A DNA stretch of 64,000 nt from positions 3,776,001-3,840,000 of the forward strand of contig OY762897.2 of assembly GCA_963666515.2 (NCBI GenBank), read 5' to 3'. Of the stretch, positions 1 through 64,000 are shown piece by piece. The DNA comes from Candidatus Binatia bacterium. Its GTDB lineage: Bacteria > Desulfobacterota > Binatia > UBA9968 > JAJDTQ01. The translations under genes were made by a program, and so were the position numbers. Numbering within the stretch: the stretch's first letter is position 1; the number at the start of each line of letters is the position of its first letter. The notes beneath the pieces were generated by a model, which was given only the letters and a program-made list of their open reading frames with translations, ran no database searches and was not told the origin of the DNA.

Positions 1-2203
1 GCGTCAGCCGGATCTCGAAGTGCCGCTTGCCGGCCGACAGGCTGTCCGATATCCCGAAGATCCCCGGCACCGCGGCCAGGGAGGCCCTCAGCTCGGCAGC
101 GGCGTTTTTCAACACCTCCGTGTCGGGGTGCTTCAACGCATACGAAACGGCCGGCTTGGGTTTTGCACGCGCGCTGTGGAACTCGACGGCTTCCAACTCC
201 GAAGTGTCGCCGACCTTCCGGCGCCATGCCCGCTCGATGTCCCTGGGCGAAGCGGTACGGATGGGACGCGGGTGGAGATGGATGCGCACCGAGGCCAGGT
301 GGCTTCGGTTGTTTCCGATGTCCGCGGTCCGAAAGGCCGCGAGATTGCCGGCGAAGACGGCAACGGACTTGATCGACATTCCGTCGAGATCATCGTTGAC
401 GGCCCGGGCCGCGTCCGCAAACCGCTCCGCCGCGGCCAGAGTCTTCTCGAAGGGCGCGCCAGCCGGCAGATGCAGGTCGGCCTGAATGCTGTCGGAAGCG
501 ATGGCGTCCTGGTCGATGATCACCACCCGGACGTTGCCGGACCGCAGGAGCAGCAAGCCGACGAGCACGGCCGCGGCTGCGACGGCCAGCGTCAGCCAGG
601 GATGCTGCACGGCCCGCACGACCGACGGCGCCACGATGGTGTCCCGGGCCCGGTCGATCAAGCCGTTCACCCACCTCTGGATGTCGCTCAACGGTGAGAG
701 GCTCCAGGGCTTCGGGCGCGACAGGTGCGCGGGCAGGATGAAGAAGGATTCGATGAGCGAGACCGAGAGCACGAAGAACGCCACGTAAGGAAAGACGTTG
801 GCGAGCTGGTAGTTGCCCGTGGTGACGAAGAGAAACGGCACGAAGGCGAGCATGGTGGTGGCCGCGCCCACCGTTATCGGGCCCACCATGATCCTTGCGC
901 CCGAAATCGCCGCCTCCAGCGCGCTCTTGCCGCTGTCGCGTTCCGCGGCGATGCTCTCGCCCACCACCACGGAGTCGTCCACGACGATGCCGATCAGCAG
1001 GAAGAAGGTGAAGATCGTCCCGATGTTCAGGGTCAGGTCCGCGGCCCCGAAGAACATCAGCGAGCCGATGAAGGACAGGGGTATGCCCACGGTGATCCAG
1101 GTTGCGACGCGAAGGTCGAACACGAGGACGAGGACGAGGAAAACCAGCAGCGCGCCGAGCACGCCGTTCCTGAGGATCTCCCACAACCGGTCCAGGGCGG
1201 GCGTCGCCCGGTCGTTCCAGACGCTGACCGTTATGTGGTCGGGCGCCTTGCGATCCGCCAGCCACTTCGCTATCGCGTCGCCGATCTCCACCACCGATTG
1301 GTGCTCGTGCGCGTTGACCCGAACGAACACAGCGGACTTGCCGTTGACCTGGGAGACCACGTCCTCGTCGACGAACCCGTCACGGACCGTCGCGACGTCG
1401 CCCAGCCTGACGATCGCGCCGCTGACCCGCGTGATCAGCGGAATGTCCTCGAACTCGGCGCCGGTGCTCCGCTTGGTGACGGTATGCAGCACCACGCCGC
1501 CCGCTTCGGTGCGCAGTTCGCCGAACGTTAGGTTGAGGGAGGCCCGTCTCACGATGCGGGATATCTGGGCGATGGACAGATTGTGCCGGCGCAACTCTTC
1601 CTCGCTCAACTCGATGGTGATCTCCCGGTCGCGGGTGCCCAGGAGCGTGACTTGGGAAACCGACGGCAGCGCCAGCAGCTCGTCGCGCACGTTTTCGGCG
1701 GCGAGGCGCAGCTCGTTCTCGGAAGCGCGGGACGATGAAACCGCCAGCGTCAAGACCTCCACGGCGATTCGGCGCAGCTCGACCTCGGGTTTCTCCGTGT
1801 TCGGCGGCGGGAAGTTCTCGATGCCGTCTACCGCGTTCTGAACATCGTCCAGGACGGCGTCGCCGTCGGCGAAGGCGGCCAACTCGACCGTCAGCCGGCC
1901 GAGGCCCTCGGTGGCGGTCCCGACGACACGTTCGACCCCCCTGAGCCCGACCACGGCTTCCTCGATGCGGCGGTTGATGTCTTCCTCGACCTCTTTCGGT
2001 GACGAGCCGGGCGCGGGCACCGTTATGGTGATGGTTCTGAGGTCGAAGTACGGGTAGAGTTGGACCGCGAGGTGCCGTCCGGCGATGACCCCGCCAATAA
2101 TCAGAAACAGAAGCAGCAGGTTGGCCGCGACGGGATTTCGGGCGAACCAGGCGATCAGTCCCCTGGTGGCGGCAGCTCCGGCTCCGGAGTCGGTGGTGCT
2201 CAT
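1..2203 (-). CDS. RND efflux transporter permease subunit (AcrB/AcrD/AcrF family), 3' end outside window
   Basis: Manual translation from ATG at 2203: MSTTDSGAGAAATRGLIAWFARNPVAANLLLLFLIIGG...VPAPGSSPKEVEEDINRRIEEAV, later GIVVDDSVVVGESI; directly downstream of an MFP gene. Absent from the ORF track because it runs off the window. Confidence 0.9.
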   Translation of the reverse strand, partial: MSTTDSGAGAAATRGLIAWFARNPVAANLLLLFLIIGGVIAGRHLAVQLYPYFDLRTITITVPAPGSSPKEVEEDINRRIEEAVVGLRGVERVVGTATEGLGRLTVELAAFADGDAVLDDVQNAVDGIENFPPPNTEKPEVELRRIAVEVLTLAVSSSRASENELRLAAENVRDELLALPSVSQVTLLGTRDREITIELSEEELRRHNLSIAQISRIVRRASLNLTFGELRTEAGGVVLHTVTKRSTGAEFEDIPLITRVSGAIVRLGDVATVRDGFVDEDVVSQVNGKSAVFVRVNAHEHQSVVEIGDAIAKWLADRKAPDHITVSVWNDRATPALDRLWEILRNGVLGALLVFLVLVLVFDLRVATWITVGIPLSFIGSLMFFGAADLTLNIGTIFTFFLLIGIVVDDSVVVGESIAAERDSGKSALEAAISGARIMVGPITVGAATTMLAFVPFLFVTTGNYQLANVFPYVAFFVLSVSLIESFFILPAHLSRPKPWSLSPLSDIQRWVNGLIDRARDTIVAPSVVRAVQHPWLTLAVAAAAVLVGLLLLRSGNVRVVIIDQDAIASDSIQADLHLPAGAPFEKTLAAAERFADAARAVNDDLDGMSIKSVAVFAGNLAAFRTADIGNNRSHLASVRIHLHPRPIRTASPRDIERAWRRKVGDTSELEAVEFHSARAKPKPAVSYALKHPDTEVLKNAAAELRASLAAVPGIFGISDSLSAGKRHFEIRLT

Positions 2204-2215
2204 GTCCCGGCTCCG

Positions 2216-3385
2216 TTACCTTGACGACGACGCGTCCGCCACCGTCACCGCCAGACCTTTTCTGGCTCCGGGCGGTGCGCCCACGACCACGCCCGCGCCC
2301 GCGTCGAACGCCTCCACGACCCAACCCGCGCCCGCGCGCCCGAGGGTCTTGGGCACGACGGACTTCAACGCGCCCTTGTCGACCACCCAGGCGCTGCCGC
2401 TTTCCTGCAGAACGGATTCTGGCAGCACGTACACGTTTTCATACGAAGGCCCCTCGATCCGGACTTCCGCGAACATGCCCGGCAGCGGCAGTGCCTCCTT
2501 TGGGACATCTTCCGAAAACTTGAGGAACAACCGGGCGAGGCGCGTGCTCGGGGCCACGACCGATGACACGCGCTCCACCGTCGCGTCGTACGCTCCCAAC
2601 TGGGTCCGGACGCGGGCCGAACGGCCGATCACCGGGGAGAGGTACTCCAGGTCCTTCGGGTCCACCGGCACTCTCACCCTGATCGCATCGGTTCGATACA
2701 CGGTGCCCAGCCTCGCCGCGCGGCCCGCCGATCTGGCGGGCCCTACGAACTCGCCCACCTCCAGCTCGGTGGCCAGCACGCGGCTGTCGTACGGCAGGGA
2801 AATTTTCGTCTGTTTCAGCCGTAGCTTCGCCAGCTTCAGCACCGCTTGCGCCTGCGCCAACTCGGCTTCCATTTCCGCTATCGACGGCAAGCGGCGCACC
2901 GAGTCGGACACCTCGGCGCCCGGGTTCGCGCGCAAGAATGCCTTCGCGTCCTCTTCGCCGCCGGCCTTCTCGACCCACACCCGGGCTTCCGCGGCCTTCA
3001 CCGCCATCGTCGCCCTTTCCACCCGAAGCTCGTGCTCGGCGGTATCGATCCTGATGAACGTCTCGTTGGCCGGTATCGATCCGCCGTTGCTGAACTTCGG
3101 TGAAATCCACACCACGCGACCCGCCACCTCGGACACTACCCGCGCCCGCTCTTCCACCCGGACGGAACCCGTCAACCGGACGGTAAGCGCTTGGCTGGTC
3201 GGCTTGGGCTTGATCACGCTGACGGCGGGTTTGCCTTTCTCAGCGGTCAGGTCGGGCGCGGCGTCGAGGGCCACGCGATCAGGCGCGCGCGCGAAGTAGA
3301 GAGCGATTACGATTACGAGGAGTATTGCGGCCAATTGAACGACGCCGAGCCATCGAGGCCGATCGGATGCATTTCCTTGTGCCAT
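2216..3385 (-). CDS. RND efflux periplasmic adaptor (membrane fusion protein)
   Basis: N-terminal TM, SEVAGRVVWIS lipoyl half-motif, coiled coil, TKISLPYD, PLPGMFAEVRI; adjacent to RND permease. Confidence 0.9.
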   Translation of the reverse strand: MAQGNASDRPRWLGVVQLAAILLVIVIALYFARAPDRVALDAAPDLTAEKGKPAVSVIKPKPTSQALTVRLTGSVRVEERARVVSEVAGRVVWISPKFSNGGSIPANETFIRIDTAEHELRVERATMAVKAAEARVWVEKAGGEEDAKAFLRANPGAEVSDSVRRLPSIAEMEAELAQAQAVLKLAKLRLKQTKISLPYDSRVLATELEVGEFVGPARSAGRAARLGTVYRTDAIRVRVPVDPKDLEYLSPVIGRSARVRTQLGAYDATVERVSSVVAPSTRLARLFLKFSEDVPKEALPLPGMFAEVRIEGPSYENVYVLPESVLQESGSAWVVDKGALKSVVPKTLGRAGAGWVVEAFDAGAGVVVGAPPGARKGLAVTVADASSSR

Positions 3386-3431
3386 CTCTTATCTCCACCA
3401 TCTATGAAGATTGTACATTCAATCGTACCTT

Positions 3432-3450
3432 CACAATATCATACATTGTG
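3432..3450. promoter_or_regulatory. Possible operator: inverted repeat CACAAT-N7-ATTGTG in an AT-rich divergent intergenic region
   Basis: Perfect 6-bp arms between the divergent MFP and XDH genes; regulator unknown. Confidence 0.3.
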
Positions 3451-3504
3451 GCAATGGTAAGGTCGGCGGTGTTAGGTTGAGGATACGGAGGACAACGAAG
3501 AACA

Positions 3505-5790
3505 ATGCCGCAATCAAGGTTCCAGCACGTCGGCCGGGATGTTCCCCGGGTGGACGGCGTCGACAAGGTGACGGGGCGGGCAAAGTACACCGGCGACGTC
3601 GTGCTGCCCGGGATGCTCGAAGGGCGCATCCTGCGAAGCCCGTTGCCGCACGCGCGCATCCGGGCCATCGACACGTCGCGGGCGGAGGCCCTTGACGGCG
3701 TGCGCGCGGTGGTCACCGCGAGCGACCTTTCGGGTCTGGATCCCTTCTACAACGGCCGTCCGGTGGTGGCCCTGGAGAAGGTGCGCTACGTAGGCGAGCC
3801 GGTGGCCGCGGTGGCCGCGGAGGACGAGCACACCGCCGAGGCGGCCCTCGCCCTCATCGACGTGGACTACGAGGAGCTGCCTTCGGCGCTGGGCATGGCC
3901 GCGGCGCTGGCGCCGGGGGCGCCGCTGATCCACGACGAGGCGCCCGGCAACGTGTGCGCCCATGAACGGGTGGAGCAGGGCGACGTGGAACAGGGCTTTG
4001 CCGCCTCGGACCGGGTCTTCGAGGCGCGGTACACGTTCCCCAGCGTCTACCACTACAGCATGGAGCCCCACGGCGCGGTGGCCCGTTGGGGCGCGGACCG
4101 CATCGACCTGTGGTCGTCGGCGCAGCACCCGTTCCTCGTGCAGGGGGACATCGCGCGCATCTTCGGCGTCGCCCGCTCCCAAGTGCGGCTGCAAGTTTCT
4201 TTCCTGGGCGGCGGTTTCGGCGGCAAGTCCTACAGCAAGTTCGAGCCCCTGGTGGTGCTGCTGTCGCGCAAGGCGGGCCGACCGGTGCGGCTGTGCCTGT
4301 CGGTCCCCGAGGCCATGGTCACGGTGCGGCGGCACGGCGCCGCGGTGAAGCTCAAGACCGGGGTGATGAACGACGGCGCCCTGGTGGCCCGGCAGGCGGA
4401 GATACACCTCGACACCGGCGCCTTCACCGAGAACACCCGCATGGTGGCGCAACTCGCCGCCACCCGGGTGCTTGGACCCTACCGGATTCCGCATCTCAGG
4501 AGCGACGTCTACTCCGTCCACACCAACGCCGGCTCCGCTGGCTCGTTCCGCTCGGTGGCCGCGCCCCAGACGATCTTCGCCTGCGAGTCACAGATGGACG
4601 AGATCGCCGCGGAGTTGGGCATGGACCCGGTGGAATTGCGCGACCGGAACCTGCTCAAGAAGGGCGAGAGGCTCCAGCCGAAGCTCCGGCCCGTGGACGT
4701 GGACCTGCATTCGAGTCTCCGGCGGCTTGTCACGGGCGCCCGCTGGCGTCGTCGCGCCGGCCGCGGGAAAGTCGCCGGGAAGGGTGGTGCGAACGGCGCT
4801 GGAACGGGCGGCGGAACCGAGACTCGCGGACGCGAGCCCGGCGGCCCGCCCCTGGGCATGGCCTGCGGCTCCACCAACGCCGGCGGCGTGTTGCCGGTGT
4901 CCGTGGCGCTGGTGCGGCTAGGCGCCGACGGCTACGTGTCGATCCTGGCGGGCAGCACGGAGATGGGCCAAGGTGTCAGGACGACGTTCACACAGATCGT
5001 CGCCGAGGAGTTGGCGCTGTCGCGCGAGCGGGTCCAAGTCGTGCCCGTTGACACCACCGTCACGCCCTATGACCACTCCACCGGCGCCAGCCGCTCCACC
5101 ACGGTCATGGGCCGGGCGGTCCAGGCCGCGGCCCGGGACCTCAAGCGGCAGTTGCGCGCCATCGCGGCCAAGGCCTTCGGGGTCACGGCCGGGAAAGTGA
5201 AGGTGTCCGAAGGGCGGCTCGTCGCCGGCGAACAGGCCATGTCATTCACCGACGCCCTTGCTCACCGTTTCGGCGCCGTCGCCGGCGAGATCGTCGGGCG
5301 CGGCACCATGGGCCCCGAGATGGTGGCATGGAAGACGCCGGTGCTCTGGGAAGTGGGCATGGGGGTCGCCGAGCTGGACATCGACCGCGACACCGGCGCG
5401 TTGAAACTGGTCAGCTACGTTTCCGCGGCCGACGTCGGCAAGGCCATCCATCCCCAGCACTGCATCGGACAGGAGGAGGGCGCGGCCATGATGGGCATCG
5501 GCCACACCTTCATGGAGCAGATGGTGCACGACGAGAACCAGTTGCTCAATCCCAACCTGGTCGATTACCGCGTGCCCAAGTTCGAGGACCTGCCAGCGGA
5601 GTATCACACGTACCTGGTGGAGAACCGGGACGGCATCGGCCCCTACGGCAGCCGCGGCATGGGCGAGGGCGGCATCTTCTCCGTGGCGCCGTCAGTGGTC
5701 AGCGCCCTGGCCCGGGCCACCGGCGTGCGCATTCGCGACTTGCCGCTGACACCGGAACGGGTGTGGCGGGCGCTCAGGGACGAGGGGTGA
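3505..5790 (+). CDS. Xanthine dehydrogenase family molybdopterin-binding (large) subunit
   Basis: KVTGRAKYTGD, RSPLPHARI, VRYVGEPVAAV, LGGGFGGK, TEMGQG, GMGEGG (catalytic Glu), LPLTPERV. Confidence 0.93.
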   Translation: MPQSRFQHVGRDVPRVDGVDKVTGRAKYTGDVVLPGMLEGRILRSPLPHARIRAIDTSRAEALDGVRAVVTASDLSGLDPFYNGRPVVALEKVRYVGEPVAAVAAEDEHTAEAALALIDVDYEELPSALGMAAALAPGAPLIHDEAPGNVCAHERVEQGDVEQGFAASDRVFEARYTFPSVYHYSMEPHGAVARWGADRIDLWSSAQHPFLVQGDIARIFGVARSQVRLQVSFLGGGFGGKSYSKFEPLVVLLSRKAGRPVRLCLSVPEAMVTVRRHGAAVKLKTGVMNDGALVARQAEIHLDTGAFTENTRMVAQLAATRVLGPYRIPHLRSDVYSVHTNAGSAGSFRSVAAPQTIFACESQMDEIAAELGMDPVELRDRNLLKKGERLQPKLRPVDVDLHSSLRRLVTGARWRRRAGRGKVAGKGGANGAGTGGGTETRGREPGGPPLGMACGSTNAGGVLPVSVALVRLGADGYVSILAGSTEMGQGVRTTFTQIVAEELALSRERVQVVPVDTTVTPYDHSTGASRSTTVMGRAVQAAARDLKRQLRAIAAKAFGVTAGKVKVSEGRLVAGEQAMSFTDALAHRFGAVAGEIVGRGTMGPEMVAWKTPVLWEVGMGVAELDIDRDTGALKLVSYVSAADVGKAIHPQHCIGQEEGAAMMGIGHTFMEQMVHDENQLLNPNLVDYRVPKFEDLPAEYHTYLVENRDGIGPYGSRGMGEGGIFSVAPSVVSALARATGVRIRDLPLTPERVWRALRDEG

Positions 5791-6163
5791 GGGGGCGGAT
5801 CTTCTCCTCGAGCCAGGAGTGCAATTCAGTGAACCGGAACGAGCCGGTCTCGAAGAGGTGCATGAAGAAAGCGTATGCTTCCTCGTTGTCGCAGTCGATG
5901 AATCGACCATTCATGCGCAGGAAGGTGTCGGTGACAAAGAACGCGATCCGTTTGTTACCGTCCACGAACGCGTGATTGTTGGCCAGGCTCTCCATGAGCG
6001 CCGCCGCTTCCTGGATGAATGTGTCGTAGTACCCAAGTTGGGGTCGCATGAGCGCGGCGGCCAAGGCCCCCTCGTCACGGATACCCATGGTCCCGCCGAA
6101 TTCGTTGATCAGGGCGTCGTGCATGGCGATGACTTCCTGGATGGTAGGGAAGTCATGATTCAT
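5774..6163 (-). CDS. Fic/Doc (death-on-curing) family toxin
   Basis: GIRDEGALAAAL and HAFVDGNKR Fic/Doc motif. Confidence 0.9.
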   Translation of the reverse strand: MNHDFPTIQEVIAMHDALINEFGGTMGIRDEGALAAALMRPQLGYYDTFIQEAAALMESLANNHAFVDGNKRIAFFVTDTFLRMNGRFIDCDNEEAYAFFMHLFETGSFRFTELHSWLEEKIRPLTPRP

Positions 6164-6387
6164 TTGGCCAGCAACTCGCCCAGGCGACGGTTTCTTTCCA
6201 CGCTGGCCTGGAAATGGGCCATGACGGCGGAGCGAGGCTTGTCGCGAGAGCGGTTTTCGACGTACTCCCGCAACGCATCCTCCAGAACGGCCTGAAAGTG
6301 CCGCCCTTCCTTCTGCGCGATCTCACGAATCGTCGCCAGCAGTTCCTGGGGCGCCTGACTGGAGAATTTTTCGCGTGGCATCCGCAT
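6160..6387 (-). CDS. Putative antitoxin (ribbon-helix-helix-like) of the Doc toxin
   Basis: 75 aa, KFSSQAP...VLEDALREY, C-terminal RRLGELLAK; ATGA overlap with toxin start. Confidence 0.75.
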   Translation of the reverse strand: MRMPREKFSSQAPQELLATIREIAQKEGRHFQAVLEDALREYVENRSRDKPRSAVMAHFQASVERNRRLGELLAK

Positions 6388-6471
6388 GACCGCTCCCTAT
6401 CTGCCCTATTATGTATGCGGCGGTGGCGGCCTGTCAAGAAATGACCTGACAGAGATGGATGCGCTCTCGGC

Positions 6472-8802
6472 TCACAGAGGTGGCGTCGACGAGCCGTCGT
6501 TGCGGGCGCGGAGCCAAGCGCGGATGCGGTCGGGGCTGAGGGGGAGGTCCTTGACCTCGATGCCGAGGGCGTTGCTGACGGCGTTGCCCAGGGCGCCGGC
6601 GGTGCCGACGATGCCGCCTTCTCCGGCGCCCTTGACGCCCAGGGGGTTGTAGGGTGAAGGCGCCTCTTCCAGCACCAAGTCGTCGATGGGGGGGACGTCG
6701 GTGCTGGTGGGCAGCAGGTAGTCCAGGAACGTGGTGGTGAGGAGCTGGCCGCCCTCGCCGTACACGAGTTCCTCCAGCACCACGCCGCCGATGCCCTGCA
6801 CCGCGGCGCCGACCGTCTGGCCGTGCACCATCAGCGGGTTGACCATCCGGCCCACGTCTTCCACCACCAGGTACTTGAGCACCTCCAGCATGCCGGTCTC
6901 GGGATCCACGGCCACCTGGGCCAGGTGCACGCCGTAGGTGTGGGTGATGTTGTCGGAGTTGTAGTAGGCGGTGGCCTCCAGTTCGGGGACGCCCTGCTCG
7001 GGGATGATGGACTCCCGCATGTGCGCTACCAGTTCGCCCAGTGGCAAAGCCGGCGCCTCGGTGCCCGGCTGGACGATGTTGCCGTCCTCCAGCGACAGGC
7101 TCGCCGCGTCCGCGTCCAGGTGCCGGGCCGCCGCCGCCAGGATCTTATCCTTGAGCTGCAGCGCGGTGATGTGCACGGCGTTCCCCGCCATCACGGTGCC
7201 GCGGCTGGCAAAGGTGCCCCAGCCGAAGGGCGAGAGGTCGGTGTTGCCGTGGAACACGGAAATGGCGTCCATGGGAACGCCCAGGGCGTCGGCGCAGATC
7301 TGTGCCATGGCGGTCTCGTGTCCCTGGCCGAGTTGGGCGATGCTCAGGAACACGGTGACCCCGCCGCCTTCGCCCACCACCATGCGGGCGCCTTCGTAGG
7401 GCTCCAGCCCACCGGTGTTCTTGACGAAGTACGAAAGGCCGACGCCGTGGTAGCGGCCGTCCTCCCGGAGCCCCTGACGCCCCAGCATCTCGTCGTAGTC
7501 AAACCGTTCCAGGGCCTGCCTGAGGGCGCTCGGATAGTCGCCGCTGTCGAGGATGGTGGGGTGCTTGCTGGGCCGGGTGAAGCCGATCTCGTACGGGATC
7601 TCCTCCGGCTTGACCAAGTTCTTCCGCCGCAGTTCCACCGGATCCAGGTCCAGGTCCCGGGCCATCATGTCCAGCATGCGCTCGCGGTAGAAGCACGACT
7701 CCACCCGTCCGGGAGCCCGCAGCGTGCCCATGCCGGTCTTGTTGGTCATGATGCAGTGGATCCTGGCCTCGTAGTTTGGGATGCGATACGGTCCGGTCAG
7801 CAAGGCCGCGGTGGAGCAGGGCACCAGCCCGCCGTGGGTGCGCACGTAGGCGCCCATGTCGCCGAAGATTTGCGCCCGAACCGCCAGCAGCGTGCCATCC
7901 TTGCGCGCCGCGATCTCCAGCTCGCAGGTTACCTGTCGCGAGTGGTTGGCCGCCAGCAGGTGCTCGCGCCGGTCTTCGATCCATTTCACCGGAACGCCGA
8001 GCCGCACGGTGGCGAAGGGAATCAGGAAGTCCTCGGGATACAGCTCGCCGCGGATGCCGAAGCCGCCGCCCACGTCGTTCTCCTCGAAGTGGCACTTGTG
8101 CTCGGGCAGTTGCAGGAAGGCGGCGATGGTCTGGCGGTTCAGGTGCGGCAGCTTGGTGGCGCCGTAGACCCGAAGCTCGCCCTTGCCCCGGTCGAAGTGG
8201 GCCAGGATGCCGCGAGTCTCCATCGGGTTGCCGGTGAAGCGGTGTACCCGGAACTCCTCCCGGCGGGTGTAGTCGGCTTCCTCGAACGCCTTGTCGGCGT
8301 CGCCGATGTTGACGTGGTGGACGCCGGCCAGGTTGGTGCCGTTGTCTTCGTGCACCAGCACCTTGTCCTCCAGCGCCTCGCGCACGTCCATCACTTCCTG
8401 GAGCACCTCGTAGTCGACGTCGATGGCGTCCAGGGCGTCCTCGGCCAGGTAACGGCTCTCCGCCACGGCCACGGCCACGGGCTCGCCCACGTAGCGCACC
8501 ACGTCACGCGCCAGCGACGGCTGAAGGTACTTGTCGAGGCCCGGAATCTTGTACATGCGGATGGGCACGGTGGCGTCCAGCTCGCCGATGTCCTTGAGCG
8601 TGAACACCGAGACGACACCGGGCAGGGCCTCGGCCCGCTTGGTGTCAATGTTCAGAATGCGTGCGTGAGCGTGGGGGCTGCGAAGGATGGCGGCATGGAC
8701 CATGTGGGGCAGCTTGATGTCGTCCACGTAGGTGCCCGCGCCGGTAATGAACCGCACGTCCTCGCGCCGCCTGATGGGAGCGCCGATGTATGATTCCGCC
8801 AT
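6472..8802 (-). CDS. Molybdenum hydroxylase large subunit (CoxL/XdhA-like, substrate unknown)
   Basis: RREDVRFITGAGTYVDD, DVGGGFG, KWIEDRREH, GQGHET, GVKGAGEGG; active-site loop TLRAPGR. Confidence 0.92.
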   Translation of the reverse strand: MAESYIGAPIRRREDVRFITGAGTYVDDIKLPHMVHAAILRSPHAHARILNIDTKRAEALPGVVSVFTLKDIGELDATVPIRMYKIPGLDKYLQPSLARDVVRYVGEPVAVAVAESRYLAEDALDAIDVDYEVLQEVMDVREALEDKVLVHEDNGTNLAGVHHVNIGDADKAFEEADYTRREEFRVHRFTGNPMETRGILAHFDRGKGELRVYGATKLPHLNRQTIAAFLQLPEHKCHFEENDVGGGFGIRGELYPEDFLIPFATVRLGVPVKWIEDRREHLLAANHSRQVTCELEIAARKDGTLLAVRAQIFGDMGAYVRTHGGLVPCSTAALLTGPYRIPNYEARIHCIMTNKTGMGTLRAPGRVESCFYRERMLDMMARDLDLDPVELRRKNLVKPEEIPYEIGFTRPSKHPTILDSGDYPSALRQALERFDYDEMLGRQGLREDGRYHGVGLSYFVKNTGGLEPYEGARMVVGEGGGVTVFLSIAQLGQGHETAMAQICADALGVPMDAISVFHGNTDLSPFGWGTFASRGTVMAGNAVHITALQLKDKILAAAARHLDADAASLSLEDGNIVQPGTEAPALPLGELVAHMRESIIPEQGVPELEATAYYNSDNITHTYGVHLAQVAVDPETGMLEVLKYLVVEDVGRMVNPLMVHGQTVGAAVQGIGGVVLEELVYGEGGQLLTTTFLDYLLPTSTDVPPIDDLVLEEAPSPYNPLGVKGAGEGGIVGTAGALGNAVSNALGIEVKDLPLSPDRIRAWLRARNDGSSTPPL

Positions 8803-8830
8803 TTCAGGGAGCCTCTCGTTCGGGAGAGTA

Positions 8831-8858
8831 CGTCATTCCGGCGAAAGCCGGAATCCAG
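8831..8858. repeat. Palindromic repeat family A, single arm (CGTCATTCCGGCGAAAGCCGGAATCCAG)
   Basis: Identical to the arms at 18906, 28091, 47434, 50034 and 51669. Confidence 0.9.
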
Positions 8859-8866
8859 TCAGATGG

Positions 8867-9355
8867 TCAATCCTTGTCCGTGCCGCCCACCTCCGGGGCC
8901 GCCTGGGCGATGGCCTCGATGATGGGTTGGTAGCCGGTGCAGCGGCAGATGTTGCCGGAGATGGCCTCGCGGATCTCGGCATCGTTGGGGCTGGGGTTTT
9001 CCTTGAGGAAGGCGGACGCGGTCATGAGGAACCCCGGGGTGCAGAAACCGCATTGGAGCGCATGGCGATCCTGGAACGCCGCCTGCAAGGGATGCAATTG
9101 GTCGCCGTCCGCCAGCCCCTCCACCGTCTCCAGGGTCGCCCCCTCCGCCTGAACCGCCAGCAGCAGGCACGAGCGCACCGCCTCGCCGTTCATGATCACG
9201 GTGCAGGCGCCGCACACGCCGTGCTCGCAGCCCAGGTGGGTGCCGGTGAGGTCCAGCTCGTTACGGAGGAAATCGGCCAGCGTCATGCGCACTTCCACGA
9301 GCTTCTCGTAGGCCTTGCCGTTGACCGTCAGGTTGAGGATGCTCTTGGTGCTCAT
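8867..9355 (-). CDS. (2Fe-2S)-binding small subunit (CoxS/XdhC-like)
   Basis: Start MSTKSILNL at 9355; GCEHGVCGACT, QCGFCTPG, NICRCTGY. Confidence 0.93.
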   Translation of the reverse strand: MSTKSILNLTVNGKAYEKLVEVRMTLADFLRNELDLTGTHLGCEHGVCGACTVIMNGEAVRSCLLLAVQAEGATLETVEGLADGDQLHPLQAAFQDRHALQCGFCTPGFLMTASAFLKENPSPNDAEIREAISGNICRCTGYQPIIEAIAQAAPEVGGTDKD

Positions 9356-10236
9356 GACGCGCCGTCCTCTCCGTTGGCCCGGGCCGAGGCCGCGCGGAGC
9401 GCGCGCCGGGTGAGCACGCCGCCCACCTCCTTGCGGTACAGCGCGGATGCGTGGATGTCCGAGTCGGGCTCCAGTTCCTCGAAGACGATTCGCTCCACGT
9501 CCTTGAGTGTGGCATCGTCCAGGGCGGCGCCCTTCAAGCGCTGCTCGGCCTTCTCCACCCGGACGGGCCGGCCGCCCACGCCGAACAGCGTGATGCGGGC
9601 GTCCTCGCAGGCGTCCCCGTTCATGTCCGCCCACAGCGCCACCCCCACCATGGCGAAGTCGCCCTTGCGGCGGGACACCTCGTCGATGGCCCACAGGCGG
9701 CCCGCTTTCCAGGCCGGCAGGCGTACCTCGGTCAGCACCTCGTTGGCCTCGACGGCCGTGGCCATGTAGCCCAGGTAGAGATCTTCCGCGCTCACCACCC
9801 GCTCACCGGCTGCGCTGGCGAGCACGAACTCCGCGCCCAGCGCCACGGATACCGCCGGCAGCTCCGCGGCCGGATCGGCGTGGACAAGGCTGCCGCCCAC
9901 CGTGCCGCGGTTGCGTATCTGGAAGTGGCCGATCAGGGGCACGGCCGCGGCCAGCAGAGGGTTCCGTGCCGGCAGGCCGGCGTCCCGCTCCAGCGCCCGC
10001 TGGCGCGTCAACGCCCCTATACTGAGGCCGCCGTCGCCGCTGGCGGCCACGCGGTCCATGCCGGGCACCCGGTTCAGGTCCACGATAACCGCGGGACGCG
10101 CCAGCCGCAGGCTCATGAGCGGCATCAGGCTCTGTCCGCCGGCGAGGATCTTGCCGTCGTCGCCGTGCTCATCGAGCAGGCGGACCGCCTCGTCGAGACT
10201 TTCCGGGCAGTAGTAGGAAAAAGGTGCGGGTTTCAT
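9352..10236 (-). CDS. FAD-binding medium subunit (CoxM/XdhB-like)
   Basis: MKPAPFSY, LAGGQSL, QIRNRGTVGGSL, ADPAAE, RRKGDFA. Confidence 0.93.
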   Translation of the reverse strand: MKPAPFSYYCPESLDEAVRLLDEHGDDGKILAGGQSLMPLMSLRLARPAVIVDLNRVPGMDRVAASGDGGLSIGALTRQRALERDAGLPARNPLLAAAVPLIGHFQIRNRGTVGGSLVHADPAAELPAVSVALGAEFVLASAAGERVVSAEDLYLGYMATAVEANEVLTEVRLPAWKAGRLWAIDEVSRRKGDFAMVGVALWADMNGDACEDARITLFGVGGRPVRVEKAEQRLKGAALDDATLKDVERIVFEELEPDSDIHASALYRKEVGGVLTRRALRAASARANGEDGAS

Positions 10237-10356
10237 GAGGATGGAGATGCTTTCACGGGGACCTAGCCAATTAGCCCGGGCTTGTCAAGAACGCGGGAAC
10301 GCTCCCGGTTGGGTTCTTTCGCTTTGCCGCGACATGGCATAGTATGGAGCCTCGCC

Positions 10357-11094
10357 ATGTCGAAGACCGCCGGCATCATCATCATCGGCAACGAGGTCCT
10401 CTCCGGCAAGACCCAGGACATCAATTCCACCTTCCTGTGCCGCGAGTTGCGGCTCCTGGGCGTCGACGTGCAGCGCGTCACGGTGATCCCGGACGACCGC
10501 GACCTCATCGGACGCACCGCGGCGCGCTTCTCGGCCAGATGGGACCTCGTCTTCACCACCGGCGGCGTCGGCCCGACCCACGACGACGTCACCATCGAAG
10601 GCATCGCCCAGGGCTTCGGGGTCGAGGCCGTCATCCACCCGCGCCTGGAACGCCGGCTATTGGAGCGCTACGGCGACGACCTGAATCCCGCGCGGCTGCG
10701 CATGGCCATGGTGCCGGAAGGAGCCGAGCTGCTGGGCGGCGAAGCCCTGTTCGCACCGGTGGTGCGGATGAAGAACGTCTACGTTTTCGCCGGCGTGCCC
10801 CGGATCCTCCAGGACCGCTTCAACGCCATCAAGGAACGTTTCCGCGAGGCCCCCTACCACCTCACGAACATCTACATCCGGGACGGCGAAGGCGCCATCG
10901 CCGGGACGCTGAACGACCTGCTGGAGCGCTTTCCCGAGATCATGCTGGGTTCCTATCCGGTGCTGGACAACCCGGACTACAAGGTGAAGGTGACGGTGGA
11001 ATCCAAGAGCGGCGAATACCTGGAGAAAGCGGTTACGTGTCTCCTGGAAAACCTTCCCGAATCAACCGTCCTGCGCATCGAAAGGGCTGACTAG
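10357..11094 (+). CDS. CinA-like molybdopterin-binding-fold protein (competence/damage-inducible protein A N-terminal family)
   Basis: IIIIGNEVLSGKTQDINS, TTGGVGPTHDDVT, FAGVP, GSYP; start MSKTAG at 10357. Confidence 0.85.
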   Translation: MSKTAGIIIIGNEVLSGKTQDINSTFLCRELRLLGVDVQRVTVIPDDRDLIGRTAARFSARWDLVFTTGGVGPTHDDVTIEGIAQGFGVEAVIHPRLERRLLERYGDDLNPARLRMAMVPEGAELLGGEALFAPVVRMKNVYVFAGVPRILQDRFNAIKERFREAPYHLTNIYIRDGEGAIAGTLNDLLERFPEIMLGSYPVLDNPDYKVKVTVESKSGEYLEKAVTCLLENLPESTVLRIERAD

Positions 11095-11537
11095 GACTTG
11101 GCGGCCGGGGCCTCCGCGAACCGCTCGCCGGTCTGGCTGCCGATCCAGATCTCGCCGCCCTCGTAGATCTCCTTCTTCCAGATGGGCACGCGCTTCTTCA
11201 GTTCGTCGATGGCATAGCGGCACGCCTTGAAGGCGTCGTCCCGGTGCGGCGCCGAGGCCGCGATGACCACGCTGGCCTCGCCGATGGGCACGTTGCCGAC
11301 GCGGTGCACGATGGCCATGCGGGTGATCTCCCACTTCCCGGCCGCCTCGTCCCCGAGCCTGGCCATCTCCTGCTCCGCCATCCCGGGGTAAGCTTCGTAG
11401 TCCAGCGAGCGAATGGAACGGCCCTCATTGTTGTCGCGGGTCGTGCCGATGAAGGTCGTCACCGCGCCGGCGCCGGGGTCGCCCACGAACACCAGCAACT
11501 CGTTCACGTCGATGGGTTTGTCGGTCAGCCTGTACAC
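11091..11537 (-). CDS. moaE: Molybdopterin synthase catalytic subunit
   Basis: GAVTTFIGTTR, LDYEAY, HRVG, ASAPHR, LKKRVPIWKKE. Confidence 0.95.
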   Translation of the reverse strand: MYRLTDKPIDVNELLVFVGDPGAGAVTTFIGTTRDNNEGRSIRSLDYEAYPGMAEQEMARLGDEAAGKWEITRMAIVHRVGNVPIGEASVVIAASAPHRDDAFKACRYAIDELKKRVPIWKKEIYEGGEIWIGSQTGERFAEAPAAKS

Positions 11538-11538
11538 G

Positions 11539-11784
11539 TCACCCTCCGCTCACCGGCGGTATGAAGGCGACCTCGTCGCCGTCGGCCAACTCGTGGTCCA
11601 GCGTCACGTATTCGCTGTTGACGGCGTAGAGCAGCTTCAACTGGACGCCGGCGAGTCCCGTGTACTCCCGCCGGAGCTTGTCCCAGAGTTCCTTCACCGT
11701 GGCCCCGTCGGGCACCTCGTGCCGTGCATCCGCGGTACCCGCCCGCTCCCGCAGCATGGCGAAGAGTTTGACCCTGACCTTCAT
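11539..11784 (-). CDS. moaD: Molybdopterin synthase sulfur carrier subunit
   Basis: VKLFAMLRE...AVN...DGDEVAFIPPVSGG C-terminus. Confidence 0.95.
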   Translation of the reverse strand: MKVRVKLFAMLRERAGTADARHEVPDGATVKELWDKLRREYTGLAGVQLKLLYAVNSEYVTLDHELADGDEVAFIPPVSGG

Positions 11785-12287
11785 AGTCCGCGGGCTTGCG
11801 CCACCATGTGGCCCAACTGCGGCAGCAGGAGGCCGGTCATGGCCAACTTCACCGCTCCGCTGGAACCCGGCACGGAAACCACGACACGGGAGCCCGCGGT
11901 GCCGGCGACGGCGCGGCTCAGCATGGCCGCCGAGCCGATTTCCTCGTAGCTGAGGAAACGGAACAGCTCGCCGAAACCGTCGATGCGCTTCTCCAGCACG
12001 TCGCTCACCACCTCGTAGGTCCCGTCCCTCGGCGCGACGCCCGTGCCGCCGTTCAGGATCACCGCGTCCACCGCTTCCTGGGCCAGGGCCTTGGCGATGA
12101 GAGCGCGGACGTCATCCGGCTCGTCCTTGACGATCTCGTAGCCGGCCACCGTGTGGCCGCTTTCCTCCAGGAGCTGCTTGATGGTGGCGCCGCTCCGGTC
12201 GGTGGCCTCGTCACGTGTGTCGCTCACGGTGATGACGAAGCAGGCTACGGTCTTGAGGCTTCTCTCGGTATGGGACTTCTCTGCCAT
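11781..12287 (-). CDS. moaB: Molybdenum cofactor biosynthesis protein B (MogA/MoaB family)
   Basis: ITVSDTR, DRSG, NGGTGVAPRDGT, GFGELFR, AMLSRA, VPGS. Confidence 0.92.
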   Translation of the reverse strand: MAEKSHTERSLKTVACFVITVSDTRDEATDRSGATIKQLLEESGHTVAGYEIVKDEPDDVRALIAKALAQEAVDAVILNGGTGVAPRDGTYEVVSDVLEKRIDGFGELFRFLSYEEIGSAAMLSRAVAGTAGSRVVVSVPGSSGAVKLAMTGLLLPQLGHMVAQARGL

Positions 12288-12296
12288 GATCGCTGA

Positions 12297-13403
12297 CTAG
12301 ATGCGCATCGGCATGACCACGTAAAGCAGGCTGTCGTCGCCGCCGCGCTTCAGCAGGGTGGGACTCTGGTCGTCCTTGAGCGCCATGCCGATCTGGTCCT
12401 CGCGTTCCAGGACGCCGAGAATCTCCAGCAGGTACTGGGCGTTGTAGCCGATGGCGAGCTGCTCGCCCTTGTACTCCACCTCCAGTTCCTCCGCCGCCTC
12501 TCCAAGGTCCGGGTTGTTGGCCGAGATGGCCATGCTTCCATCCTGCAACTCCACCCTGACGCCCCGGTAACGGTCGCTCGACAACAGTGATACCCGCCGC
12601 AACGCCCGGTAAAGGCTGTGTTGCGCCACGGTGGCCTCGCCGGTGTTGTCGCTCGGTATGACCTTGTCATAGTCCGGGAACTCGCCGTCGATCAACCGGA
12701 TCGACATTTCCACGTCCCCGGTCCAGACGAACACCATGTTGCCGCTGAAGCCCAGGGACACCGCCTCGTCCGCCGGGTCTTCCAGCAATCTGCGGAGTTC
12801 AGCCAGCCCCTTCCGCGGTACGATCACGCCCTTTTCGAGACCGAACGGGCCGATGTCCCGCTGTACCAGGGACAGCCTGTGACCGTCGGTGGTGACCATC
12901 CGCACGGATGACTCTCCCGACTCGTGCAGCAGCGCGCCGTTGAGGTTGGAGCGGGTCTCGTCCGAGGAGATGGAGAAGATCGTCTTGTCGATCATCTCCT
13001 TCAGGACCTGGGCCGGACACTCCTTCCGGTCGCTCTCCGCGTTTTCGGCGAACACCGGAAACTCCTGGGCGTCGAGGCCCACCATCTTGAACACGGACTT
13101 GCCGCTCTGAATCTCCACCCGGTCGTTGTCCAGGCGCTTCAGCTCGATCATTTCCTCCGACAGCTCGCGCACGATCTCGTAGAGCTTCCGGGCGTCCACG
13201 GTGACGCGGCCGGAGGTGACGATCTCGCCGCCGAGACTCGCTCGAACTCCCACTTCGAGGTCGGTCGCGGTGACGCGGACACGGTTCGCGTGGGTTTCGA
13301 TCAGGACGTTGGCAAGGATCGGCATGGTATTGCGCCGTTCCACCGTGCCCTGGATCCTGGACAACGCGTTCAGGAAGTCTTCGCGTCTGGTTCTGATCTC
13401 CAT
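12297..13403 (-). CDS. dnaN: DNA polymerase III beta clamp
   Basis: RNTMPILANVL, ATDLEV, TTDGHRL, RLIDGEFPDY, YVVMPMRI. Confidence 0.97.
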   Translation of the reverse strand: MEIRTRREDFLNALSRIQGTVERRNTMPILANVLIETHANRVRVTATDLEVGVRASLGGEIVTSGRVTVDARKLYEIVRELSEEMIELKRLDNDRVEIQSGKSVFKMVGLDAQEFPVFAENAESDRKECPAQVLKEMIDKTIFSISSDETRSNLNGALLHESGESSVRMVTTDGHRLSLVQRDIGPFGLEKGVIVPRKGLAELRRLLEDPADEAVSLGFSGNMVFVWTGDVEMSIRLIDGEFPDYDKVIPSDNTGEATVAQHSLYRALRRVSLLSSDRYRGVRVELQDGSMAISANNPDLGEAAEELEVEYKGEQLAIGYNAQYLLEILGVLEREDQIGMALKDDQSPTLLKRGGDDSLLYVVMPMRI

Positions 13404-13434
13404 GGGTCCTCCTGGATCACGAGCCCTTCTGTCT

Positions 13435-13640
13435 CTTTATTGAATTAATGGAAACAGGAGTAGTAGCAGGGCCTGTGAATATCGGGATAGGCGTCACAAC
13501 CTGCCGGTATTTAACCATCTTTCGGGTGGAAAAAAAATCACGGCCACGCGCGTTCTTCACAGGACGGGTTGCCGGGGGCCGGAGCGGTGTCAGGGTTTCA
13601 ACAGTCTGTGACGGTTTCTCCACAGCGTTTCCACGCGGTT
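13435..13640. other. Putative oriC unwinding region: AT-rich tract, DnaA-trios, GGCC spacer and DnaA boxes
   Basis: TTTATTGAATTAAT, then CAG-GAG-TAG-TAG-CAG (13455-13469), GGCC, TGTGAATAT (13474-13482); degenerate boxes GTTTCAACA, TTCTCCACA, GTTTCCACG at ~13595-13636; lies between dnaA and dnaN. Confidence 0.8.
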
Positions 13641-13644
13641 TTCC

Positions 13645-14955
13645 TCAGTTCTTGAGTTGGCGAACGATGCGGTCCATCGTGGCCTTGACGTAGGGGTCCG
13701 TCAAGGTCTTCTTCTCGATGGACTTCGATGCATGGATGACCGTGGAGTGGTCCCGGCCGCCGAACTCGGCGCCGATGGCCGGAAACGACGTGGATGTGTA
13801 CTTTCGGCACAGGTACATGGCCATCTGGCGCGCGAGGGCGACGTCCTTGGTGCGGCGCTTGGACTTGAGGTCGCTGATCTTGAGGTCGAAGTGATCGCAG
13901 ATCGCCTTCTGGATATTGCGCACGGTGACCTGTTTCTCGTTGTCCTTGAGGGTGTCGCGCAGCACCTCGGTGGCGAGGTCGATGGTCATGTCGGCCTTGG
14001 TCAGGGAGGCGAAAGCGCCGAGGCGGGTCAGCGAGCCCTCCAGTTCGCGCACGTTCGACCAGATGTTGGTGGCGAGGAAGTTGGCGACGTCCTGCGGCAG
14101 GTCGATTTCCTCCTCCTCGGCCTTCTTCATGAGAATGGCAATGCGGGTCTCGATGTCCGGCGGCTGGATGTCGGCGGTCAGGCCCCACTCGAAGCGGTTC
14201 CGCAGCCGGTCCTCCAGGTTGGGGATTTCCTTGGGGAAACGGTCTGACGTGATGATGATCTGCTTGTGGTTCTCGTACAGCGAGTTGAACGTGTGAAAGA
14301 ACTCCTCCTGGGTCCGCTCCTTGCCGGCGATGAACTGGATGTCGTCCAGGATCAGCACGTCGATGTTGCGGAAATGGTGCTTGAACTCGTTCATGCGGTC
14401 GCGGCGCAACGACCCGATGAGCTGGTTCATGAACGATTCGAAGGTGATGTACACCACCTTCTGATGCGGGTTCTGCTGGAGCAGCCGGTGCCCTACGGCG
14501 TTCACCAGATGGGTCTTGCCCAAGCCGACGCCGCCGTAGATGAACAGCGGGTTGTAGTGGTCCGCCGGCTTGCTGGCGACCGCCAGACAGGCGGCGTGGG
14601 CGAACTGGTTGCTCGCGCCGACGACGAAGTTCTCGAACGTGTAACGCGAGATCAGGGTCGATTCCGGTTCCCGTTTTCGCGGCTCGGGGCGTGCGCCCTC
14701 GCTCGCGTTCCGGGAGGCGGGGTTGACCAATATGGTGACGCGGACCGGCTTGTCGTGGTGACGGGAAACCTCGTCCTGGATGCACTCCAGGTAGTTATCG
14801 TTGAGCCAGTCGCGAAAGAGCGTGCTGGGCACCTCGATGGTGGCCGCTCCCTGCCTGACCTCGCTAACTCTCAGAGGTTTGATCCATGTCTGGAAATTGT
14901 GTAAGCCGATCCTTTCCTTGAGGCGATCCTGTATCTCACGCGGAAGCGGTTTCAT
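13645..14955 (-). CDS. dnaA: Chromosomal replication initiator DnaA
   Basis: YTFENFVVG, YNPLFIYGGVGLGKTHL, LILDDIQF, QEEFFHTFN, NVRELEG, GGRDHSTV; ATG 14955 preferred over TTG 15027. Confidence 0.97.
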   Translation of the reverse strand: MKPLPREIQDRLKERIGLHNFQTWIKPLRVSEVRQGAATIEVPSTLFRDWLNDNYLECIQDEVSRHHDKPVRVTILVNPASRNASEGARPEPRKREPESTLISRYTFENFVVGASNQFAHAACLAVASKPADHYNPLFIYGGVGLGKTHLVNAVGHRLLQQNPHQKVVYITFESFMNQLIGSLRRDRMNEFKHHFRNIDVLILDDIQFIAGKERTQEEFFHTFNSLYENHKQIIITSDRFPKEIPNLEDRLRNRFEWGLTADIQPPDIETRIAILMKKAEEEEIDLPQDVANFLATNIWSNVRELEGSLTRLGAFASLTKADMTIDLATEVLRDTLKDNEKQVTVRNIQKAICDHFDLKISDLKSKRRTKDVALARQMAMYLCRKYTSTSFPAIGAEFGGRDHSTVIHASKSIEKKTLTDPYVKATMDRIVRQLKN

Positions 14956-14995
14956 CTTTACATGACCCTCGTTCGAGCGCTTGCGCGGGCGTAGG

Positions 14996-15027
14996 TTATC
15001 AACAAAATTGTCAACAGTTGTGGACAA
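14996..15027. promoter_or_regulatory. Cluster of three DnaA boxes upstream of dnaA
   Basis: TTATCAACA (14996-15004), TTGTCAACA (15008-15016), TGTGGACAA (15019-15027) versus consensus TTATCCACA. Confidence 0.85.
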
Positions 15028-15208
15028 CCCGTCATCGTCCTGACCGTGGTTTCAAGCCGCACGAAGCCCGTCTTGCGCGCGCAAAGGTCCTGGTGACGGC
15101 GGCAAGTTTTCGCCCGGTCGAGCTTCTGAATGGGTCCAAGAAAAGGGGTTCTTGTAATGGTTTTCGGCGCGCATTGCAAGGACAAAAACAGACGGATTAT
15201 TTTCTGCA

Positions 15209-16507
15209 ATGAATTCCATGATATCGGCGTCGCCTGATCTCTTCGAGCGCTCGAAGCGGGTGGTGCCCGGGGGGGTCAACAGCCCCGTCCGGGCATGGGG
15301 GGCGGTCGGTGGCGAGCCTCTGTACGTCGCCCGCGGCGACGGTTCCAGGGTCTTCGACCGGGACGGCCGCAGCTACATCGACTATGTCTGCGCATGGGGC
15401 CCGTTGATCCTGGGGCATGCGCACCGGGCGGTGGTGGACGCGGTCGCCGGCGCGGCGCGCGAGGGCCTGGGGTTCGGCGCCCCGACGAGCGGGGAACTGG
15501 AGCTGGCGGAGTTGGTGAGCGAGCGGATCGGCGGCGTAGAGCAGTTGCGGCTGGTGAACTCGGGCACCGAAGCGACCATGAGCGCCCTGCGGGTGGCGCG
15601 CGGGTACACCGGCCGGAGCAAGGTCCTGAAGTTCGACGGCTGCTACCACGGGCACGCGGACGGCCTGCTGGCGAAGGCTGGCTCGGGCGTGGCCAGCTTT
15701 TCCTTGCCGGACAGCGCCGGGGTGCCGGAGAGCTTCACCTGCGAGACCCTGATCGCGGCCTTCAACGACGTGGATTCGGTACGGCGCGCGATCCGGGAGA
15801 ATCACGAGGATCTGGCGGCGGTGATCGTCGAGCCCGTGTGCGGCAACATGGGCGTGATCCCGCCGGAACCCGGCTTCCTGGAGTCGTTGAGGGAGCTTAC
15901 CGGCCGGTACGGCGTGGTGCTGATCTTCGACGAGGTGATCACCGGGTTCCGGGTGGCCCGGGGCGGCGCGCAGGAACGTTACGGCGTGGTCCCGGACCTC
16001 ACTTGCCTGGGCAAGATCCTGGGCGGCGGGCTGCCGGTGGGGGCGTTCGGCGGCCGACGGGACATCATGAGCTGCCTTGCGCCCGTGGGCCCGGTCTACC
16101 AGGCCGGCACGCTTTCCGGAAACCCCGTCACGGCGGCCGCGGGACTGGCTACACTGAAGGCCCTGGAGGGGCCGGGCGTGTACCGGGAACTGGAGGAGAA
16201 GGGGCGGAAGCTCGAGGAGGGGCTCAGGGGAGTGCTCGACCGCGGCCTGCGGGGCACGGTGAACCGGGTGGGCTCCATGTTGACCCTGTTTCTCGGCCCC
16301 GACCGGGTCGCCGGAGCGGACGATGCCCGGGCCTGCGACCGGGAACGCTTCGCCCGCTTCTTCCACGGCATGTTGGCGCGAGGCGTCTACCTTCCGCCCT
16401 CGCCGTTCGAGGCGCTGTTCGTGTCGCTGGCCCACGGCGAGGACGACATCGCGGCAACGGTGGAAGCCTTCGCGGACTGGGCCGCGGAAGAGTCCGCGCG
16501 GCGTTGA
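15209..16507 (+). CDS. hemL: Glutamate-1-semialdehyde 2,1-aminomutase
   Basis: PGGVNSPVRA, WGPLILGH, NSGTEAT, YHGHAD, FDEVITGFR, GKILGGGLP, YQAGTLSGNP. Confidence 0.97.
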   Translation: MNSMISASPDLFERSKRVVPGGVNSPVRAWGAVGGEPLYVARGDGSRVFDRDGRSYIDYVCAWGPLILGHAHRAVVDAVAGAAREGLGFGAPTSGELELAELVSERIGGVEQLRLVNSGTEATMSALRVARGYTGRSKVLKFDGCYHGHADGLLAKAGSGVASFSLPDSAGVPESFTCETLIAAFNDVDSVRRAIRENHEDLAAVIVEPVCGNMGVIPPEPGFLESLRELTGRYGVVLIFDEVITGFRVARGGAQERYGVVPDLTCLGKILGGGLPVGAFGGRRDIMSCLAPVGPVYQAGTLSGNPVTAAAGLATLKALEGPGVYRELEEKGRKLEEGLRGVLDRGLRGTVNRVGSMLTLFLGPDRVAGADDARACDRERFARFFHGMLARGVYLPPSPFEALFVSLAHGEDDIAATVEAFADWAAEESARR

Positions 16508-16542
16508 CCGGCCGTAGCCCGCATGTTAGAAAACCCTCCCCA

Positions 16543-16794
16543 GTGAGCAACGGAACCGAGGGCGGAGACGCATCGTCCCCAAAGAGTCCTTTTCTCTTTC
16601 GTGCCGCCAAGTACACGGCGGTGGGCTTTGAATTCCCCTCAACGGTCGGAGCCGGTCTGGTCCTGGGTTACTTCGCGGATCAGTACCTCGACACCTCCCC
16701 GTGGATGGTTCTGGTGCTGGGCCTGTCGGGGCTGGTGCTCGCTTTCTACCGGCTGGTGCTGCTGTTGCGGCACTTCTCGGCGGAGCGGAAATGA
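16543..16794 (+). CDS. atpZ: AtpZ/AtpI family small membrane protein
   Basis: YTAVGFEF...GLVLGYFADQYLDTSPW...GL; position before atpI/atpB; GTG start uncertain. Confidence 0.8.
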   Translation: MSNGTEGGDASSPKSPFLFRAAKYTAVGFEFPSTVGAGLVLGYFADQYLDTSPWMVLVLGLSGLVLAFYRLVLLLRHFSAERK

Positions 16795-17168
16795 GCTGGG
16801 AAGCTCAGGGTCTGCCGGTGTTCCGGGTGGAGCTGTGGCACGGGCTCCTGGTGCTGGCGTGCATGGCGCTGGCGCCGCTGGACTGGGTGGAGCCGGGCGG
16901 CCTGTTGCTGGGCGGCCTGTTCATGGGCGTCAACTTCCTGCTGCTGGCGGTGGGCGTCCGCTGGGTCATCGCCCCGTTCGCGAGCAAGGGCAGGGTGCGG
17001 GCAGGGGTCGCGTTGCTGATCCTGAAGTTCTGCTTCCTGCTGGGCGCTTCGTGGGTGCTGTTGACCCGCATCGCGCCGGACGCCCTGTCCTTTGCCCTGG
17101 GGGTCAACTGCCTGATCCTGGCGATCTTGTGGGATCGGCTCTACGATACGAAGTTGAGCAAAAGCTGA
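16791..17168 (+). CDS. atpI: ATP synthase subunit I
   Basis: Four hydrophobic segments, GGLFMGVNF, LILKF; directly upstream of atpB. Confidence 0.75.
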   Translation: MSWEAQGLPVFRVELWHGLLVLACMALAPLDWVEPGGLLLGGLFMGVNFLLLAVGVRWVIAPFASKGRVRAGVALLILKFCFLLGASWVLLTRIAPDALSFALGVNCLILAILWDRLYDTKLSKS

Positions 17169-17177
17169 GCAAGCACG

Positions 17178-17879
17178 ATGGGACATCATCCGTTTACCTG
17201 GTATGACCTGCTGCCCGCGGCCTTGCAAGGCGTGTTGCCGCTGCAGATCTTCTTCTCGGTGGTCAGCATGGTGCTGCTGGTCTGTCTGGCGCTGGGCGTC
17301 CGGCGCCGTCTGCGGGACACCCACAACGCGGTGATCCCCAGCGACCGCATCACGCTGGTGAACGTCTTCGAGCTGCTGATCGAGTTCGTCATGGGCTTGA
17401 GCGACAGCATTATCGGCCACAAGGGGCGGCAGTACCTCCCGCTCTACGGGACGTTCTTCATCTTCATCCTGCTGTCCAACTTCATCGGGCTGGTGCCGGG
17501 CTTCTCGCCCCCCACCAGCAATCTCAACATCACCCTGGGGATGGGGCTGATCTCGTTCGGCGCCTATCACTACTTCGGCATCCGGGAGCACGGCGGCGGC
17601 TACCTCAAGCAGTTCATGGGGCCGTTCCTGGTGATCGCTCCGCTGTTCTTCCTGATCGAGGTGTTCTCGCACATGTTCCGGCCGCTCACGCTGGGCCTGC
17701 GGCTGGCCTTCAACATGTTCGCCGACCACCTGGTGGTGGAAATCTTCACCGGCCTGACCTACGTGGTGATCCCGGTGCTGTTCTACCTCCTGGGGGCGCT
17801 GGTCTCGGTGATCCAGGCGTTCGTTTTCACCCTGTTGAGCATGATCTATGCATCCCTGGCGTTGAGCCATGATCATTGA
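17178..17879 (+). CDS. atpB: F0 ATP synthase subunit a
   Basis: SNFIGLVPG, PTSNLN, RPLTLGLRLAFNMFADH, IQAFVFTLL. Confidence 0.96.
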   Translation: MGHHPFTWYDLLPAALQGVLPLQIFFSVVSMVLLVCLALGVRRRLRDTHNAVIPSDRITLVNVFELLIEFVMGLSDSIIGHKGRQYLPLYGTFFIFILLSNFIGLVPGFSPPTSNLNITLGMGLISFGAYHYFGIREHGGGYLKQFMGPFLVIAPLFFLIEVFSHMFRPLTLGLRLAFNMFADHLVVEIFTGLTYVVIPVLFYLLGALVSVIQAFVFTLLSMIYASLALSHDH

Positions 17880-17954
17880 GCGCCGCGGCGGCATGCGGAG
17901 AGGATGATGAGGAGAGGCGGGCCGGCATCCGTAGCGCCGGAAAGGAGGAAACAG

Positions 17955-18281
17955 ATGACGCAACTCACAGCCTTCGTACTCACGGGACTCTTCGTGCTGA
18001 TCCTGTCGGGCGTGGCCGCTGCCGCGGACGCCGCTGCCGGCGGCTCGGCGAGCATGGTCCCGGGCATCGTTGCACTGGGCGCCGGCCTCGGCATCGCCAT
18101 CGCCGCGTTCGGCTGCGCGCTCGCGCAAGGCCGGGTGGGCGGCGCGGCCATGGAAAGCATCGGCCGCAACCCCAACTCCGCGGACAAGATCTTCACCCCG
18201 TTGATCCTGTCCCTGGCCCTCATCGAAGCGCTGGGCATCTACGCCCTGATCATCGCCTTCATCCTCGCGGGCAAGGTGTAG
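17955..18281 (+). CDS. atpE: F0 ATP synthase subunit c with N-terminal signal-like extension
   Basis: RBS AAGGAGG; GAGLGIAIAA, IGRNP, LALIEAL. Confidence 0.95.
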   Translation: MTQLTAFVLTGLFVLILSGVAAAADAAAGGSASMVPGIVALGAGLGIAIAAFGCALAQGRVGGAAMESIGRNPNSADKIFTPLILSLALIEALGIYALIIAFILAGKV

Positions 18282-18293
18282 TCGCGCCGCGGC

Positions 18294-18347
18294 GCGCAAA
18301 ACAAGGGCAGGGGCCGCTACTGGTGGCAGCCCCTGCCCTTTTTGCGC
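18294..18347. terminator. Bidirectional rho-independent terminator
   Basis: AAGGGCAGGGG/CCCCTGCCCTT stem flanked by A- and T-tracts between convergent atpE and deaminase genes. Confidence 0.8.
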
Positions 18348-18358
18348 AAATCCCCCAG

Positions 18359-18823
18359 TTACGGCATCGCCACCGGGTGCAGCCCGACACCCGTGTGCTC
18401 CAGGATGTCCGCGACGGTATCGAGCTTGTAGGGTTTCTCGTAGTAGATGTCGCCGATGCCGGTGTTCACCAGCACCTTGAGGCAGTGGATGCAGGGGGTG
18501 TGGGTGATGTAGATGGAGGCGTCCTTGATGCTGGCGCCGTTCTTGGCGGCTTGGGCGATGGCGTTGATCTCCGCGTGGATGGTGCGGAAGCAGTTCTGCT
18601 CGACCTCCCCGCCGGGGTTCCTGGACTCGTAGACCAGGCAGCCCACTTCCGTGCAATGGGGCATGCCCGCGGGCGAGCCGTTGTAGCCCGTGGCCAGGAT
18701 GCTCCGGTCCCGGACGATCACCGCGCCCACCTTGGCGCGGGTGCAGGTGGACCGTTCCGCCACCTGCCGGGTGATGGTCATGAAGTACTGGTCCCAGCTC
18801 AGCCGTTCGTCTTGAGTGCTCAC
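18359..18823 (-). CDS. dCMP deaminase (ComEB-like)
   Basis: SWDQYFM, RSTC, TGYNG, HAEINAI, PCIHC zinc motifs. Confidence 0.93.
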
Positions 18824-18905
18824 CGCGGTGACCTTTCGTTCAGCCCCGTCAGTATTCGAGGGGGCACTATACCATGCAGCCTCTTCGTATCGCGGCGCCC
18901 TGCGT

Positions 18906-19005
18906 CGTCATTCCGGCGAAAGCCGGAATCCAGGACGGGCGGGGCGGGGAATCACTCTCGTCTGCCCCTCCCCACCCCTGGATTCCGGCTTTCGCCGGAA
19001 TGACG
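18906..19005. repeat. Palindromic repeat family A, two-arm element (100 bp)
   Basis: CGTCATTCCGGCGAAAGCCGGAATCCAG...CTGGATTCCGGCTTTCGCCGGAATGACG. Confidence 0.92.
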
Positions 19006-19860
19006 ATTTCGGAGGTCATCGCCTATCTCGGACGACGTTTTGGCACCGCCTGGAAAGCGGGAATCCAGGGGAGGAGGGGGCGCAAGCAGCACCCGCGTCC
19101 CCGTTCCCGCGCCGAGGCCCGCCTGGGCGCTGCCGTTGCAGCGGGATATCTCCAGCAGTCCCCAGCTATTGACCAAGGCTAGGTAGTTGCCGGCGCCGGC
19201 CGAGGCGTAGTTGTCCGACAGGCCCCGGATGACGCTGTCGCCGACCCGCACCGAAACGCTCTCCGTGTCGAGCCGGCCCAGGTGCTCGCGGCGGATGTTG
19301 GTGGTCAGGTTGCCGAAGCCGTCGACATAGATCACCTGGCCGGCGATGCCGCCCCCGTCTCGTATCTCCGGGTCGGGAACATGCAGGCTCTCGAAGCTTT
19401 CCACGGTCTCGCCCAGCTTCTCCAGCCGAACACCCGCCGACAGGTGGGCGGCCACGGGTGCGAAGACGTCTCGGCCGTGGAACGTCGTGCTGGTGGGCTG
19501 GAGGTGATACTCGGGTTTGGAAAGGTGGATGATGCGGCGCAGGCGTTGCCGCCCGGCCGCGAGGCTCAGGAGCCCGTTGTCCGGGCCCACGTAGCAGGCC
19601 CGGTCGGTTTCGAGCAGGATGGGCCGCCGGTCGCCGCCGACGCCGGGATCCACCACCGCCACGTGGACCACGCCCTCCGGAAAGAAGTCCACGGCGGACG
19701 CCAGCGCCAGCGCGCCTCCGGTGACGTCCTGAGGGGCGACGCCGTGGGTCAGGTCGATGAGGGTGGCGCCAGGGTCGATGGCGGCCACCACCCCCTTCAT
19801 GATGCCGACGAAGGGGTCGCGGTAGCCGAAGTCCGTGGTCAGGGTGATGATTCTTGACAC
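18952..19860 (-). CDS. SAM hydrolase/SAM-dependent halogenase family (DUF62) protein; C-terminus runs into repeat DNA
   Basis: ITLTTDFG, VVDPGVG, GPDNG, TFHGRDVFAP, YVDGFGN, NSWGLLEI. Confidence 0.9.
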   Translation of the reverse strand: MSRIITLTTDFGYRDPFVGIMKGVVAAIDPGATLIDLTHGVAPQDVTGGALALASAVDFFPEGVVHVAVVDPGVGGDRRPILLETDRACYVGPDNGLLSLAAGRQRLRRIIHLSKPEYHLQPTSTTFHGRDVFAPVAAHLSAGVRLEKLGETVESFESLHVPDPEIRDGGGIAGQVIYVDGFGNLTTNIRREHLGRLDTESVSVRVGDSVIRGLSDNYASAGAGNYLALVNSWGLLEISRCNGSAQAGLGAGTGTRVLLAPPPPLDSRFPGGAKTSSEIGDDLRNRHSGESRNPGVGRGRRE

Positions 19861-19977
19861 GAGAGCCGACCCTAACGAATAACCCCCACCCGGTAAAGGC
19901 TTCCGAGGCCGCCTTGCGGAGCGGGTCCGGTAGCGGTTAGCCTACCCCCACATCCACCAGTTCCGAGGAGGACCGCC

Positions 19978-20664
19978 ATGATCGAGCTCTACACCAGCGC
20001 CACCCCCAACGGCCAGAAGATCCACATCATGCTGGAGGAGACCGGCCTCCCTTACCGTCTTCACTGGGTCGATCTCAGGAAGGGCGAGCAGTTCGATCCG
20101 GAGTTCCTCAAGATCAGCCCCAACAACAAGATCCCCGTCATCTTCGACCGGGACGGCCCCGGAGGGGAGCCTATCTCGGTGTTCGAGTCCGGCGCCATCC
20201 TGGTCTACCTAGCCGAAAAGACCGGGAAGTTCCTGCCCACCGAAACCCGTGCCCGCACCCGTGTGCTGGAGTGGCTGATGTTCCAGGTGGGCGGCGTCGG
20301 TCCCATGCTCGGCCAGGCGCACCACTTCCGCGCCTACGCGCGCGAGAAGATCCCCTACGCCATCGAGCGCTACACCAGCGAGGGGGCGCGCATCTACCGG
20401 GTGCTGGACAAGCGGCTGTCCGAGAGCGAGTACCTGGCGGGAGACTACTCCATCGCCGACATGGCGGTGTTCCCGTGGATCCGTCTGCACGAGCGGCAGG
20501 GCCAGGACATGGCCGACCACCCCCATCTGAGCCGGTGGTTCAACACCATTGCCGCGCGGCCCGCAGTGGCCAGGGACATGGAGAAGACCCGGGACGTGGT
20601 GGGTGCCATCACCGACGAGATGTGGGACAATCTCTGGGGCAGGAAGCAGTTCGAGCGGCGCTGA
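19978..20664 (+). CDS. Glutathione S-transferase, YfcG/YghU-like
   Basis: TPNG, ISPNNKIP, FESGAIL, GPMLGQAHHF, YSIADMA. Confidence 0.92.
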   Translation: MIELYTSATPNGQKIHIMLEETGLPYRLHWVDLRKGEQFDPEFLKISPNNKIPVIFDRDGPGGEPISVFESGAILVYLAEKTGKFLPTETRARTRVLEWLMFQVGGVGPMLGQAHHFRAYAREKIPYAIERYTSEGARIYRVLDKRLSESEYLAGDYSIADMAVFPWIRLHERQGQDMADHPHLSRWFNTIAARPAVARDMEKTRDVVGAITDEMWDNLWGRKQFERR

Positions 20665-20678
20665 CCGGGGGCCGCGGC

Positions 20679-21116
20679 CTACGAGCTGCTGTCCATGGGG
20701 TAGCCTTTCTCGGTCCAGCCGGGAAGCCCCTCGTACAACACCCTCATGTTGCGGTGGCCCTGCTTGTGGAGAATCTCGTAAGCCAACCTGGACAGGTGGC
20801 GAGGGCACTGTCAATAGAGGACGACGAGACCTTCTTTCGGCACGAGGTCCTTGCCCCGGAAAAAGGCGCCCAAGGGTATGGAGAGGGCGCCCTTGATGTG
20901 CCCCGCGTCATAGCTGCGGCGCTGCCGGACGTCCACCAGGGTGATCGGCTTGCGGTCGAGGATGTGCTGGACCAGCTCTTCCACCCGGATATACCGGACC
21001 GCGATCTTGTCCGAGGTCTCTACTTTGGCGTACTCGGGGTATATCCCCGGGTCGCCCCAGGCAGGCGCCGCCGCCATCAACAGCAGCGCCGTCAGTCCAA
21101 CCGCAAGGCGTCGCAT
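20679..21116 (-). CDS. Exported rhodanese-domain selenoprotein (UxC motif), 145 aa with Sec read-through at 20811-20813
   Basis: Signal peptide; LVDVR, GHIKGALSIP, VVLY-[TGA]-QCPRHLSRLAYEILHKQGHRNMRVLYEGLPGWTEKGYPMDSSS*. The frame after the TGA completes the rhodanese fold and fills the gap to the convergent GST gene. Confidence 0.85.
20775..20803 (-). promoter_or_regulatory. Putative bacterial SECIS element
   Basis: mRNA GCCACCU-GUCC-AGGU(U)GGC hairpin starting 10 nt after the UGA; apical loop begins GU; bulged U. Confidence 0.7.
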
Positions 21117-22012
21117 CAGCCGCCCTCGCTTTCCGGGGTCTTGACGCCCGCGAACCTAGCGCGGTCCGCCAGCATCGCCGGCGTCAGCACGCCGGTGTGG
21201 CGCCGGCCGTTGATGATCCACGTGGGATAGGAACGGACGCCGGCCGCCAGACACTTGGACGCCACCGGTCCGCTGCGTCCCGCGGGACTGCATTCGACGT
21301 AGGGAATGCGGTGGGCGGACGTCCCGAACAGTTCCTTCTGGCTCTCGCAGGCCGGACACCAGAACGCCCCGTACATCTTGACGCCGGTCTCTTCCAGGTG
21401 GGTGGCCAGCCCCTTCATCCAGGGGTCCTCCTTGCCCGAGGCCCCCACGGAGACGCCCGAATAGAAGACCAGGTGCAGCGCCACCACCGCGACCCCGGCC
21501 GCCAGGAAGCTCGATCCCAGCCAGGGCTGCCACGCAAGCCGGCGGCTCACCTGCGGGATCTGGAACAGGGTGACGACGAAGATGGCCGCAAGAAGCCCGA
21601 GGGACGTCAGGCAGTACGGACAGGCCGCCTCCAGCCGGAACACCGAAATGGCCGTGAGATACACGCTGTAGGCGACGCCGAACAGCGAGACCGCGGCGGT
21701 CAGTTTCCAGCGCTGGCTACGGCGTTTGCCGAAGGCCGCGGCTGCAAGCACCGCGTAGATGAAGAAACCCCAGAGCGACGTGGGCAGGCCCAGCAGCACC
21801 GACCAGCGGCTGTGCAGCACGATGTCGCAGTCGGCTCCCGCCTCGCAAAAGGCCGCCTTCTCCCCCAACCACGCGGTGCCGGTCAGATACCCCGCCAGCG
21901 CCAGCCCCACCACCGCCAGAGCCAGAACCGGCCAGTTCGGACTCGCGGACCCGGCCGCCGCCGGCTGCTGCCGGGGTCCTCGCCCGCCTTTCTTCCTCGA
22001 TGCCTTGGCCAT
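21116..22012 (-). CDS. Vitamin K epoxide reductase (VKOR)-thioredoxin-like fusion (cyanobacterial/LTO1 type)
   Basis: CEAGADCDIVLHSRWS, CPYC in TM domain; MYGAFWCPAC, YVECSPAG, C...SYPTWIING. Confidence 0.93.
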   Translation of the reverse strand: MAKASRKKGGRGPRQQPAAAGSASPNWPVLALAVVGLALAGYLTGTAWLGEKAAFCEAGADCDIVLHSRWSVLLGLPTSLWGFFIYAVLAAAAFGKRRSQRWKLTAAVSLFGVAYSVYLTAISVFRLEAACPYCLTSLGLLAAIFVVTLFQIPQVSRRLAWQPWLGSSFLAAGVAVVALHLVFYSGVSVGASGKEDPWMKGLATHLEETGVKMYGAFWCPACESQKELFGTSAHRIPYVECSPAGRSGPVASKCLAAGVRSYPTWIINGRRHTGVLTPAMLADRARFAGVKTPESEGG

Positions 22013-22110
22013 GATCGCTCCTCCGGGACCTTCGCCCGGTGCCTGACACTACGTCGAAATTTAACAGACCCGCCGGTTCCAAGACAAGAAACCGGCCCTT
22101 TCGAACCGGC

Positions 22111-22749
22111 CTACCCCGTTCCCGTCAGCAAGCTTCGGGCGTTCCGGCGCAGCCGTTCCAACGCACGCGGGTTGCGGCTTTCGTAGTAGCCCCGGATGAT
22201 GCCGTCGCGGTCCACCAGCACGAACCGGGTGCTGTGGAAGACTACGGGATCGTGCGTGTGGCCGTCCACCGGGGCGGCGCTCAGGCGGAACCCGTCCTGC
22301 ACGATGCGGCGGATCTCCCCCAACTCACCGGTGAGGAACAGCCAGCGCTCGGGGTCCGCGCCGTACCGTTCGGCGTATCGCGACAACAACGCGGGCGTGT
22401 CCGTGAGCGGATCGACGGAGATGGAGACGGACCGCAGGTCGCCGTAGCCCTTCAGGTCCGTCCGCAGCGCCGCCATGGCGCGGCTCTGGAGCGGGCAGGT
22501 GTCCCGGCACTGGGTGTAGATGAAGTCCGCGATCCAGACCCGGCCGCGCAGGTCGCCGGCGGACACGGGCCTGCCGCTTCGCTCCACCAGCGAGAAGTCC
22601 GGCGCCGGACCGTACCGCGCGAGCTGCTCCAGGACGGGCTGGCGCGGAGCCGCAGGGGGGGTACGGAGTTGTTGGATGACAAGGCTGACGAGGACGATGG
22701 ACAAGACCGTCCCGACGGTCACCTGGAGCATGAAACGCCGCTGTGTCAT
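22111..22749 (-). CDS. SCO1/SenC family copper chaperone
   Basis: APDFSLVERSG, FIYTQCRDTCP (CxxxC), SISVDP, VFHSTRFVLVD. Confidence 0.93.
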   Translation of the reverse strand: MTQRRFMLQVTVGTVLSIVLVSLVIQQLRTPPAAPRQPVLEQLARYGPAPDFSLVERSGRPVSAGDLRGRVWIADFIYTQCRDTCPLQSRAMAALRTDLKGYGDLRSVSISVDPLTDTPALLSRYAERYGADPERWLFLTGELGEIRRIVQDGFRLSAAPVDGHTHDPVVFHSTRFVLVDRDGIIRGYYESRNPRALERLRRNARSLLTGTG

Positions 22750-22867
22750 GCTCCGGCCTCGCCCGGCCTATCCCGGGGGAATCTTCTGCAGCAGTCGGTC
22801 ATTTTCGTAAAGCTCGTACCGCGTATAAATTCCCATTAAAGCATGATCGCGGGGCAAGTGCAGGACA

Positions 22868-23683
22868 CTAGCGGTTCCGCCGCAGCCACCGGCGGCCACC
22901 AACCAGGAAGAAGACCAGCGTGAAGGTGAGGACGATCATGGCGCCGGAGGAGATGTCGATGAAGTAGCTGAGGTACATGCCGGCCGCCGCGCACACGGCG
23001 CCGATGATCGGGGTGATGACCAGCAGGGTCTGGAACCGTTGTGTCAGGTAGCGGCCTATGACCGGAGGGATGACCACGGCGGCGGACACGAGGGTGACGC
23101 CGAGGATGCGGGTGGACGCCACGATGGTGACCGCCAGCACCAGGATGAAGATCAGCTCGGTACGGCCGGTGGAGATGCCGTACACCGGCGCCACCTCCGG
23201 GTCGAAGGTGGAGAACAGGAGCTGGCGGCGGATGACGATCATGACGAGTACGACGGCGGCGGCGGTGGCCGCGATGACCCGGAGATCCACCGGCGTGATG
23301 CCCAGCAGGTTGCCGAAGAGCGCGGCCTCGAAGTCCAGCGTGAACTTCCGGTAGGTGGAGACCACCGCCACGCCCAGGGCGAAGCTCGCGGTCGTCACCA
23401 CGCCGATGGCGGCGTCGGCGCCCACCAGCCGGCGGTGGCTGATGAGGTGGATCAGCACCGCGCTCACCAGCGCCCACACGCCGGCGCCGATGAAGAAGTG
23501 GACGCCGACGATGGTGCTCAGCACCGCCCCGCCGAAGAGGGCGTGGGCCAGCCCGTGGCCGATATAGCTCATGCGCCGGAGCACCACGTAGACGCCGACG
23601 TAGCCGCACACCGCGCCGACGATGACCGAGGCGATCATGCCGTTGCGGAAGAACTCGTAGGCGAAGGGTTCAAGCGGACCCAT
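22868..23683 (-). CDS. Mn/Zn/Fe ABC transporter permease (ABC-3 family)
   Basis: VVLRRMSYIGHGLAH, DAAIG, LFGNLLGI, TFDPEVA, DISSGAMIVL. Confidence 0.92.
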   Translation of the reverse strand: MGPLEPFAYEFFRNGMIASVIVGAVCGYVGVYVVLRRMSYIGHGLAHALFGGAVLSTIVGVHFFIGAGVWALVSAVLIHLISHRRLVGADAAIGVVTTASFALGVAVVSTYRKFTLDFEAALFGNLLGITPVDLRVIAATAAAVVLVMIVIRRQLLFSTFDPEVAPVYGISTGRTELIFILVLAVTIVASTRILGVTLVSAAVVIPPVIGRYLTQRFQTLLVITPIIGAVCAAAGMYLSYFIDISSGAMIVLTFTLVFFLVGGRRWLRRNR

Positions 23684-23690
23684 GGAGGCG

Positions 23691-24563
23691 TCATCCGCCG
23701 TTGGGCGAGTGCGGCCGTTCGCCCACCATGATCATGTCGCCGTGCTGGAAGACCACCATCTCCCCCTTGTAGGTCTCTCCCAGCACTTCGGTGGTGAACA
23801 CCTGCTGGGGGTCGCCTTCGGCGATCACGCGCCGGTTCAGGCACACCACCCACGGCAGGTGCGCGGCCACCCAGTTGAGGTCGTGGCTGGTGATGAGGAT
23901 GGCGACGCCCGAGTGGTTGATCTCGTGAAGGAAATGGACCACCTCGTCGCGGGAGCGGATGTCGAGCCCGGAGGTGGGCTCGTCGAGCAGGATCAGCTCC
24001 GGCTCTCCCAGCAGCGCCCGGGCGATGAACGCGGCCTGCTGCTGTCCTCCGGACAGCTCCCGGATCTGGCGGTCCCGCAGCTCATGCAGGTTGAGCCGCT
24101 CCATGATCTCGTGGGCGCGGTCGCGGTCCTCCGGAGCGGTGCGCCGGAACCACCGGTGGCGCCGGGACAGGCCCAGCAGCACCACCTCCTCCACGGTGAT
24201 GGGAAAGCTCAGGTCGATCTGCTCAAGCTGCGGCACGTAGCCCACGGACCCGAGAGACCCGCCGCCAGCCGGCGCACCGTGGACGGTCACCCGCCCTTCC
24301 CTGGGCCGGATGTGCCCCAGGATGGTGCGCAGCAGCGTGGTCTTCCCCCCGCCGTTGGGTCCCACCACCGCCAAGAACTGCGCCGGCCAGAGCTTCAGGT
24401 TGACCCCGGCGATGCCCAGGGTCTGCCGGTAGCCGCTGGACACGTCCGTCAGCTCCACGATGGGCCGCCCCTGCTCGCTCCACTCCCGCCCGCCCGCATG
24501 CGGGTGCCCGTGCAGCCTGCCGTGGACGTGGTGGACCCGGTCGGTGTGCTTCTCGGAGGTCAC
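23691..24563 (-). CDS. Mn/Zn ABC transporter ATP-binding protein with His-rich N-terminus
   Basis: GPNGGGKTT, GYVPQ, LSGGQ, LLDEPTSGLD, SHDL; start uncertain. Confidence 0.92.
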   Translation of the reverse strand: MTSEKHTDRVHHVHGRLHGHPHAGGREWSEQGRPIVELTDVSSGYRQTLGIAGVNLKLWPAQFLAVVGPNGGGKTTLLRTILGHIRPREGRVTVHGAPAGGGSLGSVGYVPQLEQIDLSFPITVEEVVLLGLSRRHRWFRRTAPEDRDRAHEIMERLNLHELRDRQIRELSGGQQQAAFIARALLGEPELILLDEPTSGLDIRSRDEVVHFLHEINHSGVAILITSHDLNWVAAHLPWVVCLNRRVIAEGDPQQVFTTEVLGETYKGEMVVFQHGDMIMVGERPHSPNGG

Positions 24564-24823
24564 GGCAGAGAGGGTCGACCAGCCAGAAACTGGCGGGTCG
24601 TGAGCCCGCCATGGTGGCAGGGATGATATTTTGATCCGAGCATGGACATCCGTCTATCAGGTGGCGCTAGCGTAGACAATTCCGCTGAACCTGCCGAATG
24701 CTGAGCTATCAAAAAAACCTTGGCAAAGCCTCGACCTCGGACGTTCGGTTGTCATTGACGCCGTTGCATTTACTGCACTTATTTCACAGAATGGTCGTGA
24801 AGGCAGTTTAAGGGGAGGTATCT

Positions 24824-25288
24824 ATGAATACGACAACCCATCGTCAACTCCCGCCCACGCCACGGGATGCCGCGATCGCCCGTAGTTCCCGCCAGATTCT
24901 TTCCCACTACGCCGGGATTCAGCGACCCTTGAGGCTCCGCGTGAGAGACCGCGGGCAGGAGGAGCCAATCGAGCTTCCAGCGGGTGCAGTCAGGTTGCTC
25001 ATGCACGTGCTGGAGGCCATGGCCGCGGGCCGGGGCGTAACGCTTGTTCCCGAGAGTGCAGAACTGACTACGGTCCAGGCAGCCGAGGTGTTGAACGTTT
25101 CCCGCCCTTTCCTGATCAAGCTTCTGGACGAGAATGCCATTCCGCACCGGAAGGTCGGCAAGCACCGCCGGGTTCGCATGGAGGACGTCATGGCGTACAA
25201 GGAGGCGATTGACCGGGAACGCGAGCAGGTTCTCGACCAGTTGACGCGGGAGGCCCAAGAACAGGGCTTGGGGTACCGTGTTCCGTGA
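24824..25288 (+). CDS. Excisionase-like HTH antitoxin
   Basis: ELTTVQAAEVLNVSRPFLIKLLD...HRKVGKHRRV; coupled to a PIN gene. Confidence 0.88.
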   Translation: MNTTTHRQLPPTPRDAAIARSSRQILSHYAGIQRPLRLRVRDRGQEEPIELPAGAVRLLMHVLEAMAAGRGVTLVPESAELTTVQAAEVLNVSRPFLIKLLDENAIPHRKVGKHRRVRMEDVMAYKEAIDREREQVLDQLTREAQEQGLGYRVP

Positions 25289-25854
25289 CCCGTTACACGG
25301 CTCTTCTCGACGCCAACGTTCTCTACTCCGCGCCGATACGCGATATTTTTTTGCAGTTGGCCGTGAGCGATGTCTTCCGGGTGAGATGGACGGCGGATAT
25401 CCATCGCGAGTGGATTGATGCGCTCCTCCGCAACGAGCCTCATCGGAGTCGTACCGTCCTCGAACGCACGCGATCTCTCGTGGACCGCGCCACCCGCGAT
25501 TGCCTGATTACCGGATATGAGGCCCTGATCCCGACTCTCGACCTTCCCGACCCCGACGATCGCCACATTCTTGCGGCAGCGATCGCTGGTCGTTGCGACG
25601 CGATTGTCACCGCGAACCTTCAGGACTTCCCGAACGTCGTGGTCAATCCATATGGGATCGAAGTTCAACACCCGGATGAATTCCTGTTCAATCACCTCGA
25701 ACTGGCACCGGGGATTTTCTGCGAGGCCGTCCGCAAGGTACGCGCACGGCTGAAGGCGCCACCCTTAACCGTTGAAGAGTATCTCGCCAATTTGTCCAAG
25801 CAGGGGCTGGTCGCGACCGCCACGGAGCTGGAACGGTTTGCGGTGTCGATCTGA
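25285..25854 (+). CDS. PIN-domain protein (VapC-like toxin)
   Basis: ALLDANVLY, LPDPDDRHILAAAI, IVTANLQDFP, HPDEFL. Confidence 0.9.
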   Translation: MTRYTALLDANVLYSAPIRDIFLQLAVSDVFRVRWTADIHREWIDALLRNEPHRSRTVLERTRSLVDRATRDCLITGYEALIPTLDLPDPDDRHILAAAIAGRCDAIVTANLQDFPNVVVNPYGIEVQHPDEFLFNHLELAPGIFCEAVRKVRARLKAPPLTVEEYLANLSKQGLVATATELERFAVSI

Positions 25855-25939
25855 CGCTCTCCGACGACAAGAGATCCGATCTCCCGGAGGCTCTGAATCC
25901 CTGTCATCGACACAAGACGTATGCTGCGGATTCAGTCGC

Positions 25940-26971
25940 TCAGATCTTGTACAGCCGCTTGGGGTTCTCCGACAGGATATTGCGCTTGGATTCGGCGGAG
26001 ACGTCCTCGCGCGCAAAAAAGGCGGGCAGGTCGTCGAAGAACTCGGCCCGCGTCCGCTCGTGCGGGTAGTCCGAAGGCCACACGAGCTTCTCGTCACCGA
26101 GGAGCTGGATGAAGAACGGCAGGGTCCGTTCCTCAATCTCGAACGAGAAGTAGACGTTGGGGTCCATCAGGTACTCGCTGGGCTTGCGCTTGAGGTCGCC
26201 GGCGCCCTTGCGCTCGAACTGCTCGTCGAGCACGTCCATCAGGTACGGCACCCAGCCGCAGCCTGCCTCCAGGTAGGCCACCCGCAGGTTGGGGTAGCGG
26301 TCGAACACGCCCTGGGAGATCATGCTGGTGGCGTGGCTCATGAGCGGGATCACGTGCTTGAGGGCGCGCACCTCACGATACGTGCGCATCGGGTCGGCGA
26401 AGTTGTGCGCCCCCACGAAGCCGCCGTGCACCGCGATCATGGTGTCCAGCTCGGCGGCCGTGGCGTAGATGGGGTCGAACTCCGGGTTGCCGTAGGCCAT
26501 GAGCGGCGACGAGATGGACGGCAGGATCGCGCCCACGAAACCCAGCTCACCGACGCAGCGGCGCAGCTCCGTGACGCAGGCGGCCACGTCGTGCACCGGC
26601 AGCAGCGCCACCCCGAGCAGCCGCTCGCTCTGGCGCAGGAACTTGTCGTGCAGCCAGTCGTTGTAGGCCCGCGCCAGGTCCACCGACCACTCCACACGGC
26701 GCACCATGCCCACGGCTGCGGCGTTGCTCGGGTACAGCACGGTGGCGCTGATGCCGGCCTCGTCCAGGAAGCTCAGCCACATGGCCGCGTCCGGCACGTC
26801 CTGCTTGTGCGGGTCCACCACGCCGAACGCCCAGGCGTCCTGCGGGAACAGGGAGTACTCGCGGTTGCCCGGAATGCGCCGGAACCGCTCCGGCAGGTAC
26901 TGGGCCATCTCCTTGTCCGGCTCCACCACATGGCCGTCACCGTCGATAATGGGGTAGTCCACGTCGATCAT
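25940..26971 (-). CDS. Amidohydrolase family 2 (ACMSD/decarboxylase-like)
   Basis: IIDGDGHVVE, ARAYNDWL, AVHG, GVFDRYPNLRVAYLEAGCGW, WPSDYPH. Confidence 0.9.
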   Translation of the reverse strand: MIDVDYPIIDGDGHVVEPDKEMAQYLPERFRRIPGNREYSLFPQDAWAFGVVDPHKQDVPDAAMWLSFLDEAGISATVLYPSNAAAVGMVRRVEWSVDLARAYNDWLHDKFLRQSERLLGVALLPVHDVAACVTELRRCVGELGFVGAILPSISSPLMAYGNPEFDPIYATAAELDTMIAVHGGFVGAHNFADPMRTYREVRALKHVIPLMSHATSMISQGVFDRYPNLRVAYLEAGCGWVPYLMDVLDEQFERKGAGDLKRKPSEYLMDPNVYFSFEIEERTLPFFIQLLGDEKLVWPSDYPHERTRAEFFDDLPAFFAREDVSAESKRNILSENPKRLYKI

Positions 26972-27004
26972 CGGATTCCGTCCTTTCGTTCCGGGAAGAT
27001 GGCG

Positions 27005-27043
27005 CCGTTCGCCCTGAGCGTAGCGCAGCGAAGTCGAAGGGCG
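27005..27043. repeat. Palindromic repeat family B, single arm (CCGTTCGCCCTGAGCGTAGCG...CGAAGTCGAAGGGCG)
   Basis: Matches the right arm of the element at 40284-40394. Confidence 0.8.
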
Positions 27044-27053
27044 CCATCTCTCT

Positions 27054-28244
27054 CTACCGATAGCGCGCGTGATGGCCCGCCACCGGGGCCGGGTCCACGG
27101 CCTTCAGCGCGTCGGCCGAGCCGCCCAGCGCGGTCACGATGGTGCGGATGTTTTCGAGCATCATGCCGGTGTACGAGTGGATCGGGTCGCCGGACTCCCC
27201 GGGGAGGTCGTCGTCCCGCAGCTTGTCGATGAATACCGTCCCGGCTTCACGGGCGATCTGCGCGAGCACAGGGCTGGGAAACAACTCGGAGCCGAACACC
27301 GCCGGCACCCGCGCGCGGCGCAACTGGTCGATGAGCCGCGCCACCTCTCTGGGGCTCGGCTCGGAGAAGCTGGAGGGTTGCACGGCACCGATGACGGAGA
27401 AGCCGTAACGCTTGGCGAAGTAGGGCCACGAGTCGTGATAGGTGAGGAGGCGCCGGTTCTCCGGCGGCACCGTGGCCACGGCCGCGGCAATGGCCCTGTC
27501 CAGCGCTCCGAGCTGCTTCAGGTAGCGCTCCGTGTTGTCCCCGTACGCGGCCCGGCCCTCGGGGTCCGCCGCGGCCAGGGCATCACGCACCAGGCGGGCG
27601 TAGTTCATCACGAGCACCGGGTCGGGCCACAGGTGCGGGTTGGGGTGCCCCCGGTCCCTGGGGAAGCTGAAGTCGAAGACGTAGTCCGCTTCGCTGAGGG
27701 TGCGGTCGGCGAGCAGTAGAATCGGCGTCTCCGGCCGCTTGTTGGCGCGCGCCAGCTTCAGCGTCGGGATCTCCAGGTAGAGGCCGTTCATGATGATGAG
27801 GTCGGCCCGCGCCATGGTTCTGGCGTCCGACGGGACCGGCCGGAAGGTGTGGGAGTTCACCCCTTCCGGCACCATGCCCGTGACCCGCGCCCGGTCCCCG
27901 GCCACGTTCTCCACCATGCTGGTGATCGGCGCCACGGTGGTGACCACGCGTGGGGAGGCGGCTTGGAGTCGGCCGGGAAGCGCCAGCATCATCGCGAGCA
28001 GCAACGCCAGGACCACGCCGGTCTCCGCGATCCCGACGTACCGGCCGGTCTTTCCCGCGCCACGGCTCGGCTTCCCCGACACTGTGCGTCCGTCATTCCG
28101 GCGAAAGCCGGAATCCAGAGGGGGAGGAGGCGGAGCATTCGCAACCCCGGCCCCCCTCTGGATTCCGGCTTTCGCCGGAATGACGGACACGGACATCGGC
28201 GCACGGGTTGTGTGGCAGGGACGGTTTTGTGGCCTGAGTATCAT
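27054..28244 (-). CDS. Mn/Zn ABC transporter substrate-binding protein (TroA/ZnuA cluster)
   Basis: GVNSHTF, NPHLWPDP, TYHDSWPYF, EPSPRE, LRDDDLP; start ambiguous (ATG 28244 includes an in-frame repeat; alternative GTG 28082). Confidence 0.9.
   Translation of the reverse strand: MILRPQNRPCHTTRAPMSVSVIPAKAGIQRGAGVANAPPPPPLDSGFRRNDGRTVSGKPSRGAGKTGRYVGIAETGVVLALLLAMMLALPGRLQAASPRVVTTVAPITSMVENVAGDRARVTGMVPEGVNSHTFRPVPSDARTMARADLIIMNGLYLEIPTLKLARANKRPETPILLLADRTLSEADYVFDFSFPRDRGHPNPHLWPDPVLVMNYARLVRDALAAADPEGRAAYGDNTERYLKQLGALDRAIAAAVATVPPENRRLLTYHDSWPYFAKRYGFSVIGAVQPSSFSEPSPREVARLIDQLRRARVPAVFGSELFPSPVLAQIAREAGTVFIDKLRDDDLPGESGDPIHSYTGMMLENIRTIVTALGGSADALKAVDPAPVAGHHARYR
28091..28185. repeat. 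Palindromic repeat family A, two-arm element, in frame with the SBP N-terminus
   Basis: Translates as VIPAKAGIQ...LDSGFRRND. Confidence 0.92.
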
Positions 28245-28257
28245 TTTCGTGCGAATC

Positions 28258-31200
28258 CTATCCTTCTCCCGCCCGTGCCGGCTCGCTGGCGCTCACGAGC
28301 TGGGTCATCACCAGGTTGGCGTAGAGGCCGTTGGCGCGGAGCAGGTCGTCGTGGGCGCCCTGCTCCGCGATGGCGCCGGAGTCCAGCACCACGATGCGGT
28401 CGGCGTCGCGGATGGTGGACAGCCGGTGGGCGATGACCAGGGTGGTGCGGCCCTGCACCAGCCGGGCGACCGCTTGGTGGATCAGCTCCTCGTTGATGGC
28501 GTCGAGGTGTGAGGTGGCCTCGTCGAGGATCAGCACGGGCGCGTCCTTGAGCAACGCCCGGGCGATGGCGATGCGCTGCCGCTGGCCCCCCGAAAGCTGC
28601 ACGCCGCGCTCGCCGATGACCGTGTCGTAGCCCGCAGGCAGGCGGCTGATGAACCGGTGGATGTGGGCCAGCCCGGCGGCTTCCTCCACCTCTTCCTGGG
28701 TCGCCTCGGGCCGTCCCAGGCGGATGTTGTCGCGCAGCGTGGTGTTGAACAGGTAGGTGTCCTGGGACACCAGCGAGATCTGCTCCCGCAAGTGGTCCAG
28801 GGTGAACTCCCGGAGGTCCCGGCCGGCCAGCGTCACCGCGCCGTCGGCCGGGTCCCAGAAGCGCAGCAGCAGGTGGGCGCAGGTGGTCTTGCCGGCGCCC
28901 GAGGGGCCCACCAGCGCCACCGTCTGCCCCGGCTCCACCTCCAGGCACACGTCCCGTAGCGCGAGACCGCTGCCGGCGTCATAACCGAAGCACACGTGGT
29001 CGAAGCGGATGCCCGGCGGCGCGCCGCCGTTGGCCGCCAGCGCCCGCGTACCGGCCTCGTCCCGCGCCTCCACGCCGGCGCCGTCCCGGTCCTGCGGCGA
29101 CACTGTGGCCCGATCCCGCGCCTCCACGCCGGGGCCGTCCCGCACCGGCACGGGCTCGTCCTTGACCTCGAACACGCGGCGGCCGGACTCCAGCGTCTCC
29201 ATCAGCTCCTTGACCGTGCGGGCCACGTCGGTCACCGGCCCGAAGGCCAGCAGCGCCAGCACGGTGGCCAGCGGCAGCAGCGCCCGGTCCATCTCGGCCT
29301 GGCCCACCAGCCACACGCCGGTCGCTAGCACCGCCAGCGCGCCGATGCCGGTCAGCGCCTCGTTGAAGCTGGCCTGGAGCGCCTGGTCCTTGTGGAACGC
29401 GAGCTGCGCCCTGGCGAGGCGCAGGCTGTTGGCCAGGACCGAGGCGACCTGGTGCTTCTCGTGGCCGAAGGAGGCCACCTCGCGCATGCCCTGGATGCTG
29501 TCCACAAGGTGCGCGTTGAGATGCCCCAGTTCCCGGCGCACCGCGCCGCCCAGGCGGTCCGAGCGCTTCTGCGCCAGGAACGGCGACGCCGCCAGCAGCA
29601 ACAGGAAGGGGACCAGCGCCAGCATCAGCGGCCAGCCCACGAAGCCCAGCACCGTGAGGATCCCGGCGGGGACCACCACGGCGATGAACGCCGGGGTGAT
29701 GGTGTGGGCGAAGAACAGCTCCACCGTCTCCACGTCGGCGCCGGCGATGCTCACCAGGTCGCCGGAGCGGCGCCGGGTGAGGTAGGCCGGCGCCAGCGGG
29801 TCCAGGGTGTCGTAGATGTCGATGCGCATCTCCGCCAGGAGCTGGTAGGCGAGGTCGTGGGGCAGCCAGCAGTCGGCCCAGGCAAGCACGGATGCGAGCC
29901 CCACCATGGACCCCAGGAGGATCAGGTTGAAGGTGATGTCCCCGCCGCGGATCAACTGGCCCACCAGCAGCGCGCCGGCCGCGCCCGCGCCCACCACCGA
30001 CGCCTGGAACAACACCCCGGCGGAGAACGACACCGCGAGCTTGCGCAGGAACGGCCGCACCAGGGTTCCCAGCCGCCGCAGCACGGCAAGGGCGGGCAGC
30101 GGCGCCGTCGCGCCCGCGGTACGGGCCGCCGGCGCCCCGGCGGGTTCCGGGGCCTCGGCCGCGGCGGCCGTGGGCGGGGCCTCGCGCTCGACCATCGCCT
30201 CACTGTCGCCGGCCTGGGCCTGGGCGGCCATCAGCCGGGAGTAGGTGCCGCCGCTTTCCAGCAGCGCCCCGTGGCTGCCGGTCTCCGCCACCCGGCCCCG
30301 CTCCAGCACCACGATCCGGTCGGCGTGGATCACGCTCGACAGCCGGTGCGCGATGATCAGCGTGGTGCGCCCCTCCATGAGCTTGCGCAGCGCCTCGTTG
30401 ATCACCGCCTCGCTCTGGGCGTCCACGCTCGAAAGCGCCTCGTCCAGCACCAGGATCGGCGCGTCCTTGAGGATGGCCCGGGCGATGGCGATGCGCTGGC
30501 GCTCGCCGCCCGAGAGCCGCACGCCGCGCTCGCCCACCACGGTGTCGTAGCCGTCCGGCAGGCCGGCGATGAACTCGTGGACGTTGGCCGCCCGCGCCGC
30601 CCGCTCGATCTCTTCGAGCGTGGCCTCCGGCCTGGCCATGCGCAGGTTGTCGGCGATGGTGCCGTAGAACAGGTACATGTCCTGGGCCACCACCGCGACG
30701 TGGCGGCGCAGCACATGCAGCGGGATGGTGCGGATGTCCCGGCCCCCCAGCAGCACGCGTCCCTGCTGGGGGTCGGCGAAGCGCAGCATGAGCGACACCA
30801 GGGTCGACTTGCCGGCGCCGCTGGGACCCACCACGCCGAGCTTCTCGCCCGGGCGCAACTCCAGCGAGACCTCCCGGAGCGCGGGCCGGCTGCCCTCGCG
30901 GTAGGCGAAGCTCACGTCCTCGTAGCGGACCGCGGGCTCGAAGGAAGTCTCCTCCGCGGCCTCGCCCGGCGCCGGCTCCCGCACCGTCACCGGCGTCTCC
31001 AGCAGCGCGAATATCCCCTCGGCCGAGGCCATGGCGTTGATGCCCTGGTGGTAGAGGATCATCAGCTCCCGCGTGGGGCGGAAGAGCTCCGCGCCCATGA
31101 TCAGGATCACGATCAGCGAGCGGATATCCAGGTCGCCGGCGCTGACCTTGAGGGCGCCCCAGGCCAGCGCGCACGCGGTGCCGCCCAGGATGCCGAAGGT

Positions 31201-31938
31201 GGTGACGCCCACCGAGACCATGTTGACCGCCAGCACGCCCATGGTGGTGCGGTAGAGATGGCGCGCCCGTTCCGCGAGCGCCTTCCCTTGGCTGCGGCTC
31301 CGCCCGAAGATCTTGAGGGTGCCGATGCCCTGGATGCTGTCCAGGAAGTCGGCGCCGAAGGCGCCGTAGGAGGCGCGCCGTCGCCGGCTGCTCTCCCCGG
31401 TGAACATCAGGAACAGCGGCGTCTCCAGCAGCGTCACCAGCGCGAAGACCAGGAAGATGAGCCCGATGACCAGGTCGAAGGACGCCATCAGAAAGAAGAT
31501 CAGCACGGGCGCCACCGCGGCCACCACCAATTGCGGCAGGAACTGGCCGTAGAAGACCTGTAGCTGCTCCACCCCTTCGCCCAGGGACAGCAGCACGTCG
31601 CCGGTCCGTTTCTGGTCGAAGTGCCCGGGGCCCAGGTCCAGTGCGTGGCGGTAGAGCTTGTCGTGGAGCCCGGCTTTCACCCGGGCCGCGGTCTCCTGGC
31701 TCACCATGTCCCGCAGGTACTGGAACACCGCGCGCAGCGCGATGAAGCCGGCGACGGCCGCAAGATAGGGAATCAGCGACGAGAAGGCGGCGCCGGTGAG
31801 GACCCCGGCGATGATGAGGCCGGAAAAGGCCAGCCGCGAGATCCCCGCGGCCACGGCGAGCAGGCCGAGAACGGCGGCCGCGGCGATGCGCATGCGCACG
31901 CCGCGGGTGTGGGTCAACAGTCTTCGGTCCAGGTACAT
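28258..31938 (-). CDS. Fused TMD-NBD-TMD-NBD ABC transporter (CydDC/IrtAB/YbtPQ-like fold)
   Basis: Two TM blocks; GPSGAGKST/LSGGE/LDEA/AHRLS and GPSGAGKTT/LSGGQ/LDEA/AHRLS. Confidence 0.9.
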   Translation of the reverse strand: MYLDRRLLTHTRGVRMRIAAAAVLGLLAVAAGISRLAFSGLIIAGVLTGAAFSSLIPYLAAVAGFIALRAVFQYLRDMVSQETAARVKAGLHDKLYRHALDLGPGHFDQKRTGDVLLSLGEGVEQLQVFYGQFLPQLVVAAVAPVLIFFLMASFDLVIGLIFLVFALVTLLETPLFLMFTGESSRRRRASYGAFGADFLDSIQGIGTLKIFGRSRSQGKALAERARHLYRTTMGVLAVNMVSVGVTTFGILGGTACALAWGALKVSAGDLDIRSLIVILIMGAELFRPTRELMILYHQGINAMASAEGIFALLETPVTVREPAPGEAAEETSFEPAVRYEDVSFAYREGSRPALREVSLELRPGEKLGVVGPSGAGKSTLVSLMLRFADPQQGRVLLGGRDIRTIPLHVLRRHVAVVAQDMYLFYGTIADNLRMARPEATLEEIERAARAANVHEFIAGLPDGYDTVVGERGVRLSGGERQRIAIARAILKDAPILVLDEALSSVDAQSEAVINEALRKLMEGRTTLIIAHRLSSVIHADRIVVLERGRVAETGSHGALLESGGTYSRLMAAQAQAGDSEAMVEREAPPTAAAAEAPEPAGAPAARTAGATAPLPALAVLRRLGTLVRPFLRKLAVSFSAGVLFQASVVGAGAAGALLVGQLIRGGDITFNLILLGSMVGLASVLAWADCWLPHDLAYQLLAEMRIDIYDTLDPLAPAYLTRRRSGDLVSIAGADVETVELFFAHTITPAFIAVVVPAGILTVLGFVGWPLMLALVPFLLLLAASPFLAQKRSDRLGGAVRRELGHLNAHLVDSIQGMREVASFGHEKHQVASVLANSLRLARAQLAFHKDQALQASFNEALTGIGALAVLATGVWLVGQAEMDRALLPLATVLALLAFGPVTDVARTVKELMETLESGRRVFEVKDEPVPVRDGPGVEARDRATVSPQDRDGAGVEARDEAGTRALAANGGAPPGIRFDHVCFGYDAGSGLALRDVCLEVEPGQTVALVGPSGAGKTTCAHLLLRFWDPADGAVTLAGRDLREFTLDHLREQISLVSQDTYLFNTTLRDNIRLGRPEATQEEVEEAAGLAHIHRFISRLPAGYDTVIGERGVQLSGGQRQRIAIARALLKDAPVLILDEATSHLDAINEELIHQAVARLVQGRTTLVIAHRLSTIRDADRIVVLDSGAIAEQGAHDDLLRANGLYANLVMTQLVSASEPARAGEG
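29060..29142. repeat. In-frame 54-bp-period duplication in the ABC transporter linker
   Basis: TCCCGCGCCTCCACGCCGG(C/G)GCCGTCCCG twice; protein RDGPGVEARD...RDGAGVEARD. Confidence 0.8.
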
Positions 31939-31999
31939 CGATCACCCATCCTCGTTTCAGAAAGTTAGAAGGTCATCGCACCGAATACAAGGCAGCCGG

Positions 32000-32047
32000 G
32001 TCCTTCGACTTCGCTCCGCTACGGCTGCCCTGAGCCTAGGCGAACGG
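32000..32047. repeat. Palindromic repeat family B, degenerate arm
   Basis: GTCCTTCGACTTCGCTCCGCTACG...GGCGAACGG. Confidence 0.7.
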
Positions 32048-32079
32048 AAGGACACTGCATTTCTAGGCAAAAGAAAAAA

Positions 32080-32093
32080 TTTGGTCAACCTAA
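32080..32093. promoter_or_regulatory. Putative DtxR/SirR-family operator
   Basis: TTTGGTCAACCTAA, 12/14 match to the palindrome TTAGGTTAACCTAA, in the AT-rich divergent promoter between the ABC transporter and the Fe3+ SBP; a DtxR gene lies ~1.2 kb away. Confidence 0.6.
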
Positions 32094-32166
32094 CTTCAGG
32101 TATTGCATTCCCGCGAAAGTTGAAGTATGGATGGCGGAAATATCTCTTGAAGGGAGACCGTAAACA

Positions 32167-33201
32167 ATGATCAGAAAACTGTTGGGAACCAGGGTCCTGG
32201 TATCCATGGCCGCGGTACTTGGCCTGTCCATGGGGATGGCGGCGAGCGCCTCCGCCGACGGCGAGGTCAACATCTACTCCTACCGGCAGCCGTTCCTCAT
32301 CAAGCCGATGCTGAACGCCTTCACGCACCAGACCGGGATCAAGACCAACGTGGTGTTCGCCCCCAAGGGCATGATCACGCGCCTCCAGAAGGAGGGCAAG
32401 AACAGCCCGGCCGACATGATCCTGACGGTGGACATCGGGCGCATCAACGACGCCGTGGAAGCGGGCGTCCTGCAGCCCGTCAAGTCCAAGAAGCTCACGG
32501 CGAACATTCCCGCGCACGACCGGGACCCGTCGGGCCTGTGGTTCGGGCTCACCAGGCGCGCCCGCATCGTCTACGCCTCCAAGGAGAGGGTGAAGCCGGG
32601 CGAGCTGTCCACCTACGAGGGCCTCGCCGACTCCAGGTGGAAGGGCCGCATCTGCATCCGCTCGTCCAAGCACGTGTACAACGTGGCGCTGCTGGCCTCG
32701 CTGGTGGCCCATCACGGCGAGCAAAAGGCCGAGGAGTGGGCCAAGGGCCTCAAGGCCAACCTGGCGCGCAAGCCTCAGGGCAACGACCGCGCCCAGGTCA
32801 AGGCCATCTTCGCGGGCGAGTGCGACATCTCGCTGGGCAACTCCTACTACATGGGCAAGATGCTCACCAACGAGAAGCAGATCGCGTGGGCCGAGTCCGT
32901 GTTCCTTTTCTTCCCCAACCAGGACGGCCGCGGCGCCCACATGAACATCAGCGGCGCCGGCGTCACCAAACATGCGCCGCGGAAGGACAACGCCGTCAAG
33001 CTGCTGGAGTTCCTGAGCGACGACCTGGCGCAGAAGATGTACGCCGAGCAGAACTTCGAGTATCCGGTGAAGCCCGGCGCGGCCTGGTCCGGGTTGGTGG
33101 AGTCGTGGGGCAGGTTCAAGGCCGACAAGCTCGACATGATCGAGGTAGCCAGGAACCGGGCGGCCGCCGTCAGGATCTTCGACCGGGTGGGGATTCCCTG
33201 A
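32167..33201 (+). CDS. Fe(3+) ABC transporter substrate-binding protein (FutA/FbpA family)
   Basis: EVNIYSYRQ, SPADMILTVD, WFGLTRRAR, YNVAL, PQGNDR, NSYY (tandem Tyr ligands), HMNISG, NFEYP. Confidence 0.93.
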   Translation: MIRKLLGTRVLVSMAAVLGLSMGMAASASADGEVNIYSYRQPFLIKPMLNAFTHQTGIKTNVVFAPKGMITRLQKEGKNSPADMILTVDIGRINDAVEAGVLQPVKSKKLTANIPAHDRDPSGLWFGLTRRARIVYASKERVKPGELSTYEGLADSRWKGRICIRSSKHVYNVALLASLVAHHGEQKAEEWAKGLKANLARKPQGNDRAQVKAIFAGECDISLGNSYYMGKMLTNEKQIAWAESVFLFFPNQDGRGAHMNISGAGVTKHAPRKDNAVKLLEFLSDDLAQKMYAEQNFEYPVKPGAAWSGLVESWGRFKADKLDMIEVARNRAAAVRIFDRVGIP

Positions 33202-33332
33202 AGGCCGGCCCACCGACATCCAGAAGGTCTTCTTCAAAAAGATACCGTATTCGACTATGATCCGACCATCGGAGCCGTCTTGGTGGCAGAAGGGGCAAAT
33301 CGAGTCGCAACTCCAAGGGCGACAGCCGTTAC

Positions 33333-34025
33333 ATGTGGGGTGGGACCAACGTGGTCGTAAAGCGATCAGAAGTTTCTTCAGCGACGGAAGACTATCTCAA
33401 GGCCATCTACAGTCTGGCCGAGGAGAACGACCAAGTGATCGCGGCGCGGGTGGCGGAGGACATCGGCGTGACGCCCTCTACCATGTTCAGTGCCCTGCGG
33501 CGGCTGGAGAAGGAAGAGTTCGTGCGGGTGGAGCGCCGCAAGAACATCTACCTGACGTCCAAGGGCCGCGAGGTGGCGGAGGCCATCCTGCGCCGGCACT
33601 TTCTCACGGAGCGGCTGCTGACGGACCTCCTGGGCCTGGACTGGGTCACCGCCCACCAGGAAGCACACCACCTGGAGCACGCCATCTCGCCGGTGGTGGA
33701 GGAGCGCCTCGCCGCCATCCTCGACAATCCGTCCACCTGCCCCCACGGCAACCCCATTCCCGTCAAGGGGGAGCCGTCCCCACGCCGCGAGTGGATCCCC
33801 CTGAATACCGCGGCAGCCGGCACGGGAGTCATCTTCCGCTGCATCACCGAGACCGGCGAGCGCGACGCCGTGCTGCTGTCGTTCCTCTACGACCACGAGG
33901 TCCGTCCCGGCACCAACATCGACATTCGCGACGTTTCGCCGTCCCTGGGCACCATCAGTCTCAAGGTGGGAGAACACGAGGTCGTGCTGGGCCTCGAAGC
34001 CGCCAGGAAAATCTACGTGCAGTGA
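33333..34025 (+). CDS. DtxR/MntR/IdeR family metal-dependent repressor with FeoA-like C-terminal domain
   Basis: EDYLKAIY, RRHFLTERLL, EAHHLEH, CPHGNPIP. Confidence 0.93.
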   Translation: MWGGTNVVVKRSEVSSATEDYLKAIYSLAEENDQVIAARVAEDIGVTPSTMFSALRRLEKEEFVRVERRKNIYLTSKGREVAEAILRRHFLTERLLTDLLGLDWVTAHQEAHHLEHAISPVVEERLAAILDNPSTCPHGNPIPVKGEPSPRREWIPLNTAAAGTGVIFRCITETGERDAVLLSFLYDHEVRPGTNIDIRDVSPSLGTISLKVGEHEVVLGLEAARKIYVQ

Positions 34026-34105
34026 CCGGAGCGGCGGAGCGCATCCATGAACGCCCGGACCGACACACGCAGTCGAGCCGGTGCGGCACTGCTCGCAGCA
34101 GCCGC

Positions 34106-34978
34106 CTACCACGGCGTGGCTGCGGCAGCCGTGGCCACGCCGGCGGCGACTACCGCCATCCAGCACAGCCGCCTGAACCCGATCCGATCCCCCAGCCAGA
34201 TACGTGCGGCCACCGCGGTGACGGCGGCGAAGCAGGAGAAACCGATGGCCGCGCCGACCCGTCCGCCGCCGGCAGAGCCGGTCAGGAACAGGCCCAGGGC
34301 CCCCGTTTCCAGGATCGCCTGCAACAAGACGAGGGGCCACGTTGTCCCGGACGGCCAGGCCAGCGGCCGGCGCTGCCGTTGGAGCGCCATGAAGCCCAGT
34401 GCGCCGACCAGGGCGAAGGCGCGGTTCAGGTACACCGCCGGAACCGTGCCGAGCGCCGCGCCGGCCTCCTGAGCGAGGAACATGCGTAGCGCCACCGACA
34501 CCGCGGCGCCGAGGCCCAGGAGCGCGGTCACCCGCAACGAGGCGCGGTCGTAGCGCTCCTTCCCCGGCCGTTCGGGCCGGGCCAGCATCGCCACGCCGCC
34601 GAAGACCGTCAACGCCGCGACCCCGTGCAGCCAGTGATACGGATGGCCGGCCAGCACGTTCAGCGCCACGAGCATCACCGTGAAGCTCGACGTGGCGGGG
34701 GAGGCCACCGTCACCGGCCCCCGCACCAGCGCGCGGAAAAGCAGAGCCAGCGCCGCGACGTTCAGCAGGCCGGACACAACCGAGGCGCCCCAGCCCCACG
34801 CGTTCCACGCCGGCCAGCCGCCGCTCGCCGCGAACCAGACCGTCATGACGGCGAACGGAGGGATCATGATGAGCGCGATGAGCACGGACAGGGAGACGCG
34901 GCTCGCCGTCACCCGCGCCACGCAATCGGAAACGCCGATCAGGCCGGCGCCGCACAACCCCCACACCAGTCCGCTCAT
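34106..34978 (-). CDS. DMT/EamA family transporter
   Basis: ~10 TM segments, GVSD, RGPVTVASP, LGDRI. Confidence 0.85.
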   Translation of the reverse strand: MSGLVWGLCGAGLIGVSDCVARVTASRVSLSVLIALIMIPPFAVMTVWFAASGGWPAWNAWGWGASVVSGLLNVAALALLFRALVRGPVTVASPATSSFTVMLVALNVLAGHPYHWLHGVAALTVFGGVAMLARPERPGKERYDRASLRVTALLGLGAAVSVALRMFLAQEAGAALGTVPAVYLNRAFALVGALGFMALQRQRRPLAWPSGTTWPLVLLQAILETGALGLFLTGSAGGGRVGAAIGFSCFAAVTAVAARIWLGDRIGFRRLCWMAVVAAGVATAAAATPW

Positions 34979-35192
34979 GACATGTCTCCGTCTCCGCCTC
35001 TTTCCGTTGCCTTCGCCTCTCCACGTTCCTTTCAGAGTCTCTCAGCGGTCGCAACCGGCAGGCGGAGCGGACTCGAAATGTCCCCGATACTGTGTTACGG
35101 CTCAGACAGGAAGCGCCCGTCCCGCGATGGAACCCCGAAGCTTGAATGGACGCGGTACAATGCCCCCGGAACGGGCGAGAAGGGAGAACGGA

Positions 35193-36626
35193 ATGCAGCC
35201 GGTAACCGACATGCGGAGCTTCATCGAGCGACTGGACGCCATGGGCGAGGTCAGGCGCATCGAGGGGGCGGACCTGGACACCGAGGTGGGGGCGCTCACC
35301 GAGCACATGGGCGACATCGAGTCGCAGGCGCTGCTGTTCGACGGCTTCGCGGGGTTCCCCAAGGGCTTCCGCATCGTCTCCAACCTGTTCCGCACCTGCT
35401 CGCGCACCGCGGTGGCCATGGGCGTGCCCACGGACGTGAAGGGGGTGGACTTCCTCCACGCCTGGCGCAAGCGCTCGCTGGAGTTCCAGCCGCTTCCCTA
35501 CGAGCAGGTGGAAGGCGGGCCGGTGTTCGACAACCAGATGGAAGAGGACGAAGTCGACCTGACCCGGTTCCCGACCCCGCTGTGGCACGACCTCGACGGC
35601 GGACGGTACATCGGCACGGGATGCGGCGTGATCACCAAGGATCCCGAGTCGGGCGGCATCAACATCGGCACCTACCGGGTGATGATCCAGGAGAAGAACA
35701 AGGTCTCGGTCAAGATGAACAAGGGCAAGCACGGGCGGCTGGCCATGGAGCGGGCCCACGCCCGGGGCGAGGCGCTGCCCGTGGCCATCACCCTGGGACA
35801 GGAGCCCAGCGTCATGCTGTCGTCGCAGATGCCGCTGCCGCCGTCGGTGAACGAGTACGAATTCGCCGGCTGGATGCAGGGGAGCCCCATCCCGGTGGTG
35901 CGGGGCGCCGTCACCGGCCTGCCCATCCCCGCCAACGGCGAGGTGGTGCTGGAAGGCGAAATCCCGCCGCTGCCGCCCGAGCAGCTCCCCAAGGAAGGAC
36001 CCTTCGGCGAGTGGCCGGGCTACTACACCGAGGCCACCGAGGGCGACGTGCCGCTCATGACCGTCAAGCGCGTCTACTACCGCAACGACCCCATCATCCT
36101 GGGCGCGCCGCCGGTGCGGCCGCCCAACAGCTACCTGCCGATTCCGCTGGGCGCCATCACGCTCTGGGAACAGCTCGAGAAGGCCGGCATCCCCGACGTG
36201 AAGGGCGTCTGGGGCTTCGTCTACGGCGGCCAGCCCGGCCCGTTCACGGTCATCTCCATCAAGCAGCGCTACACCGGCCACGCCAAGCAGGCGCTGCTGG
36301 TGGCCGCCGGCGCCCGCGCCGGCGCCTACGGCGGAAAGATGGTGGTGGTGGTGGACGACGACGTCGACATCACCAATCCCGGCGAGGTCATCTGGGCCCT
36401 GTCCACCCGCTGCGACCCGCGCGAGGGCATCGACATCGTGAAGAACGTGTGGGCCTCGGTGTGCGAGCCGGTCATCTCTCCCATGGACCGGGACACCAAG
36501 GGCTACGTCACCGACCGCGTGCTCATCGACGCCTGCCGGCCGTACCAGTGGATCGACCGCTTCCCGCCGGTGAACGCGTTCGAGCCGCAGTACAAGGACA
36601 AGGTGGCGAAAAAGTGGGGCGTATGA
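35193..36626 (+). CDS. UbiD family (prFMN-dependent) decarboxylase
   Basis: Start MQPVTDMRSFI; DGGRYIGT, NIGTYR, EGPFGEWPGYY, VVVDDDVD, WALSTRCDP, IDACRPY. Confidence 0.93.
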   Translation: MQPVTDMRSFIERLDAMGEVRRIEGADLDTEVGALTEHMGDIESQALLFDGFAGFPKGFRIVSNLFRTCSRTAVAMGVPTDVKGVDFLHAWRKRSLEFQPLPYEQVEGGPVFDNQMEEDEVDLTRFPTPLWHDLDGGRYIGTGCGVITKDPESGGINIGTYRVMIQEKNKVSVKMNKGKHGRLAMERAHARGEALPVAITLGQEPSVMLSSQMPLPPSVNEYEFAGWMQGSPIPVVRGAVTGLPIPANGEVVLEGEIPPLPPEQLPKEGPFGEWPGYYTEATEGDVPLMTVKRVYYRNDPIILGAPPVRPPNSYLPIPLGAITLWEQLEKAGIPDVKGVWGFVYGGQPGPFTVISIKQRYTGHAKQALLVAAGARAGAYGGKMVVVVDDDVDITNPGEVIWALSTRCDPREGIDIVKNVWASVCEPVISPMDRDTKGYVTDRVLIDACRPYQWIDRFPPVNAFEPQYKDKVAKKWGV

Positions 36627-36752
36627 GCCGTAGTACTTGAAGGACCGGATGATTCGCTCGGGAACAATCAACACATGGTCCACACCGCGCCCTGGGCGAC
36701 CGCCCAAGGCGATCCGTTACACCAGAGTGCTTCAAGCCATGTCGTCACCTCA

Positions 36753-37733
36753 TCATTCAACCGTCCTGCGCATCAGGACCAGGTTGTCGAGGACGAGATT
36801 GGACGACCAGATGAACTGTGCGTCGGCCGCCGGGTCGTCGAACACGTCGTGGAAGTTCATGAACGCGGGCTTGTTGTCGACACCGACGGTGTCATTGGAA
36901 AAGACGGTGGCGAGCGGCCAGCCGCTGTCGTCGAAATCGGGCGCAAACCAGTTGCCGGGCACCGGCCAGTGGGCAGCGGAAAACGTGCTTCCGTCCTGAA
37001 CGCCGGCCGTCGCGCACTGGGAGCTGTCGCGAACCGGGCCTTCGAGCTTCAAGCACGATCGATCATTGAGCGGCGCGGTGTAAAACGTCTGCGCGCGCCA
37101 GGATTTATCCGTAATGGCAACCGTGCGCCCCTTTTCATCCTTGATGACCGCAACAAACCCGGCATCACCCGGATGGTAGGCGACGCGCCTGTTCCGTTCT
37201 GAACCAAGCCCCAGGTTTTCTTCCCAGTCGACACCCATCACGGCGATCGTGAAGGGCCGGTTCGCCTTGAAACGAACCACGCTGGAGTTGAACGGCGTGA
37301 AGGGAATCGCGTCAACGCCGAGCAACTTGCCGTTGACGTAGAACTCGAAATAGTTGTCGGCGAAAATATATGCCGCGAAGGTTTCCTCACCACCGGCGTC
37401 GATCACCGGTACTTTCTTGTGATCGAGGTCGGAGAGCTGACGCAGTCGAACGCCGCTGCATTGGTTGTAGAGGTCAGCGGCCTTCATTGCCGTCTGAAAG
37501 TGCGTGTCTGCGGGCACGACCCACCGCCTGCCATCGTCCGACCTGATCACACCGACGGGACTGACGCGCGCGCGAGCCTCGTGACACACGAACAGGCCGG
37601 GATTGGTGGTCTTCGCCGGCCCCGTCGTGAACGAGGGTGTATCCTGCGCTTGCACACCCCCGGAAAGAGCGATTGTCATTGCGAACGCGAGAGCCGCGGC
37701 TTCGACAGATTTCCAGTTGGAAAAGATAATCAT
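36753..37733 (-). CDS. Secreted conserved hypothetical protein
   Basis: Signal peptide ending GVQA; FADNYFEFYVNG, DWEENLGLG, GDAGFVA, FIWSSNLVLDN; function not recognised. Confidence 0.75.
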   Translation of the reverse strand: MIIFSNWKSVEAAALAFAMTIALSGGVQAQDTPSFTTGPAKTTNPGLFVCHEARARVSPVGVIRSDDGRRWVVPADTHFQTAMKAADLYNQCSGVRLRQLSDLDHKKVPVIDAGGEETFAAYIFADNYFEFYVNGKLLGVDAIPFTPFNSSVVRFKANRPFTIAVMGVDWEENLGLGSERNRRVAYHPGDAGFVAVIKDEKGRTVAITDKSWRAQTFYTAPLNDRSCLKLEGPVRDSSQCATAGVQDGSTFSAAHWPVPGNWFAPDFDDSGWPLATVFSNDTVGVDNKPAFMNFHDVFDDPAADAQFIWSSNLVLDNLVLMRRTVE

Positions 37734-37937
37734 GTCACATCCCTCTCAACGTTGTCCGGTCCTGCCTGTCCGTCCGGCCACTCGAACATACAGTCTCGAC
37801 CACTACCCTTTGTGTTCTTATTGGACGCCAGGCAGTTCCAAATGAACGATGGCGGTGCCGGCCGTCCTGTCAGGCAATCAACGGGTTAGGGAACTCACCA
37901 CGGTCTAATGGAGTAGTCCACTTGAGCGAGGTACGAC

Positions 37938-39536
37938 ATGTCACTGCGATATTTCCTCACCACGTTGACGGTTCTGGCGTGGGTCCTGGTTTCGGTGCCC
38001 GAGGCCGCGGCGCAATCGGCGGACACCATCATCTCGAACGGGAAGATATTGACCGTCGATCCAAGTTTTTCCGTCGCCCACAGTCTGGCTATCGATGACG
38101 GCCGGATCGTGGCCGTCGGTTCAGCCGAGGCGGTGGCCCGCCACAAAGGTCCGAATACCCGGATCATCGACCTGGGGGGCAGGACGGTGATCCCCGGCTT
38201 GATCGACAATCACTTCCATTTCATCCGCAGTGTCTGGAACTACCAGCGCGAAGTCCGTCTCGACGGGATCACGAGCCGGGCCGAGGCTTTGGCGATGATT
38301 GCCGCGAAAGCGGCTTCGGCGCCCAGGGAGCAGTGGATTACCGTGCTCGGCGGCTGGTCGCCGGCCCAGTTCAGGAACGAGCCGGGCGGCTTCACGCTCG
38401 CCGAGCTGGATGCGGCGGCACCCGACAATCCCGTCTACATTCAGCAAAGCTACCGCACGGCTTATGCCAACAGCGCGGCCTTGAAGGCGGTGGGCCGGGA
38501 CCCCGCCGAAGGCGCCCGGATGCGCGGGCGGCAAAGCTTCCGGGCTTTCGGGCGCTTCATCGGCTGGCGCAACAAGAGCTCCAGCAGAAAAGCGATACTC
38601 GCCTATATGGCCGCGCTGAATCGATTGGGTTTGACGACGGTCTACGATATCGGACGGCCGAGCGAGGGCAGGCTGGCGCCGGTTGCAAGCCTGGCTGCCG
38701 CCGGGCCGATGCCGCTGCGGGTCTTCCACACGCTGCGCTACCGCGCCACCGATCCCCAAAGCACGGACGATGCCCTGAAACTCATAACGGGTGGTGCTGC
38801 AAAGCCGTTCAGCACGACGGATCAATTCGGCGTGATCGGACTGGGCGAGCACATATACGGACCGATGCATGACCGGGCCAATCGCCGGGAACGCTGGGAA
38901 GAATCTGTCTGGGGTCCCGTACGCACCATTTCGCGCGCCGCCGCCAAGCACGGTTGGCCGATCCACGAACACACCATGAGCGGACCTACCATTTCCCAGT
39001 TCATCGATCTGGTCGAGGAGATCGCGTTCGACACCCCCAATGTCAAGGAGCTGCGCTGGACGCTGGCGCATTCGTTGGGGATCACCGAACCGGACCTGAA
39101 TCGAGCTCGCAGGTTGGGGGTGGCCGTTGCCGTGCACTCCCAGGCGATGATGAGCTCGCGGTCGCGCAACCGTCCGCCTCTCGGCAGCATCGAGCGTTCC
39201 GGAGTCCTGTGGGGGTTGGGCTCGGACGGCGCCATCGTCGCGCCGATCAACCCGTTTCTGACCCTCGGCTGGGCCGTGACGGGCCACAATATCGCGGGGC
39301 AGAGGGCCTGGAGCGAGGATCAACGCGTCTCCCGCAAGGCCGCCCTCATCGCCCATACGATCAACAACGCGAAGTTGCTGTTCAAGGAAAAGAGTCTCGG
39401 GTCACTGGAACCCGGCAAGCTGGCGGATCTCGTCGTGCTCGACCGTGACTACTTGACGGTCCCGCCGGAACAGATCGCCGCTATCCGGCCCGTCCTCACC
39501 ATGACAGGCGGTCGGATCACCTTCGAAGAGAACTAG
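37938..39536 (+). CDS. Exported amidohydrolase family 3 (YtcJ-like)
   Basis: Signal peptide; NGKILTVD, DLGGRTVIPGLIDNHFH, RWTLAH, GSDG, GSLEPGKLADLVVLD. Confidence 0.9.
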   Translation: MSLRYFLTTLTVLAWVLVSVPEAAAQSADTIISNGKILTVDPSFSVAHSLAIDDGRIVAVGSAEAVARHKGPNTRIIDLGGRTVIPGLIDNHFHFIRSVWNYQREVRLDGITSRAEALAMIAAKAASAPREQWITVLGGWSPAQFRNEPGGFTLAELDAAAPDNPVYIQQSYRTAYANSAALKAVGRDPAEGARMRGRQSFRAFGRFIGWRNKSSSRKAILAYMAALNRLGLTTVYDIGRPSEGRLAPVASLAAAGPMPLRVFHTLRYRATDPQSTDDALKLITGGAAKPFSTTDQFGVIGLGEHIYGPMHDRANRRERWEESVWGPVRTISRAAAKHGWPIHEHTMSGPTISQFIDLVEEIAFDTPNVKELRWTLAHSLGITEPDLNRARRLGVAVAVHSQAMMSSRSRNRPPLGSIERSGVLWGLGSDGAIVAPINPFLTLGWAVTGHNIAGQRAWSEDQRVSRKAALIAHTINNAKLLFKEKSLGSLEPGKLADLVVLDRDYLTVPPEQIAAIRPVLTMTGGRITFEEN

Positions 39537-39641
39537 GCCAGTCGGGACGCTCCGCGTGGAGCGCTTGTGCCCGCCAAATGTGCTATATTGCATCCGATTC
39601 GGCGTCACAGGTGCCGGATGATGCGAAAGGGAGTGGCGTAC

Positions 39642-40265
39642 ATGAGGGTAGTTCTCTCAAGAACGGTCGGCATCGCGGCGCTGGCGCTCGCGTTCGTTCT
39701 TGCGCCCGGTACGGAGGCGTCCGCCCACAAGTCCATCCTCAAGGTCGAGTTCGCCGAACGGCGCGAGCTGAACGTCCTCATCGACGACTTCGTCCTCACC
39801 GACAAGGACGGCGAGCGGGTGGAGTTCCGCAAGCTCCGGGGCAAGCCCCTGGTCATCAACTTCATGTACACGTCGTGCCCGGACGTTTGTCCGTTGCTGA
39901 CCGCGAGCCTCAAGATCCTCCGCGACCACATGAAGCCGGCGGAAGCCCGGGACATCCACTTCCTGTCCATCACCACGGACCCCGAAGTGGATACCCCGAA
40001 GGTGCTCAATGCCTACAGCCGGCGGCACGAGGCCGACGCCCCCAACTGGTCGTGGCTGACGGGCGAAGCCCGCGAGCTGGCGCCGGTGTGGCAGGGTTTC
40101 GGCGTCAGCGTGAAACGGATCGCCAAGGGGCTCATCGAGCACACCACGCTGACGGTGGTGGCGGACGCGGAGGGCTACATGCGCTTCGCCTACTTCGGCT
40201 CCGCACCGGACCCCGATGTGCTGTTGAAGGATCTGCGGGCGCTTGAAACACGTCCATCGACCTGA
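39642..40265 (+). CDS. SCO1/SenC family copper chaperone (second copy)
   Basis: DFVLTDKDG, FMYTSCPDVCP, SITTDPEVDTP, IEHTT. Confidence 0.92.
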   Translation: MRVVLSRTVGIAALALAFVLAPGTEASAHKSILKVEFAERRELNVLIDDFVLTDKDGERVEFRKLRGKPLVINFMYTSCPDVCPLLTASLKILRDHMKPAEARDIHFLSITTDPEVDTPKVLNAYSRRHEADAPNWSWLTGEARELAPVWQGFGVSVKRIAKGLIEHTTLTVVADAEGYMRFAYFGSAPDPDVLLKDLRALETRPST

Positions 40266-40283
40266 CGGAATTTCTCGTGGTGG

Positions 40284-40394
40284 CGTCCTTCGACTTCGCG
40301 CCGCTGACGCGGCGCTACGCTCAGGACGAACGGAGACATGTTTTCCCGTTCGCCCTGAGCGTAGCGAGGCGTAGCCGAGCGAAGTCGAAGGGCG
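40284..40394. repeat. Palindromic repeat family B, two-arm element
   Basis: CCTTCGACTTCGC..GCTACGCTCAGGACGAACGG / CCGTTCGCCCTGAGCGTAGC..GCGAAGTCGAAGG. Confidence 0.85.
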
Positions 40395-40405
40395 GAGGCT
40401 GAGCC

Positions 40406-42505
40406 GTGGAATCGCTGCTGAGCGATATCGCATGGGAGACCATCTGGGTCTTTTACGAGGCCTCGATCTATCTCCTGGCCGGCTTCTTCGTCGCCGGACT
40501 CCTGCACGTCTACCTGCCGGCGAACGTCATCGCGAGGCACCTGGGCCGGAACGACGCGCGCTCGGTGGGCCTGGCGGCGCTTTTCGGCGCGCCGATCCCC
40601 CTGTGCTCGTGCGGCGTCCTGCCGGCGGCGGCGTCCCTGAAGCGGCAGGGGGCCGGGCGGGCGCCGCTGGTCTCGTTCCTGATCTCGACCCCCGAGACCG
40701 GGGTGGACTCCGTGGCGTTGACCTACGGGCTCATGGGCCCGGTCATGGCGGTGGTCCGTCCCGTGGTGGCGGTGGTGACCGCGCTGATCGCCGGCATCGC
40801 CTCCATGGGCGTCAGGGAGGACCCGGAAGGCGCGCCGCGGTCCGGCGCATCCTGTGACGACGCCTGTGCGGAGAGCGGAACGCCCGAAGATTCGCGCGAC
40901 GACGCCTGTGCGCCCGACAGTGCGCTGCCGCACGGCCGCCGCCGTTTCTTCCATTCCCTGGAATACGGCTTCAGCTCGGTGCTGGACGACATCGCGCTGT
41001 CGCTCGTGGTCGGCTTGGTGCTGACCGGCATCCTGGCCGGCCTTCTGCCCGACGGCTTCTTCACCGACGTGCTCGGGTGGGGCTCCGGTCTCATGCCGAT
41101 GCTGGCGATGATCGTGGTCGGCCTGCCGCTGTACACCTGCGCCAGCGCCTCCACCCCCATCGCCGCGGCGCTCATGGCCAAGGGTCTTTCCCCCGGTGCC
41201 GCGCTCGTCTTCCTGCTGGTGGGGCCGGCCACCAACCTGGCCACCATGACCGTGGTCGGACAGCTCCTGGGCCGCCGTCATCTCGGCGTCTACCTCGGCG
41301 CCATCGTGCTGGTGAGCCTGGCCGCGGGCCTGCTGGTGGACGCGACCGTGGCGGACTACATCCACGTGGCCCCCTTCGGCGACCTGGGGCAGGACGGCGA
41401 CGTCGTATTCGCCCTCAAGGCGCTGTCCGCGGTGGCCCTGGCGCTGCTGCTGCTGCGGAGCTTCCGGCGCAAGGGCATTGGCGCCACTTGGCGGGATGCC
41501 GCGACACAGCTCCGTCAGACCGGCCAGGCTCTCAGGGCCTTGCGCCCCGGCAACCTCCTCCAGGGACCGGTGCTCGCGGCTGCGCTTGTGATCGCGCTGC
41601 TCGCCGCCGTCCCCGCGTTCACGCTCATCGTCGGGCCGGGCCAGCGCGGCGTCGTCCAGCGGTTCGGCCGGGTGGTGGCCGCCGGTCTCGAACCCGGCCT
41701 GTACTTCCATCTGCCGCCGCCCTTCGGCAACGGAACCGCGGTGGACGTGGCGCTGGTCCGCCAGGTGGCGGTGGGCTTCCGGGGCGGCGTCAACGGCGCC
41801 CGGCCTGTGCTCGACGAGCAGGCGTTCTACCTCACCGCGGACGGCAACATCATCGACATGCGGGCCGTGGTCCAGTACCGCGTCCGGGATCCGGCGGTGT
41901 ACGCCCTGGGCGTCGAGGAGACCCCGGCGGTGGTGCTCGGGCTGGCCCGGCGCGAGCTGGTCAGCCTGTTGAGCCGCAAGCCCATCGACAGGATCTACAC
42001 CGTGGACCGGAGGGCCACGGAACGGGCGCTGCGCGACCGCCTGGCCAAGCGCCTTGCGGCCCTGGGAATCGGCAGCGAGGTCCTGGACGTGCGGCTGCTG
42101 GACGTGCACGCGCCGGCACGGGTCCACGACGCCTTCCGCGACGTCGCCAGCGCGCTGGAGGATCGCCAGCGCGACATCCACGTGGCCACCGGCGGGGCGA
42201 AGCAGTCCACCGCGGCGGCCGCGGGCGAGGCCGCGCGCATCACCGAGCGCGCCGAGGGACGCGCGGTGCGCGAGGTCAAGCGGGCCGAGGGACGCTCCGC
42301 CGCCTTCCGCGCCACCGCGGCGGTGCACGCCGCCAGCCCTGCGGTCACCGAAGCCCGCCTCTACCTGGAAACCCTGGAGGATTCCCTGGAGCTGCCGCGG
42401 AAGTACATCTACATGCCGGGGACGGGCGTGGACCTCTGGCTGGGCAGCCCGTCGGTGGATTTCATGAACCTCGGGGCTCCCCATCCTCGAAGCGGAGATC
42501 GATAG
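40406..42505 (+). CDS. ArsP/SO_0444 (DUF318) metal permease fused to an HflK-like SPFH domain
   Basis: N-half: PLCSCGVLP, SFLISTPETGVDS, PLYTCASASTP, GAALVFLLVGPATN. C-half: GVVQRFGR, PGLYFHLPPP, LTADGNII, VQYRVRDP, DAFRDV, RLYLETLE. RBS GGAGG before GTG. Confidence 0.88.
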   Translation: MESLLSDIAWETIWVFYEASIYLLAGFFVAGLLHVYLPANVIARHLGRNDARSVGLAALFGAPIPLCSCGVLPAAASLKRQGAGRAPLVSFLISTPETGVDSVALTYGLMGPVMAVVRPVVAVVTALIAGIASMGVREDPEGAPRSGASCDDACAESGTPEDSRDDACAPDSALPHGRRRFFHSLEYGFSSVLDDIALSLVVGLVLTGILAGLLPDGFFTDVLGWGSGLMPMLAMIVVGLPLYTCASASTPIAAALMAKGLSPGAALVFLLVGPATNLATMTVVGQLLGRRHLGVYLGAIVLVSLAAGLLVDATVADYIHVAPFGDLGQDGDVVFALKALSAVALALLLLRSFRRKGIGATWRDAATQLRQTGQALRALRPGNLLQGPVLAAALVIALLAAVPAFTLIVGPGQRGVVQRFGRVVAAGLEPGLYFHLPPPFGNGTAVDVALVRQVAVGFRGGVNGARPVLDEQAFYLTADGNIIDMRAVVQYRVRDPAVYALGVEETPAVVLGLARRELVSLLSRKPIDRIYTVDRRATERALRDRLAKRLAALGIGSEVLDVRLLDVHAPARVHDAFRDVASALEDRQRDIHVATGGAKQSTAAAAGEAARITERAEGRAVREVKRAEGRSAAFRATAAVHAASPAVTEARLYLETLEDSLELPRKYIYMPGTGVDLWLGSPSVDFMNLGAPHPRSGDR

Positions 42506-42506
42506 A

Positions 42507-43505
42507 ATGGCCAGACGCATTGCCGCGGTTCTCCTGCTGGCGCTGGTGGTGGTGGTCGCCGCCACTTCCTTCGTGGTGGTGGACGAGAGGAGCCACGCGG
42601 TCATCACCCAGTTCGGCAGGCCGGTCTCGGTGCTGAGCGACGCCGGCTTCTATCTCAAGCTGCCGGTGCCCTTCCAGCGCGCGCGTCTCCTCGACAAGCG
42701 CATCCTCATCACCAACACGCAGGAGACCGAGCTGCTGACCGCGGACAAGAAGAACGTGCTGGTCTCCACCTACATCTCCTGGAAGATCGCCGACCCGTTG
42801 CGGTACCTGGCGGCGCTGCGCACCCGGGAGTTCGCGGAGAACCGTCTGGCCGCGCTGGTGCAGTCGGAGTTGGGCAGCGCCCTGGGGGACCGGCCCTTCG
42901 GCACGATCCTCGGCGCCGGCGGCAACGGCGCCAGCCTGGCCGAGCTGGAAGGATCGGTGGCGGACGCCGTGGCCAAGGTGGCGCAGGAGGACCTGGGGAT
43001 CGAGGTGGTGAGCCTGGGCGTGACCCGCCTCATCTTCCCGCAGCAGAACCTCGACAGCGTGTTCGCGCGCATGCGGGCCGAGCGTGCGCGCATCGCCCGC
43101 GGCCATCGCTCGGAGGGACGCGCCGAGGCCCAGAAGATCGCCGCCCGGGCGGAGCGGGAAAGGGCGCGGATCATCGCCGACGCCGAGGCCGAGGCTGCCA
43201 AGCTGCGGGGCAGGGGCGAGGCGGAGGCGGCGCGCATCTACGCGGGGGCCTACGAGGGACACGGCGAGTTCTATCGCTTCCTGCGCACGCTGGAGGCCTA
43301 CAAGAAGGTCCTGAACGAGAAGACCACGCTGGTGCTGCCGGCGGACTCGCCGTTCCTGGATCTCTTGACGTCGCGGATTCCGAGCGCCGGAGCGGGACCG
43401 CGGCGGGACGGCCAGGCGCCGGAGCGGAAGGGGGAAGCGCCGGCTCGGGCCGGCGCCTCCCACGATGCCAAGCCGGGCGAGAGCGGGCGCGACACGGGCT
43501 CATGA
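42507..43505 (+). CDS. hflC: HflC-like SPFH protein
   Basis: AVITQFGRP, LTADKKN, WKIADP, RMRAER, RSEG, FYRFLRTLEAY, TLVLPADSPF. Confidence 0.9.
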   Translation: MARRIAAVLLLALVVVVAATSFVVVDERSHAVITQFGRPVSVLSDAGFYLKLPVPFQRARLLDKRILITNTQETELLTADKKNVLVSTYISWKIADPLRYLAALRTREFAENRLAALVQSELGSALGDRPFGTILGAGGNGASLAELEGSVADAVAKVAQEDLGIEVVSLGVTRLIFPQQNLDSVFARMRAERARIARGHRSEGRAEAQKIAARAERERARIIADAEAEAAKLRGRGEAEAARIYAGAYEGHGEFYRFLRTLEAYKKVLNEKTTLVLPADSPFLDLLTSRIPSAGAGPRRDGQAPERKGEAPARAGASHDAKPGESGRDTGS

Positions 43506-44398
43506 GCGGACGGCGGCGATACTGGACGCTGCTCTCGGGCGCGGTCCTTTTGGCGGGCTACCTGGGGCTCGGGGTCTACAACGTCGAATCCGACGAGAGC
43601 GCGGTGGCCTACGTGCTCGGCCGGGCGGTGGGCCGCGACGTGCTTCCGGGAATACACTGGAACCCGCCGTGGCCGTGGGGTCGGGTGGCGGTCGCCCGGA
43701 CCGCGACCAACTTCATCATGCCGGTGGAGCACTCCGATCCCGGAGGAACCGAGGAGTCCCTCTGGCTGCTGGGCGACACCAACGTCATCGTCGGCAGGCT
43801 GGGCATCCAGTACAGCATCCGCAGCCTGACCCGGTTCGAGGTCTCTCACGAAGACCCGCGCGAGCTGCTGCGCCGGGCCGGCCGCCGGATCGTGACGCGG
43901 TTCCTGGCCGGCGAGAACGTGGACGCCGCGCTCACCACCCGCAGGAGCGACCTGCTGACCGCGGTGCAGCGGCAGGTCCAGTCGATACTCGACGGCCACG
44001 GCACAGGCATCGAGATCCAGTCGGTGAACATCCAGGCGCTGGCGCCGCCCGAGCAGGGCGGCGTGCGCCAAGCCTTTCAGGAGGTCCAGAGCGCCCTGGC
44101 GGACCGGGAGCGGGTGGTGGAGGAGGCCCGCGCCGACCGCGCCCAGATCCTCGCGGAGGCGGAGGGGGAAGCGGAGCACCGCGTGAACCAGGCCGAGGCG
44201 GCGCGCCACCGGCGCGTGGAGATCGCCAAGGGCGAAGGCGAGCGCTTCCGCGGTCTGGCGCTGGAGCACCGCAGGACCCCCAAGCTCACCGAAGAACGGC
44301 TCTACCTCGAAGCCATCGAAGAGATCCTGCCGCGCATGGAAACTTACGTCGTCCAGTCGGGACCGGACGGCAAGGTCAACCTGCGCGTGGTCCGGTGA
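43502..44398 (+). CDS. hflK: HflK-like SPFH protein
   Basis: PGIHWNPPWP, GDTNVI, IQYSI, PP...VRQAFQEV, AEGEA, TEERLYLEAIEEIL. Confidence 0.88.
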   Translation: MSGRRRYWTLLSGAVLLAGYLGLGVYNVESDESAVAYVLGRAVGRDVLPGIHWNPPWPWGRVAVARTATNFIMPVEHSDPGGTEESLWLLGDTNVIVGRLGIQYSIRSLTRFEVSHEDPRELLRRAGRRIVTRFLAGENVDAALTTRRSDLLTAVQRQVQSILDGHGTGIEIQSVNIQALAPPEQGGVRQAFQEVQSALADRERVVEEARADRAQILAEAEGEAEHRVNQAEAARHRRVEIAKGEGERFRGLALEHRRTPKLTEERLYLEAIEEILPRMETYVVQSGPDGKVNLRVVR

Positions 44399-44422
44399 GG
44401 CGCGAAGGGCCGGTTCCCCGCC

Positions 44423-44467
44423 TTGACAACCCGATGTACTGAGAATAGGATATCATTATCTATTCTC
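44423..44467 (+). promoter_or_regulatory. Sigma70 promoter overlapped by a Fur/Zur-like inverted repeat
   Basis: TTGACA (44423)-17 nt-TAGGAT (44446); perfect arms GAGAATAG-N11-CTATTCTC (44441-44467); reverse strand reads GATAATGATATCC, resembling a Fur-family box. Confidence 0.7.
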
Positions 44468-44488
44468 GTTCGAGGGGGGTCGTATAAA

Positions 44489-45730
44489 ATGAAGAGACTG
44501 ACAGGTTCTTTCCTTGCGATCGTTGCGGGCCTTTGGATCGGTATTCACCCGGCGCTCGGCAGCGAGTCGAAGGTGGGCGTGGTAGCCAGCATCCTGCCCG
44601 TCGCCTATGTCGCCCAGGAGTTGGGAGGCGAGCGCGCCCAGGTCGACGTGCTGGTGCCGCCGGGCGCGAGCCCCCACACTTTCGAACCGGTACCGAGCGA
44701 CATGGTCAAGCTGCAACGCGCCCGCCTGTTCCTGAAGGTCGGCGCCGGCCTGGACGCATGGTCCGACAGGCTCCGGGGCGCGGGTTCCGGCGAGCTCGAG
44801 AGGGTAACCCTCATCTCCGTGCCGGGATTGAAGCCCCTCGAGGGCGGCCATGATCACCATGATCACGGCCACGGGAAGAAGCACGACGACCACGGCCACG
44901 ACCAGGAGAAGAAGGCGGAGAAACACGACGACCACGGCCACGACGAGAAACATGCGAAGAAGGACGATCACCACGGCCATGACCATGGTGAAAAGAAGGC
45001 GAAGAAGCATGACGATCATGGCCACGAGGAAAAGCACGCGAAACACGATGACCACGGTCACGACGAGAAGAAAGCCGAGAAACACCACGACCACGGCCAT
45101 GACGAGAAACATGCGAAGAAGCATGATGACCACGGCCACGACGAGAAGAAAGCCGAGAAGCACGACGACCATGGCCACGAGAAGCATGCCGAGGAGTCGG
45201 GTGAGGGAATGGACCCCCACTTCTGGCTGGACCCGATACGGGTCAGGGACGCGGTGGTTCCGGTGATCGTGGAACATCTCATCGAAGCGGATCCGGCGGG
45301 CAAGGAATACTACGAGAAGCGCGGCCAGGACTTCCATAAGCGGTTGACGGCGCTGGATGTCCAGGTCCGGCGGGAGCTTGCCAAGGCCAAGGGCCGGAAG
45401 TACGTCGCCTTTCACAACGCTTGGGTCTACTTTTCCGAGCGGTACAACGTCGAGGAAGTGGCGGTGGTCCAGGAGTTCGCGGGTGAGGAGCCGACCCCCA
45501 GGGAGGTGGCCGCGCTGGTGCAAGGCGCGCGTGAGGCCGGGATCCGGAACATCCTGGTGGAGCCGCAGTTCAGTCCGCGGGTGGCCCAGACCATCGCAAG
45601 CGAGTTCGGCGGCGGCACGGTGATGGTGGACCCGTTGGGGGACTCCGGCGATCCGGCGCGTTCCAGCTACGAGAAGCTGATGCTGTTCAACGCGCGCGCC
45701 TTCGCGCAGGCGTTGGGGGGCAAGAATTGA
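44489..45730 (+). CDS. znuA: Zinc ABC substrate-binding protein with a very long His-rich loop
   Basis: GASPHTFEP, DPHFWLDP, AFHNAW, EEPT, DPLG; nine HGH-containing repeats. Confidence 0.92.
   Translation: MKRLTGSFLAIVAGLWIGIHPALGSESKVGVVASILPVAYVAQELGGERAQVDVLVPPGASPHTFEPVPSDMVKLQRARLFLKVGAGLDAWSDRLRGAGSGELERVTLISVPGLKPLEGGHDHHDHGHGKKHDDHGHDQEKKAEKHDDHGHDEKHAKKDDHHGHDHGEKKAKKHDDHGHEEKHAKHDDHGHDEKKAEKHHDHGHDEKHAKKHDDHGHDEKKAEKHDDHGHEKHAEESGEGMDPHFWLDPIRVRDAVVPVIVEHLIEADPAGKEYYEKRGQDFHKRLTALDVQVRRELAKAKGRKYVAFHNAWVYFSERYNVEEVAVVQEFAGEEPTPREVAALVQGAREAGIRNILVEPQFSPRVAQTIASEFGGGTVMVDPLGDSGDPARSSYEKLMLFNARAFAQALGGKN
44849..45190 (+). repeat. Coding tandem repeat (HDDHGHDEKKAEK/HDDHGHDEKHAKK-like units)
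   Basis: Nine units, about 35 His by manual count. Confidence 0.9.
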
Positions 45731-46515
45731 CCGAACGCAACGAACCGGTCGTGGTGGGGCTGAACGGCGTGTCGGTGGAGTTGGGCGGCCGCAGCGTCCT
45801 GCACGACATCAACTTCAACGTGCACGAAGGCGGGTTCGTGGGCATCGTGGGCCCCAACGGAGCCGGCAAGACCACGCTCCTGCGCACGATCCTCGGCCTC
45901 GTGCCCGTGGTGAGCGGCCGGGTGGAAGTGTTCGGCTTCCCGCCCGGCCGCAACGGCTCCCACGCCATCGGCTACGTGCCGCAGCGCCAGAGCATCGCCG
46001 ACAACTTCCCGGCCACGGTCGGTGACGTGGTGATGATGGGGCGGCTGCGGCACCTGGGGCTCATGAGGTTCCCCGGCCGGGAGGACTGGCAGCGGGTGGA
46101 CGACAGCCTGGCGCTCGTGGGCATGCGGGACCGCAGGGACCGCGCCGTGGGACGCCTGTCCGGCGGCGAGCAGCGCCGGATCATGCTGGCGCAGGCGCTG
46201 TGCGCCAGCACCCGCCTGCTGGTGCTCGACGAGCCCACGGTGGGGCTCGACCTCCCCGCGGAGCACGAGTTCTACGCGCTGCTGCGGAAGCTCATCCGCG
46301 ATCTGACCCTGACCATCGTGGCGGTGTCCCACGACCTGGTGGCGCTGGCCGGCGAGACCGACGAGCTGATCTGCATCAACCACCGCATGCACATCCACGG
46401 CAACGCCGAGGAGGTGATCCACAGCCACGCCATCCGCGAGGCCTACTGCTGCGAGTTCGACTTCCTGGCCGGCGAGATCGCCCACCACGAGAGCCACGAC
46501 CACGTCGAGTCCTGA
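45727..46515 (+). CDS. znuC: Zinc ABC ATP-binding protein
   Basis: GPNGAGKTT, GYVPQ, LSGGE, LDEPT, SHDL; Cys/His-rich tail. Confidence 0.9.
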   Translation: MTERNEPVVVGLNGVSVELGGRSVLHDINFNVHEGGFVGIVGPNGAGKTTLLRTILGLVPVVSGRVEVFGFPPGRNGSHAIGYVPQRQSIADNFPATVGDVVMMGRLRHLGLMRFPGREDWQRVDDSLALVGMRDRRDRAVGRLSGGEQRRIMLAQALCASTRLLVLDEPTVGLDLPAEHEFYALLRKLIRDLTLTIVAVSHDLVALAGETDELICINHRMHIHGNAEEVIHSHAIREAYCCEFDFLAGEIAHHESHDHVES

Positions 46516-46563
46516 CGACCGGCGCCTCCATCACGGGTTGAACGTCCTCCCATAGCGTCCCTC

Positions 46564-47364
46564 ATGTTCGAATTTGCCTTCATGCAGCGCGCCCTGGCGG
46601 CGGCGGTCCTGGTGGGCCTGCTGTGCGGTATCCTGGGCTTCTTCGTGGTCCTGCGGCGCCTGGCGTTCATCGGCGTGGGCATTTCCCACTCGGCCATCGG
46701 CGGCGTCGCCATCGGCATCCTGGCGGGCTGGAACCCGCTCGTGACCGGCGCCGTTTTCGCGGTCTCCGTGGCGCTGGGCATCGCGCTGGTCAGCCAGAGC
46801 GGCCGCGTCAGCGAAGACACCGTGATCGGCGTGTTCTTCTCGGGGTCGATGGCGCTGGGGATCGTGCTCTTCAGCATGAAGAGCGGCTACCAGCAGGATC
46901 TCTTCAGCTACCTCTTCGGCAACGTGCTGGCCATCTCCACCGCCGAGCTCGTTGCCCTTTCCTGCGCGAGCGCGGTGATCATGGCGGTCATCGTCCTGAC
47001 CTTCAAGGAGCACCTGCTGATCGCGTTCGACGAGGAAGTGGCCTCGGCCTACGGCCACAAGGTCGTCGCGCTCAACGTGCTGCTGCTGGTGATGCTGGCC
47101 CTGACCGTGGTCATCGGCGTGCGGCTGGTGGGCCTGCTGCTCATCCAGGCTCTGCTGGTGGTGCCGGCGGCCATCGCGGCGCTGTGCGTGATGAACTTTC
47201 GCTGGCAGGTGCTGCTGTCTGCGCTGGTGGGGTCCGTCTCCGGCGTCGCCGGCCTGGTGCTGGCCTATCAACTGGACATCGCCGCCGGCGGAGCCATCGT
47301 GCTGGTGGCCGTGGCGCTCTTCTTCGTCACCCTGGTGGCCCGCCTGCTGGGCAGCCGCGGGTAG
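46564..47364 (+). CDS. znuB: Zinc ABC permease
   Basis: FMQRAL, GISHSA, EDTVIG, SYLFGNVL, FDEE. Confidence 0.9.
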   Translation: MFEFAFMQRALAAAVLVGLLCGILGFFVVLRRLAFIGVGISHSAIGGVAIGILAGWNPLVTGAVFAVSVALGIALVSQSGRVSEDTVIGVFFSGSMALGIVLFSMKSGYQQDLFSYLFGNVLAISTAELVALSCASAVIMAVIVLTFKEHLLIAFDEEVASAYGHKVVALNVLLLVMLALTVVIGVRLVGLLLIQALLVVPAAIAALCVMNFRWQVLLSALVGSVSGVAGLVLAYQLDIAAGGAIVLVAVALFFVTLVARLLGSRG

Positions 47365-47433
47365 GGAACCGCGACGTCTGCCCGCACCCCGCGGCATCCA
47401 CCCGTACCCCTTTCGTCATTCTCGCTCCCCTTC

Positions 47434-47461
47434 CGTCATTCCGGCGAAAGCCGGAATCCAG
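47434..47461. repeat. Palindromic repeat family A, single arm, between convergent znuB genes
   Basis: CGTCATTCCGGCGAAAGCCGGAATCCAG. Confidence 0.9.
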
Positions 47462-47478
47462 GGGTGGCGGAGGGGTGC

Positions 47479-48285
47479 TTACGAGGCGCCGGAGCCTGCC
47501 TTCACCGGGAAACGCAGCCGCGTCACCACGAACAACGCCAGCGCCGCGGTCACGATGGAGGGACCCGATGGCGTATCCAGCGTCGCCGAGGCCAGCAGCC
47601 CGCCGGCGATGGCGAGAATCCCCGCCGCGGCCGCGCCGACGGCCATCTTCTCGGGACTCGAGGCAAAGCGCCGGACCGTCGCTGGCGGTATCACCAGCAA
47701 CGCCACCACCAGCAGGATCCCGACGATCTTCACCGCCACCGATATGAGCGCCGCCACCAGGATGCCGAACACCAGCCGCGCGCGTTCCGGCCGGAGTCGC
47801 GCCACCGTGGCGAGATCGACGCTCACGGTGGCCGCCAGGAGCGGGCGCCAGATCCACCACAGCACCCCCAGGACGCAGGCGCCGCCCGCCCAGATGACAG
47901 CGAGGTCCGTTTGCGTCACCGCCAGGATGTCGCCGAAGAGCAGCGCGTGCAGGTCGACTCGCATGTCCGGGAAGAAGGCCAGGACCACCAGGCCCAGCGA
48001 AAGCCCTCCGTGGGCGAGCAGGCCGAGTAAGGTGTCGGTGGGCAGGGTGTCGCTACGCTCGAGAAAGAACATGATCAGCACCACGGAGGAGGCCGTGGCG
48101 AAGATGCCAATGGAAATGTCGATGTCCAGCACGATGGCCACCGCGACCCCCAGCAGGGCCGAGTGGGCGATGGTCTCGCCGAAGTAGGCCAGTCGCCGCC
48201 AGACCACGAAGCACCCCGCCGGACCGGTGACCAGCGCCAGTCCCACACCGGCCAGCAGCGCGCGCATGAAGAAGTCGTCCAGCAT
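47479..48285 (-). CDS. znuB: Zinc ABC permease (second system, proteobacterial ZnuB type)
   Basis: MLDDFFMRALLAG, VVWRRLAYFG..AHSALLG, DTLLGLLAH, LFGDIL, DTPSGPSIV. Confidence 0.92.
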   Translation of the reverse strand: MLDDFFMRALLAGVGLALVTGPAGCFVVWRRLAYFGETIAHSALLGVAVAIVLDIDISIGIFATASSVVLIMFFLERSDTLPTDTLLGLLAHGGLSLGLVVLAFFPDMRVDLHALLFGDILAVTQTDLAVIWAGGACVLGVLWWIWRPLLAATVSVDLATVARLRPERARLVFGILVAALISVAVKIVGILLVVALLVIPPATVRRFASSPEKMAVGAAAAGILAIAGGLLASATLDTPSGPSIVTAALALFVVTRLRFPVKAGSGAS

Positions 48286-48288
48286 GGA

Positions 48289-48987
48289 TCAATACCGGGA
48301 GTCGTCCTCGTCGCTCTCCGCCAACGACCGGAAGGCTTCGATGCCGAAGGGCGGGTCGTCATGTTCGTGCGGCACCAGGACCACGAGGTCGTCGCCCGTG
48401 TTCATGGCCTTCTGGAGGTCGTGGGAGATGATCAGGACGCCGCAGCCGAGGTCGCGGCGGATCCCTTCGAGCAGCTCCTGCAAGACGTCCGTGCCGCTGG
48501 CGTCGACGCCCTGTTCGGGTTCGTCAAGCACCAGCAGGTCGGGCCGGTGGATGAGCGCCCGCGCCAGCAGCAACCGCTGGAACTCGCCCCCCGACAGGGT
48601 GGTGACCGGCGGGTCGCCGAGCCGTTCGAGACCCACGGCAGCGAGGGCGGCATCGATCCGGGCGGGAGCGAAACGGCCGGTCAGAGTCATCAGGCGGCGC
48701 AGGGTCAACGGCAGGGTCGGGGTCACCGTCAGTCTCTGCGGGACATAGCCCACGTGCAGAGACGGCGCCCGCTCCACCTGACCCTCGGTGAGGTCGATCA
48801 AGCCGAGCACGGCCTTGACGCAGGTGGACTTGCCGGCGCCGTTGGCGCCGATGAGGTAGACCATGTCGCCGCGGGCCACCTTGAGGTCCACGTGGCGGAA
48901 GATCCAGCGCTCGCCCCGCCGCACGCCGATGTCGCGGGCGTCGACGAGCCTGTCGGGTGCGGCATGCGGTGTGCCGGGGGTGTCCAT
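48289..48987 (-). CDS. znuC: Zinc ABC ATP-binding protein (second system), C-terminus apparently shortened
   Basis: GANGAGKST, GYVPQ, LSGGEFQR, LDEPEQGVD, ISHDL. Confidence 0.88.
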   Translation of the reverse strand: MDTPGTPHAAPDRLVDARDIGVRRGERWIFRHVDLKVARGDMVYLIGANGAGKSTCVKAVLGLIDLTEGQVERAPSLHVGYVPQRLTVTPTLPLTLRRLMTLTGRFAPARIDAALAAVGLERLGDPPVTTLSGGEFQRLLLARALIHRPDLLVLDEPEQGVDASGTDVLQELLEGIRRDLGCGVLIISHDLQKAMNTGDDLVVLVPHEHDDPPFGIEAFRSLAESDEDDSRY

Positions 48988-49088
48988 CAGCGCGCGCGGG
49001 AGCTTGGGGCAATCGATCGCACTTGATCGCTTGAAGCGTTCCGGTTAGTTTCTCGCAAAAATCCAACCCGCGCTCAAGGGGCGACGTC

Positions 49089-50024
49089 ATGATGGGCAGA
49101 AACGTTTTGCCGGTACTGCTGTTTTCCTGCGCGATGGCCGGATCCGCGGCGGCCAGCGCCGCGGATCGGGTCGTGGCCACGTTCAAGCCGGTGCACTCGC
49201 TGGTGAGCGCCGTGATGGCCGGGGTGGGCGAGCCTCACCTGATCATGCGCGGCGCGGCCTCGCCGCACACCTACCGCATGCGCCCGTCCGACGCCCGGGT
49301 GATCGGTAAAGCCCGCGTCATCTTCATGATCGGCGAGGCCGTCGAGAATACGCTGGCCGGACCCATCCGCAAGCTCGGCGGAAAAGCCCGCGTGGTGGAG
49401 TTGGGAAAGGTGCCGGGGCTGGTCCGCATGCCGCTCCGCAAGGGCGGCGGGTTCGAGGACGAAGACCACGGCCACGGACATGATCACGGGCACGAAGACG
49501 ACGCCTTCGACATGCACGTCTGGCTCGACCCGGTGAATGCCGGGTTGATGGCGCTGGTCATCGCCCGCAACCTTGGCGAGGTCGATCCGGCCAATGCCGC
49601 GAAGTACCAGGCCAACGCCGACGCCGTGATCGCCGGACTGGACGAGTTGACCGCGAAGCTCGACGCGGAACTGGCCCCGGTGCGGGACAAGCCCTTCATC
49701 GTGTTCCACGACGCCTACCAGTACTTCGAGAAGCGCTTCGGCCTCAGGGCCGTGGGTTCTGCGGTGGTCAGCACGGGCCGGTCGCCCGGCGTCCGCCGCG
49801 TCAGGGAACTGCGCAAGAAGGTGCGCGACCTGGGTGTCGTCTGCGTACTCGCCGAGCCCCGCTACGACCCGCGCTTCGTCAAGCTCATTACCGAAGGCAC
49901 CAAGGCGCGCGGCGGCACCGTCGATCCCGCGGGCACGGCCATCAAGCCCGGACCCGGGATGTACGTCAGCCTGTTGCGCAACATGGCCAAATCGTTCAGG
50001 GAGTGCCTGGCGCCAGCCGGTTAG
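49089..50024 (+). CDS. znuA: Zinc ABC substrate-binding protein (second system)
   Basis: KPVHSLV, ASPHTY, short His loop, DMHVWLDP, VFHDAYQYFE, CVLAEP. Confidence 0.92.
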   Translation: MMGRNVLPVLLFSCAMAGSAAASAADRVVATFKPVHSLVSAVMAGVGEPHLIMRGAASPHTYRMRPSDARVIGKARVIFMIGEAVENTLAGPIRKLGGKARVVELGKVPGLVRMPLRKGGGFEDEDHGHGHDHGHEDDAFDMHVWLDPVNAGLMALVIARNLGEVDPANAAKYQANADAVIAGLDELTAKLDAELAPVRDKPFIVFHDAYQYFEKRFGLRAVGSAVVSTGRSPGVRRVRELRKKVRDLGVVCVLAEPRYDPRFVKLITEGTKARGGTVDPAGTAIKPGPGMYVSLLRNMAKSFRECLAPAG

Positions 50025-50033
50025 CCCCGCAGC

Positions 50034-50133
50034 CGTCATTCCGGCGAAAGCCGGAATCCAGACGGGGTGAGGCGAGGCAGCACGCCCGTTTGCCCCTCCC
50101 CACCCCTGGATTCCGGCTTTCGCCGGAATGACG
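50034..50133. repeat. Palindromic repeat family A, two-arm element (100 bp) between convergent genes
   Basis: Both arms intact. Confidence 0.92.
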
Positions 50134-51597
50134 TTATCCGGCACTTCCGCGTGAAAGGTTCAGTGCGAACCCCTTGTTGCGCACCTGTATGTGCGCATAG
50201 TCCGCTCGCTGCGTGAACCCCTCCACCAGCCGCGTCACCGGCTCCATCTCGAAGGGATAGTCCCGGGGCGGGCCGGCCGCCCGCATGGCGTCGATCTCCT
50301 CCCGCGTCAGGAAGTACCGCAGCAGCAGCTCCTCGTCCGACACCCCCGCGCCGCCGTACCTGGCGCGCAGCTCCTGGATCGTGGGCTCCGGCGGCTCCCA
50401 CTCGGCCAGCTCCCTGGCGCGCGGGCACCCGAGGATGCGGTCCTTCACGTCCGGGTCCATGGAGTCGCTGCCCTCCCGGCCCCAGCGGCCCAGGGCGTAG
50501 AGGATCACCTGGTCGGTGACCTCCTTGTAGCGTTCTCCCACGATGATGTTGATGGCCGCCTGGCTGCCCACGAACTGGGAAAGGGGCGTCACCATGATGG
50601 GGTAGCCCAGCTCCTCGCGCACCCGCACCACCTCCTCCAGCGCCCGTTCCATGTGGCCGCCCAGGCCCACCCGCGCGAGCTGGTGGCGCAGGTTGGAGAT
50701 CATGCCCCCCGGCACCTGGTGCAGGTACTGGCTGTAGTCGTACTCCACCGGCGCGCCGATGGGGAATCCCTCGCGCCGCGCGACGTCGTAGAAGTAGTCG
50801 GACACCGGCCGCAGCACCTCCTCGTCCACCGCGGTCTCGTAGCCCAGGCTGCGGGCGTTGGCCGCGACGTTGAACAGCGACGGGTTGGACGAGCCGTTGG
50901 CCAGCGGCGGCAGCGCGGTGTTGATGATGCGTATCCCCTGCCGGATGGCCTCCAGCGCGCACAGCGGCCCCAGGCCCGTGGTGCAGTGGGTGTGGAACTC
51001 CAGCGGGATGCCGCCGGTGTTCTCCTGGATGAGCGGCACCAGCGCGCGGGTGCGGTCCGGCGTCAGCAGCCCGCCGGGGTCCTTGAAGCAGATGCGCGCC
51101 ACCGGCAGCTTTGCCGCCTCGCGGGCGCGCTCCGCGAAGTACGCGTCGGTGTGCTTGGGCGAAACCGAGTAGATGATGTTGAGGATGGGCTCCAGGCCCG
51201 CATCGGTGGCGATGCGCAGCGTCTTGCGCCACCCCGCGGGATCGTTCCACTCGTCGGAGATGCGCCCCTGGCGTACGCCGTTGGCCGCCATCCGCTCCAG
51301 GAAGATGCGCTGGATCGTCTCCGGCGTCAGCTCGAACCCGTTGCGCCCCCCGATGATGACCCGCAACGGCGTTTCCCGGATGCGCCCGGCCACCAGCCGT
51401 ATCCGCTCCCAGGGATCCTCGTGCAGCTCCCGCACGCACTTCTTGATGTGCGAGCTGGACATCAGCTCCATGCCCCTGAAGCCCGCCCGGTCCATGCGCT
51501 CCCCCACCGCCAGCATCATCCCCGTGCGCATGGACTCCGCCCAAAGGCTCTGGTGCCCGTCCCGCAACGTGGTGTCGACGAATTCTATGGGTTCCAT
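50134..51597 (-). CDS. Pyruvate/oxaloacetate carboxyltransferase-like protein (no biotin-carrier domain)
   Basis: DTTLRDGHQSL, EDPWER, FKDPGGLL, HTHCTTG, HQVPGGMISN, GYPIMVTPLSQ. Confidence 0.9.
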   Translation of the reverse strand: MEPIEFVDTTLRDGHQSLWAESMRTGMMLAVGERMDRAGFRGMELMSSSHIKKCVRELHEDPWERIRLVAGRIRETPLRVIIGGRNGFELTPETIQRIFLERMAANGVRQGRISDEWNDPAGWRKTLRIATDAGLEPILNIIYSVSPKHTDAYFAERAREAAKLPVARICFKDPGGLLTPDRTRALVPLIQENTGGIPLEFHTHCTTGLGPLCALEAIRQGIRIINTALPPLANGSSNPSLFNVAANARSLGYETAVDEEVLRPVSDYFYDVARREGFPIGAPVEYDYSQYLHQVPGGMISNLRHQLARVGLGGHMERALEEVVRVREELGYPIMVTPLSQFVGSQAAINIIVGERYKEVTDQVILYALGRWGREGSDSMDPDVKDRILGCPRARELAEWEPPEPTIQELRARYGGAGVSDEELLLRYFLTREEIDAMRAAGPPRDYPFEMEPVTRLVEGFTQRADYAHIQVRNKGFALNLSRGSAG

Positions 51598-51668
51598 GGG
51601 AATTCCTTTCTCACTCCGTACCGAACGTCTCTGTCACTACCATGAAACAGCCTTGCCGCGCCCGCATC

Positions 51669-51740
51669 CGTCATTCCGGCGAAAGCCGGAATCCAGGGGG
51701 TGGGAAGGGGGTCTGGATTCCGGCTTTCGCCGGAATGACG
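51669..51740. repeat. Palindromic repeat family A, two-arm element (72 bp)
   Basis: Both arms intact, short spacer, flanks extend the stem (GCATC/GATGC). Confidence 0.92.
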
Positions 51741-51790
51741 GATGCGAAGCGGCAGCGGCATTGTGGTGCGACGCTGAGATCACAAGCGCG

Positions 51791-53242
51791 TCAACACCCG
51801 GCCGCCGCGTTGCGTCCGGCGATGCGGCCGAAGGCCAGCACCTCGGTCAGGTTGCCGGCGCCCGGGTAGTTCCGGGACCACATGGAGCCCAGTTCGCCGG
51901 CGCCGTACAGCCCCTTGATGGGATGGCCCCAGGCGTTCAGCACCTGGGCGCGGGCGTTGCGCCGCGGGCCGCCCTGGGTGTTGAACAGGCTGGGCCACAG
52001 GGCGGCGCCGTAGAATGGGGGGCGCGCCAGTGGCTTCAGCGTGTCGGGGGAGCGGCCGAGGGCTTCGTCGTGGCGCTCGGCGCAGGCTCGGTTGTACGCG
52101 TCCACGGTCCGTTCCAGCGCGGCGGGGTCGAGGCCGAGCTCGACCGCCAGGGCCGCCGGGGTGGCGCCCGCCTTGATCCAGCCCTTGGCTACCTCCGCGG
52201 CGTTGTCGTCGCTCCACTGATAATGTTTGGCCACGGCGCCCCGGCCGGTGTTGGCCACCGGCCCGGCCGCGCGAGTGGCCTCGTCGAAGACCACGAAGCA
52301 GGGGACGCGCGGGCGCTCCATGGTCTCCAGGTCCAGCTCCGTTACCAGCGAGCCCACGGCGTGGGCGTCCATGGCGGTCTCGTCCACGAAGCGGCGCGCG
52401 TGACGGTCCACGTAGATGAACCCCGGACCGGGCATGGCGTGGATGATCGCACAGTCCAACCCGTTCACGCGGTAGCCGAAGCCCGCGGCCACGGCGTTCA
52501 TGTGCCACAGGGCGGCGCCCGCGTCCGCGGCCATGCGGATGCCGTCGCCGGTGTGGCCGGACGCGCCCAGCGACCAGAACCGCTGCCCCAGGAACTGGAG
52601 CTGCATGTCGGGGTCCCATTCGTAGCCGCCACAGGCGAGGACCACCGCCTTGCGGGCGTGGATGGCGATTTCCTCGCCGCCCCGGCGCGCCGTGAGCCCG
52701 GTGACCGCGCCGTCGCGCAGCAGCCGCACGGCCGGGCACTCGAACAGCACCGGGATGCAGCGCTCGTCCACGTTCCGGTCCAGCAGCTCCCACAGGTCGC
52801 CGCCGTTTGCGGTGGTCTCGCCCTTGACCCGGAGCCTCGGACCGACGCCGTCCGCGCCGGGCTGTTCCGGCGAAGCGGCGCCGGTGGGATAGACGGGATA
52901 GCTCGCGGGCGCGGCCTGGATCGGGTCCATCACCACCTCCCCGCCGATGGAGCGGAGCCACGGCTCGTTTCCGTGGCTCTCGCGCACCAGCGTCTCGATG
53001 ACCTCCGGGTCGGTGGCGCCGCCGCACAGGAAGGAGATGTGCTCCACGGCCCGTTCCACCGCCCCGAAGGTGCGCACCGAGCCGGCGGAGAGCTTCGTGT
53101 TGCCGCCGCCCGAACCCGCCTTCTCCACGATCAGCACCTTGGCGCCGAGATCGGCTGCGGTAATGGCCGCGGTGGCGCCGGCGCCGCCGTAGCCCACCAC
53201 GGCCACGTCGGTCTCGCGTGATGACGCGAAGGCCTTGCTCAT
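51791..53242 (-). CDS. FAD-binding dehydrogenase (fumarate reductase/3-ketosteroid dehydrogenase flavoprotein family)
   Basis: Start MSKAFASS at 53242; VVGYGGAG, GGNT, VVLACGG, TGDG, RFVDE, TQGGP, GLYGAGE, FGRIAG. Confidence 0.88.
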   Translation of the reverse strand: MSKAFASSRETDVAVVGYGGAGATAAITAADLGAKVLIVEKAGSGGGNTKLSAGSVRTFGAVERAVEHISFLCGGATDPEVIETLVRESHGNEPWLRSIGGEVVMDPIQAAPASYPVYPTGAASPEQPGADGVGPRLRVKGETTANGGDLWELLDRNVDERCIPVLFECPAVRLLRDGAVTGLTARRGGEEIAIHARKAVVLACGGYEWDPDMQLQFLGQRFWSLGASGHTGDGIRMAADAGAALWHMNAVAAGFGYRVNGLDCAIIHAMPGPGFIYVDRHARRFVDETAMDAHAVGSLVTELDLETMERPRVPCFVVFDEATRAAGPVANTGRGAVAKHYQWSDDNAAEVAKGWIKAGATPAALAVELGLDPAALERTVDAYNRACAERHDEALGRSPDTLKPLARPPFYGAALWPSLFNTQGGPRRNARAQVLNAWGHPIKGLYGAGELGSMWSRNYPGAGNLTEVLAFGRIAGRNAAAGC

Positions 53243-54288
53243 TCCGGCTTCACCAGCCGCCCCTCCTGCACCAGCCGCTCGATGATCTTGCGGGCTTCGG
53301 CGCGGGTCTCCACCGTGTCCTGCAGCTTGCGGTCGCGCCAGCCGTCGTTGGGCCAGCGCTTGGCCTTGGCGTAGACCGGGGCGTACATGTCGCTGCGCAG
53401 CTCGATGAGGAAGTTCCACACGTGGCCCGAGTCGGCCATGCGGGTGCGCTCCCAGCGCAGGTTGTCGATGTCCACCATGCCGGTGACCACGGCCTCGCCG
53501 GGAGCATTGGCCGACGCCTGCACGTGGCCCATGTAGTCGATGAGCTGGGTCATGCCGCGGTAGCCGCCGGTGGGGCGGTTGGAGCCCACGAAGGCGCCGC
53601 AGTTGACCGACAGGAAGTAGCACAGGTTTTCGTACGCGCGGGCGCGCCGGAGCACGTCCCAGGCCTCGCCTTCCGGCGCGTAGGGCTCGGCCGTGGGGTG
53701 GATCAGCAACTCGGCGCCGCGCAGCGCCAGGCAGCGGGCCATTTCCGGGAACACCACGTCGGTGCAGGTGAGGCACGCCAGCCGGCCGATCTCGGTGTCC
53801 GCCACCGGGAACATGGCGTCCTCGCCGTAGCGCTCGGTGTACTCGGAGTAGACGTCGCCGGGGCCGGTGTAGGTCGTGTTGAGGTTGTTGGGGCCGTTGT
53901 TCTTCCGGTACTTGAGGATGATCTCGCCGTCGGGGTCGATGATGAAGCTCGTGTTGAAGAGCCGCCCGGGCCAGTCGTCGTCGCGCTCGTAGAGGTTGCC
54001 GGCGATGTGGCAGCCCCGCTCCCGGGCCTTGCGGCCGATCTGTTCGGTGACGTCGCCGGGGATGGTCTCGGCCAGCGCCAGCCACTCGTCCACCGAGCGC
54101 GGCCGATACTGCCCGATGATGCCGTACTCCGAGAACACCGCCAGCTTCACGTCGCCGAGACGCAGCGCGGTCCAGTCCAGCAGCTCGAAGATGCGCCCGA
54201 GATTCTCGTCGATGATCGCGTTGCGTTCCCTGGGCTCGACGATGACGCGGGTCTGTTGCTGGATAAGGGCCACTCGATACGGTTTCAT
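53239..54288 (-). CDS. Nitrilase/carbon-nitrogen hydrolase family protein
   Basis: Start MKPYRVAL; catalytic E (FSEY), K (KYRK), C (LTCTD), FPE, RARAYEN. Confidence 0.88.
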   Translation of the reverse strand: MKPYRVALIQQQTRVIVEPRERNAIIDENLGRIFELLDWTALRLGDVKLAVFSEYGIIGQYRPRSVDEWLALAETIPGDVTEQIGRKARERGCHIAGNLYERDDDWPGRLFNTSFIIDPDGEIILKYRKNNGPNNLNTTYTGPGDVYSEYTERYGEDAMFPVADTEIGRLACLTCTDVVFPEMARCLALRGAELLIHPTAEPYAPEGEAWDVLRRARAYENLCYFLSVNCGAFVGSNRPTGGYRGMTQLIDYMGHVQASANAPGEAVVTGMVDIDNLRWERTRMADSGHVWNFLIELRSDMYAPVYAKAKRWPNDGWRDRKLQDTVETRAEARKIIERLVQEGRLVKPE

Positions 54289-55187
54289 GAGTCCTCCTTG
54301 CCCCGGCTCGCCAGGAACCACTCGGCCATCTCCTCGCGCTTGGGATACCACACGCCGTCGAATGTCTTCACGTAGTCCACGAACTCGCGCAGGGCGCGGA
54401 TGGCGTACGCCTGGCCCATGACGTGGGGGTGCATGCCGACGTTCATGATGCGGCCGCTGGCGGCTCCTTCCAGGTAGAGCTGGTCGAACTGCTCCCGGAA
54501 CAGCTCCAGGGCCTGGGAGGTGGTCCGTCCGCCGCGCGAGAACACCGCGAAGTCGTTGACGTCGTTGGAGTAGGGGATGCACACCAGCGGCCCGTGGCGG
54601 GTGTCGAGCAGATAGGGCTGGTCGTCGTTCAGGTAGTCCGCCTGGAACAGCAGGCCCAGCTCCTTCAGGATGTGCGGCGTCTCGTGGGTGCTCCGTAGCG
54701 AAGACGACAGCCATCCCCGTGCCGGCCGCCCCACCGCCTCGGCGTAGGCGTCCAGGGTGCGGCGGATCACCTCGCGCTCCTTGTCGGGCTGGTTCGCGTA
54801 GTACGTGAGCACGTCGTTCTGCGCGTAGTTGTGGGCCAGGATTTCCCAGCCGCGCTCGTTGGCGGCGTCGATGATGCGGCGGCGCTCGATGCCGGTGAGC
54901 GCGTTCATGGTGCAGGTGGCCGGCACCCCGGCTCGGTCGAACACGTCGATGATGCGCCACACCCCGACCCGCTGCCCGTACTCGCGCCACGTCCAGTTGG
55001 CATAGTCCGGGACGTTGCCCGGCAGCACATGCGGAATGGTCGCCGGCCCGCCAGGATAGAGCGGCTCGGCGCTGTCCCGGGTCATCTCCCAGTACTCGAT
55101 GTTGATGGTGAAGATCAGCGCCACCCGCGCGCCGTCAGGCCAGCGCAGCGGCGGCCGGTCGGGAAAGGCGACGTAGTCGTACAGCAT
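54285..55187 (-). CDS. Polysaccharide deacetylase family (PuuE-like) protein
   Basis: Start MLYDYVAF; WPDGARVA, EYGQRVGVWR, WEILAH, DDQPY, PYS.DVND, GMHPHVMG. Confidence 0.88.
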   Translation of the reverse strand: MLYDYVAFPDRPPLRWPDGARVALIFTINIEYWEMTRDSAEPLYPGGPATIPHVLPGNVPDYANWTWREYGQRVGVWRIIDVFDRAGVPATCTMNALTGIERRRIIDAANERGWEILAHNYAQNDVLTYYANQPDKEREVIRRTLDAYAEAVGRPARGWLSSSLRSTHETPHILKELGLLFQADYLNDDQPYLLDTRHGPLVCIPYSNDVNDFAVFSRGGRTTSQALELFREQFDQLYLEGAASGRIMNVGMHPHVMGQAYAIRALREFVDYVKTFDGVWYPKREEMAEWFLASRGKEDS

Positions 55188-55398
55188 GGGGCTCCTTCGG
55201 CAGCCGGTCCTGCGGCCCTGCCGGTCCGCGCGAGGTTCGCCAGCCGGCTGCACCCCATTCATAGACGGACAGGCGCGGTCCTGTCGATACCTGGGCGGGT
55301 CCGCCTGCGCTACACTCGCTGAGGGGCTCTGTTGCAAACGCTGCCGGAATCGGGTGAAATTCTGAACAGGTCCAACGAAAAAACTACGGGAGATACAC

Positions 55399-55596
55399 GT
55401 GAAGTACAAAGTCGCGCTACACGAGTCGGAAGAGGGTTTCAGTGTGTGTGCCCCCGGCCTGCCGGGTTGCTGGTCGCAGGGAAAGACGGAGTCGGAGGCA
55501 CTGGCCAATATCGAGGCGGCCATTCAGGAATACTTGGGTGTGGTCGAGGACCTGTTGGAGGACGCCCAGATTCGGGAAATCGAGGTCCCGGGATAA
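55399..55596 (+). CDS. hicB: HicB family antitoxin (short, no DNA-binding domain)
   Basis: PGLPGCWSQGKTESEALANIEAAI. Confidence 0.9.
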   Translation: MKYKVALHESEEGFSVCAPGLPGCWSQGKTESEALANIEAAIQEYLGVVEDLLEDAQIREIEVPG

Positions 55597-55599
55597 GAC

Positions 55600-55815
55600 G
55601 TGCCCAAGCTTCCCGGTGTCAACCACATGGATGCAGTGCGGGCTCTTGAGAAAGCGGGCTTTCGCATAGCCCGTCAGGGCAAGCATGTCGTCATGACGGA
55701 TGGGGTGCGTATACTGACGGTACCGAGAAACAATCCGGTCAACGCCTTCACCATGGGCGGGATCGTGAGGGATGCCGGCTTGACCATTGACGAGTTCCGC
55801 AAGCTGCTACGATGA
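55600..55815 (+). CDS. hicA: HicA family toxin
   Basis: VRALEKAGFRIARQGKH, LTVP, GIVRDAGLT. Confidence 0.9.
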   Translation: MPKLPGVNHMDAVRALEKAGFRIARQGKHVVMTDGVRILTVPRNNPVNAFTMGGIVRDAGLTIDEFRKLLR

Positions 55816-55877
55816 CTCGAAAAATGGTAGCCTCATGCCCCCGATGATCCGCTACACGCGCTTCGGCGAGGCCCGGC

Positions 55878-56528
55878 TCAACCCGCCGGGCAACTCACTC
55901 CGGTGCCGCCCAGCCCGCAATATCCCCACGGGTTCTTGGCCAAGTACTGCTGGTGATAGTCCTCCGCGAAATAGAACTCGCCCGCGTCCAGGATCTCGGT
56001 GGTGATGGCGCCGTAGCCCGCCTTCGACACCTCCTCCTGATAGCGTTCGCGTGACGCCTCCGCGGCCGTCTTCTGCCCGTCGCCGTACGTGTATATCCCC
56101 GAGCGGTACTGCGTACCCACGTCGTTGCCCTGGCGCATTCCCTGGGTCGGGTCGTGGGTCTCCCAGAACACCTTGAGCAGCTCGTTGTATGTCACCACCT
56201 TGGGGTCGAACACCACCAGCACCACCTCGTTGTGCCCGGTCCTGCCCGTGCACACCTCCTCGTAGGTGGGATTTGGCGTCAGGCCACCGCCGTAGCCCAC
56301 CGCGGTAGTGTAGACGCCGTCGAGTTGCCAGAAACAACGTTCCGCCCCCCAGAAACAGCCCAGACCGAACACCGCCTTCTCCATGCCGTCGGGGTACGGC
56401 GGCTCCAGCGGATGCCCGTTCACGTGGTGCGCCGCCGGCACCGGCATCTTCTCCTGCCGGCCGGGCAGCGCGCTGGCCGCGTCCGGCATCTTCATCTTAC
56501 CCATCAAGCCGATCAAGCCCCAGAGCAT
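55878..56528 (-). CDS. msrA: Peptide-methionine (S)-S-oxide reductase
   Basis: [41 protein letters not shown]. Confidence 0.96.
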
Positions 56529-56715
56529 GACGATCTCCTTTCACGGGGAATTGCGCCTGCACCGATTCCCCGATCTCATACCATGCCACGTCCGGGCAGG
56601 GTTGCAAGCCGGGAGTTGAAATCGAATGGGTGCAGAGGGGGAGTCGCCAGGCACGGCTGTACCAAACGCCACCAAAGTTGCGTTTAGTAGCACTATATGC
56701 AATCGTACTATGCAA

Positions 56716-57849
56716 ATGGTACAACGACACCACTGGATCAAGACCATCGAGAATCTTTGGACGGCGAAGTCCGTGGTTTGGCTCGCCGGCGTCCGCAGGG
56801 CAGGCAAGACCTTTCTCTGTCAATCCTTGCCGCATGTCGAGTATCTCGACTGCGAGCTTCCGAGCACGCGCCGGGCGCTGGAGGATCCGGAGGGTTTTCT
56901 CCTGGACGTGGGGCCGCGCAGGGTGGTCCTGGACGAGGTTCACCGCCTGCCCAATCCATCCGAGCTTCTGAAGATCGCCGCGGACTACCACCCGGAAACG
57001 AAGATCATCGCCACCGGCTCATCGTCGCTGGGAGCGTCCCGCAGATTCCGTGACACCCTCACCGATCGCAAGCGGGACCTTTGGCTGACTCCCATGCTGA
57101 TGCAGGACGAGCAGGAGTTCGGTGAGCGGGGGCTCGATCACCGTTTCCAATTCGGTGGTCTTCCACCATTCTACCTGGCCGAGGCGGTGCCGGAGGACGG
57201 CTTTCAGGACTGGATCGATTCCTACTGGGCCAAGGACGTCCAGGAACTGTTCCAGGTGGGGCGTCGATGGTCCTTCATGCGGTTCGTCGAGCTGATGTTC
57301 GCCCAGAGCGGGGGGATCTTCGAAGCCACACGGTTCGCGGCCGCCTGCGAGGTCAGCCGTACGACCATCGCCAACTATCTCCAGATCCTGGAGGACACCC
57401 TGGTCATCCAGGTCATACGGCCCTACAGCACCCGGCGCGCCACCGAGATCGTGGCGGCGCCGAAGGTTTACGGCTTCGACACGGGATTCGTCTGCCTGTT
57501 CAAAGGGTGGGAGGAGTTGCGCAACGAGGACCGCGGCGCCTTGTGGGAACACTACGTGCTGAACGAGTACCTGGGCCGGCGGCAGAAACGCGACCTGAGC
57601 TATTGGCGGGACAAGCGCGGCCACGAGGTGGACTTCGTCACCGTCAGGCGCGGGAAGCTGGTCGCCATCGAGTGCAAGTGGCGCGCCGACGGTTTCGATC
57701 CGCGCAACCTGCACGCCTTCCGCAAGGCCTATCCCGACGGGGAAAACTTCGTCGTGACGTCCGATACGGAGCGCTCGTACCAGCGGCGTGACGGCGACCT
57801 CCAGTACCGGTTCGTGGGCCTTCCCGATCTGGTCCGGCGGCTGGCGTAG
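56716..57849 (+). CDS. AAA_14 ATPase with DUF4143 C-terminal domain
   Basis: GVRRAGKT, LDEVH, ATGSS, GGLP, PKVYGFDTG, YWRDKRGHEVDFV, AIECK. Confidence 0.88.
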   Translation: MVQRHHWIKTIENLWTAKSVVWLAGVRRAGKTFLCQSLPHVEYLDCELPSTRRALEDPEGFLLDVGPRRVVLDEVHRLPNPSELLKIAADYHPETKIIATGSSSLGASRRFRDTLTDRKRDLWLTPMLMQDEQEFGERGLDHRFQFGGLPPFYLAEAVPEDGFQDWIDSYWAKDVQELFQVGRRWSFMRFVELMFAQSGGIFEATRFAAACEVSRTTIANYLQILEDTLVIQVIRPYSTRRATEIVAAPKVYGFDTGFVCLFKGWEELRNEDRGALWEHYVLNEYLGRRQKRDLSYWRDKRGHEVDFVTVRRGKLVAIECKWRADGFDPRNLHAFRKAYPDGENFVVTSDTERSYQRRDGDLQYRFVGLPDLVRRLA

Positions 57850-57851
57850 CC

Positions 57852-58745
57852 ATGGAAACCGGCATCGCCTACGCGCTCGCCGCCGCGCTCTGCTGGGGAA
57901 CCTCCCCTGTTCTGGTCAAGCGCGGCCTCAGGCACTCCAACATCAGCGCGGCTGTCCTGATGCAGCAGGTCGGGTCGGTCCTTGTGCTGGTGCTGATCAT
58001 CGTGCTGCCCTTCGGTGAGGTTCGGCTCCTCATGCCCTGGACCGCGGCCGCGGTGTTCGTCTCCGTGGGGCTGGTGGGCAGCTTCCTGGGCCGCACCTTC
58101 GCGCTTAAGGGCATCGACGAGGTGGGCGCCTCCAAGGCCCAGTCCATCGTCAACTCCGCGCCGCTCCTCACTGCGGTCTACGCCATCGTCCTGCTGGGGG
58201 AGACGGCGACCCCGCTCATCCTCATCGGCGTGGTCCTGATCGTGACCGGGCTGCTGCTCATCACCCGCGGGGCTACCGACGGCGAAGACCCGCAGCGGCC
58301 CGTAACCCTCAGGGCATTCCTCAACCCGCTGCTGGCCATCGTGTTCTTCGGTTTCGGCCCGATCCTCAAGAAGGTGGCGATCCTGTCCGGCGGCACGCCC
58401 ATACCGGGGTCGCTCATCACCCACGTCACCGGCCTGGCGCTCATCCTGTCGTTCGGCCGGCTGCTGCGCATCGACTGGCGGGAAGGCATCCGGCTCACCG
58501 GGGACAGCTACTTCTTCCTTCTCCTGTCCGGTTTCTTCCAGGGGGTGGGGTCGGTGTTCACCTACCTCGCGGTGGCCCATGCCCCGGCCATCATCGTCGC
58601 CCCCATCTGGAACGTGCAGCCGCTGATCACCTTCTCGCTGGCGCGGCTGCTCCTGCAAGGCGACGAGGCCGTCACCCTCAAGGACGGCCTGGCCGCGGTG
58701 CTGGTCGTGGCGGGCGTCTTCTTTCTGTTCCAGTCGCGGGGGTAG
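57852..58745 (+). CDS. DMT/EamA family transporter
   Basis: ALAAALCWG, IDEVGASKA, LLGE, two EamA repeats. Confidence 0.88.
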   Translation: METGIAYALAAALCWGTSPVLVKRGLRHSNISAAVLMQQVGSVLVLVLIIVLPFGEVRLLMPWTAAAVFVSVGLVGSFLGRTFALKGIDEVGASKAQSIVNSAPLLTAVYAIVLLGETATPLILIGVVLIVTGLLLITRGATDGEDPQRPVTLRAFLNPLLAIVFFGFGPILKKVAILSGGTPIPGSLITHVTGLALILSFGRLLRIDWREGIRLTGDSYFFLLLSGFFQGVGSVFTYLAVAHAPAIIVAPIWNVQPLITFSLARLLLQGDEAVTLKDGLAAVLVVAGVFFLFQSRG

Positions 58746-58795
58746 GTGAGCAGCCGCATCAGCACGGTGGTGTCAATCGCGTAGCGACGGATCAT
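58746..58795 (-). pseudogene. Truncated PIN/VapC toxin remnant
   Basis: MIRRYAIDTTVLMRLL resembles the PIN N-terminal xDTNVLxR motif; similarity stops at the stop codon of the convergent EamA gene. Confidence 0.6.
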
Positions 58796-59015
58796 ACCCT
58801 TGTTCCCGGAAGGCTCCGATGTCGAATGGTGGGTGATCGGGCGGAATCTTGTCCCGCAACGTCCCGAGACGGGAGTAGTCGATGCGTCTGGGTCGCAGAA
58901 GGAAGCCCCCGGTACCTTCTTCCAGTTCGAGTTGATCTCCGGGACCTACGCCGAGTGCATCCAGCACCCTGGCGGGGAATGTAACCTGTCGCTTTGACGT
59001 AATCGTGACGACCAT
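58773..59015 (-). CDS. AbrB/MazE/SpoVT family antitoxin
   Basis: TITSKRQVTFPARVLDALGVGPGDQL; RBS AAGGAGG. Confidence 0.88.
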   Translation of the reverse strand: MVVTITSKRQVTFPARVLDALGVGPGDQLELEEGTGGFLLRPRRIDYSRLGTLRDKIPPDHPPFDIGAFREQGYDPSLRD

Positions 59016-59122
59016 TGTCGAGCCCTCCGTCCTCCTTACCAATTACCATGGAAGAGTAAGGTGCTCCGTGCAAGCGCGCCGCCTGCTTGACCGCGCAATA
59101 ACTTGCTGCGCCGAGCCGCGCG

Positions 59123-59446
59123 TTACGCCAGTCTCCCGAACACCGCAATCCAGATGCACGGCGGCGTCCGGCTGGTGTAGTTGACCCGGTGGCGGCGGTG
59201 GGCGGGTATCAGCACGTGGTCTCCGGCGCCGAGCCGCAGCGTCTCCCCGTCCTCGAACTCCAGCACGGCCTCGCCCTGAATCAGCGCGACCCATTCGTCC
59301 CGGTCCTGGTCGTACCACTCGCCGGCGGGCGCCGCGCGGCCGCGGGAGACGATGCGCTCGATCTTCACGCCCCGGTCGGGAATGAGGTCGGTGAACTCTT
59401 CGTCGTCCGGGAGCGGATCGGGCAGGTTGTAGAGGTTAACCTTCAT
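59123..59446 (-). CDS. Cupin domain protein
   Basis: IERIVS, WYDQDRDEWV, GDHVLIPAHRRHRV, WIAV. Confidence 0.9.
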   Translation of the reverse strand: MKVNLYNLPDPLPDDEEFTDLIPDRGVKIERIVSRGRAAPAGEWYDQDRDEWVALIQGEAVLEFEDGETLRLGAGDHVLIPAHRRHRVNYTSRTPPCIWIAVFGRLA

Positions 59447-59515
59447 GAAGTCCCTGTAGCGAGGAAGAAACGACTAACCAAGCCAATGCGCTGTCAGCCC
59501 ACGGACAAGGGCAGG

Positions 59516-59638
59516 TTAGTTTGGTGACTCCAAGTGCAGTGCCGTGATGTCCAGCCAAGGCGGCGAGCTCTCTGCGACCCACCTTGATTCGGGCGTCAGA
59601 ATCGCAACCTCGCGATGTGGATTCTCGGGGCTGGCGTT
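59516..59638 (-). pseudogene. 3' fragment of the zeta-toxin-like AAA gene split by IS256
   Basis: Continues in frame from DNAS: PENPHREVAILTPESRWVAESSPPWLDITALHLESPN*. Confidence 0.8.
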
Positions 59639-61030
59639 GAGCTACTGTCAAATCTGGTGTATGGCCGAGCTGAATCAGGCGGCTTTTCTACGGGTCTCCC
59701 TTTCATCGACGCCATCGACGAACTTCACCTTGGCGACCAAGTCAGCGAGTTGACCGAACCCCCGGAGCCGGCGCCATCGCTTTTGAGCGCTCATGGCCAG
59801 TTGATGCACCAGGCTCAGGGCGGTGGTGACGCTGAGGCAGTTCCGGGTCTTCACGGTTCGTAGCCGGATGGTGGCGAAGGTGGACTCGATGGGGTTGGTG
59901 GTACGCAGATGCTGCCAGTGAGCTGCGGGGAAGTCATAGAAGGTGAGCAACGTGTCGCGGTCGCGGCTCAGGCAGTCCACCGCCTTGGGGTACTTGGCTT
60001 CGTAGGTGCCACAGAAACGGTCCAGGGCCTGTTCGGCGCTTTTGCGAGTATCGGCCATCCAGATGTCGTGGATCATCGACTTGGCTTCAGGCTGGACGCG
60101 CTTGGGCAGCTTGTCCAGGACATTGGCGGTCTTGTGCACCCAGCAGCGCTGGGTGCGGGTTTCGGGATAGACTTCGGCCAGGGCCGTCCAGAACCCCAGC
60201 GCTCCGTCACCCACCGCCAGCTTCGGCGCCTTCACGCCACGGTCTCTGAGGCTCAACAGAAGGGCTTTCCAACTCTCCAAGGACTCCCGAAACCCAGCGT
60301 CCAGAGCCAGGAAGTGCTTGCGTCCGTGAATGTCGCAGCCCACCACCACCACCAGGATACAACGCCGCTCCTCCTGCCGGATGTTCACGTAGATCCCGTC
60401 CGCCCACACATACACGAACTCGTGCCCGTGCCAGTCCCGCTCCTGCCACTCCGCGTACTGCTCCTCCCACACCCGCTTCATCCGCGTGATCGCTGCCGGC
60501 GACAGCCCCTTCACCTCGCCCCCGAACAACGCCTCCAGCGCTTCCCCAAAGTCGTTCGTCGACACCCCCTTCAGATACAGCCACGGCACCACCGCCTCCA
60601 CCCGCCGAGCCTTCCTCAAGTACGGCGGCAACAACTCCGAGCGAAAACACCGCCCCTTGCCCGCTCGATCCCGCGTCTTCGGCACCTGCACCTTCACAGG
60701 CCCCAACCCCGTCAACACCTCCCGTTCCCGCTGATACCCGTTCCGTACCACCGCTCGCCTCCCCCTCCCATCACGCTCCCCCTCATGCCCTCCCAGAAAG
60801 CTCTCCAACTCCGCCTCCACCGCCGCCCGGATCATCGCTTGTGCTCCCTCTCGCAGCATCTCGCTCAACTCATCCCGAAATTCCGCTGGACTCCCGGCCC
60901 CTTCTCTCCTATCCTTCTCCATGGTGGCGCTTCTCCTTTCCCGCTGAAACGTTGCTCTTCCAAGCCCCATTTCAGCAGAGTCGCGCCGCCTCCTTCAACT
61001 CCCCCCGTACACCACTTTTGAATGTAGCTC
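59639..61030 (-). mobile_element. IS256 family insertion sequence, 1392 bp
   Basis: 26-bp imperfect TIRs GAGCTACTGTCAAATCTGGTGTATGG / GAGCTACATTCAAAAGTGGTGTACGG; 9-bp TSD GCTGGCGTT (59630-59638 and 61031-61039). Confidence 0.95.
59675..60922 (-). CDS. IS256 family transposase
   Basis: VRNGY, LYLKGVST, YVWADG, LAVGDGALGFW, QRCWVHK, RTTNPIES. Confidence 0.95.
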   Translation of the reverse strand: MEKDRREGAGSPAEFRDELSEMLREGAQAMIRAAVEAELESFLGGHEGERDGRGRRAVVRNGYQREREVLTGLGPVKVQVPKTRDRAGKGRCFRSELLPPYLRKARRVEAVVPWLYLKGVSTNDFGEALEALFGGEVKGLSPAAITRMKRVWEEQYAEWQERDWHGHEFVYVWADGIYVNIRQEERRCILVVVVGCDIHGRKHFLALDAGFRESLESWKALLLSLRDRGVKAPKLAVGDGALGFWTALAEVYPETRTQRCWVHKTANVLDKLPKRVQPEAKSMIHDIWMADTRKSAEQALDRFCGTYEAKYPKAVDCLSRDRDTLLTFYDFPAAHWQHLRTTNPIESTFATIRLRTVKTRNCLSVTTALSLVHQLAMSAQKRWRRLRGFGQLADLVAKVKFVDGVDERETRRKAA

Positions 61031-61504
61031 GCTGGCGTTGTCGTAGATCCGGGTTTCGTCGGACCGCGCGACAGCCGCCGGAAGGTTCTCTAGCGAGCGG
61101 GCAAATCTCCGCCTCACGTCCTCTTCCGGCACATCGTGACCACCCAACGCTACACGGTTGGCGATCCGATCCAGTGATTGGGCGACGGAGTTCACCGAGA
61201 TATAGTGCAGCTCGATTCGGTATCCCGAAAAACGGGCTTGGTCCATGACGCGAAGTATGGTCTTGCCGGCCAACGTGGTTTCCACCACGACGGTTCTGAA
61301 ATCGGCGAATGCGGCGCGGCGTCTCCACACAGCCTTGCGCCGGGCCTCCACGGCGCGTTCGGGATCAACGAGACTGGCGCGGCGAGCTAGGGCATCAGGG
61401 TCGATTGACTCCACCCCGCCGAATCGCCTGGAACGTGTTAGCGTGGATTTCCCTGATCCGTTGGGGCCGGCCACGATATAGAGGATCGGCGTGGCCGAAG
61501 GCAT
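61031..61504 (-). pseudogene. Zeta-toxin-like P-loop kinase/AAA gene, 5' part, interrupted by IS256
   Basis: AGPNGSGKST, IDPD, ETTL, RVALGGHDVP, RRRF.RS, IYDN. Confidence 0.85.
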
Positions 61505-61516
61505 AGACGGGCTGGA

Positions 61517-61714
61517 TCAGGCGCTCTTGCTTTCGCCCGGCGTGACGATCTCGTCACCATCCTTGGTCCGGGCAACATAGGCGCCGTCCTGGCGATAACC
61601 GTAGAGTGTACCACCGGCCTCGACTTGAGCAGCGAGATCGGCCTTGATTCGATCACGCCATGCAGCCTGCTGAACGGGTTTCCCTGAAGGCTCCGTTTCT
61701 TCCCCCTTCACCAT
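61517..61714 (-). CDS. Small hypothetical protein, likely partner/antitoxin of the zeta-like gene
   Basis: 65 aa, 12 bp upstream of the zeta-like gene on the same strand. Confidence 0.55.
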   Translation of the reverse strand: MVKGEETEPSGKPVQQAAWRDRIKADLAAQVEAGGTLYGYRQDGAYVARTKDGDEIVTPGESKSA

Positions 61715-61811
61715 AGCTTAGACTTTAGGTACGGGAGGCGCGAATTGCAAGGCATGCAAACCAATCGCCACGAAACGCTTGTTCATGCAACGGTTTTGAT
61801 CTTTACCTTGC

Positions 61812-62879
61812 CTAGCCTGCATGCTCCGGCGGGCGAAATACCGCAAACACCTTGTCGGAGTTGGAGATCCACGACTCCAGGAAGACGATGTCGTCGGGCT
61901 TGCGGCCGATCTCGGACATGGCGCCGGCCAAGGCGAACCAGTTGAGCAGCTCGTGGTGGCCGCGATCCTCGGCCTCGGGCAGGCTGGTGCCGCGCCAGGT
62001 TTCCCAGTCGCCGTCCCGCAGCGCCTGGAAATAGCGCTTGTCCGATTCCACGTCCGGGTACATGAACGAGTGTTTGGCGGTAAGGAAGGAGTGGGACCAG
62101 CTCGACGACGCGATGAGGGCCACCCTCCAGGGACTGTCGGCAAAGGCGCGGGCGGTGGCGGCGCCGATGTCGAAGCAGCGCCAGGGCTGGGGTCCCGGCG
62201 GGTCGAACTGGTCTTCGATGTCGCGTGCGGCCGAAGGCGTCAGCGGGACGCCCCGGCTGCCCACCAGCTTGCGGCCGTAGCTGTTCACGGTGAAGGGCAC
62301 CAGCGGGTAGGGAAAACCCCGCCTGTCCCAGTCGAGATAGAGGATGGAGTTCACGAAGGCGTGCCCCAGCCCGCGGTGGAGCGGCTTGTAGGAGTAGGCC
62401 ACGTCGAAACCGTTGTCCAGCAGGCTCGACGCCAGGTGCTTGCCCGCCTCCTGGTGCCCCGCGATGGTGAAGACCTTGTCGTCGGGCTCGTCCCACACGT
62501 TGGCGCCCCGGCGGGTGTGGGTCCACGGCTGCGCCTCCACCGATTCGTAGGCGAGGATGGAGAAGGCCGGCACGCAGTCTTCCTTGTAGTTCTCGTACTG
62601 GTCGTCGCCCCACAGCACGCACAGGTCGGGCTGGAACTCGTCCAGGGCGCGGCGGGCGATGCGGAAGCGGTCGATCAGGTCCTGCCGGTGCGCTTCCGAA
62701 TGGCTCTGGCCGTCGTCCGTGCCCCACTGCTCGCGCATGGGCGCCGGCCAGTTCTCCATGTTCCGCAGCCGTTCCGGCAGTGCGGGGTCCTCCAGGCACA
62801 TCTTGATGCGCCGGGTCATGTTCCCCTGGAACCCGAGTCCGGGATAGTGCGTGATGCCCAGGCCGAGTATCTCTCCCAT
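61812..62879 (-). CDS. Extradiol ring-cleavage dioxygenase, LigB/class III family
   Basis: Start MGEILGLGITHYP; WGDDQYEN, LGHAF, ASSSWSH, HELLNW. Confidence 0.88.
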   Translation of the reverse strand: MGEILGLGITHYPGLGFQGNMTRRIKMCLEDPALPERLRNMENWPAPMREQWGTDDGQSHSEAHRQDLIDRFRIARRALDEFQPDLCVLWGDDQYENYKEDCVPAFSILAYESVEAQPWTHTRRGANVWDEPDDKVFTIAGHQEAGKHLASSLLDNGFDVAYSYKPLHRGLGHAFVNSILYLDWDRRGFPYPLVPFTVNSYGRKLVGSRGVPLTPSAARDIEDQFDPPGPQPWRCFDIGAATARAFADSPWRVALIASSSWSHSFLTAKHSFMYPDVESDKRYFQALRDGDWETWRGTSLPEAEDRGHHELLNWFALAGAMSEIGRKPDDIVFLESWISNSDKVFAVFRPPEHAG

Positions 62880-62901
62880 GTCCGTCGTCCTTCCCCGTCG
62901 C

Positions 62902-63624
62902 TTACGGCATCGTCTCCAGCAGGCGCCCAAAGCCCTCCACCGGCTCGCGAATCCTGAGGCGCTTCTGGGTCGCCCACACCTCGGCGTTGAGATTGGTCAC
63001 CACCGGCACTCCGAGGTCCGCCTCCAGGTCCTCGACGGCGGGCAGGCAGTCCCAGCCCGCGCCCAGCAGGTAGACGCACTCGCCGCCGTTCTCGACGAAG
63101 GCCTTCTTGGCCTCGCGGTAGATCACCTCGACCGGGATTTCGCCGACCTCCGCGAAGTCCACGCCCCGGATCTCCCCGATGCCCGTCACCGTGAATCCGG
63201 CCTGCTCGAAGAAAGCGGCGAACCTGGCGTTCATGGCGCCCTGGATGTAGGAGAGCGCCGCCATGGTGCGCACCCCCAGCGCGCGAAACGCCTCCACCTG
63301 CGCGGTGGTGGCGGTGAGCACCGGCACCCCGTACTGCCGGGTGAGCCGCTCGGTCAGTTCGCCGTCGAAGCGGTAGCCCCGGAGCATGATGGGCGGCACC
63401 CCCTGAATCACCACCAGGTCCACCCCGAACTCGGCAAGCTCCGCCACCCTGGACTCAGCCACGGCGATGGCCTCGTCGAATTCGGCCTCCGTCCCCGCGC
63501 GGACGCCGACGTAGCGCGGCACCACGCATACCCCGTCCGGCAGGAGCCGCGTGAAGGTCTCCAGCGAGCCGGGCCGGAACGTCGGCTTCACCACCCCTAC
63601 GGTGCCGCGCCAGCAGTACATCAC
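62902..63624 (-). CDS. Maleate isomerase/arylmalonate decarboxylase/Asp-Glu racemase superfamily protein
   Basis: WRGTVGVVKP, VEAFRALG, FFEQAGF, LEADLGVPVVT, GFGRLL. Confidence 0.8.
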   Translation of the reverse strand: MMYCWRGTVGVVKPTFRPGSLETFTRLLPDGVCVVPRYVGVRAGTEAEFDEAIAVAESRVAELAEFGVDLVVIQGVPPIMLRGYRFDGELTERLTRQYGVPVLTATTAQVEAFRALGVRTMAALSYIQGAMNARFAAFFEQAGFTVTGIGEIRGVDFAEVGEIPVEVIYREAKKAFVENGGECVYLLGAGWDCLPAVEDLEADLGVPVVTNLNAEVWATQKRLRIREPVEGFGRLLETMP

Positions 63625-64000
63625 ACCGCGATCGTCTGCCCCCCGTCCACCACCAGGGCATGGCCGGTGACGAAGGAGGCTTCGTCCGACACCAGGAACA
63701 GCACGCCGTAGGCCATCTCCTCGGGCCGCGCCATGCGCAGCAGCGCCTTGTTGCTGTCGGCCATGCGCTTGCGCTGCTCCGGGGTGGCGGCCTGGAGCGA
63801 CGGGACCGGCGGATGCCCGCGGAAGCGCGGCGTCTCGGTGGCGCCGGGACAGATGCAGTTCACGCGGACGCCCTTGGGGCCGTAGTCCAGCGCCATCTGC
63901 CGGGTCAGGCTGATGACCGCGGCCTTGGTGGCGCAGTAGGCCGGGTAGTTCGCCGACGCCACCAGCCCGAAGGTGGAGGCGGTGCTGACGATGCTGCCGC
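63621..64000 (-). CDS. SDR family oxidoreductase, 5' end outside window
   Basis: SIVSTAS, YCATK, RVNCICPG, FLVSDEASFVTG, VDGG. Confidence 0.92.
   Translation of the reverse strand, partial: GSIVSTASTFGLVASANYPAYCATKAAVISLTRQMALDYGPKGVRVNCICPGATETPRFRGHPPVPSLQAATPEQRKRMADSNKALLRMARPEEMAYGVLFLVSDEASFVTGHALVVDGGQTIAV

Follow-up and report, generated by a model that had tools for sequence, protein, structure and literature searches.

The in-frame TGA of a small rhodanese gene from a Candidatus Binatia bacterium is, judging from the sequences of the gene and its relatives, almost certainly read as selenocysteine, which would yield a 145-residue selenoprotein. The gene occupies 20679..21116 on the minus strand of the window, the whole stretch of 64,000 nucleotides that was analyzed, and comprises 145 codons and a TAG stop, as delimited from open reading frames and orthologs. 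The best explanation, which we consider highly probable, is an exported protein with a single domain of the rhodanese fold in which UGA codon 102 would specify Sec, and in which Sec102 (U102) and Cys104 (C104) would work together in a redox mechanism.

The only form of the gene that is annotated or callable is a 101-aa ORF (20811..21116, minus). As the original prediction had stated, it ends in VVLY followed by TGA (20811..20813, minus), and the frame past the TGA continues for 43 residues (QCPRHLSRLAYEILHKQGHRNMRVLYEGLPGWTEKGYPMDSSS), including the C-terminal motif ascribed to it, until it is closed by a TAG at 20679..20681 (minus); 14 nt separate this TAG from the end of the GST gene that converges on it (19978..20664, plus). 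The loop of the 145-aa read-through product is VVLY-U-Q-C-P-R-H. The Pfam Rhodanese model PF00581 matches this product at 9e-15 (55.4 bits versus a cut-off of 22.2) over residues 46 to 136 (20709..20981, minus), where Foldseek likewise recognizes rhodanese homology; the domain therefore spans the TGA at codon 102. If the TGA were a real stop, whether from a nonsense mutation or a sequencing error, the product would be a 101-aa fragment and the downstream frame would be decaying or meaningless. Public gene calls all end there: each of the 40 homologs retrieved from public protein records stops near the TGA (87 to 115 aa) and covers at most 70% of the query. However, such a fragment would end before the active-site loop and would be missing two of the domain's structural elements. 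Because all 40 retrieved records stop at the TGA, a conserved family of an uncultured lineage appears to be listed without its active site.

Conservation of the TGA argues further against a real stop. Full-length orthologs were found in 33 of 61 related genomes (37 to 84% identity; E values from 8.5e-96 to 1.2e-26). Each has exactly one in-frame TGA, at the same alignment column in 33/33, and Y101, U102, C104, P105, and H107 are invariant among them. The codon at the Sec column of 80 named public loci, which are those retained from 177 confirmed stretches, is TGA in 50, TGC in 29, and GGA in 1, so the expectation that homologs would have Cys or TGA at this position was upheld. The TGA loci are mostly labelled Candidatus Binatia. 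The TGC loci belong to other phyla and have the loop YCACPHHLS; an exhaustive HMMER search added further Cys forms (P0105, P0111, P0123, P0134, and P0171). Over codons +1 to +40 after the TGA, dN/dS was 0.21 for the 136 pairs within the genus, 0.13 for the 120 pairs formed by the remaining 16 sequences, and 0.18 between the window and the others, with synonymous change saturated between groups (dS > 1). With the same TGA in all 33 orthologs and 50 named loci, and with constraint of this kind after it, we regard a real stop as extremely improbable. Its recurrence in many independent assemblies excludes a sequencing error in particular. Contigs from three studies span positions 20811-20813, and no change there is among the differences listed, which weakly confirms the codon.

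A quick family tree built from 106 columns, in which many forks were unresolved, placed the 59 Sec rows on one side. Nested among them, with unstarred support, were two Cys rows on long branches (Methylomirabilota/Rokubacteria). A metatranscriptome contig that is 92% alike (depth 3) covers only 20949-21148, upstream of the UGA; it is uninformative on read-through and may stem from carried-over DNA. Sponge metagenome is the label of two listed runs whose shares are larger, the shares in general being small and supporting no habitat claim, and the runs that hold the best matches may be the window's own source.

The genome has the components needed for Sec insertion, another point on which the original prediction had depended. 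A tRNA-Sec (73.1 bits; ARAGORN call SeC/tca), selA (586.9 bits), selB (370.9 bits), and selD (381.4 bits, with an in-frame TGA of its own) each scored above the curated cut-off. Among the related genomes, selA was found in 58 of 61, including 32 of the 33 that carry the rhodanese. TGA also terminates the adjoining GST and VKOR genes and is therefore an ordinary stop in this genome. SelB and tRNA-Sec would decode UGA102 under the direction of a small GU-loop hairpin located just downstream in the coding sequence.

A candidate for this SECIS-like hairpin was found with RNAfold at 20782..20800 (minus). It has the features originally described, starting 10 nt after the UGA, with a 7-bp stem (GCCACCU/AGG(U)UGGC), a GU-led loop (GUCC), and a bulged U (-7.3 kcal/mol alone); this exact form is restricted to the small clade of the window. 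The 71 nt after the UGA, folded as a single sequence, did not exceed chance (z = +0.34; 123 of 200 shuffles were equally good). Because the window fold alone is no better than shuffles, support for the hairpin comes from comparison with relatives. A hairpin 3' of the UGA is present in 58/58 distinct TGA sequences. In 54 of these it has the form GGCCA-GU[U/C]-UGGC[C/U], at +20..+32, and in the other 4 it is the remodelled window type. Among the 54, one has a GGU loop and one a compensatory change of a G-C pair to C-G. The hairpin of most relatives has 5 bp and lies 7 nt further downstream than that of the window. The hairpin of the window's clade appears to have been remodelled after two amino-acid changes, a case in which a recoding signal inside a coding sequence shifts register while the UGA is kept.

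Codon usage also speaks for the hairpin. Ala+7 is GCC in 27/27 sequences and Ser+8 is AGT in 26/26, whereas other four-fold codons use 3 to 4 codons. This restriction of synonymous sites in the hairpin codons gave p = 0.0034 in a rank test, whose significance is overstated because the sequences are related. Covariation in the hairpin alignment was not significant (0.076 versus 0.074 in shuffled alignments, reached by 104 of 500 shuffles), and there was 1 compensatory pair only; the stem columns are almost invariant, which accounts for this result. A lower stem (columns 5-13 with 40-48), paired in 86.5% of cells, was dropped because it fails in the genus of the window. The GU-loop hairpin is absent from the Cys forms, and the sole Cys-form locus with the LASLA peptide encodes it with other codons, without the GGCCA/UGGCC hairpin. 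Comparable hairpins, each with a G/C stem, GU in its loop, and a similar spacing from the UGA, were found in selD of this genome and in the C-x-U rhodaneses of related genomes.

The hairpin could alternatively be a read-through stimulator, with near-cognate decoding of the UGA as Trp, Cys, Gly, or Arg. Its lack of significant covariation would be compatible with this, and Sec at codon 102 is deduced from sequence. However, the Sec system is complete and nearly universal among carriers, other phyla have Cys (TGC) at the homologous column, the loop type and spacing of the hairpin resemble those of the SECIS candidates in selD and in other TGA-containing rhodaneses of the lineage, and the adjoining genes end in TGA. 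We therefore consider near-cognate decoding very improbable. The UxC selenoprotein originally proposed is strongly supported at the sequence level by the conserved TGA, the Cys/Sec pair, the constraint downstream, and the machinery.

The selenoprotein is probably exported to the periplasm, as suggested by its leader sequence. By inspection, the N-terminus MRRLAVGLTALLLMAAAPAWG followed by DP resembles a Sec-type signal peptide, predicted to comprise residues 1-21 (21054..21116, minus) with cleavage before a conserved DP..YP.[YF]A. The signal peptide of the original prediction is matched by a hydrophobic leader, a small-x-small site, and then the conserved DP..YP motif in all 33 orthologs, and the AlphaFold (AF2) model has a helix at residues 2-15, within the leader. 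Twin-arginine export, prompted by an R2R3 pair, was rejected because the pair is not conserved among orthologs.

One of five AF2 models was confident (pLDDT 83; 46-54 for the others). In this model a strand at residues 97-101 is followed by a loop at 102-106 and a helix at 107-118, which places U102 directly after the central beta-strand (VVLY-U). The top Foldseek matches were all rhodanese domains (target-normalized TM up to 0.88, rmsd 1.6-2 Å). The claim that the TGA sits exactly at the catalytic Cys is supported by the AlphaFold model, by the alignments with 3tp9, 6mxv, and 6pfz, and by most HMMER alignments; the PDB alignment with 3r2u instead puts C104 on the catalytic Cys. U102 is the likelier of the two candidates for the canonical catalytic site of the rhodanese loop.

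Among solved structures, the closest relatives are thiosulfate sulfurtransferases and rhodaneses that carry a persulfide. These relatives, the rhodanese fold, and the placement of U102 by the model at the canonical catalytic site would all suit a classical sulfur or selenium transferase, in which U102 would carry a persulfide- or perselenide-like adduct derived from thiosulfate or a comparable donor, C104 would have no redox role, and the VKOR and SCO1 neighbors described below would be unrelated; four TGA loci do have neither VKOR nor SCO1 nearby. However, C104, P105, and H107 are invariant in 33/33 orthologs, the canonical CRxGx[R/T] loop is absent, the GlpE/PspE models reach only 23 bits versus a cut-off of 102, and even orthologs with only 37% identity keep the gene order. 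The existence of sister families with Sec at the other Cys or, as described in the portion of PMC1976440 available to us, at both positions is also a better fit to a redox pair. A transferase is thus a serious alternative, though an unlikely one.

In the redox mechanism that we favor, Sec102, which opens the active-site loop, and the invariant Cys104 (20805..20807, minus, by ortholog alignment) would form a U-x-C-P-[R/H]-H loop. The U102 selenolate would be the nucleophile and C104 would resolve, so that the protein would cycle between a selenol/thiol and a selenenylsulfide state, possibly through a selenium-bound sulfur or a substrate adduct. The occurrence of Sec at the opposite Cys in the sister family, together with the reported UxU form, suggests a redox couple of both residues in preference to a lone persulfide carrier.

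Genes that might cooperate with the rhodanese lie immediately upstream. A gene for a VKOR (DsbB-like quinone reductase) with a C-terminal thioredoxin-like CxxC domain (21116..22012, minus; Pfam PF07884, 8e-25) ends in a TGA that overlaps the rhodanese ATG (TGATG), and an alignment revealed invariant Cys pairs in its VKOR loop, in the membrane, and in the CxxC. It is followed upstream by a homolog of the SCO1/SenC copper chaperone with a CxxxC motif (22111..22749, minus; Pfam PF02630, 1e-26). VKOR-thioredoxin precedes the rhodanese at 29 of 33 orthologous loci, down to 37% identity, and SCO1 was found within the fetched flanks of 25 of 33. In addition to the four TGA loci that have neither gene nearby, two have SCO1 without VKOR. 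Neither VKOR nor SCO1 was found near the Cys-form rhodanese in any of 29 loci. A fusion of the Cys form with a dihaem cytochrome c was seen at 3/3 loci examined in other phyla, which suggests that this type of domain is repeatedly paired with an electron acceptor. The conserved order of SCO1, VKOR-thioredoxin, and rhodanese suggests periplasmic redox work and provides concrete candidate partners. Electrons would pass to the co-translated VKOR-thioredoxin quinone reductase, and clients would likely be in the adjoining SCO1 copper-chaperone pathway. VKOR systems are oxidants, however, and SCO1 must have reduced cysteines for copper binding, a conflict that casts doubt on the direction of electron flow.

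A broader reading, which we put forward as a whole only tentatively and which is rather doubtful, is that the Sec-rhodanese would be the selenium-containing working end of a three-gene periplasmic module (SCO1, VKOR-thioredoxin, and Sec-rhodanese) that sets the redox or metal state of SCO1. As part of this same joint reading, the module would serve cytochrome oxidase assembly in place of thioredoxins of the TlpA/DsbA type, and the C-x-C-P-H-H rhodanese would be an electron-donating module that evolution has connected to quinone in Binatia, through VKOR, or to haem c in Myxococcota, through the fusions with dihaem cytochrome c.

Another possibility is metal handling, with the U-x-C-P-H-H loop binding Cu(I) or another soft metal and exchanging it with SCO1. 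The loop supplies Sec and Cys as well as one or two His, the operon includes SCO1/SenC, and metal importer genes upstream would belong to the same theme; these are an ABC-3 permease (22868..23683, minus), an ABC ATPase (23691..24563, minus), and a ZnuA-like binding protein (27054..28244), which provide context only. A Fur-family regulator beside one Cys-form locus (L107) would also fit. However, Arg replaces the first His in the window sequence and in all 16 others of the same genus, and profile searches matched no metal-binding family, making a role in metal handling improbable.

Rhodanese selenoproteins are already known, and having Sec as the first member of the C-x-C pair sets the window family apart from the listed forms. 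Searches found no literature linking Binatia with selenocysteine or Binatota with a selenoprotein. The accessible part of one survey lists five forms of rhodanese selenoprotein, among which forms 1, 2, and 4 have UxxS or UxxG motifs and form 3 has a CxU motif and corresponds to NCBIfam NF041203, rhodanese_LYCAU (PMC13188914). In the window family Pro stands three residues after U in 33/33, which fits neither UxxS nor UxxG; forms 1, 2, and 4 are set apart here by listed motif and not by example sequences.

Form 3 is the nearest known form. NF041203 was the best NCBIfam match, but its 47.6 bits fall short of the membership cut-off of 115. Both families have a small rhodanese domain whose loop is of the (L/F)Y-C-x-C-P type, with Sec replacing one Cys of the pair. 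In NF041203, however, Sec is at the second Cys (Y-C-x-U-P), whereas in the window family selenium is at the first (Y-U-x-C-P), by the model the canonical catalytic site. The loops also continue differently ([D/N]-E-x-T-S versus [R/H]-H-L-A-S), the spacing to the next G-[YF] is one residue shorter in the window family, and the SCO1/VKOR gene context differs. A true NF041203 member in a related genome (G040; 151.5 bits) has a similar G/C-rich hairpin, which follows its UGA at a distance of about 17 nt. The true member L135 and the relatives L136, L138, and L139, which score below the cut-off, read C-x-U-P, and sister-family loops with Sec at the second Cys include YCAUPDE and YCSUPNE. The UxU variant of a rhodanese-related sulfurtransferase selenoprotein from an Olavius symbiont metagenome likewise has Sec at the first position of an x-separated pair, but in the part of the source available both positions are Sec, whereas the window family keeps Cys at the second in 33/33; this distinction is drawn from the description (PMC1976440).

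Form 5, TsoB (NF045694, UxxxxU), resembles the window system in that a Sec-containing rhodanese domain is associated with a membrane module for thiol redox chemistry. TsoB carries two Sec and is fused to a reducing module of the DsbD-like kind, whereas the window protein is a separate, single domain of 145 aa with one Sec that adjoins a DsbB-like, oxidizing VKOR. Its NF045694 score of 31.4 bits, versus a cut-off of 805, indicates that it is not a member. The upstream neighbor matches bacterial VKOR-thioredoxin fusions in its VKOR domain, in its Cys pairs in the loop and the membrane, and in the CxxC of its C-terminal thioredoxin-like domain. The structure of such a fusion from Synechococcus has reportedly been determined. 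These fusions are functional equivalents of DsbB/DsbA, according to the accessible part of a publication that, in that part, makes no mention of a dedicated rhodanese selenoprotein partner for VKOR (PMC5403849).

Escherichia coli PspE and GlpE are also single rhodanese domains, and PspE is periplasmic as well. In the 2012 work of Chng et al., listed among the references of PMC5403849, overexpression of PspE is said to restore disulfide formation without DsbA. Scores with the PspE and GlpE models were 23.4 and 23.0 bits versus the cut-off of 102, and, unlike the window protein, PspE and GlpE have a single Cys, without Sec and without the C-x-C-P-H-H loop.

The minus-strand rhodanese gene in the window begins with an ATG at 21116 and reaches an in-frame TGA at 20813..20811 after 101 codons (C-terminal end EGLVVLY). 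Past this TGA the frame is open for 43 further codons (QCPRHLSRLAYEILHKQGHRNMRVLYEGLPGWTEKGYPMDSSS), up to a TAG at 20681..20679, and 14 nt separate the TAG from the TGA stop of a convergent glutathione S-transferase (GST) gene (19978..20664). These coordinates confirm the original prediction, which had described a 101-amino-acid open reading frame ending after VVLY, a 43-codon extension, and a read-through stop 14 bp from the GST stop. The Pfam Rhodanese model matched residues 46-136 of the 145-residue read-through product (55.4 bits versus a cut-off of 22.2). Therefore, the Rhodanese domain spans the TGA, and the active-site loop would be missing from the 101-amino-acid product. All 40 matches to public proteins in a word-indexed search were 87-115 amino acids long, with query coverage of 70% or less; therefore, public gene calls end at the TGA. 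Just past the GST gene lies a gene of the SAM hydroxide adenosyltransferase family (PF01887 and PF20257; 18952-19860, minus strand). At about 18816-19186, overlapping open reading frames on both strands yield repeated peptide-like strings (IPAKAGIQ..., IPAFAGMT...), and this stretch resembles a short, palindromic repeat element between genes rather than coding sequence.

The UGA at codon 102 is very probably a selenocysteine codon. When the window's genome and 60 relatives were searched in all six frames, 33 genomes gave full-length matches: that of the window itself, 16 of the 27 others of its genus, and 16 from two further families of the order. The remaining 28 genomes had only weaker matches to rhodanese paralogs. 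Every full-length match had exactly one in-frame TGA, at an identical column in all 33 fetched loci, even though identity to the window fell as low as 37%. The orthologs share the motif (V/L/I/A)(L/F)Y-U-[A/Q/E]-C-P-[R/H]-H-[L/M]-[A/S]-[S/R]-L-A-[Y/F], in which Y101, U102, C104, P105, and H107 are invariant. Across the 40 gap-free codons that follow the TGA, dN/dS was 0.21 within the genus (136 pairs), 0.13 among the other 16 (120 pairs), and 0.18 between the window and the others (16 pairs). Because these ratios are low and between-group synonymous divergence after the TGA exceeds 1, the tail must be translated in the read-through frame. The neighboring GST and VKOR genes both stop at TGA, so this codon has not been reassigned throughout the genome.

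Selenocysteine machinery, whose presence the original prediction had proposed checking, was found in the genome, with all components above cut-off: tRNA-Sec (73.1 bits, cut-off 47; called SeC with anticodon tca by ARAGORN), selA (586.9 bits, cut-off 267.9), selB (370.9 bits, cut-off 242.25), and selD (381.4 bits, cut-off 125). The three sel genes are clustered on one strand outside the window (G000:C1:4043412-4047708; loci L009, L017, and L018). selD has an in-frame TGA of its own near the N-terminus (...KAAG-U-AAKLGP), and a stem of 9 bp capped by a GUC triloop lies 33 nt downstream of that UGA. selA is present in 58 of the 61 relatives; of the 33 carriers of the TGA rhodanese, 32 have it, and the one in which it was not found, G054, is an assembly of 210 contigs rated 96% complete.

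Homologs were expected to have either Cys or TGA at the aligned column. In addition to the 33 of 33 orthologs with TGA, 177 stretches were confirmed by scanning contigs from named genomes, and the best 80 loci were retained for column counts. TGA was found in 50 of these best 80, mostly in records labeled Candidatus Binatia or "Deltaproteobacteria" MAGs; the few other taxon labels may be binning noise. Another 29 had TGC, with the loop YCACPHHLS, and came from Methylomirabilota/Rokubacteria, Kofleriaceae and other Myxococcota, WOR-3, and Eisenbacteria. The last, from Binatia, had GGA, and both residues are gone (YGNRPRH). The ortholog with this loop at L082:3001-3417, in a Candidatus Binatia MAG, adjoins a VKOR gene and has both active-site residues replaced (VVFY-G-N-R-P-RHLASSAY); this copy is presumably catalytically dead or repurposed, and the protein match P0064 is of the same type. 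An exhaustive HMMER search also recovered single-domain Cys forms (P0105, P0111, P0123, P0134, and P0171).

The original prediction included a hairpin with a bulged U beginning 10 nt after the UGA. RNAfold reproduced its shape and offset (GCCACCU, loop GUCC, AGG-U-UGGC; -7.3 kcal/mol alone), but hairpins of this form are confined to the window's clade. As a single-sequence fold it is unremarkable (z = +0.34; 123 of 200 shuffles fold equally well). Among 58 distinct TGA-bearing segments, derived from 113 fetched sequences, 54 share a common 5-bp hairpin, GGCCA/loop/UGGC(C/U), at +20..+32 from the U of UGA. Its loop is GUU or GUC (GGU once), and its closing pair is G-U in place of G-C in 10 sequences. 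One compensatory change, G-C to C-G, occurs in L101. A covariation test (score 0.076 versus 0.074 shuffled, reached by 104 of 500 shuffles; 98.6% of cells pair) was uninformative because the stem shows no variation beyond these changes. Better evidence for the candidate recoding hairpin comes from synonymous sites of the 33 orthologs. Ala+7 is always GCC (27 of 27) and Ser+8 always AGT (26 of 26); the two Leu codons of the hairpin vary at the first base only, and at Ala+10 the only variation is C versus U, each of which pairs with G. Other codons of at least four-fold degeneracy in the same stretch use three or four codons in most cases. A rank test of the 5 hairpin columns against 23 others gave p = 0.0034, a value that is overstated, the sequences being kin.

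The single Cys-form locus encoding LASLA uses the codons CTC GCG AGC CTC GCC and has no GGCCA/UGGCC hairpin; the one stem that RNAfold gives it is weaker, with 4 bp (-3.4 kcal/mol). The hairpin is absent from the remaining Cys forms too. C-x-U rhodanese genes in related genomes have 5-bp G/C stems that begin 16 nt past the UGA and enclose a loop containing GU, and these stems and the selD stem-loop fit the reading of the hairpin as a recoding signal. Four distinct sequences of the window's clade, the window's own included, have Ala-Ser changed to Ser-Arg at codons 109-110 (LSRLA). This change destroys the common hairpin and yields the 7-bp bulged hairpin 7 nt nearer the UGA (window 20782-20800). 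Either hairpin is possible in L036, which encodes LARLA (Ala-Arg). Judged from these sequences, the candidate SECIS has shifted register within one genus.

Rhodaneses typically have a six-residue active-site cradle. The best AlphaFold2 model built with the 33-sequence alignment (mean pLDDT 83.1, pTM 0.71; the other four were poor, at 46-54) places U102 first in the loop between a central strand (97-101) and a helix from H107, an arrangement that yields such a cradle. Every top Foldseek match was a rhodanese domain, among them 3gk5, 3iwh, and 3hix (TM normalized to target 0.88, rmsd 1.6-2.0 Å). In this model U102 is likely at the canonical nucleophile position, and C104 is the third residue of the loop. 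Most alignments at sequence level (3tp9, 6mxv, and 6pfz) put U102 on the catalytic Cys, whereas the one to 3r2u puts C104 there. The product is a predicted exported selenoprotein, with a rhodanese fold and a U-x-C motif, that is characteristic of Candidatus Binatia.

The start codon of the rhodanese gene overlaps the stop codon (TGATG) of an upstream gene encoding a VKOR-family protein (Pfam VKOR, 8e-25) with a C-terminal thioredoxin-like CxxC domain and invariant Cys pairs. Farther upstream are a SCO1/SenC homolog (1e-26), the permease and ATPase of a metal ABC system, and then a ZnuA-like protein. A VKOR homolog is directly upstream of the rhodanese in 29 of the 33 orthologous loci, and 25 have SCO1 inside the fetched flank. 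At two loci, which belong to the same genus, the gene directly upstream is SCO1 and VKOR is missing; two others have neither. Neither gene was near the Cys form in any of 29 Cys-form loci. Three loci were examined, in Kofleriaceae and in an Eisenbacteria MAG, and at each the encoded protein has two cytochrome c domains and carries the Cys form (YCACPHHLSG) as its C-terminal domain (L108:2281-3438, L128:1834-3360, and L114:1993-3342). VKOR is described as a functional equivalent of DsbB (PMC5403849). On that basis, the rhodanese domain adjoins an electron acceptor in both settings, as a neighbor of VKOR or fused to a dihaem cytochrome c. In a Rokubacteria MAG, a Cys-form homolog is followed directly by a gene for a Fur-family regulator (L107:3471-3947). 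This gene and the ZnuA/ABC-3 genes near the window's rhodanese hint at a metal connection and would favor metal handling as the role of the same selenoprotein, a role that we consider very improbable. The role that we tentatively prefer is a redox one, in which U102 and C104 would form a selenenylsulfide (selenol/thiol) couple partnered by the VKOR-thioredoxin and SCO1 neighbors.

A full-text literature search found no paper linking Binatia or Binatota with selenocysteine or selenoproteins. The lineage appears to be rich in rhodanese selenoproteins. A true member of NF041203 ("rhodanese_LYCAU") was found in one related genome (G040, 151.5 bits) of 101 searched, a number that includes three unpublished genomes on which no result here depends. 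This protein and three relatives below the cut-off (L136, L138, and L139) read Y-C-x-U-P-[D/N]-E; thus, in the sister family Sec replaces the pair's other Cys. These three and L140 are TGA-containing C-x-U domains (YCSUPNEATSAR, FCAUPDEATSAR; NF041203 76-96 bits, under the cut-off of 115) fused to membrane proteins in the related Binatia genomes G086, G093, G079, and G084 (the N-terminus is DedA-like in L136 and L139, and the partner is a large membrane protein in L138 and L140). The window protein scored below the cut-offs of NF041203, its best NCBIfam match (47.6 bits versus 115), TsoB (31.4 versus 805), and GlpE/PspE (about 23 versus 102), and therefore lies outside these families. The available text of a 2026 review (PMC13188914) gives five rhodanese selenoprotein forms, UxxS, UxxG, CxU (NF041203), a second UxxG, and UxxxxU (TsoB), and U-x-C is not among the five in that text. 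A UxU form is reported in an older paper (PMC1976440). The same selenoprotein might act as a plain sulfurtransferase, which seems rather unlikely. Selenocysteine at either or both positions is the pattern seen in two-residue redox motifs, and it is mainly for this reason that a U102-C104 selenenylsulfide couple is favored over a lone persulfide carrier.

Follow-up and report, generated by a model that had tools for sequence, protein, structure and literature searches.

Three redox proteins predicted to face the periplasm are encoded together in an operon conserved across Candidatus Binatia, an uncultured bacterial class. These are a SCO protein, a VKOR-thioredoxin (VKOR-Trx) fusion and an exported rhodanese with selenocysteine (Sec) at its catalytic position. 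The Sec-rhodanese and its gene cluster suggest that a selenium-based redox step, not described before, takes place outside the cytoplasm. In the window, by which we mean the whole stretch of 64,000 nucleotides that was analysed, the three genes belong to a co-oriented run of five on the minus strand. This run encodes a metal ABC transporter ATPase (23691..24563; Pfam ABC_tran, 104.8 bits), an ABC-3 family metal ABC transporter permease (22868..23683; 204.4 bits), a SCO1/SenC member of the copper chaperone/thiol-disulfide oxidoreductase family (22111..22749; SCO1-SenC, 93.8 bits), the 298-aa VKOR-Trx (21116..22012; VKOR, 87.9 bits) and a single-domain rhodanese of 145 aa plus stop with a signal peptide (20679..21116). 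A preliminary description of the locus had proposed the same five genes at these coordinates, and the Pfam matches for all five bear it out. The motifs it quoted were also found: KMYGAFWCPAC, PYVEC and SYPTW in the VKOR-Trx, and CRDTC with a later His in the SCO protein. The last two genes overlap, as had been noted, in a TGATG at 21114-21118, where the VKOR stop codon (21118-21116) shares bases with the rhodanese ATG (21116-21114). This stop/start overlap occurs in 11 of 14 loci of the same genus, the window counted.

The rhodanese frame contains a TGA at codon 102 (20811..20813, minus strand), which we assign to Sec from its retention in orthologs and from read-through translation. The TGA is retained in 53/54 related loci across Binatia. 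A full-length ortholog is present in 21 of 40 relatives, with exactly one TGA each, and no close Cys form of the rhodanese was found among the 40. Diversity at the three codon positions after the TGA (0.215/0.085/0.441) follows the pattern of purifying selection, and it is the near-universal retention of the codon, together with conservation of the amino acids behind it, that takes the cluster pattern beyond chance. The source genome encodes both a tRNA-Sec (C1:1984970) and SelB (370.9 bits against a cut-off of 242). In databases, all 40 homologs found are 87-115 aa long and end at the TGA, with entries cut at about 101 aa. Taken at face value, this annotation would make the TGA a true stop and the product a truncated rhodanese of 101 aa with no active site. 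We consider that exceedingly improbable: half of the fold would be missing from such a protein, and the catalytic loop with it, yet in all but one locus the frame is conserved over the 43 codons past the TGA, the Sec machinery is present and the codon is followed by a hairpin with frozen synonymous sites. By these comparative sequence criteria, the TGA qualifies as a genuine codon for selenocysteine.

This hairpin, a candidate bacterial SECIS (GCCACCU-GUCC-AGG(U)UGGC; 20782..20800, minus strand), begins 10 nt after the UGA and has a bulged U and a GU in the loop. Most orthologs have a hairpin in another register, GGCCA-GUU-UGGCC, at the equivalent place. Synonymous sites are frozen over the hairpin, spanning 10-30 nt past the UGA, and synonymous codon entropy at codons +5 to +8 is 0-0.39 bits, compared to 1.5-2 bits elsewhere. 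No compensatory pairs were seen in the hairpin among orthologs, the candidate has no Rfam match, and the fold z-score of the 91-nt stretch is 0.05.

With the TGA read through, the protein matches the rhodanese domain PF00581 over residues 46-136 (55.4 bits, gathering threshold 22.2), and in the alignment with the solved rhodaneses 6MXV and 3TP9, U102 takes the place of their catalytic Cys. The translated active-site loop is Y101-U102-Q-C104-P-R-H107, and in the ortholog alignment Y-U-x-C-P-x-H is invariant, including the Cys at +2 and the His. A structure model of moderate confidence (pLDDT 73.7) places a strand at residues 97-101, the loop at 102-107 and a helix at 108-118. The sole locus without Sec, L067, has lost the +2 Cys as well (YGNRPRH), a joint loss that a functional U/C pair would predict. 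At the N-terminus we read a predicted Sec-type signal peptide, MRRLAVGLTALLLMAAAPAWG, followed by DPG (21054..21116, minus strand). Sixteen aligned orthologs likewise begin with a hydrophobic stretch, then A-x-G/S/A, then D/N/E-P; the signal is not a Tat motif, as RR is not conserved. The proposal that the rhodanese is an exported U-x-C selenoprotein is supported by the predicted signal peptide and by the TGA and Sec machinery.

No NCBIfam model fits the Sec-rhodanese. The rhodanese_LYCAU model (NF041203) gave 47.6 bits against a cut-off of 115, and the order in our protein is U-x-C rather than C-x-U; the TsoB fusion model (NF045694) gave 31.4 bits against a cut-off of 805, for a protein that is a 145-aa single domain. 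As described in a 2026 review (PMC13188914), rhodanese-like selenoproteins take five forms, UxxS, UxxG, CxU (the ‘LYCAU’ of NF041203), UxxG and UxxxxU (the rhodanese/DsbD fusion TsoB), which share with the Binatia protein a rhodanese fold with Sec in or beside the catalytic loop. In a comparison limited to motif and HMM, the Binatia protein differs from forms 1-5 as given there in its U-x-C-P-x-H motif, in which Sec leads and Cys follows at +2. In TsoB, too, a Sec-rhodanese is coupled to a thiol-disulfide electron carrier in the membrane, but that carrier is DsbD, whereas the Binatia rhodanese has a signal peptide and an oxidase-type VKOR as its putative partner. The E. coli rhodanese PspE (PDB 2JTQ, E 4e-8) is likewise small, exported, periplasmic and single-domain, but it has a single Cys in place of Sec, lacks a resolving Cys at +2 and is not linked to VKOR or SCO. 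Together with DsbC, periplasmic PspE can partly replace DsbA/DsbB in disulfide formation, according to PMC5403849.

The VKOR-Trx aligns with its Synechococcus counterpart over residues 31-282, covering both domains (PDB 4NV2/3KP9, E 3e-46), confirming the cyanobacterial type that had been suggested. The Synechococcus protein (PDB 3KP9, 4NV2/4NV5/4NV6) has the same architecture, the same eight cysteines, five TM helices and an outside Trx domain, and it is described as functionally equal to DsbB plus DsbA (PMC5403849). In the window these cysteines are the loop pair C56/C62, C131-P-Y-C134, W-C219-P-A-C222 in the Trx domain and the structural pair C241/C254, and all eight are invariant in 24 homologs. 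The Trx active site is CPAC in the window and its genus, as against CPHC in Synechococcus and a DsbA-like CPHC in most relatives. Unlike the Synechococcus gene, the gene for the Binatia fusion belongs to a copper-chaperone operon, with a selenoprotein gene next downstream. TM and positive-inside analysis of the Binatia protein gives five TM helices with the Trx domain in the periplasm. The SCO protein carries C81-RDT-C85-P, a distal His in VVFHSTRF and a single TM helix at residues 7-25 as an N-terminal membrane anchor; only one other SCO1-SenC gene was found (window 39567-40265). All three, the Trx and SCO domains as well as the rhodanese, are predicted to lie on the periplasmic side of the membrane, so the opposite-side placement that would have counted against the earlier proposal is not seen.

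Gene order in this module is highly conserved. Across Binatia the order is SCO, VKOR-Trx, Sec-rhodanese, with VKOR-Trx directly upstream of the rhodanese in 49/51 loci and SCO within 2 kb upstream in 42/45, so the linkage proposed from the window holds in other genomes. The preliminary description further cast the VKOR-Trx as the dedicated oxidant of the exported rhodanese. Linkage and shared compartment support an oxidant role in part, but “dedicated” does not stand. A search of the genome, which is 98% complete, found no DsbB and no second VKOR, making the VKOR-Trx its only predicted quinone-linked disulfide generator. Of the 41 genomes searched, 37 have the fusion and 22 the rhodanese, which is missing from 17 of the 37 with VKOR-Trx; rhodanese remnants in two of 12 rhodanese-less loci (L098 and L102) show loss. 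In one genus, g7, the VKOR has decayed to a Trx remnant, yet the rhodanese and SCO are retained, which also counters a dedicated role, and in L059 and L061 the rhodanese has neither VKOR-Trx nor SCO within 7 kb.

These distributions suit another account, in which the VKOR-Trx is a general DsbA/DsbB equivalent and the rhodanese an independent, PspE-like sulfurtransferase boosted by Sec, carrying or removing sulfane sulfur, sulfide or cyanide without need of its neighbor, so that adjacency would reflect only a shared envelope regulon. The single VKOR, the wider spread of VKOR-Trx than of the rhodanese, the loci with a rhodanese but no VKOR, the retention of the canonical rhodanese motifs (DVR, GHI-GA, EG-GW) and the existence of a separate DsbA-like Thioredoxin_4 protein all agree with it. 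Against it, placement next to VKOR-Trx is kept across families at about 40% protein identity, with the stop/start overlap within the genus, and the invariant +2 Cys and its joint loss with Sec in L067 favor a dithiol-type redox cycle over plain persulfide carriage. We regard this account as unlikely, though with an appreciable chance of being right.

Our preferred reading, held tentatively and at somewhat less than an even chance, is that the VKOR-Trx acts as a general periplasmic oxidase and has the Sec-rhodanese as an accessory client or relay; the rhodanese would not be the sole substrate because the VKOR-Trx is the sole VKOR and often occurs with no rhodanese. The evidence for Sec, the linkage, the TGATG overlap, the shared compartment, the conserved VKOR-Trx cysteines, the CPHC/CPAC site and the copper context described below all favor a relay, for which PspE with DsbC and the action of TlpA on ScoI and CoxB serve as precedents. 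It is weakened by the genomes with VKOR-Trx alone, by g7, L059 and L061, by the lack of compensatory changes in the candidate SECIS hairpin and by a terminator-like hairpin between SCO and VKOR-Trx, a single match where 2.3 are expected by chance. In such a relay, the rhodanese would alternate between a selenol/thiol state and an intramolecular U-x-C selenenylsulfide, and the Trx domain of the fusion would accept two electrons from it, to be passed through the VKOR cysteines to quinone. In its oxidized or reduced form the rhodanese may then act on a periplasmic sulfur or thiol substrate tied to copper-chaperone function. Such a substrate could be a Cys pair in SCO or Cox11; sulfane sulfur and sulfide, either of which would be poisonous to Cu sites, are the other candidates.

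Taken more widely, the genes form a copper-chaperone cluster of SCO, a Cox11-domain protein with CFCF, a second SCO and DUF4382. In relatives the operon extends upstream into the Cox11-domain gene, a cluster member absent from the preliminary description, which lies intact between permease and SCO. This gene is deleted in the genome studied here: PF04442 (Cox11 domain) has no match anywhere in it, and a scar of the final 16 codons remains (22771..22818, minus strand), where tblastn of P0162 gives 12/16 identical residues at the exact syntenic spot, at a genome-wide E of only 0.054. Elsewhere, the genome carries an aa3-type oxidase operon that includes neither an SCO nor a Cox11 gene. In some families the operon extends further, into a ZnuABC-type metal importer; the metal ABC transporter linkage suggested earlier is thus present in the window but limited to those families. 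A ZnuA-family substrate-binding protein of the same transporter (27054..28244, minus strand; 231.6 bits) is separated from the ATPase by a toxin-antitoxin pair and an amidohydrolase gene, and same-genus relatives have the order SBP-amidohydrolase-ATPase-permease. Its ORF start is probably overcalled, with a palindromic repeat (28088-28188) inside the 5' end. The permease scores 173.5 bits with NCBIfam AztB (cut-off 280) and the ATPase is MntA/AztA-like, below cut-offs; every NCBIfam equivalog, the level at which the metal would be assigned, falls under its cut-off, and the Pfam families of SBP, permease and ATPase are all matched.

This context raises the idea that U-x-C-P-x-H itself binds Cu(I), like the CxC of Cox11 and the CxxxC-plus-His of SCO, making the rhodanese a periplasmic copper carrier or buffer for SCO and Cox11, with the VKOR-Trx only setting its redox state. 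Sec, Cys and His are all invariant, and loss of VKOR leaves the rhodanese and SCO still together. The side chains of rhodanese loops, however, are usually directed away from the catalytic atom, and the structure model is only moderate. Moreover, the rhodanese and Cox11-domain genes have been lost independently, with all four presence/absence combinations within the genus. Cox11 is reported to bind Cu through a CysXCys motif (PMC6696091), and a UxC motif is listed for the Cu/Zn efflux selenoprotein SO_0444 (PMC13188914). The Cox11/CtaG site (C-F-C) and the rhodanese loop (U-x-C) are both two-residue-spaced chalcogen pairs in the same gene cluster, but the folds differ and copper binding by the rhodanese is putative. 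Overall we find this copper-site idea rather improbable.

More doubtful still is a reductive role, in which a TlpA-like Sec-rhodanese would reduce the SCO CxxxC, or Cox11/CoxB, before metallation, drawing electrons from CcdA/DsbD-type proteins and giving none to VKOR. In Bradyrhizobium, TlpA reduces ScoI and CoxB, and as described in PMC6696091 is, like the Binatia fusion, a membrane-tethered periplasmic thioredoxin-fold protein, one that acts on a SCO chaperone. TlpA is a reductant fed by a reducing pathway, whereas the Binatia Trx is fused to a predicted quinone-linked oxidase, and the TlpA-ScoI-CoxB system involves no selenoprotein. A reductive role would fit the g7 operon, where a TlpA-like CxxC protein upstream of SCO makes up the operon with SCO and the rhodanese but no VKOR, as well as the CcdA/DsbD homolog in the genome and the known TsoB family. 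On the other hand, the usual neighbor is an oxidase-type VKOR-Trx with CPHC, and no DsbD/CcdA gene lies within the cluster.

A broader possibility, which we also think rather unlikely, makes the Sec-rhodanese a selenium-based part of cuproenzyme assembly, its loop handling Cu(I) or the protein forming, with VKOR-Trx, a periplasmic sulfide/persulfide:quinone oxidoreductase. The latter would protect the copper chaperones and the aa3 oxidase from sulfide. If either is borne out, the Binatia protein would be without precedent both as a selenoprotein linked to SCO/Cox11 copper delivery and as a natural client that couples a VKOR to selenol chemistry.

The rhodanese gene closes a run of five genes, all of them on the minus strand, as the preliminary description had proposed, and each has a Pfam match. 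The run consists of an ABC ATPase (23691-24563; ABC_tran, 104.8 bits), an ABC-3 permease (22868-23683; 204.4 bits), an SCO1/SenC protein (22111-22749; 93.8 bits), a VKOR-family protein that forms a VKOR-thioredoxin fusion (VKOR-Trx; 21116-22012; 87.9 bits) and the rhodanese open reading frame (20811-21116 up to a TGA; 55.4 bits when read through). The rhodanese ATG overlaps the VKOR stop codon within TGATG (21114-21118), and every sequence motif cited in that description was found. The rhodanese frame comprises 101 codons before the TGA; read-through adds 43 codons up to a TAG (20679-20681) and completes a 145-aa rhodanese domain. The ZnuA-family binding protein matching the ABC transporter is encoded at 27054-28244 (Pfam), with an Amidohydro_2 gene and an HTH/PIN toxin-antitoxin pair (Pfam) lying between it and the ATPase gene. 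This HTH_17/PIN_3 toxin-antitoxin-like pair (24824-25854, plus strand) is an insertion separating the amidohydrolase gene from that of the ABC ATPase, and is carried by some same-genus relatives and missing from others. The 98-nt interval between SCO and VKOR-Trx holds a terminator-like hairpin (22089-22112, minus strand), which begins at the stop codon of SCO. It was the one hit obtained where chance alone predicts 2.3, so SCO may be transcribed either separately or together with VKOR-Trx.

Judged from sequence comparison, the TGA of the window rhodanese is a selenocysteine (Sec) codon. The window genome (4.67 Mb, 98% complete) encodes tRNA-Sec and a SelB scoring 370.9 bits against a curated cut-off of 242. 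A six-frame search recovered a full-length rhodanese ortholog in 21/40 relatives (13/24 of the same genus, 8/16 of the same order), and all 21 contain exactly one in-frame TGA; the best stop-free matches in those relatives, ten in number, share 34-40% identity (E 5e-17 to 1e-12) and are encoded at other places in those genomes. When one genome per species was scanned for the pattern across 185,579 species, 54 loci were obtained, a count that is not independent of the 40-relative count because the genomes partly overlap. The TGA is at the same codon in 53 of these 54 loci, with 52 reading LY*xCPxH and one FY*ACPHH, and the exception, L067 (7001-7417), reads YGNRPRH, having lost both the Sec and the Cys two residues after it (+2). 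Past the TGA, the three codon positions differ in pairwise diversity (0.215, 0.085 and 0.441 for positions 1, 2 and 3; codons +18 to +39, 54 sequences), the signature of a translated frame. The database homologs retrieved, 40/40, are 87-115 aa long and end at the TGA.

A candidate SECIS hairpin follows the TGA in the coding sequence. Codons +5 to +8 (H-L-A-S) have synonymous entropies of 0.13, 0.39, 0 and 0 bits, against 1.5-2.0 bits at other four- and six-fold sites, and it is these codons that make the hairpin. In the majority of orthologs it reads GGCCA-GUU-UGGCC, and in the window and a few close relatives GCCACCU-GUCC-AGG(U)UGGC (20782-20800), a form that arose by coupled changes in which two amino acids were altered too. 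Both types have G-U in the loop, and this loop and the spacing of both hairpins agree with the rules for bacterial SECIS elements. RNAalifold on 48 sequences found no compensatory pairs or covariation, the six pairs being invariant or near-invariant; an Rfam scan of 20500-21200 returned chance-level matches only and no SECIS family; and the fold of a 91-nt stretch was no better than shuffles (z 0.05). With neither compensatory pairs nor an Rfam match, support for the hairpin comes from synonymous-site constraint and not from covariation.

The translated features identify the window gene as a genuine rhodanese selenoprotein, predicted to be exported, with a U-x-C-P-x-H loop. A 16-ortholog profile matches solved rhodaneses, with the Sec column corresponding to their catalytic Cys, and Y101, U102, C104, P105 and H107 are invariant in the alignment together with the usual rhodanese motifs. 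In an AlphaFold model of moderate confidence (pLDDT 73.7), strand 97-101 ends at U102 and is followed by loop 102-107 and helix 108-118. The N-terminus is a predicted Sec-type signal peptide; Tat export was ruled out, as the RR pair is not conserved, and a Cdc25/Acr2-type CX5R phosphatase or arsenate reductase was ruled out by the Leu at position +6. The best NCBIfam model, NF041203 "rhodanese_LYCAU", scores 47.6 bits against a cut-off of 115, and the TsoB model 31.4 bits against 805. Table passages of a 2026 review of prokaryotic selenoproteomes give five rhodanese selenoprotein forms, with the motifs UxxS, UxxG, CxU, UxxG and UxxxxU (PMC13188914; earlier list, PMC9312934). UxC is not among the motifs in these passages; the comparison with the listed forms was by motif and HMM. 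Rhodanese selenoproteins and VKOR-Trx fusions are each already known separately; in our literature searches and the table passages of PMC13188914, we found no report of a Sec-rhodanese with a U-x-C loop, of periplasmic export of such a protein, or of one fixed behind VKOR-Trx and SCO in a copper-chaperone cluster.

The gene order SCO, VKOR-Trx, rhodanese is conserved. The organisms of the rhodanese loci are labelled Candidatus Binatia, with a few under other labels. In 49/51 loci with at least 1 kb of upstream sequence, the gene immediately preceding the rhodanese is VKOR-Trx; 47 of the 49 copies are near full length and uninterrupted, that of L055 is a remnant only, and that of L093 is broken into four frame-shifted pieces. 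SCO is found no more than 2 kb upstream of the rhodanese in 42/45 loci with enough sequence, and a set of 20 loci shows the same pattern. This gene-neighborhood survey bears out the linkage put forward earlier. At two loci, L059 and L061, the rhodanese occurs in unrelated contexts. An independent sulfurtransferase would be another way to read the protein, one compatible with its rhodanese motifs and with these two solitary contexts; set beside the linkage at nearly all other loci, we consider it possible and rather unlikely.

The predicted products of the neighboring genes mark the cluster as a copper-chaperone context. Between the permease and SCO, relatives encode a 480-512-aa protein with a CtaG/Cox11 domain in which the CFCF copper motif is retained, and one such protein also carries DUF4382. 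More distant loci add a second SCO and DUF4382, and one of them, L062, has two Cox11-domain genes. The Cox11 family is present in 28/41 genomes, about 2 kb upstream of VKOR-Trx, rhodanese-less genomes included. No Cox11 match was found in the window genome, and the scar of the gene in the window (22771-22818) holds its last 16 codons only. The aa3-type oxidase operon of this genome (COX2, COX1, CtaA, COX3, COX4; C1:603-610 kb) is without SCO or Cox11. Besides the SCO of the cluster, the genome has just one further SCO1-SenC gene, at window 39567-40265; the remaining, third match of the SCO1-SenC search is not SCO. It is a second selenoprotein gene, outside the window at G000 C1:~1718400-1718950 (G000 being the window genome), for a Bcp/PrxQ-type peroxiredoxin with an in-frame TGA in TPG-U-TKE, a known TxxU type. 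According to passages of PMC6696091, Cox11 binds Cu through CysXCys, and those of PMC13188914 list a Cu/Zn efflux selenoprotein with a UxC motif; the loop of the rhodanese could similarly be a Se/S/N copper site, a reading that we consider unlikely. The placement of the module behind a metal ABC transporter held for the window's genus, family f2 (L099-L101) and two loci of family f3 (L057, L070), and did not hold at most of the distant loci, where the transporter is absent.

Other features of the window were also noted. A second metal-homeostasis block (33333-47364) contains a DtxR-family repressor with a FeoA domain (33333-34025), a UbiD-family protein (34680-36626), an Amidohydro_3 protein (37938-39536), the second SCO1/SenC (39567-40265), an ArsP_1 permease fused to an SPFH domain (40406-42505), two further SPFH proteins and a second ZnuA/ABC ATPase/ABC-3 permease set (44423-47364). 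The window is probably at the replication origin region: dnaN (12297-13403) and dnaA (13645-15027) adjoin an aminotransferase and the ATP synthase a and c subunits (17178-18281) in a block spanning 12297-18281. Perfect palindromic repeats built on CGTCATTCCGGCGAAAGCCGGAATCCAG occur at 18905-19006 and 28088-28188 (arms of 30 and 37 nt, 100% complementary) and give recurring IPAKAGIQ/FRRKPESR peptides when translated in several frames; because the ZnuA-family ORF has the second repeat within its 5' end, its start is probably overcalled. In DNA sequencing runs, window 20600-24600 was matched by four runs from one organism and study (0.82-0.97 of sampled words) and by one run labelled sponge metagenome (0.36).

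VKOR-Trx, in turn, is not always accompanied by the rhodanese. It is present in 37/41 genomes, and 17 of these 37 are without a rhodanese ortholog; twelve rhodanese-less loci keep the same synteny, with rhodanese remnants in two, L098 and L102. SelB is present in 24/24 same-genus genomes, ruling out loss of the Sec trait as the cause of rhodanese loss. At five loci of the genus (L098, L096, L102, L103, L105), the rhodanese and the Cox11-domain gene erode independently, the former to short remnants or by clean loss, and large internal deletions affect the latter in at least four same-genus genomes. Complementary loss of the two was ruled out, as the genus includes genomes with both genes, with either one alone and with neither. 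Their repeated independent loss within one genus shows both to be accessory. In another genus, g7, VKOR is gone, a decayed Trx-like remnant being left in L034, and the operon consists of a TlpA-like CxxC protein, SCO and the Sec-rhodanese. This TlpA-like thioredoxin, upstream of SCO in L034 and L035, has the active site CYTC. Passages of PMC6696091 describe the reduction of ScoI and CoxB by TlpA, and both this precedent and the g7 operon would favor a role for the rhodanese itself as a TlpA-like reductant of SCO; such a role seems quite unlikely to us, the usual neighbor being an oxidase-type VKOR-Trx.

The Synechococcus VKORC1/thioredoxin protein (4NV2, 3KP9; E 3e-46) is matched across residues 31-282 of the VKOR protein, and 3KP8, the entry for its Trx domain alone, is matched too. 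Eight cysteines of the VKOR protein are invariant in 24 homologs. The Trx active site is a DsbA-like CPHC in most lineages and CPAC in the window. Hydropathy and the positive-inside rule predict five helices, with the N-terminus and loops 91-103 and 153-164 inside and C56/C62, C131/C134 and the Trx domain outside; SCO is predicted to have a single N-terminal helix and an outside domain. By these predicted topologies, SCO, VKOR-Trx and the rhodanese would therefore all face the periplasm, placing the Trx domain and the rhodanese on the same side of the membrane. Of 672 VKOR-Trx homologs, the best 120 were examined: each measures 287-303 aa and has PF07884 as its only domain match, with no fusion to a rhodanese or to SCO among them. 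Complex prediction from single sequences for the SCO and Trx domains scored 0.00, which makes no call in either direction. In the window genome, we found one DsbA-like Thioredoxin_4 protein and one CcdA/DsbD homolog, no DsbB and no VKOR other than VKOR-Trx.

The preliminary reading thus stands for the Sec-rhodanese, the gene order and the compartment, and gives way on the role of VKOR-Trx. To call this protein a "dedicated oxidant" is too strong: the genome has no other enzyme of this type, and VKOR-Trx persists in many genomes from which the rhodanese is gone. For the rhodanese, the role of an accessory client or relay of VKOR-Trx is the better description. The Sec and the +2 Cys would form a selenenylsulfide, and the VKOR-fused Trx may exchange with this Sec/Cys pair. 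Passages of PMC5403849 report that PspE and DsbC together are able to replace DsbA/DsbB.

Every database entry retrieved for the rhodanese is mis-annotated as a ~100-aa fragment, and because of this annotation the Sec-rhodanese family is invisible to current selenoproteome surveys. With a curated model of the family, dozens of Binatia annotations would be corrected. The cluster provides a natural setting in which thiol-selenol exchange with a quinone-linked oxidase can be tested, and a lead on heme-copper oxidase maturation in uncultured Binatia.
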